Below, in pieces: positions 1-59,601 of a DNA stretch of 59,601 nt. Numbering within the stretch: the stretch's first letter is position 1; the number at the start of each line of letters is the position of its first letter. The stretch spans positions 1 through 59,601 of the forward strand of contig JAWOEX010000008.1 in the NCBI GenBank assembly GCA_046482545.1, given 5' to 3'. A program made the translations under genes and the position numbers. The DNA is from Candidatus Thorarchaeota archaeon (lineage in GTDB: Archaea > Asgardarchaeota > Thorarchaeia > Thorarchaeales > Thorarchaeaceae). A model generated the notes under the pieces. That model saw nothing but the letters and a program-made list of their open reading frames with translations, had not been told where the DNA came from and did not search any database.

Positions 1-60
1 CAATATTCTAGCATATGCATATATTTTATCAAGTCTTTATCAGAGAAACACTATCCTTTT

Positions 61-3000
61 ATGACTCCGACCATTGAGGGGTGTAAGGAGTCGAAACGCC
101 TTTTGAGTAGCCGCGCATCACATTTGAGATTCTTGTTGATTGTAGCACTTGGAATTCTGTTAGTTATTTCTATGCCTTCTGTGAGTAGAGAAACCCACGA
201 TGATATGAAGAATGACCCTCCTTCACTAGGAGATTCGTCGAATGTCATCAGTGCCACCGGTGATGTGTATGATGGGTCTGGTGACTGGATTATCACACAG
301 CCCACCGTATATACAGACAACTTGAGTATAGTTGTCAATGGTGATATTCTTATTCAGAACGGTGGCTCTCTCACGTTAGAGAACTCAGCCATAAATTTCA
401 ACACCACTAGTCCACTGCTTAATGTAAGTGATGGGGGATATCTGGAAGGTCAGGATTCTAACATACTAGAAGAAGGTGGTGGAAGCGTGATTCACGAAAA
501 TTACAGTATCGAAATTTATGGGAATATTTCGTGGACCGGTGGATATTTCCATCACTTTGATGAAATCACGATAGACAACAGTACGCTGAATGCGACATTC
601 GCAAATTGTGATTTTGCATACGGCTCCGGACGAATTGATATCCGCCGTGCCCATTCTGTCAATTTCACTGGCTGCAACTTCTACGAGATTAATTGTGGCC
701 ATGCTCATTTGATAGATACAACCAATGGCAATCTTATGTTTAATGGTGGAGTGCTCATAGAAGATTGTACATTTGGAAGTGAATCACAATCTAGCCCAGT
801 AGTATCCGAGGGAATAATTGATGCTTACAATTTTGATTCTAGCGGAGATTTCAAGATATTGTCTAACTTTTTCTATGAAATCGTACCTTCTTCCTCTGGC
901 TACATCATAGACATGCACTATGTAGGAGAAAACTCCACAATTGCTGATAATCGGTTCATTAGATGCGAGAACCAGATTATCCGGATGTCTGATGACGGAG
1001 CGATTGTCTCGGGTAACAAATTCTTCAGTAATGATATTGGAACATTCGCTGATGTTCATATTATCAACATGAATTCGAATGACACGAAAATAGAGAAGAA
1101 CTTCTTTTGGAATAACACCGTTGATTCGGATATACATGTTACTTATGGAAACAACACGATTAGATGGAATACTGTTCTTGAGAGCCCCCGTAAGGCAATT
1201 GAACTTGATAAGGACGCTGATGGATGTATAGTATACGGAAATGCATTGTATTCCAATAATGTGGGTCTATACATATGGGAACAAGCAGAAAACCAGCAAA
1301 TCTACCTCAATGCATTTTTAGATAACGATCAGCACGCAGTAGACAAAAATGGAACAAATGCCATAACCTGGAACAATGGCACACATGGGAACTTTTGGGA
1401 CAACTATACCGGGGCACCGTCATCAGAGAATCCTTGGATCGGCGATTCTCCTTTCAGCCCACATGAGAATATTACTGATGATTACCCCTCGTTCATGATA
1501 GGAGCTCTGCCTCCATCATCTGACAAATGGGAAACTGATATACCCAATATATTCGCCGTCAACAACCTCACAATTGACGGAGATGTTGAGGTCAGTGGAC
1601 CAACCGGATCAATTCTTCTTCTCTCCAACTCGTTGAGAAACACTGGAGGAAGAGAATTCACTTTTGGTGAAAATACAGTCTTCATGCTTCAGGATGCTGA
1701 AGTCACAACCACCAGTCCTACAGCCGAACTGGGTGACTTCCACTTGACGGATGTCTTTTACTTTGGAGTGATTGAGTCATCGATAAGTAACATTCACTCG
1801 GAATTCGGTCAGAACGATTTCACAGTGTCGGCTCGAATGGTAGACATTGAGAACAGCACTTTTGGCAACATACCTGGCATGAGAATAGACCTGCATTCTG
1901 ATTATACCTCTCTGGTTGTTGACTGGGAGCCATTCGGTATGTGCACCATCGAGAATAATGTCTTTGAGGAAGTCAAAGGGGATTCTTCTAAACCTAATGC
2001 GATGCATGTGGAATGGCCGAATATCAATTTCAAAAACAACTCTGTCAAAGCTGCTTCTCCAAGCAGGGAAGTTCAACTCTTCTCACAGTATCAAACAAGC
2101 TATCCCTATGATCTGTTTGTGACCGCAGAAGGATGCACCATAGCGAACGCATCTTTGAATGTGACAGCTATTGGAGACGCAACTGCCAATATTACCAACT
2201 GTGAGATTGATGAAGGAATCATCGCATATTCGCGATTCAGCAATATCTATGATACAAACGTCTACATCGTTGGGAATACCATCACCTCAGGTGGGATACA
2301 AGCAGGAGGTCGCATGTGGGGAGCTACAGAGTGCTATGCACATCTTGACCTGAATGATAACAATGTAACAGGTACCACTGATCTTGTACGCCTTTCAAGC
2401 TGTACTGCTAACAACAATACTTTCAACGATGACCTATGGCTGGAGGATAGCAGTGACTGTACCTTTTCTAGTAGCGATATCAAAGCCAGTATAGATTTCG
2501 ATGGACCGCTGAGCAGTATAACCTTTACAGACGTTGTCTTCAATTCATCAGGCACGATTGACATCGGGTCAACTGGTGGTACATGTCATTACCTCACGTT
2601 TGATAACTGCACTTTCGATATGATAGCCTGGCAGTTGTGGTCTAATTGTCGGTTTGTCAACTTCCTCGATAGTACATTCTATAGTGGTCTTGATATTGCC
2701 CTTACTCCAGTCCATAATGTGACGGTGCAATCGAGCGAGTTCTATCTGAGCGGAGATACAGCTATCCATATCGACGGCAATAATGCTACAATCGTCGATA
2801 ACACCATTGTCAACTCGTCTCATGCAATAATAATCGAAGGCGGGTCTTCACAGGGCAAGAATCCAATAGTGAACGGAAATCGGATAGCCAATATATCCGG
2901 AAACGGAATTGATATCGCGCCCGACGCTTCAGAAGTGCAGATTGAAGGAAACAGGATATCAAACTGCTCTGGTTTCGGAATCCGTGCACGTTACGTAAGC

Positions 3001-6000
3001 AACCATTCAGTGGTCAGCAACAATTATGTGGAGCTGGCTGGGAGCTACGGCATCTATATTGAAGCCTATCCCACTGGAGCGCATGGTTACTTCAGCAATG
3101 TCACACATAACGTTGTGCGGTTGTGTAGTGGTGATGGATTAGAGATTGAAAAACTCTACAACAGCATGATTTTCAACAACACACTCACCATGAATGGTGG
3201 TTTTGGTGTCGTGCCTATCAGTTGTGGTGACGCGGCTTTCTGGATGAACATACTCTATGAAAACGATGCTGGCAACATAGATGGTGCCGGAGGAATGCAT
3301 TTCGATAATGGCACCCTTGGCAATTTCTGGGGCCCCTCAGGACCCGATGGCAATGACTACTATCATGGTTATGATGATGGCGGAAATCCTTGGATTGGTG
3401 ATATTCCTTATGAAGTAGCTTCTGGGAATTACGATAATTACCCGCTTTTACACAACCAACCGATGTTCCTCAACGAGCCCAATACTATCAATGACATATT
3501 TGCAATCAACTTTCGGCTCATCGTCCTCAACACAACTTTATTCCCACAAAAGCACATGTATCTGTGGGAGAATGGGAATCTTACCCTGATAGGCACCACA
3601 GTTGAGTTTCAGTCTGATTCATCCACGATACAATACGTAGTCGTAGAAGACGGATGTGAGTTTAGACTAATAGGTGGAGCGACCATTACAGCCAACAACA
3701 CTCAAGCAACCTATGGGTTTGGTCTCAGAAGTGGCGCCAGACTAGTAATCGACAACGCCTCAATCTATCGATGCGGCTACGGAGCAGGGAATCCGGGATT
3801 CCTTGTCAACATCACTACGGTCTCATTCAACAATCTGCGTGTAGGAGATTCCAGCATCGGAATGGAGCTCTATCAAATAAGCCTGAATGTTTCGAATCTT
3901 AGATTCACGGATTGCGGAGTAGGCCTTCTCGTGAGAGAATGTTCTTCTTGCAACATCAGTGGTCTTACTTTCAGCAATGTTGACAGCGGTTTGCAGCTGA
4001 ATTCGTCTAGCGATTGCACAGTCTCCATGAACGACTTCACGGGATGCAATGACTACGGGCTGTCCATTGATGACGCATCGAGCAGCAATATTATCGAAGA
4101 CAACATATTTGGCCAGATCCCTGGTACGGCACTCTACATCTCTTCAAGCGGTAATGAAATCTATCTAAATGCATTCGCACAGAATGGCTATCATATCGAC
4201 GAAGAGGGCAGTCTGAGCAATACGTACAACAACGGCACTTTCGGCAACTTCTACTTAGATTACGAGGGCGTGGATGATGATGGGAACTTAGTTGGAGACA
4301 CATCATACTCTTCAGCTATTTCTGATGTCGTAGACACTTTGCCTGTGATGGTATTCGGCAACTTCCCAACACCTACAGGATGGACAATATCAAGGACTAC
4401 GGCTGCACTGAATACAAACTACACGATGACCGGCAACGTAGATATCTATAGCAATCTTATGTTATTCGATACCAGACTGTGGATTAATTGTACATCCACT
4501 AACCAATACAAAATCAACGTATATGATGGTGGTAGTTTAGGCGTTTCAGGGGCTATATTGAGAGCCTTGAATTCTACGTACCGATTTGGTATATCAGCAG
4601 CAGAAGGTTCATCGTTGTCAATTGACAATGCACGCCTAATTGACCTACACGAATTCCAGTGTTATACATCCGACATTCAGCTCACCAACGCTACTTTCAC
4701 AGACGTATACGACGGCCTACGGTTGCTTGGCACGGGAGTAACGAATCTTGTTCTTCAGAATTGTACTGTTGATACAGCAGAACGATATGCAATCTACGTT
4801 AATCAGGCTTCTAACGTCACTATTCTCGACTGGGTGTTCTATTCTGTCAACACAGGTGTATACTACGATGATAGTATTGGCACTCTGAGAGTGGTTAATT
4901 CTACATTTCATATGGCTGGTTATGTTATCAATGGACATACTGCTGACATTCTTTTGATTGAGGGCATCGAGGCCTATCAAGCAGTCACTCGAGGGATCAG
5001 GTGCTACTATGTAGATAATGCTACCATTCTGGATACTCACATCGAGATGAATGGTGGTGGAAGAGCCTTCGACATGGACGATTTCGCGTCATACTATCTC
5101 CTCCAGAATTCGTATGCATTCAACGGAACAACGGGTGTTCGAGTATACAGCCTATCCAATGGTACAATAGATGATTGTGAGTTTTGGAACTTTACAACAG
5201 GCATCTATATGGATCATTTTGGTGATCCCCTGCGGCTCAATGTCACAAACTCACTATTCTATGGATGCACTACTGGATATAGAGGACATCAGGACGGGTA
5301 TGTACTCGTTTATGGCAATACCTTCAGGTACTGTGGCATGGCCATCAATGCTTTGGATTCAGAATGGTCCTCATTTCGGAACAACCAAATCTTCGACTCG
5401 GACTATGGATTCTATACAACCTACAATGCTTTGCATCATTGTGAGATGGTAGGAAACTCCTACACCGACACTGATTACCCAATCTATATCGAGGGAACAC
5501 AAAACAACTTCAACATTGAGAACGAGACGATTCTGAATTGCATTGACGGAATAACTCTATCAGGCTCGTGGATTGAGAATGTTACAATCCACAACATAAC
5601 CATTACTGGAGCATCTGGGGATGCAATCTACCTGAAGTACTCCAGAAACGTGTTGCTGTCCAATCTTACGCTGGAAAACTTCACATATGGAATCTTCTTC
5701 GATTTAGAAGCAGGACCCATACTCATGAATGCGAGCAGTCTGACCAATGGAGATTGGGCCATCCATCTGGAAGAGCCCTCTCTAACCATGAGAGATTGCA
5801 CGATTTCGGATATGGTGTCAGGAGCCTTTGAATACGAAGATCTCTGGTTCCCTGACCTCTATCTCGATATCGACACTAGCAACATCTACGATGGGCTACC
5901 AATCTACTCGTACTTCAATGTGTCAAATGCTGTCATCTCTGGTCATGAGACATATTCTCTGTCTGTAGTCCAATCGAGCAATGTGACGGTGGCTCAGTTC

Positions 6001-8193
6001 CAAGTGCATCGTGGGGATGATTTCCTCATCTTCGATTCATTCAACATTACCGTAACCAACTCGACAATCTACAGCGATATTTCTATGGAAGGTACCAACT
6101 ATACTTTCATAGGAAACCAGCTAGACAATGTCACTATTGACTTCATTAGTAGCATGGACAACCTTACCTTCATGCTCAACGCGTTTCTTACTGAGTATGA
6201 TTTCACCAATGGTTGGCAGGTAACCGGTTTTTACTTGAATGGCTCACAGTACGGCAACTACTGGCACGACTATTCCGGTACTGATTCCAATGATGACGGT
6301 ATTGGGGATGAACCGTTTAACGTTCCTATTACTTATGTTGGGTCTGACTATCTGCCTTTGATGACCAACCCTCTGGAATTCACTGTTGTGATAACGATAT
6401 ACTCGCCTTCTGACGGGAGTACTCTGCAAGGAATCGCAAACGTATTGGTCAACGTCGATGTTACCACAGGCTTCTACTACGAAGAGGGTGTGTCAACAAG
6501 CACTATCATCACCATAAATGGTACCGAGATAGCAACTGGTGGCGAGGGTGACATAGAGATCGATTGGAACACGACCGAACATGCGGATGGTTGGTACACA
6601 TTCCAAGTCACTACCACCGTGAATGACGTTGAAGACTTTGTTGAGGACATTGCAATCACGTTGGACAATACGGCACCCGTGTTGGATCCTTCAATAGAAG
6701 ATGGAGAGGCGACATCTGATAGCACACCTCAATGGCGGGTAGATGCTTCGGATGAGCTTTCAAACTTGATTTGGATTGCGGTTTATCTCGATGGTTCCGA
6801 GGTGAAGAATGAAACAGCATCGGGTCAAGGCGATTATCTTTACTTCCCCCTCGATTTGACCGAGGAGAGAAGCTATGAGCTTTGCCTATGCTCGATGGAC
6901 GAAGTTGGCAATCTCGCACAGGTGAATCTGACTATCTACTATGATACGACCCCTCCTGAGATTTCTTCCCCTAGCGACATAAGCTATGAATCAGGAACCA
7001 CGGGGAATACAATCACTTGGGTGGTAAGTGATCTTACCCCAAGCCACTATAATGTGACTATCAACGGTGAATCTTCGACACATGGCGATTGGGATGGCTC
7101 AGACATTGAAATCAATGTAGATGGGCTTGACATTGGATTCAACACAGTAAGCATTCAGGTGCACGACCGGGCTGGCAACTATGCAACAGATTTAGTAGAA
7201 GTGACTGTTACCGTAGCAGATGCACCTAGCATTGACCATCCTACAGATATCGAGTATGATGAGGGTTCGACAGGGCATAATATAACCTGGAACCCGGATG
7301 ACCCTAGTCCAGATTCGTATGTTGTGTTCCGAAATGGATCAGAAGAAGAATCCGGCAATTGGGATGGTTCATCAATCACGGTGTCAGTAGATGACCTTGG
7401 ATTAGGAGTCTACAATTTCACAATAGTGGTTAACAATACAGGCGGCTATTCAGTAGCGGACATTGTTTTCGTGACAGTAGTAGATGGTACTCCTCCCATA
7501 ATCAATCATCCACCTGATTTCAGCTATGATGAGGGAGCCACCGGCTATTCCATAATCTGGTATCCGGACGATGAACACCCTGCGAGTTATGAGATATTCA
7601 GAAACGGAACACTCGTAAAGTCAGGATTATGGAACTCTAGCGAAGAAAGCATTGAATTCAATGTTGATGGTTTGACCGCAGGAGCATACAACTTTACAAT
7701 CGTTGTGGCTGATGTTGGAGGCAATACAGTATCAGACGAAATCATTGTTACAGTGAATCCAGACACAACTATTCCTGAAATCAATCATCCCGACGATATC
7801 AGCTATGAAGAGGGAGATACAGGAAACACGATCATATGGAGTCCCAGTGACGACCACCCCTCAGGATACGAGATATTCAGAAATGGTACGCTCGTTACGT
7901 CAGGGGCTTGGAATTCGTCATCGGAGGATATCACTATCTCCGTTGATGGGCTTAACGTTGGGATCTGGAACTATACGATAGTTGTGACAGATGCAGGTGG
8001 TAATACTGTAAGTGACACAGTCCTAGTCACGGTATTTCCATCCGATACCACAACGACTACCACAGGCACTACTGAAACTACAACTACAGGACCAACTCCA
8101 GCACCATTCCCAGTTGAAATGATTGTCGCTATCGTGGGCGCAGTAGCGGTCATCGCTGTTATCATTGTAGTTGCTATAAAGAAGCGGAAGTAG
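61..8193 (+). CDS. Giant cell-surface glycoprotein: four NosD/right-handed beta-helix (CASH) modules, Ig-like repeats, Thr-rich linker and C-terminal TM anchor (2710 aa)
   Basis: N-terminal hydrophobic signal. Many N/I/G-rich beta-helix repeats. Four NGT-x-GN(F/Y)(W/Y)-type module ends (WNNGTHGNFW, FDNGTLGNFW, YNNGTFGNFY, LNGSQYGNYW). Tandem ~90-aa repeats P-I-x-HP-x-D-x-YxxG..W..D..P..Y..NG..VDGL..G.YN.TI. TTTTT linker, TM helix and KKRK tail. Confidence 0.85.
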   Translation: MTPTIEGCKESKRLLSSRASHLRFLLIVALGILLVISMPSVSRETHDDMKNDPPSLGDSSNVISATGDVYDGSGDWIITQPTVYTDNLSIVVNGDILIQNGGSLTLENSAINFNTTSPLLNVSDGGYLEGQDSNILEEGGGSVIHENYSIEIYGNISWTGGYFHHFDEITIDNSTLNATFANCDFAYGSGRIDIRRAHSVNFTGCNFYEINCGHAHLIDTTNGNLMFNGGVLIEDCTFGSESQSSPVVSEGIIDAYNFDSSGDFKILSNFFYEIVPSSSGYIIDMHYVGENSTIADNRFIRCENQIIRMSDDGAIVSGNKFFSNDIGTFADVHIINMNSNDTKIEKNFFWNNTVDSDIHVTYGNNTIRWNTVLESPRKAIELDKDADGCIVYGNALYSNNVGLYIWEQAENQQIYLNAFLDNDQHAVDKNGTNAITWNNGTHGNFWDNYTGAPSSENPWIGDSPFSPHENITDDYPSFMIGALPPSSDKWETDIPNIFAVNNLTIDGDVEVSGPTGSILLLSNSLRNTGGREFTFGENTVFMLQDAEVTTTSPTAELGDFHLTDVFYFGVIESSISNIHSEFGQNDFTVSARMVDIENSTFGNIPGMRIDLHSDYTSLVVDWEPFGMCTIENNVFEEVKGDSSKPNAMHVEWPNINFKNNSVKAASPSREVQLFSQYQTSYPYDLFVTAEGCTIANASLNVTAIGDATANITNCEIDEGIIAYSRFSNIYDTNVYIVGNTITSGGIQAGGRMWGATECYAHLDLNDNNVTGTTDLVRLSSCTANNNTFNDDLWLEDSSDCTFSSSDIKASIDFDGPLSSITFTDVVFNSSGTIDIGSTGGTCHYLTFDNCTFDMIAWQLWSNCRFVNFLDSTFYSGLDIALTPVHNVTVQSSEFYLSGDTAIHIDGNNATIVDNTIVNSSHAIIIEGGSSQGKNPIVNGNRIANISGNGIDIAPDASEVQIEGNRISNCSGFGIRARYVSNHSVVSNNYVELAGSYGIYIEAYPTGAHGYFSNVTHNVVRLCSGDGLEIEKLYNSMIFNNTLTMNGGFGVVPISCGDAAFWMNILYENDAGNIDGAGGMHFDNGTLGNFWGPSGPDGNDYYHGYDDGGNPWIGDIPYEVASGNYDNYPLLHNQPMFLNEPNTINDIFAINFRLIVLNTTLFPQKHMYLWENGNLTLIGTTVEFQSDSSTIQYVVVEDGCEFRLIGGATITANNTQATYGFGLRSGARLVIDNASIYRCGYGAGNPGFLVNITTVSFNNLRVGDSSIGMELYQISLNVSNLRFTDCGVGLLVRECSSCNISGLTFSNVDSGLQLNSSSDCTVSMNDFTGCNDYGLSIDDASSSNIIEDNIFGQIPGTALYISSSGNEIYLNAFAQNGYHIDEEGSLSNTYNNGTFGNFYLDYEGVDDDGNLVGDTSYSSAISDVVDTLPVMVFGNFPTPTGWTISRTTAALNTNYTMTGNVDIYSNLMLFDTRLWINCTSTNQYKINVYDGGSLGVSGAILRALNSTYRFGISAAEGSSLSIDNARLIDLHEFQCYTSDIQLTNATFTDVYDGLRLLGTGVTNLVLQNCTVDTAERYAIYVNQASNVTILDWVFYSVNTGVYYDDSIGTLRVVNSTFHMAGYVINGHTADILLIEGIEAYQAVTRGIRCYYVDNATILDTHIEMNGGGRAFDMDDFASYYLLQNSYAFNGTTGVRVYSLSNGTIDDCEFWNFTTGIYMDHFGDPLRLNVTNSLFYGCTTGYRGHQDGYVLVYGNTFRYCGMAINALDSEWSSFRNNQIFDSDYGFYTTYNALHHCEMVGNSYTDTDYPIYIEGTQNNFNIENETILNCIDGITLSGSWIENVTIHNITITGASGDAIYLKYSRNVLLSNLTLENFTYGIFFDLEAGPILMNASSLTNGDWAIHLEEPSLTMRDCTISDMVSGAFEYEDLWFPDLYLDIDTSNIYDGLPIYSYFNVSNAVISGHETYSLSVVQSSNVTVAQFQVHRGDDFLIFDSFNITVTNSTIYSDISMEGTNYTFIGNQLDNVTIDFISSMDNLTFMLNAFLTEYDFTNGWQVTGFYLNGSQYGNYWHDYSGTDSNDDGIGDEPFNVPITYVGSDYLPLMTNPLEFTVVITIYSPSDGSTLQGIANVLVNVDVTTGFYYEEGVSTSTIITINGTEIATGGEGDIEIDWNTTEHADGWYTFQVTTTVNDVEDFVEDIAITLDNTAPVLDPSIEDGEATSDSTPQWRVDASDELSNLIWIAVYLDGSEVKNETASGQGDYLYFPLDLTEERSYELCLCSMDEVGNLAQVNLTIYYDTTPPEISSPSDISYESGTTGNTITWVVSDLTPSHYNVTINGESSTHGDWDGSDIEINVDGLDIGFNTVSIQVHDRAGNYATDLVEVTVTVADAPSIDHPTDIEYDEGSTGHNITWNPDDPSPDSYVVFRNGSEEESGNWDGSSITVSVDDLGLGVYNFTIVVNNTGGYSVADIVFVTVVDGTPPIINHPPDFSYDEGATGYSIIWYPDDEHPASYEIFRNGTLVKSGLWNSSEESIEFNVDGLTAGAYNFTIVVADVGGNTVSDEIIVTVNPDTTIPEINHPDDISYEEGDTGNTIIWSPSDDHPSGYEIFRNGTLVTSGAWNSSSEDITISVDGLNVGIWNYTIVVTDAGGNTVSDTVLVTVFPSDTTTTTTGTTETTTTGPTPAPFPVEMIVAIVGAVAVIAVIIVVAIKKRK
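6946..8040 (+). repeat. Four tandem ~90-aa Ig-like repeat units within the surface protein
   Basis: Units begin TPPEISSPSD, DAPSIDHPTD, TPPIINHPPD and TIPEINHPDD. The last two share DNA strings (aatcaatcatcc, gagatattcagaaa). Confidence 0.8.
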
Positions 8194-8374
8194 AGCTATT
8201 CTACTTCCTACTCTCACTAAGCAGCGAACTGCTTACATGATTCATTTCATAGCAACGAGATCGGTATGGTGTGCTTCTCGTCTTACGATAGACCTAGGCT
8301 ACCAATATTTCTACTAGGCTACTAAATCTATTTTTGTCCAAATCCTCTTGTGCATATTCTCAAAAGAATCAAAT

Positions 8375-8929
8375 ATGATGGAAGACGAACGTGGTAATTA
8401 CGGCTTTAAGCTTGTTTTCTGGGGTTTGTTGATTTCAGTTCTTTACTTTAGATTGCATGGTTTCAATATCATTCCGGATTTTCTTGGATACATTGCGATT
8501 TTCGTTGGGCTTGGAAGCACAAAGGAACTTAGTTCACAATTCGAGCTCTCTCGAATCGCTGTTCTAATCCTTGTGCCTTTTTCGCTCGCTGATATCTATG
8601 AACCACCTACGGGTCAAATCACATTCTGGCCTATCTCTGTTCTCTCGTCTATTCTTTATCTAGTGTTCACATGGTTTCTTCTAGGAGGGCTCGTAGAGAC
8701 TAACAGGAATTACGACAATCCTTCCCTATCTAGTCTAGCTGAGAAAGTGCAAATTGCCGCCGCATTTGTTCTTCTATTTCCGGCTATTATTGCCTTTCAA
8801 CTAAGCCTTATTTTCCCGCCGCTTGCTATTATCATCACAGCAATGGGGCTTCTTGTCGGGATAATCGAATTATACGTAGTATATCATACTGCTGAGACCG
8901 TCGAGAATAAGCACGAGAATCATTTGTAG
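8375..8929 (+). CDS. Hypothetical multi-pass membrane protein
   Basis: About 5 hydrophobic segments and an NIIPDFLGY motif. ATG at 8375 preferred over the upstream TTG. Confidence 0.7.
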   Translation: MMEDERGNYGFKLVFWGLLISVLYFRLHGFNIIPDFLGYIAIFVGLGSTKELSSQFELSRIAVLILVPFSLADIYEPPTGQITFWPISVLSSILYLVFTWFLLGGLVETNRNYDNPSLSSLAEKVQIAAAFVLLFPAIIAFQLSLIFPPLAIIITAMGLLVGIIELYVVYHTAETVENKHENHL

Positions 8930-8995
8930 GGAAAAGATACACATACAAGGAAGGGTTTTCGCATTCTTAGATTTCTCTGGGAATGCAAATCAACG

Positions 8996-10084
8996 ATGCC
9001 ACGGACACAGATTGACTACGTCAAAGGTCAGGCCTATATAACTCGCAATGGTGAACGAAAGCCGCTTGAAATCAACATCGGGGAAGACGATTCATGGTTT
9101 ACCCTCAAAGATGGCGATATACTCGAAACTGAATCGGACAGCTATATAGTCCATATACAAGAATATGGGCGTCCAAGTGGGACAAATAGAGTCGGTGTTG
9201 GTCCCGATACGAAATTGGTTATGAAAATCAGTGGAGGTGTGATTGAGCAAATTGACCTGAAACATGGTCAGTTGACGCTGTCTGCAAACATGCCAGTTGC
9301 TACATCTATAGGTACTGTGGAATGTGCGCCCGAAGAATCACAGTACTCTGATGAGATTCTCGCAGCAATTCGTCTTACAAATAAACAACTGGACGCTGCC
9401 AACTTGGGTGGTGCGCCTCTGAGAGTTAGGGACAACACAAGCGGAGAAACGCTGTTGGTTACAGCCAACACTGCGGGGGACTATGTGTATGAACAGGTAA
9501 CACTATCCTCCGCTGGAAGCAAACTGGAAGAGATAACTACTCAGATGAAATCAATTTTTCACAAAATTGAGAATGAACTGGCAACCGAGAAAAGAGAGAA
9601 CCTGATGAAGGCCATGGGCGCTGATGACCCTGGCAAGCGCTACGTAGAAGGAATGGAGAAGATGATTGCAGATATGCGTCAAGATATTGAAGAACTTGAG
9701 AAGGAAGGAGGGGCTCCGAAAGAGCTGAAAAGGGGTGTTAAGAAGCTGGAGATGCAACTGAGTGACGCCAAGAAGGAGCTTAGAGAAAAGGAGATGCAGA
9801 AGCGGCAAGAAGAGGTGAAGAAGAAGGAACATGATGAATGGGAGAAAAAGTTTGAAGCCCGCGAAAAGCAATTCGAACGAGATTTGGAGAAAATGGCCGC
9901 AGAAGTAGATTCACAAAGTGCCACCAGTACCACAGATGAGATGACAGACCTGGAGAAGAAGATACAAGAGGCAGTATCGGAAATTGACTCAGACACGGAG
10001 GGAAGTGCTGGCTCGGATCATGATTTCAGTGAACTTGAGAAGAAGATCGAAGCTGCAGCCAAAGAACTCGACGAAGATGAGTGA
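8996..10084 (+). CDS. FecR-like beta-domain protein with a long charged coiled-coil C-terminus
   Basis: YVKGQAYITRNG...LKDGDILETESDS...VGPDTKL...LKHGQL...TSIGTV follows the FecR-type pattern. The C-terminal half is E/K-rich and helical. Confidence 0.55.
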   Translation: MPRTQIDYVKGQAYITRNGERKPLEINIGEDDSWFTLKDGDILETESDSYIVHIQEYGRPSGTNRVGVGPDTKLVMKISGGVIEQIDLKHGQLTLSANMPVATSIGTVECAPEESQYSDEILAAIRLTNKQLDAANLGGAPLRVRDNTSGETLLVTANTAGDYVYEQVTLSSAGSKLEEITTQMKSIFHKIENELATEKRENLMKAMGADDPGKRYVEGMEKMIADMRQDIEELEKEGGAPKELKRGVKKLEMQLSDAKKELREKEMQKRQEEVKKKEHDEWEKKFEAREKQFERDLEKMAAEVDSQSATSTTDEMTDLEKKIQEAVSEIDSDTEGSAGSDHDFSELEKKIEAAAKELDEDE

Positions 10085-10163
10085 GGATTCCTGATCTCCA
10101 ACCTATTGCCTAATGAAAATACAAATATACAGTATTTCTGCGAACAATTTCAACCCTCATTGA

Positions 10164-10180
10164 ACTGATATACTATCAGT
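10164..10180. promoter_or_regulatory. Inverted repeat ACTGATA-TAC-TATCAGT upstream of the TMEM165/GDT1 gene, possible operator
   Basis: Perfect 7-bp inverted repeat with a 3-nt spacer, about 50 nt before the start, overlapping an AT-rich TATA-like segment. Confidence 0.35.
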
Positions 10181-10226
10181 ATGTATCAATTAGGGTCGCA
10201 GTCCGTTTCTCGGAGTTTGAATCAAT

Positions 10227-10790
10227 GTGATTATTGAGAGTTTCTTCCTAGCTCTTGTTACCGTATCCGCCACCGAACTTGCTGACAAAACAATGCTTGT
10301 GGCAATGTGTTTTGGAGCAGAACAGCAGAATAATGGGCGGATTCTATTGGCTTTCGTTTCAGCTCTGATGGTTTCAACCTTTTTCGCCACAGTGCTAGGT
10401 AGCGGTTTGCGGGCCATCATACCGATAGATTGGCTGGTTTATGTATCGGGAGTCTTGTTCATCCTACTGGGTATCCACTCGATATTTTTCCGAGATGATG
10501 ACGAAGAGACTACTTGTCCTCCTGATGCAGAATTGGGCGCCATGTTTTCGACGGTTCTTGTTTCGGAGTTGGGCGATAAGAGTCAACTGGCAATCCTGGG
10601 TTTGGCTGTAAACTCCGCTTTCCCATTTTCTGTTTTTGCCGGTGCTATTACAGCTTTCATCGTAGTCACTATGCTATCAATCGGTATTGGTTCTACACTT
10701 GGCACATTGAGCGAGAAAAGCACTATCCACAAGATTGCTGGTGTCATATTCGTTGTTGTTGGTCTTCTTGTCATATTTGGAATTCTATAA
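10227..10790 (+). CDS. TMEM165/GDT1 (UPF0016) family Mn2+/Ca2+ transporter
   Basis: Two copies of the E-x-(G/A)-D-K-(T/S) signature (ELADKT, ELGDKSQL) and about 6 TMs. Confidence 0.9.
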   Translation: MIIESFFLALVTVSATELADKTMLVAMCFGAEQQNNGRILLAFVSALMVSTFFATVLGSGLRAIIPIDWLVYVSGVLFILLGIHSIFFRDDDEETTCPPDAELGAMFSTVLVSELGDKSQLAILGLAVNSAFPFSVFAGAITAFIVVTMLSIGIGSTLGTLSEKSTIHKIAGVIFVVVGLLVIFGIL

Positions 10791-10902
10791 GATTCAGAAG
10801 AAACGGAAGAAGCTTGATTCTCGCTGAGCTTGAATTGGAGACGAGCTGACAAGAACCGATTAAGACAAAAAGGGGTGTTTGCTTCACACAGAAGGGAATG
10901 CC

Positions 10903-11325
10903 ATGCGTAACCAGACATCATTCGCGCTTTGTATCATCGGGGGATTTCTCTTGATTTTGGCGGGTTATACTCAAGGAGTGTCAACGATTCATGTAGTCTA
11001 TAATCTCGCACACTCGATACCTGCACTATCGCAGTTCTATTGGCTGATTGACTTGGTGTTGTATGTTCTCTGGATCATCGCCTTGGCTGGGGGATTTGCA
11101 GTGATTTTTGGTGGTTACCTGCTTACCACTTCTCACATAATTACTGGTAAATTCATCGTTGCTATTGCATCTGGTTTCGGTCTATTGAGCCTGATAATCA
11201 CAATCATTCATGCGTTGATTGTATTTGGATTAGCTGGACTATTGGTCCTTGCTTGGTTCATAATGAATTCAGCATGGGCGTTAGGATTGATTTTGACAAT
11301 CATTGCTAGGCAAAAAGCTACCTAG
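10903..11325 (+). CDS. Hypothetical 4-TM membrane protein
   Basis: Four hydrophobic helices and a basic C-terminus. Confidence 0.7.
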   Translation: MRNQTSFALCIIGGFLLILAGYTQGVSTIHVVYNLAHSIPALSQFYWLIDLVLYVLWIIALAGGFAVIFGGYLLTTSHIITGKFIVAIASGFGLLSLIITIIHALIVFGLAGLLVLAWFIMNSAWALGLILTIIARQKAT

Positions 11326-11426
11326 AGTGCTAAGCACTTCTATTTTGGTGTGGTATCTACTTACGTGAAATACACTCCACAGATAAGAAGAGGAAACGTT
11401 AAATTTGATATTGTTCTAATTCTCTT

Positions 11427-12499
11427 TTGGTGTTTTCGTTGGGAGAGAAAGAGAAATCCAATGTAGCTGAGAATGGCTTGAGAGAAGACATAGCTCAGGA
11501 GCTTGCGATGTGGAGAAGTGAAAGTTCTACTCTCATTCCTGATTTTTTTATCAAACATCCTGATGAGCGATTTGATTTTCAGGATTTCATGGAACGGGCC
11601 ACAATAGAAGGAAGCAGGCTCATCAACGGGGAAAAACGCAAAATCTAATCTCTGACGAAGAAATCCAATCTTACTTCAGAATGAAGAGATATGTCGATGA
11701 AAGATTTTCCTTTTCCAATATACCGATTCCACAGGAAATGGAAGTAAATCAGATTGATGCGAATGGTGTGTCAGCCGAATGGCAGAATCATTCAGAAGCA
11801 GATGACGACAAGGTGATCTTGTATTTCAAAGGAGGCGGATTCACAGCGGGGTCGGTTAAGAATCATCGTTGCATCACCTTCCCAATTGCACGATTATGCA
11901 AAACAAAGATGCTCAGCATTGATTATAGGCTTGCCCCAGAGCATATATTCCCCGCCTAGATTCATGATGCCTACAACTCATATACGTACCTTCTTGAGGA
12001 GGGATTTTCTGCCTCCAATATTGTAATGATAGGCTTATCTGCAGGTGGCTCGCTTGCTCTTTCACTTCTTGCGAAATTGAAGCAAGATGGAATAAACCTT
12101 CCAGCTGGTGTAGTTCTCAAATCTCCTTTCACAGACGTATCGATTACGTCATCAGTTTTTAAGAGTTGGAGTCAGTATCCCGTAGAATCGGAAGCAGGAA
12201 TCTTTCTTCAGTTCGCGGGAGTGAAGGCATGCTTTGGAATGGCAGATCTCGAGAGCCCTCTCGTTTCTCCCATTCATGCCAATATGATGGGTTTCCCGCC
12301 AATGCTAATTCAAGTTGGAACCAAAGACATAGCCTATGATCAAGGAAGAGAATTGGCAAAGAAAGCAGAGCAGGCAGGAGTCAATGTTACTCTTGAGCAG
12401 TACCAAGACATGATTCATGGATTCCATTACATGGATCTGCCCGAAAGAGCTGAAGCTTTCAAGAATATTGCCATGTTTGTCCATGAAACTCTCGATTGA
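11427..12499 (+). pseudogene. Disrupted hormone-sensitive-lipase-family alpha/beta hydrolase (abhydrolase_3)
   Basis: YFKGGGF (HGGG-like), DYRLAPEH-x-FPA, GLSAGG, SPI, HGF motifs. An in-frame TAG at 11957-11959 joins ORFs 11681 and 12026. An apparent frameshift lies at GGGGAAAAA (about 11628-11636). Confidence 0.8.
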
Positions 12500-12615
12500 A
12501 GAAAACTAGGGGCACTAGATGCTAACCATCAGCCTGAAGTCCCGTTACATAATTGATTTCAACTTCTTCTCCATATTTTGCTAGGAGACAGAAAATTTCG
12601 TCCGAATTTGTTATC

Positions 12616-12628
12616 AAAAAAAAAAAAA
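12616..12628 (-). terminator. T13 tract (minus strand) downstream of the DUF2061 gene, archaeal oligo-T terminator
   Basis: 13 consecutive A on the + strand, about 40 nt after the DUF2061 stop. Confidence 0.5.
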
Positions 12629-12667
12629 CAGGTACGCCATAGTGCGACATTCGTCAGTGAAGGGATA

Positions 12668-12907
12668 TCACGTTCTTGCTTTCTCTGACCCCTGCTTGCC
12701 GAAGTTGACCTTGTTCCAGATTCTCTCGTGTAGGAAGTAGAGTGGCATTCGAATGCCGATATCAGCAATACCTACTCCGAGTGTGAAATCCAGTCTGCCT
12801 GTTACAAGGAAAATTACCGTCATAATTGATGCAGTGACAAGGATTCGCCAGCTGAAAGTCTTTACAACACTTCTATGCTTGCATTCTTCGAGTTCGACTG
12901 TAGCCAT
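12668..12907 (-). CDS. DUF2061 family small membrane protein
   Basis: RSVVKTFSWRI and YFLHERIW motifs, 2 TMs. Confidence 0.85.
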   Translation of the reverse strand: MATVELEECKHRSVVKTFSWRILVTASIMTVIFLVTGRLDFTLGVGIADIGIRMPLYFLHERIWNKVNFGKQGSEKART

Positions 12908-13090
12908 GGGAGAATTCCTATTGGCTCTTACATTCTATATTTTCATATTTGACATACTAAAACAACCTAGCTCGTATCAGTAGTCTTTTAGCAAAGGTGG
13001 ACATACTCACGAGAATCTGGAAAATCTTTCAACCGATAGCGACTTATTGCACCTCTGGGAAATAGAAGATACTTCGGTAGATGATCACCA

Positions 13091-14065
13091 TTGATAGTAA
13101 CAGTAACAGGAGTCGTAATCCTAGCATTAGGCATCCTTTCGTTGGCTCTAGCGTTCTACGGAGGCTGGATTGCTGCTTCGATTACGGAGGGTTCAGAAAT
13201 CGAGAACGAACACAGGTCTGAATACCTCTACTACCTGCTTTCCATGATTGGGCTCATTGTCTTGGTGACACGGCTCTTCAATGTGCCTTTGTTCTTCTGG
13301 CTGTTACAGTCGTTAGTTCCATTCCTACCTGGTGCAATGTGCGCGTATGGAGTGGTGAACGCCGGCTATCCTTTCTCCACAATGGCACTCTTGTCCAAAC
13401 TAATCCTACCGCTGTTTTACGGAGTTTGGTTGACTATTGATTTAGCAAATCGAAGGCAGCCGCGAATTCCACTGATGAAAACATTGGCCAGAACTTTTCT
13501 GGTAGTTCTGCTCCCATTGGTTCTATTCGATAGTACCGTGGATTTGGTTTTCGTAATCACATTGCAACCGATTGATGTGCCTTGTTGTTCTAGTGTGTAC
13601 GATGTGAATCCTCCCTTCTCTCCATCATCGCTCTTTGGACCCGTCGTAAGCTTTGTAATAATGGCACTGACAGTCATCTTGGCTCTCGCTCTGTCCGCTT
13701 TGCAATGGCTCCGGAAGGACTCCAACCTAGTGCGATTTGGCACTGTTGCGCTTTCGGGAATAGTGGCTATTCTGTATGTTCTGGCGATTCATGATGTCTT
13801 GGCACCTCTTTCTCTTGGCCTTGCTACTCACCATTGTCCATACTGTCTGTTCCAGGAGTTTCCTGATACAGCGCTTTTTGCAGGTGTTTTCTGGCTTGGA
13901 ATAGCAGCCTCTGTGTGGAGAGTGATTCTGGAGATTACTTGGAAACGAAATGGACTTGATGGAAAACATATAGAGATCATTGCCTTGGCTTTGCGAAAGA
14001 TTTCATCTGTAGCCCTACTGTTTAGCATGGTATCAGCAGTCTCACATATTATGCTGGCTCTATAG
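13091..14065 (+). CDS. Multi-pass membrane protein with conserved-looking Cys/His motifs (GAMCAYG, PCCSS, HHCPYC), probable metal-binding partner of the NosL-like/FtsX module
   Basis: About 8 TMs with three Cys/His clusters in loops. Confidence 0.65.
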   Translation: MIVTVTGVVILALGILSLALAFYGGWIAASITEGSEIENEHRSEYLYYLLSMIGLIVLVTRLFNVPLFFWLLQSLVPFLPGAMCAYGVVNAGYPFSTMALLSKLILPLFYGVWLTIDLANRRQPRIPLMKTLARTFLVVLLPLVLFDSTVDLVFVITLQPIDVPCCSSVYDVNPPFSPSSLFGPVVSFVIMALTVILALALSALQWLRKDSNLVRFGTVALSGIVAILYVLAIHDVLAPLSLGLATHHCPYCLFQEFPDTALFAGVFWLGIAASVWRVILEITWKRNGLDGKHIEIIALALRKISSVALLFSMVSAVSHIMLAL

Positions 14066-14124
14066 GACACTCTGATAGGGTAACTACCTTTCTGTTCATT
14101 TTAGCAACAAGCAAGGACTGATAT

Positions 14125-15423
14125 ATGACCCCCAAATCCAAATCGACGAGAACCATGCCGAAAATCGCAAGAGGCCTAGCGGATATTCCTGCGAAAACCA
14201 TCTATGTGCTGTTGAAGCTAGCTGAAGAAGGAGATGTTGTTAGTCTTGGCGTCGGGGAACCCGATCTCGATGCACCTCCAGCGGCAATAAATGCAGCAAC
14301 CAAGGCTCTCCAATCCGGAAGAACCCATTATTCACCCGACCCAGGTCTGTTTGAACTAAGGGAAGCAGTTCGAAAGAAAACCGTACGGGACAACAGGTTT
14401 GATTTTGATCCTGAACGCCAGATTATTATCACACCTGGGGCAAGCGCAGCGCTCTTTGGTGTGTTGCTTGCGACAGTCGAAGAGGGTGATGAGGTCATCA
14501 TTCCGAGTCCGGGCTATCTCGCCTATGAACCAGTGGTGCAGTTTACAGGTGCCACTCCCATAATGGTCCCATCAGATGAAAGCAATGGATTTATTCCCCA
14601 AGCTGACACGCTAAAGGATGCTGTGAATGAAAACACAAGAGGTTTGATCATCTGTACTCCCAACAACCCGACTGGAATGATGTGGGACAGGGAATCACTC
14701 GAACTTGTGAGAGACCTGGCTGTAGACAATGACTTCTATGTGTACTCGGACGAGCTTTATTCCAACATAGTCTTTGATGACAATGAACATGTAAGCATCG
14801 CTTCACTTGATGGCATGGATAAGCTTGCGGTAACCATTAGCGGCATGTCGAAGAACTACTCTATGACCGGATTCAGGATCGGTTGGGTAATTGGTTCGGA
14901 GAGTGTCATAAGTGCGTATCGCAAAATCCACCAGTATACCGCGATAGCTGCGTCCACGCCTTCTCAGATAGCTTCGATAGCCGCTCTCGAAGATTCAGGT
15001 GGTTATGTCGATGAGATGGTCACAGAATACGAGCGAAGGCGACGGTTGCTTCTACAGCGTTTTGCAAATGACATACCCCTCATGAGGGCAGTAAAGCCAG
15101 ACGGATCGTTCTACATGATGGTGAGTGTTGCTGAATTAGTGGAAAAACACATGGATGATATGACTGCATTCTTGAAATCTGAAGAAAACCGTTGCCTCTA
15201 CGATAAATTCCCTCAGGCTGCTAGGGATTGGGTACATGAGGGTCGCTCAGGTTCAAAGATTACGGTGCTGTATCTTCTTTGCAAAGCTGGTGTTCTGACG
15301 GGTCCTGGCATCGCTTTTGGAGAATCGGCCGAGAACTACCTGAGGATATCTTTCGGACAAAGCTACCCCTTGATTGAAGAAGCGCTAGACAGAATGGGAC
15401 AGACTCTTTCAGAATGGAGATAA
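14125..15423 (+). CDS. PLP-dependent aminotransferase class I/II (aspartate aminotransferase-like)
   Basis: SLGVGEPD, TPNNPTG, SDELY and SKNYSMTGFRIGW (PLP lysine) motifs, YLRISF. Confidence 0.92.
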   Translation: MTPKSKSTRTMPKIARGLADIPAKTIYVLLKLAEEGDVVSLGVGEPDLDAPPAAINAATKALQSGRTHYSPDPGLFELREAVRKKTVRDNRFDFDPERQIIITPGASAALFGVLLATVEEGDEVIIPSPGYLAYEPVVQFTGATPIMVPSDESNGFIPQADTLKDAVNENTRGLIICTPNNPTGMMWDRESLELVRDLAVDNDFYVYSDELYSNIVFDDNEHVSIASLDGMDKLAVTISGMSKNYSMTGFRIGWVIGSESVISAYRKIHQYTAIAASTPSQIASIAALEDSGGYVDEMVTEYERRRRLLLQRFANDIPLMRAVKPDGSFYMMVSVAELVEKHMDDMTAFLKSEENRCLYDKFPQAARDWVHEGRSGSKITVLYLLCKAGVLTGPGIAFGESAENYLRISFGQSYPLIEEALDRMGQTLSEWR

Positions 15424-15518
15424 TCAAAGGCAAGCGTTAATTCATATCATGAACGCTCTTCGATAGCGATAGACAACGTAGTTTCTTCCGCCTTTCTTGT
15501 CGCGTAATCTCACTCTAC

Positions 15519-16202
15519 CTAATCCGGCAAATCTATTCTCCCCTCCCTAATGTCTACCACGGTATCCGCCCAGTTGAGAACATGATTATTGTGAGAAGCC
15601 ACCACGACAGTCATGTCTTCCTGGTCTATGAGATGGCGCAACTGGGAAAGCGTATTTTTCGTTAATTCGATATCCATGGAACTGCCTGGTTCATCAGCAA
15701 TCAGAATTCGAGGCGAGTTGATTAATGCACGCGCTATACTCACCCTTTGCTTCTCCCCTCCACTGAGTTCTGCAACTCTGAAATTCTTGCGATGGCTCAA
15801 CTCAAGCTTCTCTAGTTTCTCTTCCGCCTGTTCCTCTGCATCGGAGATACTCATGTCTGTACAGAGCTTTGGAAGGGCAACGTTCTCTACTGCACTTAGA
15901 TGAGGAAAAAGATACTCTGATTGAAACACAATGCCAATCTCCTCTCTCCTCATCTTCGTTTTGAAGACTTCAGAAGTACCTGAAGTGCTAGTACCTCTGA
16001 GAAAAACCTCCCCACGACTAGGAGATGTAAGCAAAGAGATGATGCTCAGCAGTGTTGTTTTTCCGGCTCCACTCGGTCCTGCAATGGCTGTTGCCTTACC
16101 TTCCGCTATCTCCAGAGTTACGTCAGCCACTGCGTGGACTTCTCTGTCTGATTCAATATGATAGGTCTTCCAGACATTCTCAAGCCGTATGGGATTTGTC
16201 AT
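15519..16202 (-). CDS. ABC transporter ATP-binding protein (LolD/MacB-type)
   Basis: Walker A GPSGAGKTT, LSGGEKQRV signature, ILIADEP, SH. Confidence 0.93.
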   Translation of the reverse strand: MTNPIRLENVWKTYHIESDREVHAVADVTLEIAEGKATAIAGPSGAGKTTLLSIISLLTSPSRGEVFLRGTSTSGTSEVFKTKMRREEIGIVFQSEYLFPHLSAVENVALPKLCTDMSISDAEEQAEEKLEKLELSHRKNFRVAELSGGEKQRVSIARALINSPRILIADEPGSSMDIELTKNTLSQLRHLIDQEDMTVVVASHNNHVLNWADTVVDIREGRIDLPD

Positions 16203-16203
16203 T

Positions 16204-17418
16204 TTACACCCCTCGCAAAACGATATCTGGTTCGGTAATGGCGTTGCGCCACGCAGGGATCACCGAAGCAACTAGAATCGGAACGATACCAACGGCGTAG
16301 GCTGTGAATATGGTGCTTGGTGAAACCACGAGCGGCATACCACCTACGAGCAAACTGGTGCTCCACCCTAGAACAAATTCTGAAAGAAGAGGTGCCCCCA
16401 AGAAATAATCGTAGACTATTGCAAAGCTGATTCCAGTGCTACACCCCAGCAGGCCAAGAATGAGGTTCTCGAACATACGAATTTCTAGGACATCAACTGT
16501 GTCGAATCCAAGTGCCTTGAGAAGACCAACTTCCCTCCGTGCTTCATCTGAGCCTGAGCTTGAAACTGTGAATGCAAGAAGAACCACAACAAGTAGCAGA
16601 ACAGCCCAGAGCAACGCTACTATGCCGGCTCGAACTGAATAAGCACGAAGTCCCATATCCCGCATGGCGGATTTGCTGAGTATCCGTGCCTCCGGAAAGG
16701 TGTTATCCATTTGAAGCGCTATACTGTTGGTATTGTATCCCGGACTTGTCCACACTGCGATATCCGTGCACGAGTCGTTGGCAACTCCTAGCACCTCTCT
16801 CGCGCTCTGAATATCGGTCATAAGGAGATCATAGCTGTAGATTTTAGATTCGCTGGAAAATATCCCAACGATTTCAAAGGGAATGAGTGAGTTGTCATAA
16901 GCAATCAAGCTTATTTGAGAACCAACACCTAGGCTTACTGATGTCATTGACCTTTGCATCAAATCCAGAATTCCTTGTCCCACAATAAGCTTATGCGTGT
17001 CATTCTGGGGCAGGAACGATCCCTCTCCTATGATATCTGTTCCAACTGCTCCTGGTGTCTCTTCATATTCCACAGGATCAATTCCCATAATCGTCAGCAA
17101 TTTTCCACTACCAACATCAGCGTACCCCCAGACACGGGGTAGGACATCCTCAACTCCACTGTATTCAGTAAGATTGTCACGCCAAGAAGTGGGGCATGGT
17201 GCTTGTCTTCCACCAACAAGCTTCTGTACGGTGATGTCTGGACCTTCATCTAGGGAAAGTGAGAGATCTTGTGTGACACCTTGCCGGATGAATTCAATCG
17301 AGCAAAGAAGTGACGTGGACATGGCTAGTGCAATAATGATAGCAGCTGTCTTGCTTCTGTGTTTGATGATATTACCGATTGCATAATTTGCCAGATTAGC
17401 GTGCTTTCTTGCGCCCAT
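16204..17418 (-). CDS. FtsX/MacB-like ABC transporter permease
   Basis: N-terminal TM, large extracellular domain, RREVGLLKALG motif, C-terminal IPAWRNA..EP. Confidence 0.9.
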   Translation of the reverse strand: MGARKHANLANYAIGNIIKHRSKTAAIIIALAMSTSLLCSIEFIRQGVTQDLSLSLDEGPDITVQKLVGGRQAPCPTSWRDNLTEYSGVEDVLPRVWGYADVGSGKLLTIMGIDPVEYEETPGAVGTDIIGEGSFLPQNDTHKLIVGQGILDLMQRSMTSVSLGVGSQISLIAYDNSLIPFEIVGIFSSESKIYSYDLLMTDIQSAREVLGVANDSCTDIAVWTSPGYNTNSIALQMDNTFPEARILSKSAMRDMGLRAYSVRAGIVALLWAVLLLVVVLLAFTVSSSGSDEARREVGLLKALGFDTVDVLEIRMFENLILGLLGCSTGISFAIVYDYFLGAPLLSEFVLGWSTSLLVGGMPLVVSPSTIFTAYAVGIVPILVASVIPAWRNAITEPDIVLRGV

Positions 17419-17812
17419 ATGATGACCTCCCGATTAGAATTATGATTGCAGGTGGTATAAGTGAAAAAGCAATGAATAACATGATTATTCGAAGATTAGC
17501 TAGTTGACGACCAACGGGAATTGGTGATAATGGGATATCCAGAGATACTGGATTCTCATGAATGACTGGACTCACTATTGGATTGCCCCTGTAGAGTGAA
17601 TAGCCACCTGGGATGTCTCCTAGGATACCATGAATGGTTTCCAACATTGGTGCTCTGAAGCTATACGAATCTTGAACTATGCTTGGCCCCAGCTCAGGAA
17701 ATGGCCATGGTGCTCCTCTAATGGCTTGCAGACTATGAAAGAGGGCAAAGGCGATACTAAATGATACAAGGACAATAATGAAAGCCACGACTGCCTTTTT
17801 CCTATGCTTCAT
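17396..17812 (-). CDS. Hypothetical 2-TM protein with a Pro-rich extracellular loop
   Basis: N- and C-terminal hydrophobic helices. Overlaps the permease start, so part of the operon. Confidence 0.6.
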   Translation of the reverse strand: MKHRKKAVVAFIIVLVSFSIAFALFHSLQAIRGAPWPFPELGPSIVQDSYSFRAPMLETIHGILGDIPGGYSLYRGNPIVSPVIHENPVSLDIPLSPIPVGRQLANLRIIMLFIAFSLIPPAIIILIGRSSYGRKKAR

Positions 17813-17822
17813 TCTTCTCCCT

Positions 17823-18293
17823 TCATTCCGGCCAAATGTATGGATTCTCTATTCGCTGCCCACCATACTGAGTGATGAAATGACTCTCACACAGCTCCTC
17901 ACCGTATGCGTCTTCGCAGAGCGCCACTATGGTTGGTTCTTGGATGGTAGGATTCACATATTCTTCAGAATAGACCCAGACGATCATGGGGTCATTCCAG
18001 TCCATTTCCATGCCGCAGATTGGACAGTGGACTCTGATATTCTCAAGCAGAGTGATTTCTCCTGTTGTTTTCAGTTCCTCAAAAGCCAACAGAGAGATGT
18101 TTATACAACAATAGTGTCTTTCAGTTCCATTTGTGAACGTAAATGTAACCTCGTTGCCTAGCCGATCCTTGATGAGATTGCCTGTCCAATCACAATAGTC
18201 TGTTGTAGGCAAGGTGATAGTATAGGTGTATATCGCCACGCAACCTAGGATGACAAAGACGATTTGAACCATCTGTTTCTGCTGGTGATTCAA
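17823..18293 (-). CDS. NosL-like / TRASH-like Cys-rich membrane-anchored metal-binding protein
   Basis: N-terminal TM, then YCDWTGNLI..TNG..HYCC, HCPICGM and a C-terminal F-x-x-x-YGG reminiscent of the NosL fold. Confidence 0.55.
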   Translation of the reverse strand: MNHQQKQMVQIVFVILGCVAIYTYTITLPTTDYCDWTGNLIKDRLGNEVTFTFTNGTERHYCCINISLLAFEELKTTGEITLLENIRVHCPICGMEMDWNDPMIVWVYSEEYVNPTIQEPTIVALCEDAYGEELCESHFITQYGGQRIENPYIWPE

Positions 18294-18307
18294 CTCAGAT
18301 TCACCGG

Positions 18308-18514
18308 CTACTCAGCAGTTTCAAGAGATGTGTACATGCCTAGGAAACTCAAGATCGCAATGCTCAGACCCAAGACGGTCTCTACATCGCGAGTGAACCA
18401 GCATCGCATCTCTGTAACGCAGACCGGTGCAAAAGTCCAGGGCGCAATTGCTACAATAATCCCAAGAATCATCGTCAGTAGATAGATAATTGCTTCAGTT
18501 TTCATGTTCTTCAA
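18308..18514 (-). CDS. DUF4418-like small 2-TM protein
   Basis: PWTFAPVC..MRCWFT motif between two TM helices. Confidence 0.65.
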   Translation of the reverse strand: MKNMKTEAIIYLLTMILGIIVAIAPWTFAPVCVTEMRCWFTRDVETVLGLSIAILSFLGMYTSLETAE

Positions 18515-18531
18515 TCCTGTCTTCGAATGTT

Positions 18532-18927
18532 TTAGATATCGATAGTATACGTCTGTGAATCAGCTGAATTCTGCATCTCATCGAATGCAGTTACGTAGAA
18601 ACTGTAACTGTCTCCACTGCTCACCTTCCCGACGGAAGCCACCCAGCGGCCGCCTGCAATACAAAGGCAAGCAAAGAATTGCATGTCTCTTGTTTGCCAT
18701 TCACCATCGTTTTTCGAGAAGTGTAGCTTTGCTCCCGAAACACCAGAAGGGTCAATGCAATAGATTACAACCCGTACTTCATCATCTGGCTTTGGTGGGG
18801 ACGGTCTTATGTCGATTTGATAGATATTGGGTCCGCTTACATCACTGAAGGCTGCAGAATAGATAGCCCATGAGAGTCCAACTACGAGGAGAACTCCGAC
18901 GCAGGCCAACTTAGTCTTTGTCTTCAT
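18532..18927 (-). CDS. Exported/anchored Ig-like beta-sandwich protein with a CxC motif
   Basis: N-terminal signal/TM, DPSGVSGAKLHFS..W and YVTAFD..N pattern, FFACLCIAGG. Confidence 0.6.
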   Translation of the reverse strand: MKTKTKLACVGVLLVVGLSWAIYSAAFSDVSGPNIYQIDIRPSPPKPDDEVRVVIYCIDPSGVSGAKLHFSKNDGEWQTRDMQFFACLCIAGGRWVASVGKVSSGDSYSFYVTAFDEMQNSADSQTYTIDI

Positions 18928-18984
18928 TCAACTCACAGACTCCAAGCTACTCAATGAGGTGGTTGTGAAGAATATCAGTCTTTC

Positions 18985-19032
18985 GTCGAACTCTTTTTCG
19001 ACTCGGTGGAAAGTATAAATACCCAGCCGAGT
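18985..19032. promoter_or_regulatory. Divergent promoter: BRE/TATA box (GGAAAG-TATAAATA, TATA at 19014-19021) flanked by inverted repeats
   Basis: GTCGAA-N6-TTCGAC at 18985-19002, and ACTCGG (19001-19006) ... CCGAGT (19027-19032) bracketing the TATA box. Confidence 0.5.
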
Positions 19033-19073
19033 GTATAGCGAAAATCAAAGCCGCTTTCGGACGGATTGAGACA

Positions 19074-20708
19074 ATGAGTCAAGCCATCAAGCAAAACAAA
19101 TACTTCCTAACTACCGTCATTCTGAGTATTATTCTCTTCAGCATGACTTTCGGAAATCTACCCGGCCCCTCCACAGAAACAGGGACAGTGGATGTAAACG
19201 GGGAGAGCTATGATTTCAGCAAATATGGAGCTGTGAATAAAGAGCAACTGGCTCTCTTCAATTATCTCAACACACTTGTTAGCCGTGAATATCAGGAATA
19301 CGGTGAATGGGAGGGATGGTACGCTGAGGATTTCCATGGCCTTCATCATTATGTTCTGGCTTTCATGGATTATGCAGTTTCCAGTTTGTTCGAAACTACT
19401 CCGGGGTATCGCACAGATCACTACCAAGGGTTTGCCTATGATCTCGTTAAGAAGATGAACACGACAGAAGACGTTTGGGGCAACAACAGCATAGAATGGA
19501 AGGAGTGGACGCACCCAAGCTACAACTATGTTGATTATTACTATCCGAATAGCACACATCCAGATGGCGATGATATTTACACTGGTGGTTTCCGAGGACC
19601 TGCGAACATCATGTGGACAGGACACTACGCACTGATGATGTCCCTTTATGAACGTTCATTCAAGACTGGGGAGATGACGGATGAAATCTCATGGTTCGTT
19701 GAAGACTGGAACAATTCTTTGACAACTGATGGTCTTGGCAATCCGAAAGAAGGCGGCATATGGGGTGTCGGCCTTATTCCCTGCGAGCCATACATTGTTT
19801 TTGTTCAATGCAACAGCATACCGATCTATACAACGGAGCTCTACGATAACATGTACGGGACCCCGTACATGGAAAGCGGTATGTGGGATGCCGGTGTGGA
19901 ATATGCTAACGAAGTTATGCAAGATGAGTATGACTTGTTCACTGATGGCTACTTCGTACAAGAACAATTCGGTCACGTTTACTCTGAAGAGCGATTACCT
20001 GACGAATACCCTGGGCCGCAGATGTCATTCTATGTTGACGACAAACCGAAGGTATCCTCCTATTGCGATGCTTGGGCACTATCATTCTTGGAGTATACAC
20101 AGCCCGAGAAAACCGCGGAAGACTATCCTGTCTTTATGAAGCATTTCAAGAAAGATATATCCAGTGACCAATGCTACATGATGGACACGTATAATAATCC
20201 TGATGGCTTTGGCACCTACGATATCTTGGGTAGTTTGTTCTCAATGGCACTCACCAAGCAACAGGGTGATTTTGTAACTCTGGAGCGTTTGATGAATTTT
20301 CTTTACGGTTCATACAACAAAATATGGGATGGGCGGAAGATGCATTTCGACACCATGAGTCTGGAGCCCTTTCTTCAACCTGTGCTTGCATTTGGCTGGC
20401 TTTGGGCAACCACACCGGTCACGGTGAAAGACTTGGCAGAAGCGAGACCAGCAGGGTTCTGGGGTTATCCGTATATCAGCGAGGCCGACGATGACAATAT
20501 CTGGGTCTATCAGGCTGAGTGGGATCCAGATAGAGAAGGCTTCATTCTAAATGTCGAAGTAGAAGAACAAGCTACTATCACATTCAGCAATTTCGACCAC
20601 GAGCCAGTTCCGCATCATAATGGAGCTCCCCTTCAGGAAATGACACAACAGAACGGAGACTGGGTGTTGACATTAGATCCAGGATCATATCAGTTGGTGA
20701 TAACATGA
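19074..20708 (+). CDS. Linalool dehydratase/isomerase (Ldi/LinD) family protein, N-terminally anchored or exported, with a C-terminal beta extension
   Basis: YVLAFMDYA, NIMWTGHYALM, IPCEPYIVFVQCNS, YD..YGT and KPKVSSYCDAWAL match, in order, the LinD motifs YSIAFYAYG, NIMYKGHLNLM, IVCEPDNYFVQCNS, YDRLHGT and KPWISAYTTAWTL (LinD recalled from memory). Confidence 0.85.
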   Translation: MSQAIKQNKYFLTTVILSIILFSMTFGNLPGPSTETGTVDVNGESYDFSKYGAVNKEQLALFNYLNTLVSREYQEYGEWEGWYAEDFHGLHHYVLAFMDYAVSSLFETTPGYRTDHYQGFAYDLVKKMNTTEDVWGNNSIEWKEWTHPSYNYVDYYYPNSTHPDGDDIYTGGFRGPANIMWTGHYALMMSLYERSFKTGEMTDEISWFVEDWNNSLTTDGLGNPKEGGIWGVGLIPCEPYIVFVQCNSIPIYTTELYDNMYGTPYMESGMWDAGVEYANEVMQDEYDLFTDGYFVQEQFGHVYSEERLPDEYPGPQMSFYVDDKPKVSSYCDAWALSFLEYTQPEKTAEDYPVFMKHFKKDISSDQCYMMDTYNNPDGFGTYDILGSLFSMALTKQQGDFVTLERLMNFLYGSYNKIWDGRKMHFDTMSLEPFLQPVLAFGWLWATTPVTVKDLAEARPAGFWGYPYISEADDDNIWVYQAEWDPDREGFILNVEVEEQATITFSNFDHEPVPHHNGAPLQEMTQQNGDWVLTLDPGSYQLVIT

Positions 20709-21319
20709 ACGCAGATTCCGAAACATCCAGTGACGACATTCAGATATCGCAAATCATTCACAGACTGAATATTGATTCAGCAAAAGAGGCGGCTGTAACG
20801 TTAACAATCGCGGCGGTCGGAATGGTGCTTTACGCAACTCTAACAGCAATTCCATGGCCATACACAATGATAAGCCTGTTCAAGTTGGGAATCCTTCCAT
20901 CCTTAGCCGTTATATCTACCATTGGAGCGATTCGTGGCCCGATAGCTGGATTTCTGACTGGGTATCTAGGAGAAATCCTAGCAGGACTTCTGCTCAATGG
21001 CACAATTCTTCTGGGTACAGCTCCCGCAGCGGCATTTGGCGTGTGCGGACTGGTCGTTGGAATTCTCTCATATGACTTTAGCCGTGGAAGGTCTCTCGGG
21101 AAACTATCATTCATGTCTGCTTTTGGCTTCGTACTGACTACGCTGCTGGTAACGGTCCTAAGCCTGTTCGTTGAAGTAACGGCTCCAATGGCCGCAATTG
21201 GGTTCTTGCTCTTGCCCTATATGACTGTTGGACTACCGACAATGATTTTGCTCAGCCCCGTCTATGCACGTATATGGCATCTCTCCATGTCCAGGTTTTT
21301 CCCCCGTCATCTCAAATAG
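20705..21319 (+). CDS. ECF transporter S-component family protein
   Basis: GAIRGPIAGFLTGYLGEILAGLL pattern, about 5-6 TMs, ATGA overlap with the Ldi gene. Confidence 0.7.
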   Translation: MNADSETSSDDIQISQIIHRLNIDSAKEAAVTLTIAAVGMVLYATLTAIPWPYTMISLFKLGILPSLAVISTIGAIRGPIAGFLTGYLGEILAGLLLNGTILLGTAPAAAFGVCGLVVGILSYDFSRGRSLGKLSFMSAFGFVLTTLLVTVLSLFVEVTAPMAAIGFLLLPYMTVGLPTMILLSPVYARIWHLSMSRFFPRHLK

Positions 21320-21345
21320 CAAAAGGGTATACTGGTGGGAAATGG

Positions 21346-22056
21346 TCAGAAACATCTGTTTGCTTTCCTCCGAATTGACCATTCGAGGGCAATGGACATG
21401 CTAAGAGGAATCAATCCGGCCCCAAGTACGAGTGGTGAAAAGATTCCCAATCCTGCGCTTGCTGCGAATGTAACAAGCAGTACGATCCCCCACATGATAA
21501 TATTGCCATAAGCAGCCTGCGCTGGCAGTATTGGCTGTAGTGCTTTTCTTTGGATGTGAGATATGCTAAAGAAACCGACTACCAGCAGTCCAGTGCCGAT
21601 TAATAACGACTGAAAGGCACTAATTGCATCTAAGTTCATCAAAACAGCTACATCACCAAAAGGAAAGACACCTCCTACAACTAGGTATCCTGCAGCATTC
21701 ACTAAACACCAGAATGCGAGCCAAGTCAAGGGAATCGTATATTTCCAGTTGGGTTGAAAAACGAGGAGAATGATCTGCAACAAGAGCGATGTCAATGCAG
21801 TAACAAGTATGCCGCCCCCGTAGAGTAATACCAATTGTGATGTGTCCAGAGACGGAATAGACCATGATATGTGGGATAGCTCGTATGGCCAGAATACACT
21901 AAGATAGACATTGCGAATTGAACCCCCAAGCAGAAGTACAAAGAACCCATGGCCAAGAATCTCATGAAACGCTTCTGAAACAATCTTCATGAAGATCATG
22001 GAAGCTATGACGAGAATGATTAGATTCCTCTTCTCCTTGTTTTGGGTTTTCATCAA
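21346..22056 (-). CDS. M50-like membrane metallopeptidase
   Basis: HEILGH in the first TM, GGI-L-V, GY...GD third-ligand motif, multiple TMs. Confidence 0.6.
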   Translation of the reverse strand: MMKTQNKEKRNLIILVIASMIFMKIVSEAFHEILGHGFFVLLLGGSIRNVYLSVFWPYELSHISWSIPSLDTSQLVLLYGGGILVTALTSLLLQIILLVFQPNWKYTIPLTWLAFWCLVNAAGYLVVGGVFPFGDVAVLMNLDAISAFQSLLIGTGLLVVGFFSISHIQRKALQPILPAQAAYGNIIMWGIVLLVTFAASAGLGIFSPLVLGAGLIPLSMSIALEWSIRRKANRCF

Positions 22057-22196
22057 ATATCATCTTCAATCGAAGCTTTGTATTACTTTATGATCGAATA
22101 AATATCTGAATTGGTATCTCAGCAAGCTCGAAAAAGAGGTACTGCTACAAAGAAGAATCTCAGCATGCCCTTCTACAGTATTGAACAATCTCGTGT

Positions 22197-22577
22197 TCAG
22201 TAGCTAAGGCTTTGTTTATGCGCTTGATCCGCCCACAGCTTGCGGTAAAAATAAAAATATTCGAAGAGTGCCGGAACATCATCACAGAACAGGATTTCAT
22301 GTTCCCGGATTACATTCATTTTCATATGAAGAGGAAGCTCTTCAAACAACCTTACATCGTATTTGTCAGCATTAATTCTCTTCCAGATTCTTCCGAGCAA
22401 ATCCGCTTTCTCTTTTGGTGTCTGAGCGTCTGGAGCAACCACGCAGAGATCAATATCGCTTTGGGGAGTCATTTCACCCCGCACATAAGAGCCAAACAGC
22501 AGTACACCTTGAATAGAACTCAAATCACTTAGCCATTCAAGTTCGTGTCTTATTTGTGGAAGGTCTGGGACATCCAT
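22197..22577 (-). CDS. MNT (minimal nucleotidyltransferase) antitoxin, MntA-like
   Basis: LFGSYVRG...SDIDL (GSx10DxD). Confidence 0.9.
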   Translation of the reverse strand: MDVPDLPQIRHELEWLSDLSSIQGVLLFGSYVRGEMTPQSDIDLCVVAPDAQTPKEKADLLGRIWKRINADKYDVRLFEELPLHMKMNVIREHEILFCDDVPALFEYFYFYRKLWADQAHKQSLSY

Positions 22578-22981
22578 GTTTCTACCTCCTCTATGTATTT
22601 CTCCATTTGTGGAAGGGTTCGTTTCACGCTTCGAATTAGTAAATCAATATCTAAATCATTGTATATGTGTACTATTCGATTTCTAAGGCCATTAGCTTCT
22701 CTAAGAACATCAGCTGATTCCGGAGAAATGATGTGATTATCTTTTGCCATCTTGACATTTGAGTAATTATCCATAGGTGGCAATTCGTTGTCTTTCAGCA
22801 TCATAGCTAGGATATCGGTTGAAACTTCGACAACTTCTTGGTACGCCTTTTGGATTATGAGTAGGGTTTCTGTATCGTTGAAATCGCTACCTGATTGAAG
22901 TTTCTGATTTAGTAGGGAAATCCGCATTCTACCGTGGTTAATCTTCTGCATGTATCTCTTGCGGCGGATTTCATTCGACAT
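22550..22981 (-). CDS. HEPN (DUF86/HepT-like) ribonuclease toxin
   Basis: LRNRIVHIY (Rx4H plus Tyr). Overlaps the MNT gene. Confidence 0.88.
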   Translation of the reverse strand: MSNEIRRKRYMQKINHGRMRISLLNQKLQSGSDFNDTETLLIIQKAYQEVVEVSTDILAMMLKDNELPPMDNYSNVKMAKDNHIISPESADVLREANGLRNRIVHIYNDLDIDLLIRSVKRTLPQMEKYIEEVETWMSQTFHK

Positions 22982-23107
22982 ATAGCTTAGACTCTCAGAT
23001 AGATAGTGCCTTTTGTCATTTTTTATCTTCTGCTTTTTTCGGAAACGCCCGGTAGTTCAAATCCTACCTCCGTCATCTTAATTGCTCTTCACGTTATATG
23101 TAGATAC

Positions 23108-23578
23108 ATGCCAGAATTTCCTGAGGTAGTCTGACAAGATCTCTTTGGAAACGAGATTATAGTTCCTTCGCAGCTGAGAAAAGAATTTAGTATTCTCTTG
23201 GTCGCTTTTCAACGATGGCGCCAAAATTTAGTCAATTCATGGGTTCCACCTTTGAAGGAGCTTGTCGAGAAGTACTCAAACACCGAGTTCTACGAATTAC
23301 CCACAATCCGAGAAATGAATCCTATCTACAGGTTCTTCATCAACCATGGCATGAAAGCAGGGATTCCTTCCGAAGAAACTCGGGGCCGCACCATTACACT
23401 CTACTTTGACAAAGATTCGTTTACTGATAACCTCGGAATAACTGATGAAAGCAAGATATACATCTATCTCGTGAAGCAGGATGGCCAAATTCTGTGGCAG
23501 AATAATGGACCCTTTGCAGAGAAAGAGAGAAATTCTCTGGAAGGCGTGCTGAAGAATGCAATTCAGAAGGAGCTTTAG
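23108..23578 (+). pseudogene. ATP10-like thioredoxin-fold protein with an in-frame TGA at codon 9
   Basis: ATG at 23108 gives MPEFPEVV*QDLFGNEIIVPSQL...LLVAFQRWRQNLVNSWVP, in frame with the 23198 ORF. GMKAGIP..TITLY..F...LGI..YLV..G.ILW..G pattern. Confidence 0.6.
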
Positions 23579-23597
23579 ATGGTGATTCTCGAACTCA

Positions 23598-24227
23598 TCA
23601 AATATTGTCTTCAGGAGCGGTTTTCTGCCGAATCGCAAGTTCGTGAATTTGACTGCCTTTTTCTGTCAGTTTCATCGCTTTATCGAAGTATGCATTTGCT
23701 TCCTCCTTCCGTTTAATTCGCCTGTTAATCTCCCCTCTTAGGTATTCTATTGTGGCCCTTTGCTCTGGGGGCACAAGATGCTGCTTGGAGGCTTTATCAA
23801 AGTAATCCAGTGCTTTCAAAGCATACTCTCTTTCTTTTCCTTTATCGGGAGCCCACCAGTAAGCTCTGACCCATCCGTTAGCCAGATCGAATGCATCATC
23901 GTCTATAACTCCATGTTTTGTAAGTAGCTCCCAAAAAGTCATCGCACGCTCGATTTTGTCAGACAGTGTTTGTATTTCGGAAATTTCCCAATTCTCTAGA
24001 TCCGCTATGAATTCAGAATTCTCAATGGTTAGATCAAAGGCTGGTTGAGTTCCACAAAAGCCGCAGGATGGACATACATGATAAAAGAACTCTACGGGGC
24101 TGGCCCCCCAGTAATTTGGCCTGAAATCGGATCTCTTAGATGCAAAACTACAGCTAGCAACAGCATTGCTTTCGAATTCTGACCCACAAATAGGACAATT
24201 TAGAGAAATGGGTGAAAATGTGGTCAT
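23598..24227 (-). CDS. DUF2225 family protein (Zn-finger plus TPR-like helices)
   Basis: CPICG...SDFRPNY...CPSCGF and YLRGEINRRI..EA..YF. Confidence 0.8.
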   Translation of the reverse strand: MTTFSPISLNCPICGSEFESNAVASCSFASKRSDFRPNYWGASPVEFFYHVCPSCGFCGTQPAFDLTIENSEFIADLENWEISEIQTLSDKIERAMTFWELLTKHGVIDDDAFDLANGWVRAYWWAPDKGKEREYALKALDYFDKASKQHLVPPEQRATIEYLRGEINRRIKRKEEANAYFDKAMKLTEKGSQIHELAIRQKTAPEDNI

Positions 24228-24612
24228 GGAACCAGAATAAGCAAGCAACCATAAAAATCACCCTACGATATATCTACTCTCAAAGGCAAACATGTTTTTG
24301 ACTCCGTACGTGTCAATGTAAAAGCCTACGCAATGTTCTAGTTGCTAGTGTAGGACACGAGATTTCTGGTTTCTATTCACACATTACCTGCATATTTTGC
24401 TATCAGCTCCTATTTCAACAAATTCGACGAGATGAAGAATTGTTTACAAAGAGCGGACAAATTGAATACTATAGAGCACAAAACAAAGATTATCGGAAAT
24501 CCTGTCTGAAAACAAAAGCTAAGACTAATTTATCGGAGCGTACAAGGTAGAGAATGCCATATCAACAGAGATGAATCTAATTAGAGCCAATCTCATGTTG
24601 TTATACAAATGA

Positions 24613-25014
24613 GTGGTTGAAAGCATCCCATTTGGTGTAGATAAGATGAAGGCTGTTCGTCGTCGACCTGGAGACTTCTTCGGATTGATCATCTATACAA
24701 TGCTTGTTCAGAAAATGAAACAGGATTCTAAATGCCCATCTTTTCAAAATTGGAACATGAAAGTGGTTCTGATTACCGATTATTACCCATTGACTCTCTA
24801 CTTTGATAATGGCCTAGAATTTCAAAAAGGTGAAATAGACGAACCTGATATCAAATTGCATTTCAGTTTCTATACCATGGTACAGATTATCAAAGGGACA
24901 AGAGGCATACTGAGCGCGATCCTAAGCGGCGATATACGAACTGAAGGTATTCTACAACATCCAATAGCAGGTTACCGGTTATACAAACTAATGCGCTGTA
25001 TTATTGGGGAATGA
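24613..25014 (+). CDS. SCP2 (sterol carrier protein-2)-like lipid-binding protein
   Basis: GEIDEPDIKL..AILSGDIRTEG pattern typical of SCP2 domains. 3 nt from the next gene. Confidence 0.6.
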   Translation: MVESIPFGVDKMKAVRRRPGDFFGLIIYTMLVQKMKQDSKCPSFQNWNMKVVLITDYYPLTLYFDNGLEFQKGEIDEPDIKLHFSFYTMVQIIKGTRGILSAILSGDIRTEGILQHPIAGYRLYKLMRCIIGE

Positions 25015-25017
25015 GAC

Positions 25018-26466
25018 ATGACAATCAAAGCACGACTTATTGACATCGTGGGTACCAAGCATGTAACAGAAAATATTGCAGACAGGTACATCTACTCGTT
25101 CGATATGACCGAGAATCCTCCACAGAAGCCTGATTTCGTTGTTATGCCAACAAGTGTAGGTGAGATATGTGCTATTGTTCAACTTGCTAACGAAACACTG
25201 ACCCCTCTCGTTCCCTACGTTACGGGTCAGAATGTGGGTGGTCTAACAATCCCCCAAATTGAAGGTGCCATTGTTGTAGATCTACGGAGAATGAACAAGG
25301 TCCTAGAGATTGACAAAGAAGCAATGTATGTCTTAGTGGAACCAGGTGTTACGTTCGGCCATTTGAAGAGAACATTGGAGAGCAAAGCCCCCGGCTTTCG
25401 TTATACATATCCTTTGGCACCACCATACACATCAGTTGTGGCCAATGCACTCCTGCAGGGTCTTTGTGATTTATCAACCCAACATGGTGCAATGGCTGAT
25501 TTCATCAATGGTCTTGAATCTGTCTTGCCAACTGGCGAAATAGTTCGGGTTGGTTCTGGTATCCTTGGTGAAAACAATTGGTTCGGACGATATCCTTTGC
25601 CTGATTTGGTCGGGCTCTTCTCAGGATGGCAAGGGATGAGTGGCATCGTCACGAAGATGGCTCTGAAGATTTGGACCAAGCCCAAGCATAAGAGACACGT
25701 TGCTTTGTTCACGTTTGGAGAACATGAGACAACAAATCTTCTCAAACAGATTGCTGCAACTCGGGTGATTGAAGATGCTGACTGCATGTCAATTTCCATC
25801 GTCAAAATGCTCCTTGGAGTAGATTACCCGGTTAGAGTTCTTGAGGGGGAGCCCGATTACGGAACAGTCCTTGCTGTTTCTGGAAGCACCGAAACAGAAG
25901 TTTCGGAAAAAATGTCAGTTATACAGCAATTGGTTGACAACGCCAATAAATGCGGTGAAAAACATCTTCTCATTGACTGGGACACTGTTGCCAAAATGAT
26001 GGGCGATCAAGCCCGTTCGTGGATTGACTTTCCATCAGATGCGTTCAAGGTGCTTACTGAATTTGACGGCCTTACTTGGTGCGGTACGTATATTCATCCC
26101 CAGCACTGGGGAAAAGCCTTGGCAAGTGGCCGTTCAATTGTTGAAGAATACGGTTTCGAATTAATGGCATTCTTAAAGCCGATGCATGGCATGCATTTTG
26201 CTGAGTTCAAATTCATTATCCGCTTTGAGAAAAAGCCAAGTGTTGTAGAGAAGGTTCGTCAGTGCAACATTGAGCTTCTCGATTTCGCTTTGGATCTTGG
26301 AGCAATCCCTTACAAAACGCCTGTATGGGCGGCTAAGAAGCTGCACAAGAGAATCGATCCGGGTTATTTGAAACTGCTGAAAAAACTGCGTCGCTTTTTG
26401 GACCCAAACGGAATCATGAATCCAGGGAGGTGGGCTATAGCGGACGAGCAAGAAGCTGAATCATAG
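25018..26466 (+). CDS. FAD-binding oxidoreductase (GlcD/VAO-PCMH superfamily)
   Basis: PDFVVMP, VDLRRMNKVLEID, VEPGVT, GLESVLPTG, GIVTK and C-terminal LDPNGIMNPG. Confidence 0.9.
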   Translation: MTIKARLIDIVGTKHVTENIADRYIYSFDMTENPPQKPDFVVMPTSVGEICAIVQLANETLTPLVPYVTGQNVGGLTIPQIEGAIVVDLRRMNKVLEIDKEAMYVLVEPGVTFGHLKRTLESKAPGFRYTYPLAPPYTSVVANALLQGLCDLSTQHGAMADFINGLESVLPTGEIVRVGSGILGENNWFGRYPLPDLVGLFSGWQGMSGIVTKMALKIWTKPKHKRHVALFTFGEHETTNLLKQIAATRVIEDADCMSISIVKMLLGVDYPVRVLEGEPDYGTVLAVSGSTETEVSEKMSVIQQLVDNANKCGEKHLLIDWDTVAKMMGDQARSWIDFPSDAFKVLTEFDGLTWCGTYIHPQHWGKALASGRSIVEEYGFELMAFLKPMHGMHFAEFKFIIRFEKKPSVVEKVRQCNIELLDFALDLGAIPYKTPVWAAKKLHKRIDPGYLKLLKKLRRFLDPNGIMNPGRWAIADEQEAES

Positions 26467-26582
26467 CGTGGGTAAAGAAAATGGCTTCTACTCGTATCTC
26501 TCAATGAAAGATGTTTCGTTGTTAGAAGGCCCAAATCGCTTAATACTATTCGGTCTGTCTATGATGAGAGAAGGTTAGGTCA

Positions 26583-26981
26583 TTGATTCCTCAAGAAGAA
26601 ATCAAACAAAAGATTCTGGAACTTGACCCAGAACATGTTAATCTGATAGTATTGTTCGGCTCACAAGCTCGGGGAACGGCAACAGAAATGAGTGATTTGG
26701 ACGTCGCAGTTGACACGAGCGGGCTAAATCGCATGGAGAGATTTGATTTTAGACTGAAGGCAATCTCACAACTTGAGGGTCCTGAGCAGGATGTGGATAT
26801 AGCAGTTATTGAAGATGTCAACTGGTCCCTAAGATACAGAATTGCTCGTGATGGTAAGGTTCTCTACGATAAGACAGGAGATGACTGGTCTCGCTTTGTT
26901 GAAAGCGTGTTGAAATATTATCCTGATTACAAAATTTTCGAGGAACGTTTCCTTACAGATTCACTAGAGGGGGTTAGATAA
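26583..26981 (+). CDS. MNT antitoxin (MntA-like nucleotidyltransferase)
   Basis: LFGSQARG...SDLDVAV and IARDGKVLY. Confidence 0.9.
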   Translation: MIPQEEIKQKILELDPEHVNLIVLFGSQARGTATEMSDLDVAVDTSGLNRMERFDFRLKAISQLEGPEQDVDIAVIEDVNWSLRYRIARDGKVLYDKTGDDWSRFVESVLKYYPDYKIFEERFLTDSLEGVR

Positions 26982-27407
26982 TTGACCATTGATGAGAACA
27001 TGGTAAAACGGAAATTGGCACATATCTTAGAGGAGTGCAAATTCATCGACCAACTGGAAAGCATGTCAAAAGAAGACTTTGTCTCTGATGGAAGGAATCT
27101 AAGATCGTCAGCTAAGGCGATAGAGAATCTTGCACAATCAATATTGGACATTAGCAGTCACATAATTGCTCAGAACAATTGGGGTATCCCTGATACGTAC
27201 AAGGCGATGATTGGGCTACTGGATACTCATGATATCATTTCGGAGGAGCTTTCAGAGAATCTCAAGAATCTGGTCTCGATGAGGAACATACTTGTTCATC
27301 GATATGCAGATCCTGACTACGGTATTCTATGGAATTCTTTGAAACAAATATCATTAGATGCACGTTCTTTTGTGTCTTTGATGAGAGAATACTTGGAGAA
27401 GAACTAG
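26982..27407 (+). CDS. HEPN (DUF86/HepT-like) ribonuclease toxin
   Basis: MRNILVHRY (Rx4HxY). Abuts the MNT gene. Confidence 0.9.
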   Translation: MTIDENMVKRKLAHILEECKFIDQLESMSKEDFVSDGRNLRSSAKAIENLAQSILDISSHIIAQNNWGIPDTYKAMIGLLDTHDIISEELSENLKNLVSMRNILVHRYADPDYGILWNSLKQISLDARSFVSLMREYLEKN

Positions 27408-27452
27408 GGCCTTCGTATTATAATTCAGAAATACCTGCATGAAAGGGAACGC

Positions 27453-28355
27453 CTAGTACCCAGTATTCTCGACGGTTTGTAGAACTGGATAGATGATGAA
27501 AGCAGTGCCTATGATATAGAGAAGAAAAGAGGGATTCCAGAAGTAGAGATAGGTAGGGCCAACGAACATGAGAAATCCGATTGCCATGATCAGCCGATAA
27601 TGTGACGGCATAAGACGAATTGTGCCTGCAACTCTTTGGGCGGAATCGGGTACGAGTGCTTGGACCGCCATACCTATGGTTGAAACGAAGCACCAGACAA
27701 TTCGAAGAATGCTGACAGAGTTGACTGAGGGAATCCATTCAGGAAACCAGAATGCGCCCGCAACTTGAAGCGTTATGAAAAGTGTGGTGATACCGATAAC
27801 CAGCACATATGCGAGAAGCAAGTAAACCCAAGATGAATTCTTGGTTTTCGGATTTTTCGTTCCTACGAGTACAACCCACCCCAGAAGCACGAGAAGGATG
27901 TATCCAAATCCGTAGATGAACATAGTTGCCTTGCTCACTTTTACTACTGTCTTTCCCAGTGAAAGGATTCTAGCGAGGTCGGGTGTGGTAGATGTCGGGG
28001 TTGGAAGGAAGGCTACAGAAACGGTCGGAACAAAAAGGAAAACCAACCATATGAACGCCGCGAATTTACGAGTTGAAATATCAAGGGGGTCCGCTATGCG
28101 CGAAGCAGCCTTGTATATGCCTGTACCTCCGAAAAAGCAGTAAACTACGGACAAGGCAGCAGCTGTGCTTTGAAGAAGAAGCGATACCTGGTCCCACCAC
28201 ATAACCGTCAAGAAAATCAGAGCAACTACCACAATTCCTGGCCACTCTCTAGATTGATTTGTAGTGCTGTTCGTATGCCGACTCACTTGGGCGTGCACGC
28301 TCCATTTGTCACAGATTCCACAACTTGTAGACCAAGAGTTCCAATCTGGTGGCAA
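27453..28355 (-). CDS. Hypothetical multi-pass membrane protein (start uncertain)
   Basis: About 8 hydrophobic segments, no recognisable motif. Confidence 0.55.
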   Translation of the reverse strand: MPPDWNSWSTSCGICDKWSVHAQVSRHTNSTTNQSREWPGIVVVALIFLTVMWWDQVSLLLQSTAAALSVVYCFFGGTGIYKAASRIADPLDISTRKFAAFIWLVFLFVPTVSVAFLPTPTSTTPDLARILSLGKTVVKVSKATMFIYGFGYILLVLLGWVVLVGTKNPKTKNSSWVYLLLAYVLVIGITTLFITLQVAGAFWFPEWIPSVNSVSILRIVWCFVSTIGMAVQALVPDSAQRVAGTIRLMPSHYRLIMAIGFLMFVGPTYLYFWNPSFLLYIIGTAFIIYPVLQTVENTGY

Positions 28356-28616
28356 GCATACATTGGTTGGGCTACAAGGGGTGGACCATGTAATTGTGTA
28401 ATCACAAGATAACCCTATAAGATGTTGTTGTGTATATTACTATTTTTACTCCTAGTTATATGCAAGACTATTTTCTTCGCCCTGAAAATCTTTCAGATTA
28501 TCTATCTGTGTGAGAGGAACTTGAGGTTTTTCATGGAAAGGAGTGTGGTTCATCTTCAAATAGTATACTATTGATGGAGACAAGTCCTATAAGCTCCTCC
28601 CTTCTTTGGGGTTAAG

Positions 28617-29759
28617 ATGAACGCTCTTTCAAATTCACTCGGCCATGATGCATGGCTCCATCGTTGCATCAAATGCAGTACATGCAAGTATATCTTTAGA
28701 GACTATGCGCCATCGTGTCCTTCAGGAGAGATGTATGGCTTCGAGTCATTCTACGCATCGGGCAAGATTAAAATTGCCCAAGCGCTTGAACAGGGCGAAA
28801 TCGATTGGGACGAGGAGCTTTTACTTCCTATCTTTGCATGTCCGCTTTGTGGAAACTGTGAAGTCCAGTGCCAAGCTCCCCATCAAGATGTAATCGTGGA
28901 TCTCATGGAAGGGCTTAGGAAAAGAGCGGTTCAGGAACTGGGGGCTCTTCCCTCGCATTCCCGATTCAGGAATAATATCGAGAAGAATCACAATCCGTAC
29001 GGGGAACCTCCCCATGAAGGTGTGACTGCGGACGAGCTAGGCTTACCTCAACAAGCAGATGTCGTTTATTTCATTGGTTGTACTTCAAACTACAGAGAAA
29101 AAAGCGTACGTGATGCAACGCTATCAATACTACAACAAGCGGATGTGGATTTCACGGTAGTAGACGAATACTGTTGTGGATCTCCGCTACTACGAACAGG
29201 GCAGATGGATTTGGTCAATTCGCTAGCTACGCACAACGTGAAGGTTTTCGAAAAAGCTGGAGCAACTAGGATCCTTACCTCCTGTGCGGGTTGTTATCGG
29301 ACACTCAGCAAGGATTATCCAAAGATGGGTTTCAACGGAATTGAAATCGTCCATATTACTGAACTGCTGGCTGAGTTGTTGGAAGAAGGCAAACTGAAGA
29401 TAAGCATGGATTTGGACCGCCCTATGGTTACCTATCACGATCCATGCCATCTTGGTCGTCATTGCGATGAATACGAAACCCCTCGAACTGTTCTTGAATA
29501 TCTTCCAGTTGATTTTGTGGAGATGGAAGCAAACAGGGAAAACACATGGTGTTGTGGAGCTGGCGGAGGTGTGAAATCAGCGTTCAATGAGTTCGCAGTA
29601 CGGACAGCACAAACGAGAATAGACCATGCCAAGGACGTAGAAGCTGATGTCCTGACGTCATCTTGCCCGTTCTGCAAGAGGAATTTCAGCGATGCAAAAA
29701 AGGACGGAGACCCTGAAGTATTGGACTTGGTACAACTCATTGAACGCATGCTAGCGTGA
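28617..29759 (+). CDS. (Fe-S)-binding oxidoreductase subunit, GlcF/HdrD-like (2x[4Fe-4S] plus two CCG domains)
   Basis: CIKCSTC, CPLCGNC..CQ, YFIGC, CCGSP, SCAGC, YHDPCHLGR, CCGAGGG, SCPFC. Confidence 0.92.
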   Translation: MNALSNSLGHDAWLHRCIKCSTCKYIFRDYAPSCPSGEMYGFESFYASGKIKIAQALEQGEIDWDEELLLPIFACPLCGNCEVQCQAPHQDVIVDLMEGLRKRAVQELGALPSHSRFRNNIEKNHNPYGEPPHEGVTADELGLPQQADVVYFIGCTSNYREKSVRDATLSILQQADVDFTVVDEYCCGSPLLRTGQMDLVNSLATHNVKVFEKAGATRILTSCAGCYRTLSKDYPKMGFNGIEIVHITELLAELLEEGKLKISMDLDRPMVTYHDPCHLGRHCDEYETPRTVLEYLPVDFVEMEANRENTWCCGAGGGVKSAFNEFAVRTAQTRIDHAKDVEADVLTSSCPFCKRNFSDAKKDGDPEVLDLVQLIERMLA

Positions 29760-29765
29760 ATCGTG

Positions 29766-29987
29766 TTACTTCAATGTGATGGCTCCTTCGGGGCAGACTT
29801 CCACGCAGTCGCCACAACGCGTGCAAAGGTCAGTAAACGCTACATCTACACGCCATACGTCAGGGTCATCGCTCTCATCATCAGGCGAATAGAGCAAGAA
29901 CAAAGCAGGCGCACAGATTTGCAGACATTTTTTGCATTCTCTGGGATCACCACATTTGTCGTAGTCAACAATGATGTCGGTCTTCAT
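29766..29987 (-). CDS. Ferredoxin-like 4Fe-4S dicluster protein
   Basis: CGDPRECKKCLQIC and CTRCGDCVEVCP. Confidence 0.88.
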   Translation of the reverse strand: MKTDIIVDYDKCGDPRECKKCLQICAPALFLLYSPDDESDDPDVWRVDVAFTDLCTRCGDCVEVCPEGAITLK

Positions 29988-29989
29988 TG

Positions 29990-30904
29990 TTACCACTCAT
30001 CCTTGAGCGACGGAAAGGCTGTTCTATCAACCATCTCGATAGCATCTTCCGGACATGCTGTGGCACAGAGTCCACAACCATAGCATTTCCAAGCATCAAT
30101 GAAAGGCCGATTCATTGCATCAGTAAACGTTAGGGCTCCAAACTGACAGCGGGAAGCACAAGTACCGCAGCCAGTACATTTAGAGAAATCTACCTTGGCG
30201 ATGTACTCTCCTTTGTATAATGCGCTAAGACCATAGTCGATGCGAAGTCGTGTAGCTGCGCACTCAGGATATTCGCAGCTACAAAGAGCAGCAATGTACG
30301 GAACGGGACCAAACCATACAGTATTAACTCGTCCGCCGCTATTCATCTTCTCCACGAATTCTCTGGCTTCATCCACATGCAGCCGTTCTGCACCATGCTC
30401 TGGTATGTATCTGGGAAGCTTTGGTACCATTTCCGCAAGGGCTCCGAAAGCTAGGCAACAGGGATCTTCTATACCACGGGTCATATGTCTGCATGCACAA
30501 TTGACTTTCAGAATTGGGTTTGCGAGTTCTAAGATTTGCTGGGCGTCTTCAAGTGGAACTACTTGGCCAGGATGACCTTCGGCACGTCGTGGGTTTCTTC
30601 CTTTAGGTGGTGTCTCTTTGGTGAACCAGCTGTTGATATACCACTTGATTGCGCGGCCTACAACAGGGATACTAAACTTGTAGCCTGGCCCTCGTGTAGA
30701 GATTCCGAAAATTTTCTGCAAGTAAACCTTCTCAAAGTGCTTCCAGAGCTCATAGATGTATTCATGAGCGTTGACAGCTTCTGCCGTTTCCTCCAGGTAG
30801 TTCTTAGAATTGAGATACCACTTCTTGCCTGCTCCGTGTTTATAGCACCATTCGCACATTTTGCATCCCTTTGTAGTGCAGACAGTATAGCCTTCAGGCG
30901 CCAT
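29990..30904 (-). CDS. 4Fe-4S binding protein with an N-terminal Cys-rich domain
   Basis: MCEWC..HG.GKKWYL, CACR, CSC..C, CTGCGTCASRC and CYGCGLCATACP. Confidence 0.88.
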   Translation of the reverse strand: MAPEGYTVCTTKGCKMCEWCYKHGAGKKWYLNSKNYLEETAEAVNAHEYIYELWKHFEKVYLQKIFGISTRGPGYKFSIPVVGRAIKWYINSWFTKETPPKGRNPRRAEGHPGQVVPLEDAQQILELANPILKVNCACRHMTRGIEDPCCLAFGALAEMVPKLPRYIPEHGAERLHVDEAREFVEKMNSGGRVNTVWFGPVPYIAALCSCEYPECAATRLRIDYGLSALYKGEYIAKVDFSKCTGCGTCASRCQFGALTFTDAMNRPFIDAWKCYGCGLCATACPEDAIEMVDRTAFPSLKDEW

Positions 30905-31043
30905 GACCTAAATCGCTTTCTCTTTACTATTCAGCTCAGAATCATTGATGGGCTAGATTAGTCGAGATGCTTTTACTCCATGAACATTGGAATTTGTCGA
31001 TAATATGATGAATTATTAGCAATCTGTTCTCTACGAATATAGC

Positions 31044-31637
31044 ATGTCGCATGAACAATCGTCTATTCCGGTGTACAAGGTTATTCTCATAGGTGATGCC
31101 AGTGTTGGAAAATCATCTTTGATACGCAGGTTACTACTGGATGAATTTGATGAACAATATACTGCTACGGTCGGAGTTGATTTGAGCGCCGTAGCTCTCA
31201 ACATCGAAGAAGTGACCCCCGTTATTCTAACAGCGATTGACTTAGGCGGTCAAGCTGATTTTGACGAGCTGAGATCGAAGTACTATCAAGGAGCGCATTT
31301 TGCGTGCTTAGTCTACGACATTTCTGATCAACACACTTTCGATAGACTTGAACATTGGTACCGCGGATTAATTGAGTCTGTACCTTCCTTTGAATCTGAT
31401 AGTAAACTCGGGATGCTATTAGGTAACAAATCCGATTTAACGAACGAACGCAAAGTGAGCCCAATTGAAGGTCGAAGATACGCGAGCAATATCAGTTGGC
31501 CTTTCTATGAAACAAGTGCCAAGACAGGACACAATGTGAGCGAAGTATTTACCCGAATAGCCAAAACCCTGTATACAAAATTCCCACCCCACGAAGTATC
31601 AGCAAGCCATTCCGACCGACCGAATATTGGTGTATAG
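31044..31637 (+). CDS. Rab/Ras-like small GTPase (eukaryotic signature protein)
   Basis: G1 GDASVGKS, G2 TVGVD, G3 DLGGQ, YYQGA..VYDI, G4 NKSD, G5 ETSAK. Confidence 0.92.
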   Translation: MSHEQSSIPVYKVILIGDASVGKSSLIRRLLLDEFDEQYTATVGVDLSAVALNIEEVTPVILTAIDLGGQADFDELRSKYYQGAHFACLVYDISDQHTFDRLEHWYRGLIESVPSFESDSKLGMLLGNKSDLTNERKVSPIEGRRYASNISWPFYETSAKTGHNVSEVFTRIAKTLYTKFPPHEVSASHSDRPNIGV

Positions 31638-31706
31638 ATTCTAGCTCCTTTTTCTCTCTGATTGGTACTTTACCACTATTGATGGACTAGCTGGAAAGAT
31701 TTGCAT

Positions 31707-34700
31707 TCAGCCTTCATGTTTTATTCGCGGGATTACAAACAAAACCACTATCAGAGCGATTCCTGCTACGGCAGCGCCGGCTGCCAGTCCTATCGTCATG
31801 AGATTTGGACCTGGTGGCGGTGTTGTTCCCGTGGTTGTAGTTGATGTTGTCGTAGTTGTAGTCGTTGTAGTACGAGTTGGGGGAAGAACAGAAACTAGAA
31901 CTGAATCGCTTGCCTGATTGCTACCTTCGTCGGTAATGATAATGGTGAAATTGTATGCACCCGGCGCTAGTGAGTTAACATCAACCATAATCTCAGAGCC
32001 GTTCCAGGTTCCGTCATACAGAGCTGTTCCGTTTCTCAACACAACATATGTTACTGTACCTGCGTCGCTAACGTTCCAAGAAATACTATGGTCGGTTGTA
32101 CCCACTTCGTATATGATGTCTTCAGGAGAGCTGATGATAGGAACAACCGTGTCGACTACATCAACGGTGACTGTATCGCTTGCTTGGTTTCCTGTTCCGT
32201 CGCATATAGTCAGTGTGATGTTGTACGCTCCAACTGAAAGACCATCGACGTTGTATTCGATATTCGAACCGTCCCAAGATTCACTCAGGACAAGTATGCC
32301 ATTCCTGTGTATGTTGTAGGTCTGAGGATCCAAGTCAGAAACAACCCAGCTTATTGAATTCCCTGTCGAGCCCAGTTCGTATTCCATATCTGCTGGCGAA
32401 TCGATGGTGGGGGCAATAGTGTCTGTCACAGAGACAATGACGGTATCACTTGCATAATTTCCACTAGAGTCATGGACGACAATCATGACACTGTGTGAAC
32501 CAAGTGAGAGACCATCGACACCATATTCTACGTTGGAGCCATTCCAGGACGAGTCTAGAACAATGCTGCCATCCACGTGTATCTCATAGGACGACGGATC
32601 CAAGTCCGAAGCATTCCAGTTGATTGTATTGCCTGTTGAACCCAGCTCGTAGTCTATATCTTCCGGACGATCTATTTCTGGTGAAGTAGAATCGAAAACT
32701 GTTACAAACACGGTATCTACTGAGATCTTGTCTAGAGTATCATTGATACTGATTGTGTAGTTATACACTCCGAGGTCTAGTCCATCCACATTGACTGTGA
32801 CATTAGCACCTTCGGCGATGCCTGAATCTATGACGGTGCCGTTTCTGTAGATTATGTAGGAATCTAAGCCCTGGTCTGATGCTTCCCAGGTTATTGAATT
32901 TTCCACAGTGCCCAGCTCATAGCTGACATCTTGAGGTTGATTCAATGTTGGAGGATACAAGTCGAGCAAGCATGGGTGATTATCTATGTTGTTGGCAAGA
33001 CCATCTACTATGTAGGAGCCTGAACCTGCATAGTCTGACCAGCAGTTTCCATTGGTCCCATTATCCCATGCGGTTGACAGGCTATCATCAAACGCATTGT
33101 AATGGTGATTATAACCAATATTGTTCCTGTAGAAGAGATTATTCTCGGATGCGGCATCTAATTCTATTCCCACGCCATTTTGAATAGCTGAGTTGTTTAG
33201 TGCAATGCAATCATCTGAATCATCAAAATTGAAACCGGTTAACTCATTGCATGTTGCATTGTTTTCTGTAAGGTTCAAATTAGTTGACTTCGCGAAGTTG
33301 AAACCAAAATACAGATTCGAGATTGCAGAATTCTCTTCAAGACTGTGATTGACTACCGAGTCAAAGCTGAATCCCATTTGGTTAGCAACCGCAGAGTTGT
33401 TTGTGAGGATCCATTCAACACAGTTCTCCAAACTGAAACCACTGAATGAGTTGCTGGTGACAGTATTGGTGCGCAGATAGCCGTTATCTGTCTCAGCTAT
33501 AGAAATTCCATCTATCCCATTCTGAGTGGCTTGGTTACCAGTAAAATTAAGATTGGCTGAGTTGTCAATCCAGAAGCCGCTTTCACTATTATCAATGGCA
33601 AGGTTGTTTGTTAGATTACAGTAGCTAGCGTATTCAACAAAGAATCCGTAATTGGTGTTGTTACTTGCAGTGTTTTGGTTCAATGTAACATCTGTCATCG
33701 TGTTCCATTGCGTACTAGCTAGATGAAATCCAGTATCCGAATTCTGGTCTGCAGTGTTGTTGTGGAATACTATGAAATCCGAATAGGAAAGGTAGAAACC
33801 ATGATGAGCGTTTTCAATTGACGTATTGTTTTCCAAATGGACATGCGTGGAACTCCGTATGCTGAAACCATGATTGATACTATTGACCGCTATGTTGCTT
33901 TCAAAAACGCAGTCTTCTGTTTGGAGCAACCTATATGCATTGAGAGAATTATTCGTTGAGGAAGTGCCTCTGATGGTACAGTTGTCGGAGAACAGAAGAG
34001 CAATGCCTTCCGTTGCATTATCATAGAGTCCATTCTCAACTTCTACGAATGATGAATTGACGATCAGCAATTGTCCATATTGGCTACCATCGATTTGTGT
34101 GTCGTTAATTCCGTTGAAATAACCCAGCGATTTTCCATTTACAGTATTCCCATCTTCGCTTGTTATCCACTCGCTAAGCGAATCATCCGCCAAGTATATG
34201 CCGCTCTGTTGAAATGTATTATTCTGGAGTGAACACTGGAATACGTCTCTTGAGATATACATTCCGTATACGCTGTTTGAAATAGTATTGTTTGAGAATG
34301 CACTCCAGAAAACTACGTCAAGATAAAATGCTGAATCGCCGTTGTTTTGCACCTTGTTCAATCTGAAACTAGAGGTTACAACATAGTAAAGATTCAGGCC
34401 CTTATGATTTCCCTTTGCTTCGTTTTCTGTAAAATTGGAATCTGACGATTGGATATAGAAACCATCCTGAGAGTTGTTTATTGCTATGTTATGACTGATT
34501 GTAGAATATTCAAGATTGATGTTCATGCCCCTGTTGTTTGCGGTGGCTGTGTTATTTGATACTGTGCAGTTCTCAGACGAAAGAAGATCCAAACCAACAT
34601 CGTTTTCATATGCTGTATTGTTAAGCACTTGAGATTCGGGCGATTCGTATTGAAATATGCCTGATTTGCAGCCTAGGACCGTATTATTTCTGATTGTTGC

Positions 34701-35516
34701 GTTGGTGCAGAATGCAAATTGAATTCCCCGTGACGCATTGTTGTATGTGCCATTTGCAAGCGTAGTATTATTGCAGTTCACAAGGATGGTCTGGCCATGA
34801 TTGCTTGCATCTATCTCGGTGTTGTTCAAATTCTTGAGATAAACGAGCTCTTTCCCGTTTAAAGTGTTTACCGATATATTATGAGTGATCCAGTATTCGA
34901 TTTGATGACCTGCGAAAACGAGACCGTTGTTTTGGAAGGTGTTGTTGGCAATTGTGGAATTGGATGTCTGTTCTAGGTTTACAGCAGATTCGGAATTGTT
35001 GGCGAAAGTGTTATTGATTAGAGAGCACTGCTTGGATCCCCACATTTGAATTCCCTCGTTGCCTGCTTTAGAAATAGTATTGTTCTTGAAAGTACAGTTG
35101 TCAGAAACGCTAAGCCAGACGTTGCTTCGATGTTTTTCCATCACACAATCCTGAATGGTCCCGTTAGGTGCTGAGTAAAGATACAAGCCAGGATTATTCG
35201 TGGGACTGGGTGCAGATAGCAAACAATTCTTGATTTTGTAATGAGCGGTTGTTGAGTCGATTTTAATGCAGCGATCACTAGTTGTTATGTTTAATCCCTC
35301 AATTAGATACGGATTTGCTTTCGATCCGTTTCCTGGCCACCCCTGTGTTTCGAAATCACTATCACTTGTGATGGAAATCGGGCCATGTGGGGTGTAAGCG
35401 GCTTGGAAACCCCTACCATCAATCTTGGGGTGCGATGTTGAGGTATGTTTCCCAGCTGTTTGAGCATTACTGAGCATAAGCAAAGCAAAAAGAAAGAGGA
35501 GGATTTTGTACTTCAT
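31707..35516 (-). CDS. Large surface protein: NosD/beta-helix domains, four Ig-like repeats, Thr-rich linker, TM anchor (1269 aa)
   Basis: Signal peptide, PHGPISITSDSDF..WPGNGS..PYLIEGLNI start, N-x-A-x-x-N repeats, WDNGTNGNCWSDY, repeats YELG..GN.I.W..SD..P..Y, TTTT linker plus TM. Confidence 0.85.
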   Translation of the reverse strand: MKYKILLFLFALLMLSNAQTAGKHTSTSHPKIDGRGFQAAYTPHGPISITSDSDFETQGWPGNGSKANPYLIEGLNITTSDRCIKIDSTTAHYKIKNCLLSAPSPTNNPGLYLYSAPNGTIQDCVMEKHRSNVWLSVSDNCTFKNNTISKAGNEGIQMWGSKQCSLINNTFANNSESAVNLEQTSNSTIANNTFQNNGLVFAGHQIEYWITHNISVNTLNGKELVYLKNLNNTEIDASNHGQTILVNCNNTTLANGTYNNASRGIQFAFCTNATIRNNTVLGCKSGIFQYESPESQVLNNTAYENDVGLDLLSSENCTVSNNTATANNRGMNINLEYSTISHNIAINNSQDGFYIQSSDSNFTENEAKGNHKGLNLYYVVTSSFRLNKVQNNGDSAFYLDVVFWSAFSNNTISNSVYGMYISRDVFQCSLQNNTFQQSGIYLADDSLSEWITSEDGNTVNGKSLGYFNGINDTQIDGSQYGQLLIVNSSFVEVENGLYDNATEGIALLFSDNCTIRGTSSTNNSLNAYRLLQTEDCVFESNIAVNSINHGFSIRSSTHVHLENNTSIENAHHGFYLSYSDFIVFHNNTADQNSDTGFHLASTQWNTMTDVTLNQNTASNNTNYGFFVEYASYCNLTNNLAIDNSESGFWIDNSANLNFTGNQATQNGIDGISIAETDNGYLRTNTVTSNSFSGFSLENCVEWILTNNSAVANQMGFSFDSVVNHSLEENSAISNLYFGFNFAKSTNLNLTENNATCNELTGFNFDDSDDCIALNNSAIQNGVGIELDAASENNLFYRNNIGYNHHYNAFDDSLSTAWDNGTNGNCWSDYAGSGSYIVDGLANNIDNHPCLLDLYPPTLNQPQDVSYELGTVENSITWEASDQGLDSYIIYRNGTVIDSGIAEGANVTVNVDGLDLGVYNYTISINDTLDKISVDTVFVTVFDSTSPEIDRPEDIDYELGSTGNTINWNASDLDPSSYEIHVDGSIVLDSSWNGSNVEYGVDGLSLGSHSVMIVVHDSSGNYASDTVIVSVTDTIAPTIDSPADMEYELGSTGNSISWVVSDLDPQTYNIHRNGILVLSESWDGSNIEYNVDGLSVGAYNITLTICDGTGNQASDTVTVDVVDTVVPIISSPEDIIYEVGTTDHSISWNVSDAGTVTYVVLRNGTALYDGTWNGSEIMVDVNSLAPGAYNFTIIITDEGSNQASDSVLVSVLPPTRTTTTTTTTTSTTTTGTTPPPGPNLMTIGLAAGAAVAGIALIVVLFVIPRIKHEG

Positions 35517-35726
35517 AGATGACGCGCCTTCAAGTTCTAGCCTGCGTATATTGTCCTAATAATAAGTCCATCGCAATACTCTTTGGATTTATGGGTTCAT
35601 TCTCTTAGCCTTGCGAAGAATATTCAAGAGACCTGTCAATCGAATCCGAATAATTCATAGTTTAGTTATACTGAATTGGAATGTATCCACCGTCTCTCTT
35701 CAAAAAAAGTTAAGGATGGCAACAGG

Positions 35727-36077
35727 ATGTTTCAGAAGCTAATCAAAGAAGTAAACAAAGGTGATTTTACGGTAGTTAGAGAAGAGATTACTGAAGGTAT
35801 CGTCGGTTTTCCACTCGTATCTGGACTTGCGTCAGGCACGAAGATCACTCTTACGCAAGTGGAGCCAAAAGGTGAGTTTTCTGAGCATAGGGACGATTAT
35901 CACCATGTGCTCTACTTCATCAGTGGTAACGGAGTTGGCTGGCTGGATGATAAGGAATATGATATTATGCCGGGCAAACTTGTTCAGATTCCCAAAGGGG
36001 CTGTTCATGGGTATCGAAATAACTCGAACGAAATGATGACGCTTCTTACTATCAACATTCCCGAATCTGAAATTTGA
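35727..36077 (+). CDS. Cupin domain protein
   Basis: H-x-D..H..Y.ISG.G and PG..V.IPKG..HG..N motifs. Confidence 0.85.
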   Translation: MFQKLIKEVNKGDFTVVREEITEGIVGFPLVSGLASGTKITLTQVEPKGEFSEHRDDYHHVLYFISGNGVGWLDDKEYDIMPGKLVQIPKGAVHGYRNNSNEMMTLLTINIPESEI

Positions 36078-36215
36078 ATTGTGTTGTCTCAGCTAGTCTC
36101 AGTTTGATACTGGGCTTTTTCCTCGAGCACATGCCCATTGCTACTTAGCTAATGATGAGAATTCTCATGATTTTTTTGAACATAGAATTGCGTATAGAGG
36201 ACCTGATGACCCTTT

Positions 36216-36605
36216 TCAAGGCTCAATTCTATGCAGATTAGTACTATCGAAATCACTATCGTAGCTGGCGATATCAAGGTCATGTTTCTTACATAGTACG
36301 TATTGATACGCATCGTCGAAGTCGAGATTATGATTCCTAGCAGAAGAAACAAGGTTTGGCGTATCGCTCAAAGAAAGTGTCAATGTTCTGACGCCCGCAT
36401 TAAGAAGAACATCATGAACAAAATCATGATACAGTTCATGCTTGTTGATAGAAGGCCTGAACATAATAACTCCAACTGAATGGATTGTGAAATCACTGAT
36501 GAAGATTTCATCTGTGCTCTGCTGATCAATGAAATTAGATGCTTCTTCAGCTCTTTCTTGTTCAAGAAGTATCTCTAGAAAGACATTTGTGTCAATTAGA
36601 ATCAT
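36216..36605 (-). CDS. vapC: PIN-domain (VapC) toxin
   Basis: LIDTNVFLE, LDFDDAYQY, SYDSDFD. ATGA overlap with the antitoxin stop. Confidence 0.9.
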   Translation of the reverse strand: MILIDTNVFLEILLEQERAEEASNFIDQQSTDEIFISDFTIHSVGVIMFRPSINKHELYHDFVHDVLLNAGVRTLTLSLSDTPNLVSSARNHNLDFDDAYQYVLCKKHDLDIASYDSDFDSTNLHRIEP

Positions 36606-36862
36606 TGGTCTCTCCATTCGGATGCTTTCTTCTCTAATTCCAAAGAAGTGAATTCATCACGAAACTCACTCAATCCCCCGGCCCATGAGAACGTGATTTT
36701 GTTTTTCCTTTCTCGAGATGGAGATATAGATCTTATATAGCGGATGACTTTCTCACGTTCTTCATCATTGAGATTCCAGATAGCCTTCAGTAGCTCTGCT
36801 ATTTTATCTGGATCTTGAGGGTATTTCTGAGCTTCTATATTTGTAGTCATGTTCCCGACCAT
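36602..36862 (-). CDS. DUF2281-family putative antitoxin
   Basis: FSWAGGLSEFRDEFTSLELE..EWR C-terminus, directly upstream of the PIN gene. Confidence 0.75.
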   Translation of the reverse strand: MVGNMTTNIEAQKYPQDPDKIAELLKAIWNLNDEEREKVIRYIRSISPSRERKNKITFSWAGGLSEFRDEFTSLELEKKASEWRDQ

Positions 36863-37117
36863 GATAATACTCTTTGGCCTTAAAACTCCTACTCATGGAC
36901 GTTGATACTTAACGAATCCATTTCCTGAGAATAAATCAAGTGAAACGATGACGCTCCTTCCCATCAATACTCCGGAAGTTGAAGTGTGACTAATTACATT
37001 TTCATTGGTTCTTGTTTCTTATTGGATCTTTAACTCGTAGTAGGCCTAGGAATGCAGCGACAAGAATGAGCGTAGCAACAATAAACGGCTCAATGCCAAT
37101 CCTCTTTTCTAGCCAAT

Positions 37118-37894
37118 CTATTTAGTTGCTTTAACGTTAAATCGCTCCGGAATTACAAAAACGCCTCTCGAGTATTCTACAGTACTCACTTTCACATCAT
37201 ACACTGCTTCTATTGCTTCGGGCGTAAGTACATCCAAACCTCCTTCAGCGTAGACATGCCCTTCATGCAGCATCAGGATTCTATCACAGAATCTCAAGGC
37301 AAGATTTAGGTCATGCAATGCCATGATGACTGAAAGGCCCTTGTTTGTTTCTTCTTTCACCAGCTCCAGTACGGCCATTTGATGCTTCAAATCCAAGTTG
37401 TTGGTTGGCTCATCCAGAAGGAGTATTGAGGGTTCTTGAGCTAAAGCCCTGCCAATCATGACTTTTTGTCTTTCACCCCCGCTGAGTTCAGTAATATGCC
37501 TAAGGGTGAATTCTTCAAGCTTGAGCTGTTCGATGAGATCTGATACTATCTCCAAATCCCTGTTCGTCGGTGCCCATTGAATGTGTGGCTTTCTCCCAAG
37601 CAGCATCGCATCAAAGACCGTATTGGGAAACGTCCTGCCGTTACTCTGGGGAATATAGCCCATAATTTTTGCAATATCCGATCTAGTATACTCATCAATG
37701 CTTTTTCCGTCGATAGTAATTGTTCCGCTCTGAGGACGTAGGATACCATCAATGCATTTGAGAAGTGTTGTCTTCCCAGACCCATTTGGTCCCAAGATGG
37801 CAAGTAGCTCTCCGCTATCGAGACGCAAGTCAATCTCCTTCAATACCGACCTGTGATTGTAGCTAAATGATAATCCATTGACAGCGAGCTTCAC
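37118..37894 (-). CDS. Cobalamin/Fe-siderophore ABC transporter ATPase (BtuD/FecE-like)
   Basis: GPNGSGKTT, LSGGERQ, LLDEPT, HDLNLA. Confidence 0.93.
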   Translation of the reverse strand: MKLAVNGLSFSYNHRSVLKEIDLRLDSGELLAILGPNGSGKTTLLKCIDGILRPQSGTITIDGKSIDEYTRSDIAKIMGYIPQSNGRTFPNTVFDAMLLGRKPHIQWAPTNRDLEIVSDLIEQLKLEEFTLRHITELSGGERQKVMIGRALAQEPSILLLDEPTNNLDLKHQMAVLELVKEETNKGLSVIMALHDLNLALRFCDRILMLHEGHVYAEGGLDVLTPEAIEAVYDVKVSTVEYSRGVFVIPERFNVKATK

Positions 37895-38943
37895 CAGTAA
37901 CTCCTTCCCTTAATCACAAGATACAGAAACAGCGGAGCGCCCAGAAAAGAAGTAAGAATGCCAACAGGCAGGACTACCGGTGAGATAATAGTCCTGGCTA
38001 CTGTGTCGGACACGAGTAGAAGAGTAGATCCGACTAGACAAGATGCGGGTATCAAGAACCTATCGTCACCACCGATTATCTTCCGAATTATGTGGGGAAC
38101 AACTAAGCCGATGAAACCGATTATGCCTGTAAAGGAGACTATCAGAGCAGTGACGAGTGAAGCGACAAGGAGGCTACTTATTCTTACCCGTTCAACGTTT
38201 ACACCTAGACTCTTTGCTGTTTCATCACCTGTAACCAGTGCTTTGTAATTCCATAGATTGTAGAGAATGAAAAGCAGTGCCGGGAGCACAACCGATGCTA
38301 TTATCGCGAGTTCGCTCCACGAGACCCTACTCAAATCACCGAACATCCAGAATACGATTGCTGCAAGCTGTACATCCTCTGCGAAGTACTTCAATGCTGC
38401 GAGGCCTGCTGTGAATAGAGATCCCAATGCAACCCCGGAAAGAATCATGATTTCTGGCGTTGCCGTCCTAAACCTCGCCAACAAGATTATCACAGAAACA
38501 GCGACAAGCGAAAATCCGAACGCACAGATTGGAATGAGATATGGAACATTCGCAAATACGGACTGACTGCTACCGACTCCCAGCACTACGATTGCGAATG
38601 CTGCACCGAAGCCGGCAGATTGTGATATTCCAAGTGTGTATGGGGAACCGAGCGGGTTCATCAGTATGCTCTGCATCACGGACCCAGCCACCGCCAACCC
38701 CATCCCTGCAAATACCGCTGCGATAACCCTGGGAAGTCGAATATGCCAGATGATGATTGATGCTGACCCCTCACTCTGACCAATAAGTGTCAGCAGTATT
38801 TCAAAAGGGTGAATTTGGACAGTTCCGATTCCGATAGCTGCAAGGGCGGAGATGAACAACAAAAGCCCCGAAACTATCAGAAAGAGTGTTTTCTTCCTTA
38901 TTTGGCCCCTGTATTCTTCTATTGTCTGTTGCTTGCCTTGCAG
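37891..38943 (-). CDS. FecCD/BtuC-family ABC permease (probable CTG start at 38943)
   Basis: IRLPRV, NPLGSPYTLG, GDETAKSLGV, GIIGFIGLVVPH, LPVG..T..LGAP. The frame is open upstream to a CTG preceded by AGGTGA, which adds the usual first TM helix. Confidence 0.88.
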   Translation of the reverse strand: MQGKQQTIEEYRGQIRKKTLFLIVSGLLLFISALAAIGIGTVQIHPFEILLTLIGQSEGSASIIIWHIRLPRVIAAVFAGMGLAVAGSVMQSILMNPLGSPYTLGISQSAGFGAAFAIVVLGVGSSQSVFANVPYLIPICAFGFSLVAVSVIILLARFRTATPEIMILSGVALGSLFTAGLAALKYFAEDVQLAAIVFWMFGDLSRVSWSELAIIASVVLPALLFILYNLWNYKALVTGDETAKSLGVNVERVRISSLLVASLVTALIVSFTGIIGFIGLVVPHIIRKIIGGDDRFLIPASCLVGSTLLLVSDTVARTIISPVVLPVGILTSFLGAPLFLYLVIKGRSYW

Positions 38944-38957
38944 TGGAATTCACCTGC

Positions 38958-40073
38958 TTATTCTAGATTCAGTCTTGTATAGCCGCCCATGTCTTCTTCC
39001 ATGATATCATACACAGGTTCACCAATGAGGAAAGCAAAAATCTCGTCGGCTTTTTGTGTGACATTGACATCGCTGAACTGCTCGGGATAAAGCACCTTTC
39101 CAACATAGTATGAATTTGCAAAAACCACGCCATGGTTCAGGCCATATCTCGGATACGGAAAGACGCCATAGACCTCTTCATTGATGACAGCCGTAAGATT
39201 GCTGAATTTCGGATCGGTTATGTCTTCAACGACCAACGGTAAGTTTACCTCATCGACGAAGATAATATCGGGATCCCAACTGATGAGCTGCTCTGAATCG
39301 ATTTCTACAGTATTTGACGGTGCTTGAACATCCCCAGCAACATTTTTTGAGCGAGTTAGAACGAACGGAGGATACTTACGCTGGGTCATGGTTAAGCCAT
39401 GCGGTCCCTTTCTCGATAAACCTCCTACGTACACGTTTGGCTTACTGCCTTCTGCGATACTGGCGGTCCTTTGGTCAAGGTCGTCTACGAGGGCCTTGAT
39501 GTAGGATACTATGTCTTCAGCTCTATCTTGCTTATTGGTGAGATTTCCAACGATCCTGACAGATCGGTAGAAATCGTTAGATTCACTGCTGTAGTTAAGT
39601 GGCTCTGAGGCGCCCTCGCCAGGCCTAACAACAACTACTGGAATGCCAGTATCTTCTTGGATTCTGTCAGCATCAGCAACTGAATAGTACGAGGCGATTA
39701 TGACGTCGGGATCCAAACTTACAATGGATTCCATATTCACGCTTTCGCTAGATTCTATTTCCGGAAGGTCTGTTATTTCAGGTTGTGCTAGCAAATAAGG
39801 CAGCGTATCATTCAGTTTCTTGTCTGTAGCGCTACATCCAACAATCCGGTCTGTAGTTTCAAGATAAACCAGCGTCCGTATCGCGCCTATTCCAAGTCCA
39901 GCAACCTTCTGTGCTTCATCTGGTACTTCTACTTGTCTTCCGAGCATATCTGTGATTTGTATCGTGTCTCCCGTTGGTTGTCCTGTCTGCAAAAGAATTC
40001 CTGCACTCAGGAGGCCTACCAACACGACAGAAACGATTGCTACTGCTCCAATCCATTTCTTCTCTGTCATCAT
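38958..40073 (-). CDS. ABC substrate-binding protein (BtuF/FhuD periplasmic binding protein type 2)
   Basis: N-terminal TM, ITDMLGRQVEVP, ESIVSLDPDVII, EQLISWDPDIIF, KVLYPEQF. Confidence 0.9.
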   Translation of the reverse strand: MMTEKKWIGAVAIVSVVLVGLLSAGILLQTGQPTGDTIQITDMLGRQVEVPDEAQKVAGLGIGAIRTLVYLETTDRIVGCSATDKKLNDTLPYLLAQPEITDLPEIESSESVNMESIVSLDPDVIIASYYSVADADRIQEDTGIPVVVVRPGEGASEPLNYSSESNDFYRSVRIVGNLTNKQDRAEDIVSYIKALVDDLDQRTASIAEGSKPNVYVGGLSRKGPHGLTMTQRKYPPFVLTRSKNVAGDVQAPSNTVEIDSEQLISWDPDIIFVDEVNLPLVVEDITDPKFSNLTAVINEEVYGVFPYPRYGLNHGVVFANSYYVGKVLYPEQFSDVNVTQKADEIFAFLIGEPVYDIMEEDMGGYTRLNLE

Positions 40074-40107
40074 GTTGAATAGCTCTCTGATATTTTGAAA
40101 CTATGTC

Positions 40108-40134
40108 GTAACAACTTTATCCAATTCGTGTTAC
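40108..40134. promoter_or_regulatory. Palindromic operator GTAACA-N15-TGTTAC upstream of the metal-chelate ABC operon (NikR/RHH-type architecture)
   Basis: Perfect 6-bp half sites with a 15-nt spacer, between a TATA-like tract (about 40150-40158) and the start codon at 40073. Confidence 0.55.
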
Positions 40135-40800
40135 TCTCCCGAGTTTCGATTATATATTCCTTTGGAAGTGTTCTTTTGATGGTACCGGGGAGACCACCTC
40201 TGGAATGAAGCAGGCTGTAGTATGCTCGTGGATTCGGTTAGTAAAAGAGTGCTCAGACCAAATCCTAGTTGGTGACTGCATTTTGGTATCACTCCAAAAA
40301 CCCTCAGATTTTTTGGTGAAAGCGCTATCTTATTCATGAAATGATTGAATGCGGAAAAGTGCAGAGGTGTGGGAAATCGTATTCTTTCCGGGCATGTTCT
40401 TGATTGTCTTGACGTTGCCTTTTGACTGGATGAACTATGTATTCACCTAAGATGCCAATGCTTGCTTGAGATTGTTCTGTGGCTACAGGCTTCCATGATG
40501 ATTGGAGTTGGTCTTGTTACATTTGGCTTGTGGGTTAGGGAATTCTATCGCGGGAAGAATGAATGATAGAGAAGCAACAGAGACTGATGCAATGTACTAG
40601 AGAAGTCAAGTTTTCCCTATTCTTCTTGCTCGGGATTACTTCTCTGGTCTTTACGTGATAGGTTAGGTATAAAATGGTTGAACTACTGCAAATAACGACA
40701 GGGTTAGGCGCTGAACTGCTCATTCCTAGTTTAGGAATGCGGGCTATGCGATTCCGGGACATTTACCCGACGAGTTGAGAACCAAATCCTGACGAGGTAA

Positions 40801-42231
40801 TTGGAAATGTTAGATGCAATAAAGCACTGTGTTGAGAAAGGGGAAAACCTAGGTGCTGATTTTGTTGAAGCTCGTTACGAAGACCTCACGCTGCGAACGC
40901 TTGATCGCACAGACGATACCTGGAAAGAGATCCAGAGTAAGTCGCGGCGAGGAGTCGGAGTAACGTGTTATGTAGAAGGCGTATCTGGTTTCTCTTTTAC
41001 TGCTTCTCTTGAGAAAGGAGATCTCGAAGCAGCAACTGAACGTTCTTATCGAATGGCTAAGGCCTCAGCAGGGGCCGCAAAATTGAAACTGCCTTTCGAT
41101 GAGCGACCAGCTGTCAAATCATCAGCTTCTGATACAAGATCAGTAAAGATTCACCCCCGAGAAAGGGAATTGAGTTTCAAAACCGATATGGTGAACAGAG
41201 CAGTTGAGACTGCGAGAGAACATGGTGAGAATATCAAGAATGTCAGAGGGCTATATGGAGAGCTATTTGGACAGAAGCTGCTTACCAATAGTGACGGTTC
41301 TGTCGTAGATTGGGAGTTTCTTGTTACTGATATGCGGTGCAGTGTAACTTCGAGAACCGAAGCGGGGAATCTTGTTACGGGTCGTGAAGGACATGGTGGA
41401 ACTTTCGGCCTTGAATTTTTTGAAACCAATGGCCAAACACCAGAGGATATCGGCGCTACTGCGGGTGATATAGCCAAGGAGCAACTAGAAGCGAAAGCTT
41501 GTCCCGCGGGTCAGTTCCGGACTTTGATTGAGAATCATTTGGTCGGTGTGTTGGCGCATGAATCATTTGGGCACCTAAGCGAGGCTGATTTCGTGGTTAC
41601 AGGTGGCTCTCCGCTGACCAGTAAAATGGACGAGAGACTAGGAACCGAGCATGCAACAATTGTGGATGGTGGAGTGCCTGATATCGATGAGCTTGGCGGA
41701 CTATGGGTTCCGTTTGACGATCAAGGGATTCCATGCAGCATGACTAAAGTCCTCGATGAGGGTGTGCTAACACATTATCTTCACAATAGGGGTACTGCAG
41801 AAAAACTAGGGCAGAAGCCGACTGGCAATGCTCGGGCAGTCAACTTCGTCTTCCCGCCGATTCCCAGAATGACAAACACCTTCTTCGAGCCTGGTGATTT
41901 AACCGAGGAAGAGGCGCTCGAAATGGTGGACGAAGGTGTATATGCTATTCAGACTTCGGGAGGTCAGGTTTCCGGCGATGGATCTTTCTTATTCAAAGCA
42001 ATCCGTGGGTATTGGGTTGAGGACGGCGAAATACAGTATCCCCTTCGAGAAGTATCGCTTTCGGGCAATATCCTACAACTCTTGGCGCAGGTAGAAGGAG
42101 CTACGAAGGAGCTGGAACTCTACTCTGGTTATTTCGGCGGGTGTGGCAAAGGCGATCAATTTCCATTACCAACAGGCCTAGGAGGACCGAAACTAGTAAT
42201 GGATGGCGTCACCTTTGGAGGAGAAGCTTAG
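40801..42231 (+). CDS. tldD: TldD family metalloprotease
   Basis: HESFGHLSEAD, FDDQG, PTGNAR, PRMTNT, GCGK..Q..P.G.GGP. Confidence 0.92.
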   Translation: MEMLDAIKHCVEKGENLGADFVEARYEDLTLRTLDRTDDTWKEIQSKSRRGVGVTCYVEGVSGFSFTASLEKGDLEAATERSYRMAKASAGAAKLKLPFDERPAVKSSASDTRSVKIHPRERELSFKTDMVNRAVETAREHGENIKNVRGLYGELFGQKLLTNSDGSVVDWEFLVTDMRCSVTSRTEAGNLVTGREGHGGTFGLEFFETNGQTPEDIGATAGDIAKEQLEAKACPAGQFRTLIENHLVGVLAHESFGHLSEADFVVTGGSPLTSKMDERLGTEHATIVDGGVPDIDELGGLWVPFDDQGIPCSMTKVLDEGVLTHYLHNRGTAEKLGQKPTGNARAVNFVFPPIPRMTNTFFEPGDLTEEEALEMVDEGVYAIQTSGGQVSGDGSFLFKAIRGYWVEDGEIQYPLREVSLSGNILQLLAQVEGATKELELYSGYFGGCGKGDQFPLPTGLGGPKLVMDGVTFGGEA

Positions 42232-42241
42232 ATAGGAGGAA

Positions 42242-43645
42242 ATGAAAATGACAATGAATTACGACGATTTGAAGAGTAAACTGCTATCTCTAGCTGATAC
42301 AGGCTTGAAGCATGCTCAGTCAGAGTATGATGCGGATTTTGAAATCTACTTGTACTGGTACAATAGTGCGGAAGCCGAAATCGAGCAGGGTATCGTATCT
42401 GCTAAGGATGGTATCGTTGCTGGAAATGCTGTTCGGGCGGCGAAAGGCAAGAAAGTTGGTTTTGCCTGCGCAAGCGGAATTGAACGAGAGCGGATTGATC
42501 TCAGCGTGAAAGAAGCATTCGAAGTTGCTGATACTGCTGCTGTCCCTGATGAAGAATTTGAAGGATTCTGTGAACGAGAGAAACCCGCTAAGGAAGGCCT
42601 TGCAGATGAAGCAATACTTGAGCTGGGTGTTGATGACCTGATTGAACACAGTGAATCCATTGTGGAAGAAGCTCGATCCGTTGATGAACGAGCAAAGGTC
42701 GTTGGCGGCTCCGCTGAAGCAAGCTGGGGCGGCTATGCGGTCGTCAACTCGTTGGGAATTGAAGCTGCAACCCGGTCAGTGTCCAATTACTGCGTGGGTC
42801 ACGTGATTGCGATTCAAAATGGTGAACGCAAGTCCGCATATGATTTCGATGGGGCCCGTGAACGCCTTTTCGAAACGGAGGGTGTAGGTAAGAACGCAGC
42901 ACAATCTGCAGTGGATCAGCTAGGTGCAGAAAAGTTGGATGAGACGACAACATTACCAACCATATGGGCTCCTAGAGCCGCCGCCGCATATCTTCTCTCA
43001 AGCATCGGTAAGGCTACTCTCGGCAGACCTGTTGTTGAAGGAATATCACCTCTATGTGACATGATTGGTGATACCATCGCTTCCGAGGGATTCACACTGA
43101 TTGACGATGGTCAGAAACCAACCGGTATGGGTACCGAAGCAATTGATGCAGAAGGCTATCCCCAGCAGAAGAACGTCATCATCGAGAATGGAGTTCTGAA
43201 GAGCTTCTTGTTCGATACTTACTATGGTCGGCAATTTGGCAGCGGCTCTACGGGAAACAGCTCTCGAGGTGGAGGAATATTCGGTGGAGCGACACCATAC
43301 GAATCGCCACCTTCTATTTCCATGAAATTCCTTGATGTGGCTGCGGGTAAAGGATTCCACGAGGATATCATTTCCTCATTTGAAGACAAGGCGATTCTCA
43401 TCACTGAGCCGCCAATCGGTATGTTTCATACCAATGTCAGTACAGGCGAATTCTCTGTGGTTGCAAATTCAGTGTACCTCGTGGAAGATGGGGAGAAGAA
43501 ATGCCCACTAAAATCGACTAGCGTCTCAGGCAAGTTCTACGAAGGTCTAGCAAATCTCATTCGCATCGGCGAGGATAAGACCCTTGTTCCGTATGGGGCT
43601 GAGGTGCCAACGTTAGCATTCGACGGATTCTCCATAGTTGGGTAG
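42242..43645 (+). CDS. pmbA: PmbA/TldE family protein
   Basis: DAEGYP..IIENGVL, STGN, TGEFS. Lacks HExxH and follows tldD. Confidence 0.88.
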   Translation: MKMTMNYDDLKSKLLSLADTGLKHAQSEYDADFEIYLYWYNSAEAEIEQGIVSAKDGIVAGNAVRAAKGKKVGFACASGIERERIDLSVKEAFEVADTAAVPDEEFEGFCEREKPAKEGLADEAILELGVDDLIEHSESIVEEARSVDERAKVVGGSAEASWGGYAVVNSLGIEAATRSVSNYCVGHVIAIQNGERKSAYDFDGARERLFETEGVGKNAAQSAVDQLGAEKLDETTTLPTIWAPRAAAAYLLSSIGKATLGRPVVEGISPLCDMIGDTIASEGFTLIDDGQKPTGMGTEAIDAEGYPQQKNVIIENGVLKSFLFDTYYGRQFGSGSTGNSSRGGGIFGGATPYESPPSISMKFLDVAAGKGFHEDIISSFEDKAILITEPPIGMFHTNVSTGEFSVVANSVYLVEDGEKKCPLKSTSVSGKFYEGLANLIRIGEDKTLVPYGAEVPTLAFDGFSIVG

Positions 43646-43753
43646 TAAAACCTGAACTAGAAAGAAGAAGACAAATGGGGGCTTGGGAGATTGCCAAACC
43701 CCCTTCTCTTTTTGAGAACATAGCAGAACAGACATTTTCTGGGGCGGCATAGT

Positions 43754-43912
43754 ATGGCTGAGAAGCAAGAAGAATCATGGAAGCAGACGTATATCAAACA
43801 GGGCGACGTCTGGCGATTCATGTATCCTGATGGATACTCAGTTTTCAAAGGGTTGCAGGCTCTTCTGGACCATGCCGAACCTGATATGCATCTGCTGGAG
43901 ATTGAAGAATAA
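43754..43912 (+). CDS. Putative 52-aa small protein (below the ORF-track cutoff)
   Basis: MAEKQEESWKQTYIKQGDVWRFMYPDGYSVFKGLQALLDHAEPDMHLLEIEE. Fills the gap and ends 17 nt before the convergent pirin stop. Confidence 0.4.
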   Translation: MAEKQEESWKQTYIKQGDVWRFMYPDGYSVFKGLQALLDHAEPDMHLLEIEE

Positions 43913-43929
43913 TAGCGCTACTCTTTCGT

Positions 43930-44784
43930 TCATTTCGCCTTGACAAAGCTGCCATTCCTAACCTCATTGAATGCTTGTTGGACTTCTTCTTGCGTGTTCA
44001 TGACAACTGAACCACGCCAAGCTACAGGTTCTCCAAGAGGTTTTCCTGAAACCAGTATAAACCGAGCCGGATCTTCATCGGTTCGAACCACAACTTTTGT
44101 CCCAGTTTCGAGAACCACCAATTCACGAGCCGATGCTCCTTTTCTTTCCTCGCCAAACTCAGCTTCGCCATGGAGCATGTAAGCAAAAGCTGTATGTTTC
44201 TTTGACACTGTATGCTGGAATTCTGATTCAGCTTGCATCTGTACATCTAGGTATTCGGGATTGGTAGCAAAATCTTGAATGGGTCCTTCTATTCCAGATA
44301 CCGTCCCAGCTATAACTTTCACTTTAACACCTTCTGACAATTCTACTTCGGGAATTGCACTTTTGTCATAGCCTCGGTATGTGGGTTGTGTCATCTTCTT
44401 CTCGGCTGGAAGATTTACCCAGAGCTGCAATCCTCTTAACCCTCCATTGTCCGTTCTTGGCATTTCTGAATGAATAATTCCGCTACCTGCTGTCATCCAC
44501 TGAATATCACCAGGACCAATTACACCTCTTCGTCCCGTGCTGTCTTCATGTTCGACCTTACCCTCCAGCATGTATGTGACAGTCTCAAAACCTCGGTGGG
44601 GATGCGAGGGGAAGCCCGCGTCGTAATCATCCTTCGTTTCTGAGCCGAATTCATCTAACAGAAGAAATGGATCAAGTTCCTCTACGTCTTGATGCCCTAT
44701 TGCACGTCTTATGCGAACTCCGGCTCCCTCTTGGCCTGGTTGACTCTTTCTTTTCCATCTTACTTCTCTAATCTCGTTGGCCAT
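43930..44784 (-). CDS. Pirin family protein
   Basis: DPFLLLDEF, HPHRGFETVTY, WMTAGSGIIHSE, QLWVNLP. Confidence 0.95.
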   Translation of the reverse strand: MANEIREVRWKRKSQPGQEGAGVRIRRAIGHQDVEELDPFLLLDEFGSETKDDYDAGFPSHPHRGFETVTYMLEGKVEHEDSTGRRGVIGPGDIQWMTAGSGIIHSEMPRTDNGGLRGLQLWVNLPAEKKMTQPTYRGYDKSAIPEVELSEGVKVKVIAGTVSGIEGPIQDFATNPEYLDVQMQAESEFQHTVSKKHTAFAYMLHGEAEFGEERKGASARELVVLETGTKVVVRTDEDPARFILVSGKPLGEPVAWRGSVVMNTQEEVQQAFNEVRNGSFVKAK

Positions 44785-45157
44785 AGTTATTCACGTCTAT
44801 TAACGATAGCTAACTAAATACATAAAGTATCTGAATAAGGAAGAGACAATCAAAGCATGAATGAGAAGAGACACACGAAAGTCATGCGACTAATGGTCAA
44901 GCACGAATTCCTGCGCAGACCTAGATACCTGAGATTAGAACAACTGTTGGATTGGTGTCTCTGGAAATGCTTGGGAAACTTTAACTCCTAGGTTTCTTAA
45001 CTACGTAGAAAATGGCGATGAGTGCAAAGAATAGTACAATACCAATACCAAGGTCAAGTTGAAGTTTATCTCTTGAAATTATCAGAACACAAGAGTCTCT
45101 GCAAATCGAACTGTTAAAGAGGGATGCTTACGAATTGCGGTTATCAACAAAAGTTGG

Positions 45158-45826
45158 ATGAGAAAAATGGCATGGGAAGTGCGAGATGACCGGGTTCCCT
45201 TCATGAAGCAGTATGTATCGGTAGTCATTATCATTCTGAATGTAGCTATGTTCATGCTGCAATTATTTGATGACAATTTTCTACTCGAATGGGCATTTGT
45301 TCCAGCAGAATTCTTCGCCGGGCAGAAGCTCTGGACTATCTTTACCTCCATGTTCATGCACGGGGGTCCTACTCACATCTTCTTCAACATGCTTTTCTTC
45401 TATGTAGTCGCTGACGATTGTGAGAACTCTCTGGGCCATTGGTACTTCCTGTTTACATACCTTGTATCTGGTGTTGTTGGAACTCTCCTTCATGCTGTGT
45501 TTGCTCTTTTTGCTCCTGCCTCGCTGACCATACCTACGCTTGGTGCATCTGGAGCAATAGCTGGTCTCATTGCTGTCTATGGGCTACTCTTCCCTGCTCG
45601 CCGACTTAACGTTCTCCTAGGCTATTTCTTCGTGCAATTAAGTGCGAGAAGATATGTCGTGTATTTCGCAATCATGCAGCTCGTATTCGGTTTCCTACTA
45701 TGGGATACATCAGCTACTGCCTACTTTGCACATCTTGGCGGTCTGGTAGCTGGTGCGGCATGTGCTTTGATATTCAAAGCTGCGCAAACTGAACCACAAC
45801 CAACCCAGTATAGCGGATGGCAATAA
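45158..45826 (+). CDS. Rhomboid family intramembrane serine protease
   Basis: TSMFMHGG..HIFFNM, GASGAIAG, AHLGG. Confidence 0.93.
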   Translation: MRKMAWEVRDDRVPFMKQYVSVVIIILNVAMFMLQLFDDNFLLEWAFVPAEFFAGQKLWTIFTSMFMHGGPTHIFFNMLFFYVVADDCENSLGHWYFLFTYLVSGVVGTLLHAVFALFAPASLTIPTLGASGAIAGLIAVYGLLFPARRLNVLLGYFFVQLSARRYVVYFAIMQLVFGFLLWDTSATAYFAHLGGLVAGAACALIFKAAQTEPQPTQYSGWQ

Positions 45827-45955
45827 TCTACAGCTGTGCTATTTGACGAGGATGCTTGTCGGAAGGTGATGGCTGTGGCTTGTGCAGCTGTCTGATGGCC
45901 TTTTGATTGCTACTGAGGCCATTCAATGGTCTCCAGGGCCATCGATGTTCTTGAA

Positions 45956-46393
45956 TCAATTCTGCCAAGCGCCTTCGATTGATACAAAGTGATAGCAGAC
46001 TGATGAAAGGCAAACTCCGAAGCTGGCTTGCACAACATATCCGATTACAGCGACTATCATAACGTCACGTCCAAAGATGAAGAAGGTTGAGAGAAATGTG
46101 CTACCAACTATTGATAGAAATGAGAATATCATGACCCCCAATGTCCCGTACGCGAAGCGATGAAGAACCCATCCAACTTTGTCATTTCTATTTGTTAATT
46201 GAATCAATATCAAGATATGAAACAGCTCGAGAATAGTGCCAAGAATTATTGTTATAGAAGCCATTGACTGAATCAATAGATTTCCTAGCGCCCCAACTTG
46301 GAACAAGAAAACACTCAGGGTCAATAGCAACGACGTCAGAAACGAATATATCCTGAGTGCCTTGAAATTCTTGAGATATTCTACTATACACAT
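45956..46393 (-). CDS. Hypothetical 4-TM membrane protein
   Basis: Hydrophobic segments, co-oriented 5 nt downstream of the hydrolase. Confidence 0.6.
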   Translation of the reverse strand: MCIVEYLKNFKALRIYSFLTSLLLTLSVFLFQVGALGNLLIQSMASITIILGTILELFHILILIQLTNRNDKVGWVLHRFAYGTLGVMIFSFLSIVGSTFLSTFFIFGRDVMIVAVIGYVVQASFGVCLSSVCYHFVSIEGAWQN

Positions 46394-46398
46394 AGCTT

Positions 46399-47685
46399 TC
46401 AGCGTCCTTCCAGTTCTAAGGCAATAAATCGTTCAATGTAATACGTTGAGATTTGCCCTCCATATCCATAGAAGTTGTAGTCAAAACCATGCCCCGCCCA
46501 AGGTATGGTGATCAAAAGGCATTTGTGCCCAAGATTCTTCGCCAGTTTGTGAAAGCTCACTCCCTGACTCTGATAATCAGCAAGTCCATCTTTGCTTCCA
46601 TGGACAATCATGATTGGTGGAACAATCGTGCTATTCAAGATGAGAGAGGCCGCGAATAGTTTCTTGTACTGATCCTCAATTGGGAGGCTTCCCTCGACAA
46701 GGGGGTCAAAAAACCCTGCTTCATCTCGTGTGATGTTTGTCACTGGATAGATCCAAATCCCTCCTCTGACAGTCATAGTACTGGAGAAATTCCCGGCAAA
46801 CAGAGGGTTCTTGTAGCCAAGTGTCACGAGCGAAGCAAGATTTCCCCCTGCTGACCTGCCGACAACAAAGACGTTGTCCATATCTGCATTGTACTTTGAG
46901 CTGTTGGTTTCAAGCATCTTCGTGAAATAGCCAACATTCTCTATTTGGTCTTCAATGGTGTAACTCCCATTGTATGAAGGTCCAAACTGTGGAAGTGAAG
47001 TGAATGCCCCGAATGAATCGGGTAGGCTTGAAACATCAAAAAGCCCGTACTGGATATCGAATACTACATACCCTTTTGATGCAAAATATTGATTGAAGAC
47101 TGGAATGTTTGCACTTCCCTTATCGCCAAGAACCCAAGCCCCACCGTGAATCGCTATAATAACCGGGAAGGGTCCCTTGCCCTCTGGACAATACCAATCA
47201 AACCGAAGGGTATCCTGGCCATTGTCCATATAGGGTATGTCGTATTGCACACTGAATTCTGTCCGGTCAATGGAGATTCCGAACAGACTGTCAAAAACTG
47301 AGTATGGCGCAGGTCGCATTGAAGAAGTATCCAGATTAGCGTAACTTCTTCCGTAGTTTGACAACATCTGATTCTCTGCTTCAGCAATACCAAACGGAAC
47401 CGCTGGGTAGGGTATAACAGCTCCAATGAAAATGAATGTACAAATCAACGCGATGATTGACATCTCTCTTCGTTTGCCCATGAATGAAAACCTAATGATG
47501 ATCAGCCCACTTGTTAGAACGAGGAGGAAGAGCAGTGGTGCAACACTGGGATAGACCAAAGCGATGATCCAGCCAAGTGAGGAGGTTTCAAAGAAGAGGT
47601 AGAGGACTGTAATGAATCCAAAGAGACCTATGCAGATGTAACATAAAAGAAGCAAGATGTATCGTAGAATCCGTTTAATCTTCAT
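46399..47685 (-). CDS. Membrane-anchored alpha/beta hydrolase (esterase/lipase, HGG-type)
   Basis: 3 N-terminal TMs, IHGGAW, GRSAGG, HGSKD, AGHGFD. Confidence 0.88.
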   Translation of the reverse strand: MKIKRILRYILLLLCYICIGLFGFITVLYLFFETSSLGWIIALVYPSVAPLLFLLVLTSGLIIIRFSFMGKRREMSIIALICTFIFIGAVIPYPAVPFGIAEAENQMLSNYGRSYANLDTSSMRPAPYSVFDSLFGISIDRTEFSVQYDIPYMDNGQDTLRFDWYCPEGKGPFPVIIAIHGGAWVLGDKGSANIPVFNQYFASKGYVVFDIQYGLFDVSSLPDSFGAFTSLPQFGPSYNGSYTIEDQIENVGYFTKMLETNSSKYNADMDNVFVVGRSAGGNLASLVTLGYKNPLFAGNFSSTMTVRGGIWIYPVTNITRDEAGFFDPLVEGSLPIEDQYKKLFAASLILNSTIVPPIMIVHGSKDGLADYQSQGVSFHKLAKNLGHKCLLITIPWAGHGFDYNFYGYGGQISTYYIERFIALELEGR

Positions 47686-47972
47686 GTCTCTTACCTGCAG
47701 TCCAAATCGCCAAATACAATCTTGCTGTATTTATTGTTATCGCGGTGGTCGAAAATCTTGTCCATGGAATGAGCTCCTAGCTGGATTTTGCTGTGGAATC
47801 AGCGAGGGGGGCTGTTTTGATTCTGGCCATATTTGGGGGTTTCTTTGTTTACGCGATAGGCTTTCGAGAATCATAAATGCAACTTGGAATGAAACAGCAC
47901 CATTTGCAGCGGGCATATAGCAATACAACAAACGCGTTTTCTCTGTTCCAGCCAGAATTGTATCTACTCCGA

Positions 47973-49487
47973 CTAGAAGCCAAATATCGACGAATACTTA
48001 TCCTCTAGGTAGCTGAGGAACGGTTGGGCTTTCGGACGCTTGCCGACAACTTCCTCAATCAAATCTGCGGGATCGTACAATGACCCATAGTGGTGTACAT
48101 TCTCGATTAGCCATTCCGTCACAGGGGTGACTTTGCCCCGTGTGAGATTCTTCTGCCATTTGGGCATGTCTTTGTTTATCTTTTGTAACCACATACCATC
48201 GTAGACGTTGCCTAGCGCATAAGATGGGAAGTAGCCATAGTATCCAGAGGCCCAGTGAGTGTCTTGCATGACACCCTCTGAGTCATTTTCGACTTCGACT
48301 CCGAGGTACTCATCGTATTTGTCATTCCAGACCTGCGGAAGATCTGATATTTCAATCTCGCCTCCGAAAAGTGCTTTCTCAATCTCAAAACGAATAATGA
48401 CGTGAAGCGAGTATGTAACTTCATCCGCCTCGATTCTTATCTTGGAGGGTTCTACGAGATTAACAGCTTTGGCGAACCTCGACTTGTCAATATCGGAAAA
48501 CAGATCATCTGTTAGCTCATTCAAACGAGGATAATAGTACTCCAAAAATTCTGGTGACCTTCCAACCATATTCTCTATGAATCTTGATTGGCTCTCATGG
48601 ATTCCAAAACTTGCAGCTTGGCCTATAGGCTGATATTTCCAGTCTGGATTCATATTTTGTTCATATAGAGCGTGGCCACCCTCGTGAAGGGCAGCATACA
48701 TCATCCCGACCAAGTTATTCTCTTTGTAGTTGAGAGTGATCCTAACATCATCATAGTAACCGGTTGTGAATGGATGCTCGGTGGGATCTATTCGCCCTAC
48801 TGCTTCGTCTGATGTTGTGTCGTAGCCAATAGTTGTTGCCAAATCCGTGGCGATCTTCTTCTGTGTTTCAATTGGTACTACCCTGTTGAGAAAATCTGTT
48901 TTGACATCGGAAGACACCTCTGCACATTTCTGTGTCAGTGGAACTAGGCCCCTTCTGAGTTCAGAGAATACTGAAGCAATCTTCTCTTTCGTCATTCCTT
49001 TTTCGAAATCATCAATCATGGTATCGTAGACTGATGGCATATCCTTGGCATCCATCAGGATTTCAGCCCGTTCGATTGAAAGCTCTATCGTTTTCTCAAG
49101 TTCAGGCTCAAAGATGCTCCAATCATTCTTCACCTTTGCTTTCTTCCAAGTGTCAACAGAGATGGCCTTCTGCTTACTCAAAGATCCAACGAGATCCTCA
49201 GGTAGAGATGTCTCTTCTTCATACTTCCTTCGGATGAGATGTAGGTTCCGTTTCTGCTCTTTGGTCAGGTCTTCCATTTCCTTCTCTGTTTCCTCAAGGA
49301 GTTTTCCCACCTTCTCACTGGTTGTCATCCTGTGTTCTAGTCTACTCAGCAAAGACATTTGCTCGCTTCTTTGCTTAACGCCCTTGGGAGGTATGTAGGT
49401 TTCCAAATCCCAGTGAATCATTGATTGAACAGAATCAAGTAGAACAATATCGTGAAACTCTTGGAGTAACTTGTGATAAGCATCCAT
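47973..49487 (-). CDS. Carboxypeptidase M32 (Taq family)
   Basis: HPF, DVRIT, HEGGHALYEQ, HESQS, IRIEADE, QDTHW, YFPSYALG. Confidence 0.95.
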   Translation of the reverse strand: MDAYHKLLQEFHDIVLLDSVQSMIHWDLETYIPPKGVKQRSEQMSLLSRLEHRMTTSEKVGKLLEETEKEMEDLTKEQKRNLHLIRRKYEEETSLPEDLVGSLSKQKAISVDTWKKAKVKNDWSIFEPELEKTIELSIERAEILMDAKDMPSVYDTMIDDFEKGMTKEKIASVFSELRRGLVPLTQKCAEVSSDVKTDFLNRVVPIETQKKIATDLATTIGYDTTSDEAVGRIDPTEHPFTTGYYDDVRITLNYKENNLVGMMYAALHEGGHALYEQNMNPDWKYQPIGQAASFGIHESQSRFIENMVGRSPEFLEYYYPRLNELTDDLFSDIDKSRFAKAVNLVEPSKIRIEADEVTYSLHVIIRFEIEKALFGGEIEISDLPQVWNDKYDEYLGVEVENDSEGVMQDTHWASGYYGYFPSYALGNVYDGMWLQKINKDMPKWQKNLTRGKVTPVTEWLIENVHHYGSLYDPADLIEEVVGKRPKAQPFLSYLEDKYSSIFGF

Positions 49488-49542
49488 ACGAGGTGCATCC
49501 TCAATTCTAATCTAGGCAACTAAGAAAGAGCATCTTTCTGTA

Positions 49543-50481
49543 TTATGTGTCTTCCGATGTAACTAAAGCAGTCTTGCTTTTCTCAGAATGGGTTTTAGGA
49601 TAATTTATGACAAGAATCCCCAAAACCACCAGAACGAGGCCTACAATGAAAGTCCAATAGATGGGCTCCTGAAGAAGGAAAATGGAAAGGGACGTTCCAA
49701 AAACAGGAACGAGATTGATGAATACGCTTGTCTGTGTGGCCCCAAGGTTCCTAATCGCGTGAAAGTAGAATAGGAAACTCACGAAAGTAACAAGAATTCC
49801 GAGGAAAGCTACCTGCAACCAGAATACTGGATTGGTCATAGCCGGTAAACTCCAGAACCCTTCAGCTACAGCTCCAGCTGCAAAGAATCCAGCTCCTACG
49901 AAAGTACCTCCTGCGGTGGCTTGGATTGATGACATCTTGTTCATGGCTGCCTTTCCGATAGAAGAATAGATGCCCCAAATAATCATCGCACAGAGGATGA
50001 GCAAATTGCCTATTAGATATTCCAATCTGAAGTTGATCAGGGATTGAACACCGATGACGAAGACGATACCAAGGAAGCTGAGCACAAAACCCACATACCG
50101 CCATCTGGATTCGAGCTCCTCTTTATGGATGATGTGTGCAAAGATGCTAACTGATGCTGGATTGAATCCTGCTATTATCGAACCTTGCGCTGCTGTTGTG
50201 AAGCGCATACCGGTCAGAAAGAGTATCCCGTAGCCAAATATGCCCGTCAGACCAAGTAAGACGAAATAGCCATAATCCGAACGAGAAAGACTGCTATCGA
50301 AAGAATCCTTCCTGAGTAACAGCAGGGGCAAGAAGAATACGGAAGCGATAGCGAACCGGAAAAAGCCTATCGTAAATGGTGGAGCAACGTCTACGAGGAT
50401 TTTGCCTGAAACCCAACTTCCACCCCAGAAGAACATACAGGCAAGTATCATGGCGTAGTACATTCTGTTGCTCTTTGCCAC
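49543..50481 (-). CDS. DMT/EamA family transporter
   Basis: FWGGSW, FFRF, 10 TMs, NLVPVF..LQE. Start GTG 50481 or ATG 50463. Confidence 0.9.
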   Translation of the reverse strand: MAKSNRMYYAMILACMFFWGGSWVSGKILVDVAPPFTIGFFRFAIASVFFLPLLLLRKDSFDSSLSRSDYGYFVLLGLTGIFGYGILFLTGMRFTTAAQGSIIAGFNPASVSIFAHIIHKEELESRWRYVGFVLSFLGIVFVIGVQSLINFRLEYLIGNLLILCAMIIWGIYSSIGKAAMNKMSSIQATAGGTFVGAGFFAAGAVAEGFWSLPAMTNPVFWLQVAFLGILVTFVSFLFYFHAIRNLGATQTSVFINLVPVFGTSLSIFLLQEPIYWTFIVGLVLVVLGILVINYPKTHSEKSKTALVTSEDT

Positions 50482-50633
50482 TTTCGATTCTTCCTCTGTC
50501 TTCTGGGTTGTCCGCCACCATATAACAACTGGGAATTGAACATAGTATTTCATAACTTGGATGTGATTCACCCGGTCGCTATCTTGCTTCACCGAAGACT
50601 TTTTATCGGTTGTGCATACGAGCTGCACAGGCG

Positions 50634-51077
50634 ATGTTGGCGTTGACGGAAGATGAGGAGCTTGCGAAAATACGGAAACGGAAGATGCAGGAGCTCATAA
50701 AACAATCTCAACAGCCAAAGGTTCGAGAACCACTGGCAAAAGGGAAAGTAGAGCATTTGACTGAAAGCGATTTCTGGTCAACCCTCAAGAAGACCAACAT
50801 AGCTCTAGTTGACTTCTATGCGGAGTGGTGTAGTCCTTGCAAAGCGCTTACCCCGATATTCAATCGTTTGGCTCAAGACTACAAGGGCGAAGCGTTTCTG
50901 GCTAAAATAGACATTGATCGAAATCAACGTGCAGCACAGCAGTTTGGGGTTGAATCGGTTCCAATGGTCGTTGTATTCAAGAATGGAGAACCGGTAGGCA
51001 AATTGCCGGGACTGCGTACTTACAATGACTATTCTTCAATCATTGAAAGGCTTCTGGAACAGACATCTTCGGAATAA
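50634..51077 (+). CDS. trxA: Thioredoxin with the archaeal-type N-terminal DEEL..IR helix
   Basis: VDFYAEWCSPCK active site and cis-Pro SVP. Confidence 0.9.
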   Translation: MLALTEDEELAKIRKRKMQELIKQSQQPKVREPLAKGKVEHLTESDFWSTLKKTNIALVDFYAEWCSPCKALTPIFNRLAQDYKGEAFLAKIDIDRNQRAAQQFGVESVPMVVVFKNGEPVGKLPGLRTYNDYSSIIERLLEQTSSE

Positions 51078-51100
51078 CTACTTGACCGAACAAGGTAGTT

Positions 51101-51499
51101 TCAGAGTTCATCTACAATCAAACCAAGCGACTCCAATACTTGACTGGCTCTAACGAGATTCTCTTCCTTCACAAGAATATGGTCAGTTGAATAGGCTGAT
51201 AGAGTAAAGATGGGAAGTCTAGCTTTGGCAAGAGCCTGAGTGATGTGTGCCAAGAATCCTACAACACCAAAGGGTAGTACCATATCGAAAGTGATGATGC
51301 GCCATCCTTTTTCCACTTCAATTACCGGAACATTATCCAAGTTTTCTTCTTCGAGCACCAATGTGATTTCGGTTTGATCTTGCACCACTGCAAAGCAGTC
51401 TTGAACAGGCTCTTCTGATTTTACCACGGCATATTTTTTGGGCCAAACTAATGCTTGACCCCCCTTTATGTATTGATTAAGTTCTCCAGGTTTTGACAT
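51101..51499 (-). CDS. ACT-domain protein (ACT_7 / CASTOR-type)
   Basis: EITLV, GW, VGFLAHITQALA...IFTLSAYSTDHILVK. Confidence 0.85.
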   Translation of the reverse strand: MSKPGELNQYIKGGQALVWPKKYAVVKSEEPVQDCFAVVQDQTEITLVLEEENLDNVPVIEVEKGWRIITFDMVLPFGVVGFLAHITQALAKARLPIFTLSAYSTDHILVKEENLVRASQVLESLGLIVDEL

Positions 51500-51531
51500 A
51501 GTGTTTCATTTCCTCCTACAGATGAGTTATG

Positions 51532-52407
51532 TTATTCACAGAAGGTCTTAGATTTCATGTTATCGATAGATTGCGAAATAACAACTGATGGCATAGCTTT
51601 TGTATTGAGCGCCCAACCGTACTCACCATGCTTATCGACAGCTATGACGCCTGCTTCGCTTCCAGTCTTCTCTTCGAACAAGTCCATGGCTTTCTTACAG
51701 GCTGATTGCACGTCCATGCCCTGTTCTATATATAGCACAACCATTCTTGTCAACTGGACCCGAATGATGTGTTCACCATAACCTGTAGCTGTTGCCCCCG
51801 CTATTTCATTAGCGTATGCCCCAGCTCCGAGAACTGGCGAATCACCCACGCGACCAGGAATCTTATCGGAGATACCTCCTGTAGATGAGGTGGTTGCTAT
51901 ACGTCCCTTCTCATCCACCACAGCACATCCGACCGTATCAGCGGCATCAGCTTGAATTCTTGGTTCTGGATACCCTGGCTCACTTTCTTCTCGATAACCT
52001 TTGTTGATCATTTCCTGATACAGTAATCTGGCTCCTTCTCCGGCTATCTGATTGTATTTCGTCTCTTCCATAACGTATCTAGCAAGTGGGGTTGGGTGTC
52101 GTACGCCCTTTACAGCCATGACTGCTCCTGACTGGAGATTTAGACCATCGACAATCATGGCGTCCAACTCTCTGATTCCATCTATGGTCTTGCGGGCTCC
52201 AACTCCGGCATTGAGATTACCGCATGATTCCATGTATACAGTACAGCCTTCCGCGGCATCGAGAGCTGTACCTCCCTTTTCGAGGATTCTGAATCCTATT
52301 TTCGCAGCTTTCTCTACTTCCTCAAGGCCGATTGGAATGCGTTCATCACTCCATTTCCCTGCTCCGCCGTGTACGATGATTACAGGTAGATTCAATGGTA
52401 TCGCCAC
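51532..52407 (-). CDS. Isoaspartyl peptidase / L-asparaginase (Ntn hydrolase)
   Basis: VHGGAG, NAGVG, D|TVG autocleavage site, STGG, GRVGDSP, ATGYGE. Confidence 0.93.
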   Translation of the reverse strand: MAIPLNLPVIIVHGGAGKWSDERIPIGLEEVEKAAKIGFRILEKGGTALDAAEGCTVYMESCGNLNAGVGARKTIDGIRELDAMIVDGLNLQSGAVMAVKGVRHPTPLARYVMEETKYNQIAGEGARLLYQEMINKGYREESEPGYPEPRIQADAADTVGCAVVDEKGRIATTSSTGGISDKIPGRVGDSPVLGAGAYANEIAGATATGYGEHIIRVQLTRMVVLYIEQGMDVQSACKKAMDLFEEKTGSEAGVIAVDKHGEYGWALNTKAMPSVVISQSIDNMKSKTFCE

Positions 52408-52559
52408 TTAGAAAACATGTCAGTAGACCGCAAGATAGAGCTTACTCTTCCGGCTCTACCTTAGTCTACTGGAAATGCTATACGGTTTGATAGACCTCAC
52501 TTGATATCTGAAACTGTGCTTTTGTTCTTGCCGATTCAGAGAGTCTCTACGGAAATCTG

Positions 52560-52758
52560 GTTATCATCCTCTTCCGAGGACCAAAAAGGGCTCTCATTCG
52601 TGAATGGAAATTGCTCCACAATCTGACAAATAGGTCTCAAGCGCAATGATGACTGAGTCAATCGTGTTACCGACCATTTCATTTTCCACCTACCAGGGTG
52701 GAATGATTGTTTCGCTTCCCTCATATTTCGCGTTTGTTGATTCCTCATTTACTGACAT
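52560..52758 (-). pseudogene. Decayed third copy of the 52760/53743 paralog family (end approximate)
   Basis: ATG 52758 gives MSVNEESTNAKYEGSETIIPPW*VENEMVGNTIDS, aligning with QYTGEETIRF..KRIEE and KYSDKEKTTL..DRIDT. Multiple stops. Confidence 0.35.
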
Positions 52759-52759
52759 A

Positions 52760-53137
52760 CTAGAGTCCCCAGTTATCGACTGGAACATTTTCTGTAGTTG
52801 CACCCGGATCCCCAATTGCCTTAATTAATGAATCAAATTCGAGTTCTGCTTGTTGCTTCTTCGTAGATTCAACAGTCAAGTAAACCTCTGATTTTCCAGG
52901 TTGAATGGTCATTCTGATTCGTTCGCCCATAAAAAACACCCAGAAGCCAAAGCAGTAGTATTCCAAACAGGAACTCTCATTCCAAGACTTTTCCAAAACA
53001 ATCTCTTCAGAGTTCCACTTCTTTATCTCATAGTTTGCTCCCACCGCGCTGTGTAACCACTCTTCTATTCTTTTTTCTACGGGTGGCATTTCTTCGAACT
53101 GTGGGAACCGAATCGTCTCCTCCCCTGTGTATTGCAT
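52760..53137 (-). CDS. Hypothetical protein, paralog A of a tandem family
   Basis: MQYTGEET...WL..VG..YEIKKW..EI.L.KSW...LTVEST shared with the upstream paralog. Start inferred from that alignment. Confidence 0.65.
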   Translation of the reverse strand: MQYTGEETIRFPQFEEMPPVEKRIEEWLHSAVGANYEIKKWNSEEIVLEKSWNESSCLEYYCFGFWVFFMGERIRMTIQPGKSEVYLTVESTKKQQAELEFDSLIKAIGDPGATTENVPVDNWGL

Positions 53138-53284
53138 ATAGCAACCATTCCTGCCAATATGGACTTGCCGATTTGTTTGTCTCTTCAATATATAGAGGTT
53201 TCTTATTTCTGAGCGAGGTTGCCGATTTCTCATTCTCCCCACATTTCGCATCATCTATTCGAGTTTTCGCAGGAAATACCCGTG

Positions 53285-53743
53285 TCAAGAAAAAGAAGGA
53301 GTTTTAGAGTTGGAGACTCTTCCTTCGATAGTTTTTCCAAGTGGATCAAAGGCAATTTCTTTTTCTTCCTTTCGAGTGGACTCGACTGTCAGATTAGCCT
53401 CAGAGTTTTCGAAGAATATGTCAATCCTAATCTGGTCTCAAAAGAAGGCTCGTAGCAAACCTAGATAGATAAAAATCGAAAAAGCAGAAGAGAAAAGGCC
53501 AAACCAAGAAATCTGCCTTGAACATAGATATTCAATAAAGGAAGGCAATGTAATAAGAAGGACGAAAACTATACAAAACCTGTGTATCCATGATTTCTTT
53601 AAAGTGATTTCTTGGGACTCCCATTTCTTGATTTCGTAGTCTTGACCAACATCAGTTCCCAGCCATGTATCAATCCTATCATGAATCTCCGATGCCTCGG
53701 CTGATTGTTGAAGTGTAGTCTTCTCTTTGTCACTATATTTCAT
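53285..53743 (-). pseudogene. Paralog B of the same family, interrupted by an in-frame TGA at 53438-53440
   Basis: After RAFF* the frame continues DQIRIDIFFENSEANLTVESTRKEEKEIAFDPL..., matching paralog A's ERIRMTIQPGKSEVYLTVESTKKQQAELEFDSL. Confidence 0.7.
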
Positions 53744-54186
53744 ATGCCACCAGACCAGCTCTGTGGAATAAGTCATACCAAGATATCGGAATGATTCATG
53801 CTTTTGCTCCTCATTGTCAGGATTCATGCATTTGAATAGTGAGTTTACAGCTCATTCATTCCTCTCAAAACAATTCCACCGACCTTTTCCACAGAGCCCA
53901 CCAGACCTCTACCGCTATTAGTGTGTTAGGCTAGTCATTGATGAATATATTTCTTGGGAGATATTGGGCCCTGTGTGAAAAGTCAACAAAGGAGTAGGGG
54001 AATGGAGTAATCAAATTGCAAAATGCCTGATTTCTACATCATTTCCTTGTTTTGCGATCACTCACATTCATCGGCAAAGACTTTTCACACAGAGTCGAGA
54101 TATTGTTGGTTGTAGTTATGCCTCTGAAAAGCGGATGCTAGGCGTCAAATTTGCAAATCTTCTGGATGGACTAGCACGGTGAAATC

Positions 54187-54669
54187 CTATTCCAATTTGG
54201 GCAGAAACATGCCCGTGCTTTGCTTATATTCCTCATACCTATCACCGAATTTCTCAATCAGCACCGCTTCCTCATATTTCGCTTCATGGTACCATATGCC
54301 TCCAAACACCAGAATAAATGGAATCAGCCAGAATGTCGGAAAGAAGCAAAGAAACGCGATGTTCATCATAAGAATGCCTGTGAAATTCGGGTGTCTAACA
54401 GTAGCAAAGGGACCCGATAAAATCAGGAGATCAACTTCTTGCGGAGCCATTCGAATCTGCGGGATTCGGTGGGTCTTGACGAGTGAATAGATGAACGCGC
54501 CTGTCAATAATAGGCCAATCACGAACAAAGAAATTCTCCAAATGCTTATAGTCAGTTGGAATGTGAGAAGTGCAACTAAGAACAGAACGAAGAAATTTGC
54601 TATTACAAGACGCGGAGGAGAAACATAGAATCCCCGACCACCCGAACTATCGTCACCCATTTTCTGCAA
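54187..54669 (-). CDS. Isoprenylcysteine carboxyl methyltransferase (ICMT/Ste14/PEMT) family protein
   Basis: LILSGPFATVRHPNFTG and EEAVLIEKFGDRYEEYK..TGMFLP. Confidence 0.88.
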   Translation of the reverse strand: MQKMGDDSSGGRGFYVSPPRLVIANFFVLFLVALLTFQLTISIWRISLFVIGLLLTGAFIYSLVKTHRIPQIRMAPQEVDLLILSGPFATVRHPNFTGILMMNIAFLCFFPTFWLIPFILVFGGIWYHEAKYEEAVLIEKFGDRYEEYKQSTGMFLPKLE

Positions 54670-54896
54670 TCTCCAGTTCTACATAGCAAAATACCTGAAA
54701 TAAGGCTTATGCGAAATTCGAATTCACCCTTTTTGAGTAGAGACTATTCTTGCACCTCATTCTATTATGAAGGAAATTTGCCGCGCTTTTGCTAAGTCAA
54801 TTGATATGTGTTGTAGGAAAAGCTGAGCAGGATATAGTTGAATCCAGTCTTCTACAATCACAAAACTCAAAGCCTTGTTCAGCTAGCTATCAAAAT

Positions 54897-56756
54897 ATGC
54901 CTTCTGGAAGTGGGTTTGAACGTTACCTTGCTGTTGAGACTGCTGGAGGAGCTGTTTGGCATCCTGAAAACAACAAGATTGCTTTTACCTACAATGCTCC
55001 CGGTGTTTACCAGATTTACACGGTGGGTATTACGCGAGGAAAAGCCTTGTGGCCTACTCGATTGACCTTTGAAGAAGATCGATGCACGGGCCCTCGTTAC
55101 CTAAGTGACGGTACATTGATGTTCACACGAGATTATGCGGGAGACGAAAATTTTCAGTTTGGTCTTCTCGATGGCTATGAGCTGGAATGGATTACCGACG
55201 ATTTGGAAGCAAAACACAGAATCACTTCTTTAACAGATAACGCCATCTACTATATTGCTAATATAGAAAATAAAGCACGTCTAGATATCTATCGAAGAGA
55301 AATACCGATTTCTGCATCCGAACCGGAGCTGCTATACAAACCCACCGAAGGCATAGTACTACCCCGAGCCATTTCTTCTGATGAATCAATGCTGATTCTT
55401 GACAAATATAGAGGGAATGTAGATCAAGAACTACTTCTTCTGGATAGGAAAGAACAGACCGTTCGAAGCCTCACCGCGGACCTTTCGAAAGGCAAGAAGA
55501 TTCGATGGGAATCAGCTAGATGGATTGACTCCAATAATATTCTCGTGCTGAGTGACTTGGAATCTGACACAAGGCAGCTCGCAGTTCTTGGTTTGGATGG
55601 AACCTTCAGGGCAATAGAAGATACAGAGCCCCCTATCAAGCACGAAGTGGAGGAAATTGCCTACGCCGAGGACGATCCTTTCACGTACTTCACTGAGAAT
55701 GCAGAAGGTTTCAGTCAGATATACCGTGGGCGATTCCATGCAGATGCATCCATTGGGGAACTTGAGCGACTTGACGCTCCGTTGAAGGGTGTAGTGGCGT
55801 CAGGAGATGCTAGATCATTTCAGAGAGGACTGAGTGTTTCTCCCAATGGTCAGTACTTGGCAATGACTCTAAGTGCTGCAAACCAGCCGACTAACATTTG
55901 GATTATTGAATTAGACGATCGCCTAGCCTGGAAAGCTACTGACGTTAGCACCGCTGGTCTTGACCCTGATTCTTTTGTCGATACATCGCTTCGAGATTAC
56001 AGCAGCTTCGATGATTTGACTGTACCATACTTCCAGTACCTCCCTGACGAAGAGACGCCGAAGCACGGATGGCCAGCGATATTGGTTATCCACGGAGGCC
56101 CAGAATCGCAAATCCGGCCAGGTTTCAGCCCCGTGATACAGTTCATGTTGTCTTCTGGTTATGCGGTTGTGACGCCAAACATAAGGGGCAGTACTGGGTA
56201 TGGCCGTGAGTATATGGACCTAGACAACGTAGAGAAACGGCTAGATTCCATACACGATATTCAGCAGCTTGCACTTCATCTCAAGAACGATGTTGATGCT
56301 ATCAATGGTGACCAGCTAATCATCTATGGAGGAAGTTACGGTGGCTTTGCAGTGTTGTCTTCCATCACAGAATACCCGGACCTTTGGACTGCCGCTGTTG
56401 ATATCGTTGGAATCAGCAACTTCGTGACTTTTCTGAGAAATACCGCAGACTGGAGAAGAAGCCTCAGGGAAGCAGAATATGGCAGTCTCGAAGACGATAT
56501 GGAAACGTTGAAGGAAATTTCACCGATACACAAAGTCGATAAAATTGAATGTCCGCTGTTCATCATCCAGGGCGAAAACGATGAGCGTGTGCCACTGTCC
56601 GAATCAATCCAGATCTATGAAGAAGTCAAAGCGAAGGGTATCCCAGTGGAGCTTCTGCGGTACCCAGATGAAGGCCATGGGTTGTCAAAACTGAAAAATC
56701 GAATTGATGCCTATTCACAAGTGCTAGAATGGTTAGATGAAATTGTGGAGAAATGA
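54897..56756 (+). CDS. S9 family serine peptidase (acylaminoacyl/dipeptidyl peptidase-like) with beta-propeller
   Basis: IHGGPE, NIRGSTGYG, GGSYGG, QGENDERVP, DEGHG. Confidence 0.93.
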   Translation: MPSGSGFERYLAVETAGGAVWHPENNKIAFTYNAPGVYQIYTVGITRGKALWPTRLTFEEDRCTGPRYLSDGTLMFTRDYAGDENFQFGLLDGYELEWITDDLEAKHRITSLTDNAIYYIANIENKARLDIYRREIPISASEPELLYKPTEGIVLPRAISSDESMLILDKYRGNVDQELLLLDRKEQTVRSLTADLSKGKKIRWESARWIDSNNILVLSDLESDTRQLAVLGLDGTFRAIEDTEPPIKHEVEEIAYAEDDPFTYFTENAEGFSQIYRGRFHADASIGELERLDAPLKGVVASGDARSFQRGLSVSPNGQYLAMTLSAANQPTNIWIIELDDRLAWKATDVSTAGLDPDSFVDTSLRDYSSFDDLTVPYFQYLPDEETPKHGWPAILVIHGGPESQIRPGFSPVIQFMLSSGYAVVTPNIRGSTGYGREYMDLDNVEKRLDSIHDIQQLALHLKNDVDAINGDQLIIYGGSYGGFAVLSSITEYPDLWTAAVDIVGISNFVTFLRNTADWRRSLREAEYGSLEDDMETLKEISPIHKVDKIECPLFIIQGENDERVPLSESIQIYEEVKAKGIPVELLRYPDEGHGLSKLKNRIDAYSQVLEWLDEIVEK

Positions 56757-56779
56757 ACGCACCGGTTAGGTGATGATGT

Positions 56780-57394
56780 GTGAGAGAAACAGCGATTGTA
56801 TTCTGCTTGATACTCACGGGATACTTGGTTATCCTGCCTGCAACGCAGTTCGAACCAGTGACTTACAGTGATGATGGAGTCAGCGTTTCTGTAAGCATCG
56901 AAACAGAAACACCGTGGATTACTCCCTTTGATGAATTTGTCAATGTTAGTGTGCAGGTAGTCCCAGGAGAAGAAAACGTTTCACAGACCAATATCACAAG
57001 AGTATCGTTGTTTGTTCACACTTCTGAAGGGGATTCGGGAGATCTCGTGCTGGCTGCTACAAGCAACTACGAAGAATCACCTATTGCTAGCGGCGAATCA
57101 AGTGCGGATGTGAATTATACATTTAGAATGAAGGGAAGCCAAAGTGGCAGCGAATCCTACTTCAGCTTGAGTGTTCAAGGTTCTTACCGAAATGAAAGCG
57201 GAATATATCCTTATCATGCATTATCCTCTGAGACGCTTATTGGGCCATTTAGGATTACAAGAGGAATATACTCAATTCAGTCGCTCGTTGGCATCGCCGT
57301 TGCAGCGGTCTCGACAATTCTCATAGCCATCGCGATAATCGCCTTCAGAAGAAGCCAGAAACCTAAGCGGAGGAAGACTCTCTTGGAAGAGTAG
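56780..57394 (+). CDS. Hypothetical exported protein with a C-terminal TM anchor
   Basis: N-terminal hydrophobic signal, beta-rich body, TM plus RRSQKPKRRK. Confidence 0.7.
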   Translation: MRETAIVFCLILTGYLVILPATQFEPVTYSDDGVSVSVSIETETPWITPFDEFVNVSVQVVPGEENVSQTNITRVSLFVHTSEGDSGDLVLAATSNYEESPIASGESSADVNYTFRMKGSQSGSESYFSLSVQGSYRNESGIYPYHALSSETLIGPFRITRGIYSIQSLVGIAVAAVSTILIAIAIIAFRRSQKPKRRKTLLEE

Positions 57395-57532
57395 AGATAG
57401 CAGAGGTTAAGCTTCTTTCGGAAAGAAAACATGTTTTCTCATTTGCATATCCAAGTTGGCCTCTGGGTCTTGGTTCCCCGTTTCGATGCCTTCATAAGAC
57501 ACATACTTAGAATCTGAGAATGGCGAGTCAGG

Positions 57533-59353
57533 ATGTCCAAGGAAGAGATGATTTGGGATTTATACCAGTTACTGGAGCCGACTGAAATCCAAGTTGAAGG
57601 TCTTCGTCGCGAGCCGGGCTGGCCCGGAAAGGTTGAGAAGGCACTGGAAAAGGCAGTTGAAGACGCAGAAGCATTCAGCGACAAGTATCGCGGGAAGATC
57701 AAAGACATGAATGCAGAAGAGCTGGCTGACATGCTCGAGGAATTTGATGAACTTGTCCTGAAGCATGAAGGACCTGGGATGTTCGCTCATCTCCGATACG
57801 CCGCTGATTCTACTGATGCAATATCGAAACAGCTTAACGATGCTGCTCGAAGGGCAAGAATGAAGTTCAGACAAGCATTAGCCTTCAAGGATATCGAGCT
57901 GGGAAAATTGCTTGGCGATAAGCCACACATAATCAATGAACCAGAGGTATCAGAGTATCAACATTACCTGGAGAAGATTAAACGCGAAGTTCCGTACATG
58001 CTTTCTGAAGAGAAAGAACAGCTGATTATAACGAAGGACAAGAACGGCATAGACGCGTGGCAGCAATTGCAGGGCGACTGGCTTTCAACCCGGTCTTTCG
58101 AGATTGAGGTTGATGGCCAAAAGAAGACCATGTCATATGGTGAAATCATCGGCCTCTACGAAGACCCGAATCGAGATCTGAGGAAGCGAGCAAACAGGAT
58201 TGTCTATGATGGGCTAGGTGAAGACGAAATCATCTGGGCCAGTGCGATTCGCTCAGTCTGTTCTGACCATCTGGAGATGTGCGACATTCGTGATTATCCC
58301 TCTCCTATGACTCAGAGTCTCATTGCGAACGACATCAAGAAGGATGCAGTAGAGACGCTGATGGACACAATAGAGGACAGCGTTGACATCTATCGGAAAT
58401 ACTTGAAGCTCAAGGCAAAGATTATGGGGCTTGATAAGCTTGGCAACTGGGATATCGTTGCACCCTTGCCAAACGCGCCAGAAAAGGAATACTCATGGCA
58501 AGAAGCGCGTAACGAGGTCGTGGGAGCCTATAGCTCTTTTGATGAGCAGATAGCGTCATGGGTCGATGAAATGTTCGAGAAGCGACATATTGACGGCGAA
58601 GTCAGAGAAGGAAAGCGGTCGGGTGCTTTCTGTGCATCATGGCTAGCTGGGAAGAGCGCTTACATCCTTCTGAGTTTCAACAAGCGAATGGGGAACGTGT
58701 ACACGCTTGCTCACGAGAATGGGCACGCAATTCATGATTACCTGATGTCGCGAGAACAGAAACCATCGAATTGTGAAGTCGGTAGCTGCATAGCCGAATG
58801 TGGTAGTATTTTCGGTGAATTGTTGCTTACCGAGCGTTTGCTGCGAGAAGCCAAATCAAAGGAACAGAAACAGGCTGTTCTCGCTACCATTCTTGATGAA
58901 TTCGGAATGGCCGCGTTTCAGGTTTCGGCCCGTGTCTTCTTTGAGAAAAGCATGTACGACACGATTGATGAAGGCAAGTTCCTTGATGGTGATACCGTGG
59001 CTGAATTGTGGACGAGTGCGCGTGACAAGATCTACGGCGAAGCAGTGGAATGGCTTCCCGAAATGCGCTGGGAGTGGACGATGAAAATCCACTACTATAT
59101 GCCAAGATACCGCTTCTATAATTATCCATATGTTTTCGCTCAATTGTTCGTATACGCGTTGTACCGGCTCTACAAAGAACAAGGTAAAGAAATTGTACCG
59201 AAGCTGAAGGCATTGCTGGCAGCAGGTTCGAGCAAATCTCCAGCTGAACTAGCAGATCATCTTGGCTTCGATATCTCATCCAAGAAGTTCTGGCAGAAAG
59301 GCATGAAGCAGTTCGAGGAATTCATTGACATCCTTGGAGAAACAGTAGAGTAG
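57533..59353 (+). CDS. pepF: Oligoendopeptidase F (M3B peptidase)
   Basis: WDL, GKRSGAFC, TLAHENGHAIH, AECGS.FGE, FYNYPYVF. Confidence 0.93.
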   Translation: MSKEEMIWDLYQLLEPTEIQVEGLRREPGWPGKVEKALEKAVEDAEAFSDKYRGKIKDMNAEELADMLEEFDELVLKHEGPGMFAHLRYAADSTDAISKQLNDAARRARMKFRQALAFKDIELGKLLGDKPHIINEPEVSEYQHYLEKIKREVPYMLSEEKEQLIITKDKNGIDAWQQLQGDWLSTRSFEIEVDGQKKTMSYGEIIGLYEDPNRDLRKRANRIVYDGLGEDEIIWASAIRSVCSDHLEMCDIRDYPSPMTQSLIANDIKKDAVETLMDTIEDSVDIYRKYLKLKAKIMGLDKLGNWDIVAPLPNAPEKEYSWQEARNEVVGAYSSFDEQIASWVDEMFEKRHIDGEVREGKRSGAFCASWLAGKSAYILLSFNKRMGNVYTLAHENGHAIHDYLMSREQKPSNCEVGSCIAECGSIFGELLLTERLLREAKSKEQKQAVLATILDEFGMAAFQVSARVFFEKSMYDTIDEGKFLDGDTVAELWTSARDKIYGEAVEWLPEMRWEWTMKIHYYMPRYRFYNYPYVFAQLFVYALYRLYKEQGKEIVPKLKALLAAGSSKSPAELADHLGFDISSKKFWQKGMKQFEEFIDILGETVE

Positions 59354-59601
59354 CCAATCAGGCTCGGATATTCCTTGGAATGGAGTGCCTCGCGACGCAA
59401 ACACTTCATCTCCACAACGACTCGATGAAGGTGCGACCAAGCGTGGTTAGTAGCTTTCCATCATAGAAGTATCATCAGGGAGACCGGTGAAGCCCTGTGA
59501 TACCTATTCAACCACAATCCTAGCTTCATCCGATCCTGAAACTCTTATGGAGCTCTGTTTCATGGCTAAAATAACAGTCGTGCAACAGGGCGGTCCCTAT
59601 C

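Follow-up and report, generated by a model that had tools for sequence, protein, structure and literature searches.

What would a relative of the linalool dehydratase/isomerase LinD be doing at the surface of an Asgard archaeon? The locus examined here, which lies in a window of 59,601 nucleotides from a Thorarchaeota genome (by window we mean the whole stretch of DNA that was analysed), raises this question in the form of a 544-aa protein that was originally predicted to be a LinD homologue with intact catalytic residues, and whose gene stands between a small membrane protein gene and a divergent six-gene operon (Table 1). The Ldi family has only two characterised representatives, both acting on monoterpene alcohols and both from monoterpene-degrading betaproteobacteria, and our literature searches returned nothing on the family in archaea or in Asgard archaea in particular, nor on 'Ldi domain' proteins generally.

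Table 1. Features of the Ldi locus in window coordinates, with strand and the basis of each assignment.
Feature	Position	Strand	Basis
ABC ATPase	15519-16202	-	Pfam ABC_tran
Divergent six-gene operon, possible accessory module	15519..18927	-	Pfam (ABC_tran, FtsX, DUF4418), Atlas (NosL-like)
FtsX permease	16204-17418	-	Pfam
2-TM protein	17396-17812	-	in divergent operon
NosL-like protein	17823-18293	-	Atlas only, TM 0.63-0.69 to NosL clusters; fails Pfam
DUF4418	18308-18514	-	Pfam
Exported beta protein	18532-18927	-	in divergent operon
Divergent intergenic region, 146 bp, TATA-like TATAAATA at about 19014-19021	18928..19073	.	read from sequence only
544-aa Ldi-superfamily protein gene (Asgard clade)	19074..20708	+	ORF, Pfam, AlphaFold2, LinD superposition
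N-terminal hydrophobic helix, residues 9-26, then conserved TFGNLPGP	19098..19151	+	hydropathy, AlphaFold2 model
Insertion relative to LinD, residues 145-176, WTHPSYNYVDYYYPNS...GGFRGP	19506..19601	+	alignments; conserved in Thor family
NIMWTGH motif (N178, M180, G183, H184) = LinD N-I-M125-x-x-G-H129	19605..19625	+	phmmer alignment
C237-E238-P-x6-C246-N247 motif (IPCEPYIVFVQCNSI) = LinD C171-E172...C180-N	19782..19814	+	phmmer alignment
C-terminal beta-sandwich-like domain, residues about 464-544	20463..20705	+	all-beta in AlphaFold2 model
ECF S-component-like membrane protein, 204 aa	20705..21319	+	Pfam on orthologues, Foldseek

Homology to LinD is borne out at the level of both sequence and structure. 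The Pfam Ldi profile PF18566 gives the protein 51.3 bits (E 1.7e-13), over its curated gathering threshold of 26.1, and recovers the gene above threshold in a six-frame search of the genome; an NCBIfam search with the protein gave no match, and LinD chains are the sole phmmer matches among PDB sequences (E about 5e-10). The AlphaFold2 model (pLDDT 91.2) has LinD as its best Foldseek match (E 4e-14, TM 0.80), and VIA-align superposes the two with Z 39.6 and an rmsd of 2.4 Å over 348 residues, the next folds standing at Z about 22; in these structural comparisons identity to LinD is no more than 20-22%. The protein has 219 homologue clusters, and as the named homologues are almost all from Thorarchaeota, its original attribution to a probable Asgard archaeon was correct.

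The residues singled out by the original prediction (M180, H184, C237, E238 and C246) are found in the ORF where it placed them. The phmmer alignment pairs NIMWTGH with NIMYKGH of LinD, and IPCEPYIVFVQCNSI with IVCEPDNYFVQCNSV, and because both motif alignments are gap-free the spacing is that of M125/H129 and C171/E172/C180 in LinD (Cys171 and Cys180 being Cys170 and Cys179 in other numbering). None of M180, H184, C237 and C246 varies among 34 close homologues, in which residue 238 is Glu in 29 and Gln in five; in 34 divergent representatives of the superfamily no variation is seen at C237, E238, C246, N247, N178 or G183, and conservation at M180, H184 and Y93 is 90% or more. The protein has two further cysteines, 331 and 367, and family-wide only 237 and 246 are kept. 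The catalytic Cys/His/Met set is shared with LinD, and superposition of the model would place it in the same pocket. In LinD, exchange of the catalytic cysteines for Ala or Ser leaves an inactive enzyme (PMC6600392). One could suppose that the Asgard protein has merely retained the Ldi fold as a non-catalytic binding or structural protein of the cell surface, a role that would suit its candidate membrane anchor, its acidity, its probable glycosylation and its beta-sandwich tail; the catalytic-type residues are, however, invariant in the close homologues and across the superfamily, which argues for retained chemistry, and we regard such a role as very improbable indeed. As the same motif residues are common to the whole, mostly uncharacterised Ldi superfamily, they are uninformative with respect to linalool-type substrates, and argue for a shared chemistry and not for LinD-like substrates.

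The description of the catalytic residues as intact stands for Met-x3-His and Cys-Glu-x7-Cys, and is incomplete as regards other parts of the LinD active site. LinD is a periplasmic homopentamer with its active site at the subunit interface, to which Asp39' from the neighbouring subunit and Tyr45 contribute, and its intrasubunit disulfide C48-C101 is essential and caps the site (PMC6600392; the residue roles used here are drawn from PMC6600392, PMC12455561 and PMC6013536). The two disulfide positions align by phmmer to G77 and T131, leaving no cysteine pair; D39 aligns to N66, a position that is variable in the 34 homologues (D in 14, N in 12, another residue in eight); and the equivalent of Y45 is ambiguous, being Y73 by phmmer and Q74 by MAFFT. 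With neither a capping disulfide nor a conserved Asp at the D39' position, the pocket must be built differently. The insertion ending in GGFRGP, which the original prediction had also described and which alignments confirm, could perhaps form the pocket in place of the LinD cap; its model has a pLDDT of 81-88, and Y155, P158, G171, R174 and P176 are invariant in the 34 homologues.

Phylogeny separates the protein from LinD still further. In our tree, from which the sequence of the linalool isomerase Lis was left out, it falls within an Asgard-only group (SH-aLRT 99) and the short LinD-type proteins form a group of their own (SH-aLRT 99), so that it is no LinD orthologue; it belongs to a clade of Ldi-superfamily proteins that is found only in Asgard archaea, with members in 42 of the 76 genomes sampled from the window's family and in two further Asgard families. 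A functional equivalent of LinD, that is, a monoterpene (linalool, geraniol, myrcene) dehydratase/isomerase serving catabolism or detoxification, would account for the shared Cys/Cys/His/Met/Glu set and the nearly superposable barrel. We nonetheless think it highly improbable, given the separate clade at low identity, the missing disulfide and conserved Asp, and a gene context without geoA/geoB-like genes (the annotated neighbours include neither a geraniol or geranial dehydrogenase nor any other gene of terpene catabolism).

The C-terminal beta domain, correctly foreseen as part of the protein, is modelled with confidence (pLDDT blocks of 93-97 over residues 461-544) and lies outside the LinD match, but it is not an archaeal addition, as a homologous domain is carried by most bacterial relatives of 500-600 aa. 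The barrel with a C-terminal beta domain is the common form of the family, and LinD is its short outlier. The bacterial two-domain proteins come from uncultured Myxococcota/deltaproteobacteria, Bacteroidales, Geobacter, Desulfobacteraceae, Acidobacteria and Elusimicrobia, and in their loci HGD-D and BcrAD-type dehydratase components recur as neighbours, as does SfLAP. The gene of one Bacteroidales relative belongs to a same-strand run that also encodes a CruF-like Caroten_synth protein and one of Phenol_MetA_deg type; this context, like the activity of both characterised family members on monoterpene alcohols, offers a weak hint of a hydrophobic or isoprenoid substrate.

Where the enzyme resides can be approached from its N-terminus and composition. 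The N-terminal anchor of the original prediction is recovered by hydropathy and in the AlphaFold2 model, and the same layout, a hydrophobic helix followed by TFGNLPGP, is seen in 34 of 34 aligned homologues; the helix is a candidate signal anchor or signal peptide. An outward location is predicted from this element together with a net charge of -54, conserved N-x-S/T sequons, the periplasmic residence of LinD and the N-termini of the bacterial relatives, which are likewise hydrophobic. Six of the 21 aligned two-domain bacterial proteins also bear a C-terminal Cys and hydrophobic tail, and the members of one such cluster are named MYXO-CTERM by JGI.

The most constant companion of the enzyme is the S-component-like gene. 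Its start overlaps the enzyme stop by 4 nt (ATGA), and it comes directly after the Ldi gene in each of the 26 further Asgard loci that we examined, with enzyme identity falling as low as 33%; in those 10 of 11 Thor loci whose ORF start is unambiguous, its distance from the end of the enzyme gene is -4 to +12 nt, and where the Ldi gene is tandemly duplicated each copy keeps a partner of its own. PF07155 matches nine of 11 orthologues of the small protein (best E 7.5e-8), and the window's own copy scores 22.5 bits with PF12822, below the cut-off of 30.7. The model shows multiple transmembrane helices, and its top 25 Foldseek matches in the PDB are all ECF S components, at a weak E of about 1e-2 and with a pLDDT of 66.6; a profile of the protein gave no match among PDB sequences. 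Four EcfT/CbiQ genes are present elsewhere in the genome, none of them adjacent to the pair, and these could energise a solitary S component. In 24 bacterial Ldi loci, tblastn with the window's proteins detected no S-like, DUF4418, FtsX, ABC or NosL-like gene.

To our knowledge, S components bind water-soluble vitamins and not lipids, and this, together with the fold, invites the reading that the same barrel and core serve a polar extracellular substrate, either carbohydrate-derived (e.g. hydration of an unsaturated sugar, as in GH88/GH105) or a vitamin precursor, with the S component importing the product. The non-Ldi folds nearest to the model by VIA-align are indeed carbohydrate enzymes (GH105/YteR, GH88, GH76 and cellobiose 2-epimerases, at Z 20-22), Foldseek also matches GH127, and the architecture of a secreted barrel with a beta-sandwich at its C-terminal end is reminiscent of glycoside hydrolases, GH127 among them; the protein is, moreover, rich in Tyr and Trp. 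Yet the LinD superposition far exceeds that with any glycosidase, the catalytic residues of GH88, GH105 and GH127 have no demonstrated alignment here, no CAZyme or sugar-metabolism gene is found among the annotated neighbours, and all characterised family members act on terpene alcohols. We consider a polar substrate rather unlikely.

The divergent operon is a looser associate. In six of 25 other Asgard loci the Ldi-S pair has a NosL-like/DUF4418/FtsX-ABC operon next to it, in two gene arrangements. Cys, His and Met are typical soft-metal ligands, and it is conceivable that the invariant Cys, Cys, His and Met (with Glu) bind Cu or Zn in a surface metalloprotein serviced by the NosL-like, DUF4418 and FtsX-ABC proteins, much as NosDFYL attends N2O reductase; the neighbourhood of a NosL-like protein (assigned by Atlas only) and FtsX/ABC, here and in those six loci, is what such a reading would expect. 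Against it, the operon is non-adjacent in the remaining 19 loci, the NosL assignment fails Pfam, the six operon proteins used as queries gave no match in the 24 bacterial loci, and LinD is reported to work without a cofactor (PMC6013536). We judge a metal-binding role improbable. Two other sets of neighbours were considered and set aside. A kinase pair (an AA_kinase-family protein and a 273-aa protein) follows the Ldi-S pair in only seven of 26 loci, at variable distance, and is absent from the window, a homologue of the 273-aa protein lying on another contig of the genome; it was rejected as a member of the unit. Genes of conserved Thor synteny (wyosine tRNA enzymes, PCMT, translin, an RbkR-like riboflavin kinase, a glycosyltransferase and a peroxiredoxin) look like housekeeping neighbours and were rejected as functional partners.

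Our best explanation for the locus, which we hold tentatively and would place a little short of an even chance, is that of an outward-facing, membrane-tethered Ldi enzyme that hydrates, dehydrates or isomerises an alcohol or alkene of hydrophobic and perhaps isoprenoid nature and is coupled to the S-component-like protein. Homology, fold, conserved residues and the strict pairing of the two genes are what the analysis shows. The tethering and topology are read only from the N-terminal helix and composition. Within the (alpha/alpha)6 barrel, Cys237 and Cys246, accompanied by Glu238, His184, Met180, Asn178 and Asn247, would by homology to LinD form a thiol/thiolate acid-base pair, the shared residues suggesting that the enzyme is cofactor-free as LinD is. 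The pair would then catalyse hydration or dehydration at a C=C bond or at an allylic or tertiary alcohol, or migration of a hydroxyl group. The substrate is likely hydrophobic, and most plausibly an isoprenoid alcohol or alkene; long isoprenoid alcohols or phytol had been put forward as possible substrates by the original prediction. We infer that the enzyme is made together with the six-helix partner and probably works with it, the partner serving to bind the substrate or the product on the outer side of the membrane, whether for uptake or in presenting a membrane-embedded lipid. Several observations weigh against this explanation, namely the glutamine at position 238 in five of the 34 close homologues, the absent capping disulfide and D39' Asp, the lack of terpene-catabolic genes among the annotated neighbours, the carbohydrate-enzyme folds nearest after Ldi, and the known association of S components with vitamins. 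In a bolder and, in our estimation, unlikely version, the enzyme would dock on a toppling S-type protein as a surface module of a kind not described before, which captures or extracts long isoprenoid alcohols or lipids (such as phytol, geranylgeraniol or unsaturated archaeal lipid chains), isomerises or (de)hydrates them and passes them across the membrane for Asgard lipid salvage or remodelling, assisted in some lineages by a MacB-type (FtsX/ABC) machine.

As a biocatalyst that forms and hydrates alkenes without a cofactor, LinD is valued, and an Asgard clade whose cap region differs and whose membrane partner is obligatory would widen the known sequence and substrate space of Ldi chemistry. 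The locus further suggests that the physiology of sediment Asgard archaea includes an extracellular step not yet explored, and a substrate that proved to be an isoprenoid alcohol or membrane lipid would have implications for how lipids are acquired or remodelled in these organisms; should the substrate prove ordinary, it would represent one more uncharacterised exported enzyme. The partner would, if our reading is true, be the first protein of the S-component type to be linked with an ectoenzyme, and our paper searches, aimed at the Ldi family and not at S components, returned nothing on such a link.

Set beside known systems, the partner resembles the ECF S components RibU, FolT, ThiT, BioY and PanT in its size of about 200 aa, its PF07155 matches in nine of 11 orthologues and its Foldseek matches, weak though these are, and differs from them in falling below the Pfam cut-off in the window's copy, in having no adjacent EcfT or EcfA, and in being tied to an ectoenzyme. 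The uncharacterised bacterial two-domain Ldi proteins have the same architecture and invariant motifs as the enzyme, at 18-25% identity to the window's protein. Another Ldi relative anchored in the membrane is known from Thauera linaloolentis 47Lol, whose linalool isomerase Lis is about 20% identical to LinD and needs a reductant; in Lis four N-terminal transmembrane helices are fused to a predicted cytosolic domain (PMC4791888), whereas the Asgard protein has one N-terminal helix, a predicted outward domain and a separate six-helix partner; Lis shows that members of the family can work at the membrane on hydrophobic alcohols. LinD of Castellaniella defragrans 65Phen (EC 4.2.1.127; PDB 5G1U, 5HLR and 5I3T) shares the same (alpha/alpha)6 barrel over 348 of about 363 residues, the same NIM-x-x-GH and CE-x7-CN at identical spacing, and export, which is predicted for the Asgard protein likewise. 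Along its length the latter adds a membrane anchor, a conserved stretch of about 25 residues inserted ahead of the NIM motif, and the C-terminal beta domain, and it does without two LinD features, the C48-C101 disulfide and a conserved Asp at D39'; and its gene is paired with an S-component-like one, not with genes of terpene catabolism.

The open reading frame of the putative linalool dehydratase/isomerase (Ldi) family enzyme encodes 544 residues, and its translation places M180 and H184 within ANIMWTGH and C237, E238 and C246 within IPCEPYIVFVQCNSI, just where the original prediction had them; the enzyme contains just four cysteines (237, 246, 331 and 367), and an insertion, WTHPSYNYVDYYYPNS...GGFRGP, occupies residues 145-176. 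With a score of 51.3 bits (E 1.7e-13) the enzyme clears the 26.1-bit cut-off of the Pfam Ldi profile (PF18566), an NCBIfam search with the enzyme returned no match, and the chains of LinD, the linalool dehydratase/isomerase of Castellaniella defragrans, were its sole phmmer matches among all PDB sequences (E ~5e-10). In that alignment NIMWTGH pairs with NIMYKGH of LinD, and IPCEPYIVFVQCNSI with IVCEPDNYFVQCNSV, both free of gaps, and the spacing is therefore that of M125/H129 and C171/E172/C180 of LinD, as had been claimed. An AlphaFold2 model built from 34 homologues (mean pLDDT 91.2, pTM 0.90) gave LinD entries as the first-ranked Foldseek matches in the PDB (E 4e-14, target TM 0.80, 20% identity), followed by GH127 and GH105 as the next group (E ~1e-3). 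Superposition on LinD with VIA-align covered 348 residues, between positions 25 and 463 of the model, with a Z of 39.6 and an rmsd of 2.4 A, compared with a Z of only 20-22 for the next folds, which were YteR/GH105, GH88, GH76 and the cellobiose 2-epimerases. Given the gap-free alignment and the tightness of this superposition, C237 and C246 are predicted to lie in a LinD-like pocket; of the checks proposed with the original prediction, the Ldi profile search and the superposition both came out in its favor. With cellobiose 2-epimerases among the runners-up and LinD well ahead of them, a polar or carbohydrate-derived substrate is conceivable and, in our estimation, unlikely.

Genes around the enzyme and predicted regions of the enzyme
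Feature	Position	Strand	Remark
FtsX permease and ABC ATPase genes	within 15519-18927	(-)	
2-TM protein	17396-17812	(-)	
NosL-like protein	17823-18293	(-)	ESM Atlas only, TM 0.63-0.69
DUF4418 protein	18308-18514	(-)	37.5 bits, cut-off 27
Exported beta-rich protein	18532-18927	(-)	
Enzyme	19074-20708	(+)	
S-component-like partner, 204 aa	20705-21319	(+)	start overlaps enzyme stop codon by 4 nt
N-terminal helix	enzyme residues 9-26		AlphaFold2 model
Short beta hairpin	after N-terminal helix		AlphaFold2 model
Alpha/alpha barrel	to ~residue 463 of enzyme		AlphaFold2 model
All-beta C-terminal domain	enzyme residues ~464-544		AlphaFold2 model

M180, H184, C237 and C246 are invariant among 34 close homologues, in which C237 and C246 are also the only conserved cysteines, and residue 238 is Glu in 29 and Gln in five. 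Across 34 very divergent representatives of the superfamily (mean column identity 19%), N178, G183, C237, E238, C246 and N247 are invariant, and conservation reaches 90% or more at Y93, F97, Y100, P110, M180, H184, L191, D258 and W334. The conserved columns of the enzyme are the hallmark of the whole Ldi superfamily, and since the same residues are kept superfamily-wide, their retention argues for a common family chemistry rather than for the substrates of LinD. In LinD both homologous cysteines must be reduced and are required for all reactions (PMC6600392), and H128, Y44, D38, C179 and C170, in an alternative numbering, are cited as active-site residues (PMC12455561). The five homologues with Gln at 238, a position adjoining the first catalytic-type cysteine and otherwise invariantly Glu in the close alignment, are all from Thorarchaeota (P0040, P0053, P0060, P0067 and P0071); the two included in our tree, P0040 and P0053, form a subclade.

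The predicted N-terminal anchor is present in all 34 aligned homologues as a short basic stretch, 16-17 hydrophobic residues and a conserved TFGNLPGP. The mature part of the enzyme has a net charge of ~-54 and 7.9% Tyr, and of its sequons N129 is kept in 34/34 homologues and N213 in 30/34. The natural reading of these sequence features is an outward-facing enzyme, membrane-tethered or secreted; LinD is periplasmic (PMC6600392). Such a location would also suit a non-catalytic surface protein, a reading to which, with the catalytic-type residues invariant, we attach hardly any credence.

Full-length homologues form 219 clusters at 90% identity, and those with names come nearly all from Thorarchaeota MAGs, in keeping with the Asgard host that had been proposed. 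Some already bear the NCBI label 'linalool dehydratase/isomerase domain-containing protein', and the family assignment, being automatic in public annotation, is not new. The window's genome (3.05 Mb, 98.9% complete) carries one copy. In a sample of 301 genomes of the phylum, 42 of the 76 from the window's family carry the gene, as do, at 35-38% identity, 2 of 3 genomes in a second family and 4 of 21 in a third; the search of 27 other families gave no hit. Of 1.84 billion cluster representatives searched exhaustively with HMMER, only 65 matched, namely the Thorarchaeota cluster, three or four further Asgard clusters (named by NCBI as Hodarchaeales and Helarchaeota) and, more weakly, bacterial proteins (E 1e-10 to 1e-3). 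The majority of the distant relatives are bacterial, 500-600 aa long, with hydrophobic N-termini and the same C-terminal beta domain; 6 of 21 aligned bacterial two-domain relatives end in a Cys and hydrophobic tail, and members of one such cluster are named MYXO-CTERM by JGI.

A maximum likelihood tree of 50 sequences (IQ-TREE in quick-search mode, with SH-aLRT as the sole support measure and midpoint rooting for display, the sequence of the Thauera linaloolentis linalool isomerase, Lis, left out) resolved four supported groups: short LinD-type proteins of ~400 aa (99), bacterial two-domain groups A (97) and B (95), and an Asgard group that includes the window's protein (99). The occurrence of the beta domain in most relatives, together with this topology, indicates that the domain is the common state and LinD a short outlier, and not, as originally described, that the domain was added. 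By its placement in the tree the enzyme is judged not to be an orthologue of LinD; shared motifs notwithstanding, a true LinD-like monoterpene role seems very improbable. Our literature search found no paper on archaeal Ldi-family proteins or the two-domain form, and a 2018 review gave Lis as the only protein then known with sequence similarity to LDI (PMC6013536).

The partner gene lies directly 3' of the enzyme gene in every Asgard locus examined (26 other loci, 27 pairs), including 20 wider loci from different genera and five loci of two distant Asgard families in which the enzyme is 33-35% identical. Where the unit is duplicated in tandem, each enzyme copy has its partner behind it. Of the first 11 Thorarchaeota loci, ten have -4 to +12 nt between the two genes, the ORF start being ambiguous in the eleventh. 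A profile search for the partner gave 238 clusters, a count similar to that of the enzyme, with the named ones nearly all from Thorarchaeota and some called 'ECF transporter S component'. The window's copy scores 22.5 bits against ECF_trnsprt, below the Pfam cut-off, and 9 of 11 orthologues match PF07155 (ECF-ribofla_trS; best E 7.5e-8). From a model with a pLDDT of 66.6, the best 25 Foldseek PDB matches were all ECF S components (RibU, FolT, ThiT, BioY, PanT), with probability ~1, TM 0.5-0.69 and E only ~1e-2. No tblastn match to the window's partner was obtained in 24 bacterial loci with Ldi-family members. Four CbiQ/EcfT-type proteins are encoded elsewhere in the window's genome, and a shared energizing module would thus be available in principle.

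We tentatively favor, while stopping short of calling it probable, a mechanism in which a surface-exposed, cofactor-free Cys/Cys acid-base member of the Ldi superfamily would catalyze (de)hydration or isomerization of a hydrophobic, plausibly isoprenoid, alcohol or alkene, and in which the S-component-like protein would work with it by binding substrate or product.

The tandem duplication spans the whole enzyme-partner unit (locus L019, G173:C16, ~5041-10950), with peroxiredoxin and FUR-family genes between the copies. Many Thorarchaeota genomes have a gene for an HTH and CTP-dependent riboflavin kinase (RbkR-like; L051:1764-2450 and equivalents in 15 Thorarchaeota loci) at a distance of ~6-7 kb from the pair, and the partner matches a riboflavin-type S-component family; this nearness is probably plain synteny.

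Upstream of the enzyme, six tightly packed genes occupy 15519-18927 on the minus strand, among them the NosL-like gene, whose product has no Pfam match. Of 25 other loci, six have this operon, or its FtsX/ABC/2-TM core, beside the pair: four are from Thorarchaeota genomes and show the divergent arrangement of the window, and in the other two, from genomes of a distant Asgard family, it comes after the pair and shares its strand. As the association is seen in two gene orders but only in a minority of loci, the operon is possibly an accessory module of the pair and not part of a core unit. A metal site in the enzyme serviced by the NosL-like/FtsX-ABC system would fit the association where it occurs; weighed against this patchy distribution, we regard it as quite improbable. 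A 324-aa protein without a Pfam family (13091-14065, +) has exactly the distribution of the FtsX permease homologue, both being present in seven loci (L015, L018, L048, L053, L054, L059 and the window), and may belong to the FtsX-containing module.

Among other neighbors, an AA_kinase-family protein and a 273-aa protein are encoded behind the pair in 7 of 26 loci. We rejected this kinase pair as part of the unit, given its variable distance, its restriction to those loci and its absence from the window, whose genome has a homologue of the 273-aa protein on another contig. The genes recurring near the pair in many Thorarchaeota genomes are housekeeping genes. Within the window, at 22197-22981 on the minus strand, a gene for a nucleotidyltransferase (Polbeta/NTP_transf_2, the one gene of the two searched in Pfam) and the 143-aa gene upstream of it overlap in a layout resembling MNT/HEPN-type toxin-antitoxin pairs, and two ORFs are very long (1-8193, +, which extends beyond the window start and has 2710 aa or more; 31707-35516, -, 1269 aa).

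Bacterial group B relatives match Pfam Ldi far better (228-245 bits). Encoded beside them are components of the HGD-D and BcrAD types, membrane proteins of the SfLAP family and, in a single case, a Caroten_synth protein resembling CruF; for this branch that hints weakly, at best, at substrates of a hydrophobic or isoprenoid kind. At L037 and L042 two-domain Ldi-family genes adjoin genes for HGD-D (2-hydroxyacyl-CoA dehydratase-like) and for BcrAD/BadFG activators; no neighbor family is more frequent than HGD-D (7 of 87 bacterial neighbor ORFs, pooled over the bacterial loci). In a Bacteroidales MAG the genes for the CruF-like membrane protein and a Phenol_MetA_deg-type protein (L046:5166-6976, +) immediately precede the Ldi-family gene and have its orientation.

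The claim of intact catalytic residues stands for M180, H184, C237 and C246 and is incomplete for other LinD-specific features. The C48-C101 disulfide of LinD is essential and caps its active site (PMC6600392), whereas the corresponding positions of the enzyme are G77 and T131 (phmmer alignment), leaving no capping disulfide. D39' of LinD, contributed by the neighboring subunit, aligns to N66, a variable column among the 34 close homologues (D in 14, N in 12, other in 8), and Y45 aligns to Y73 by phmmer and to Q74 by MAFFT. With neither the disulfide nor a conserved equivalent of D39', the region capping the pocket would be built differently in the enzyme from that of LinD, and the 145-176 insertion, in which Y155, P158, G171, R174 and P176 are invariant among the 34 close homologues, is a candidate for the substitute cap.
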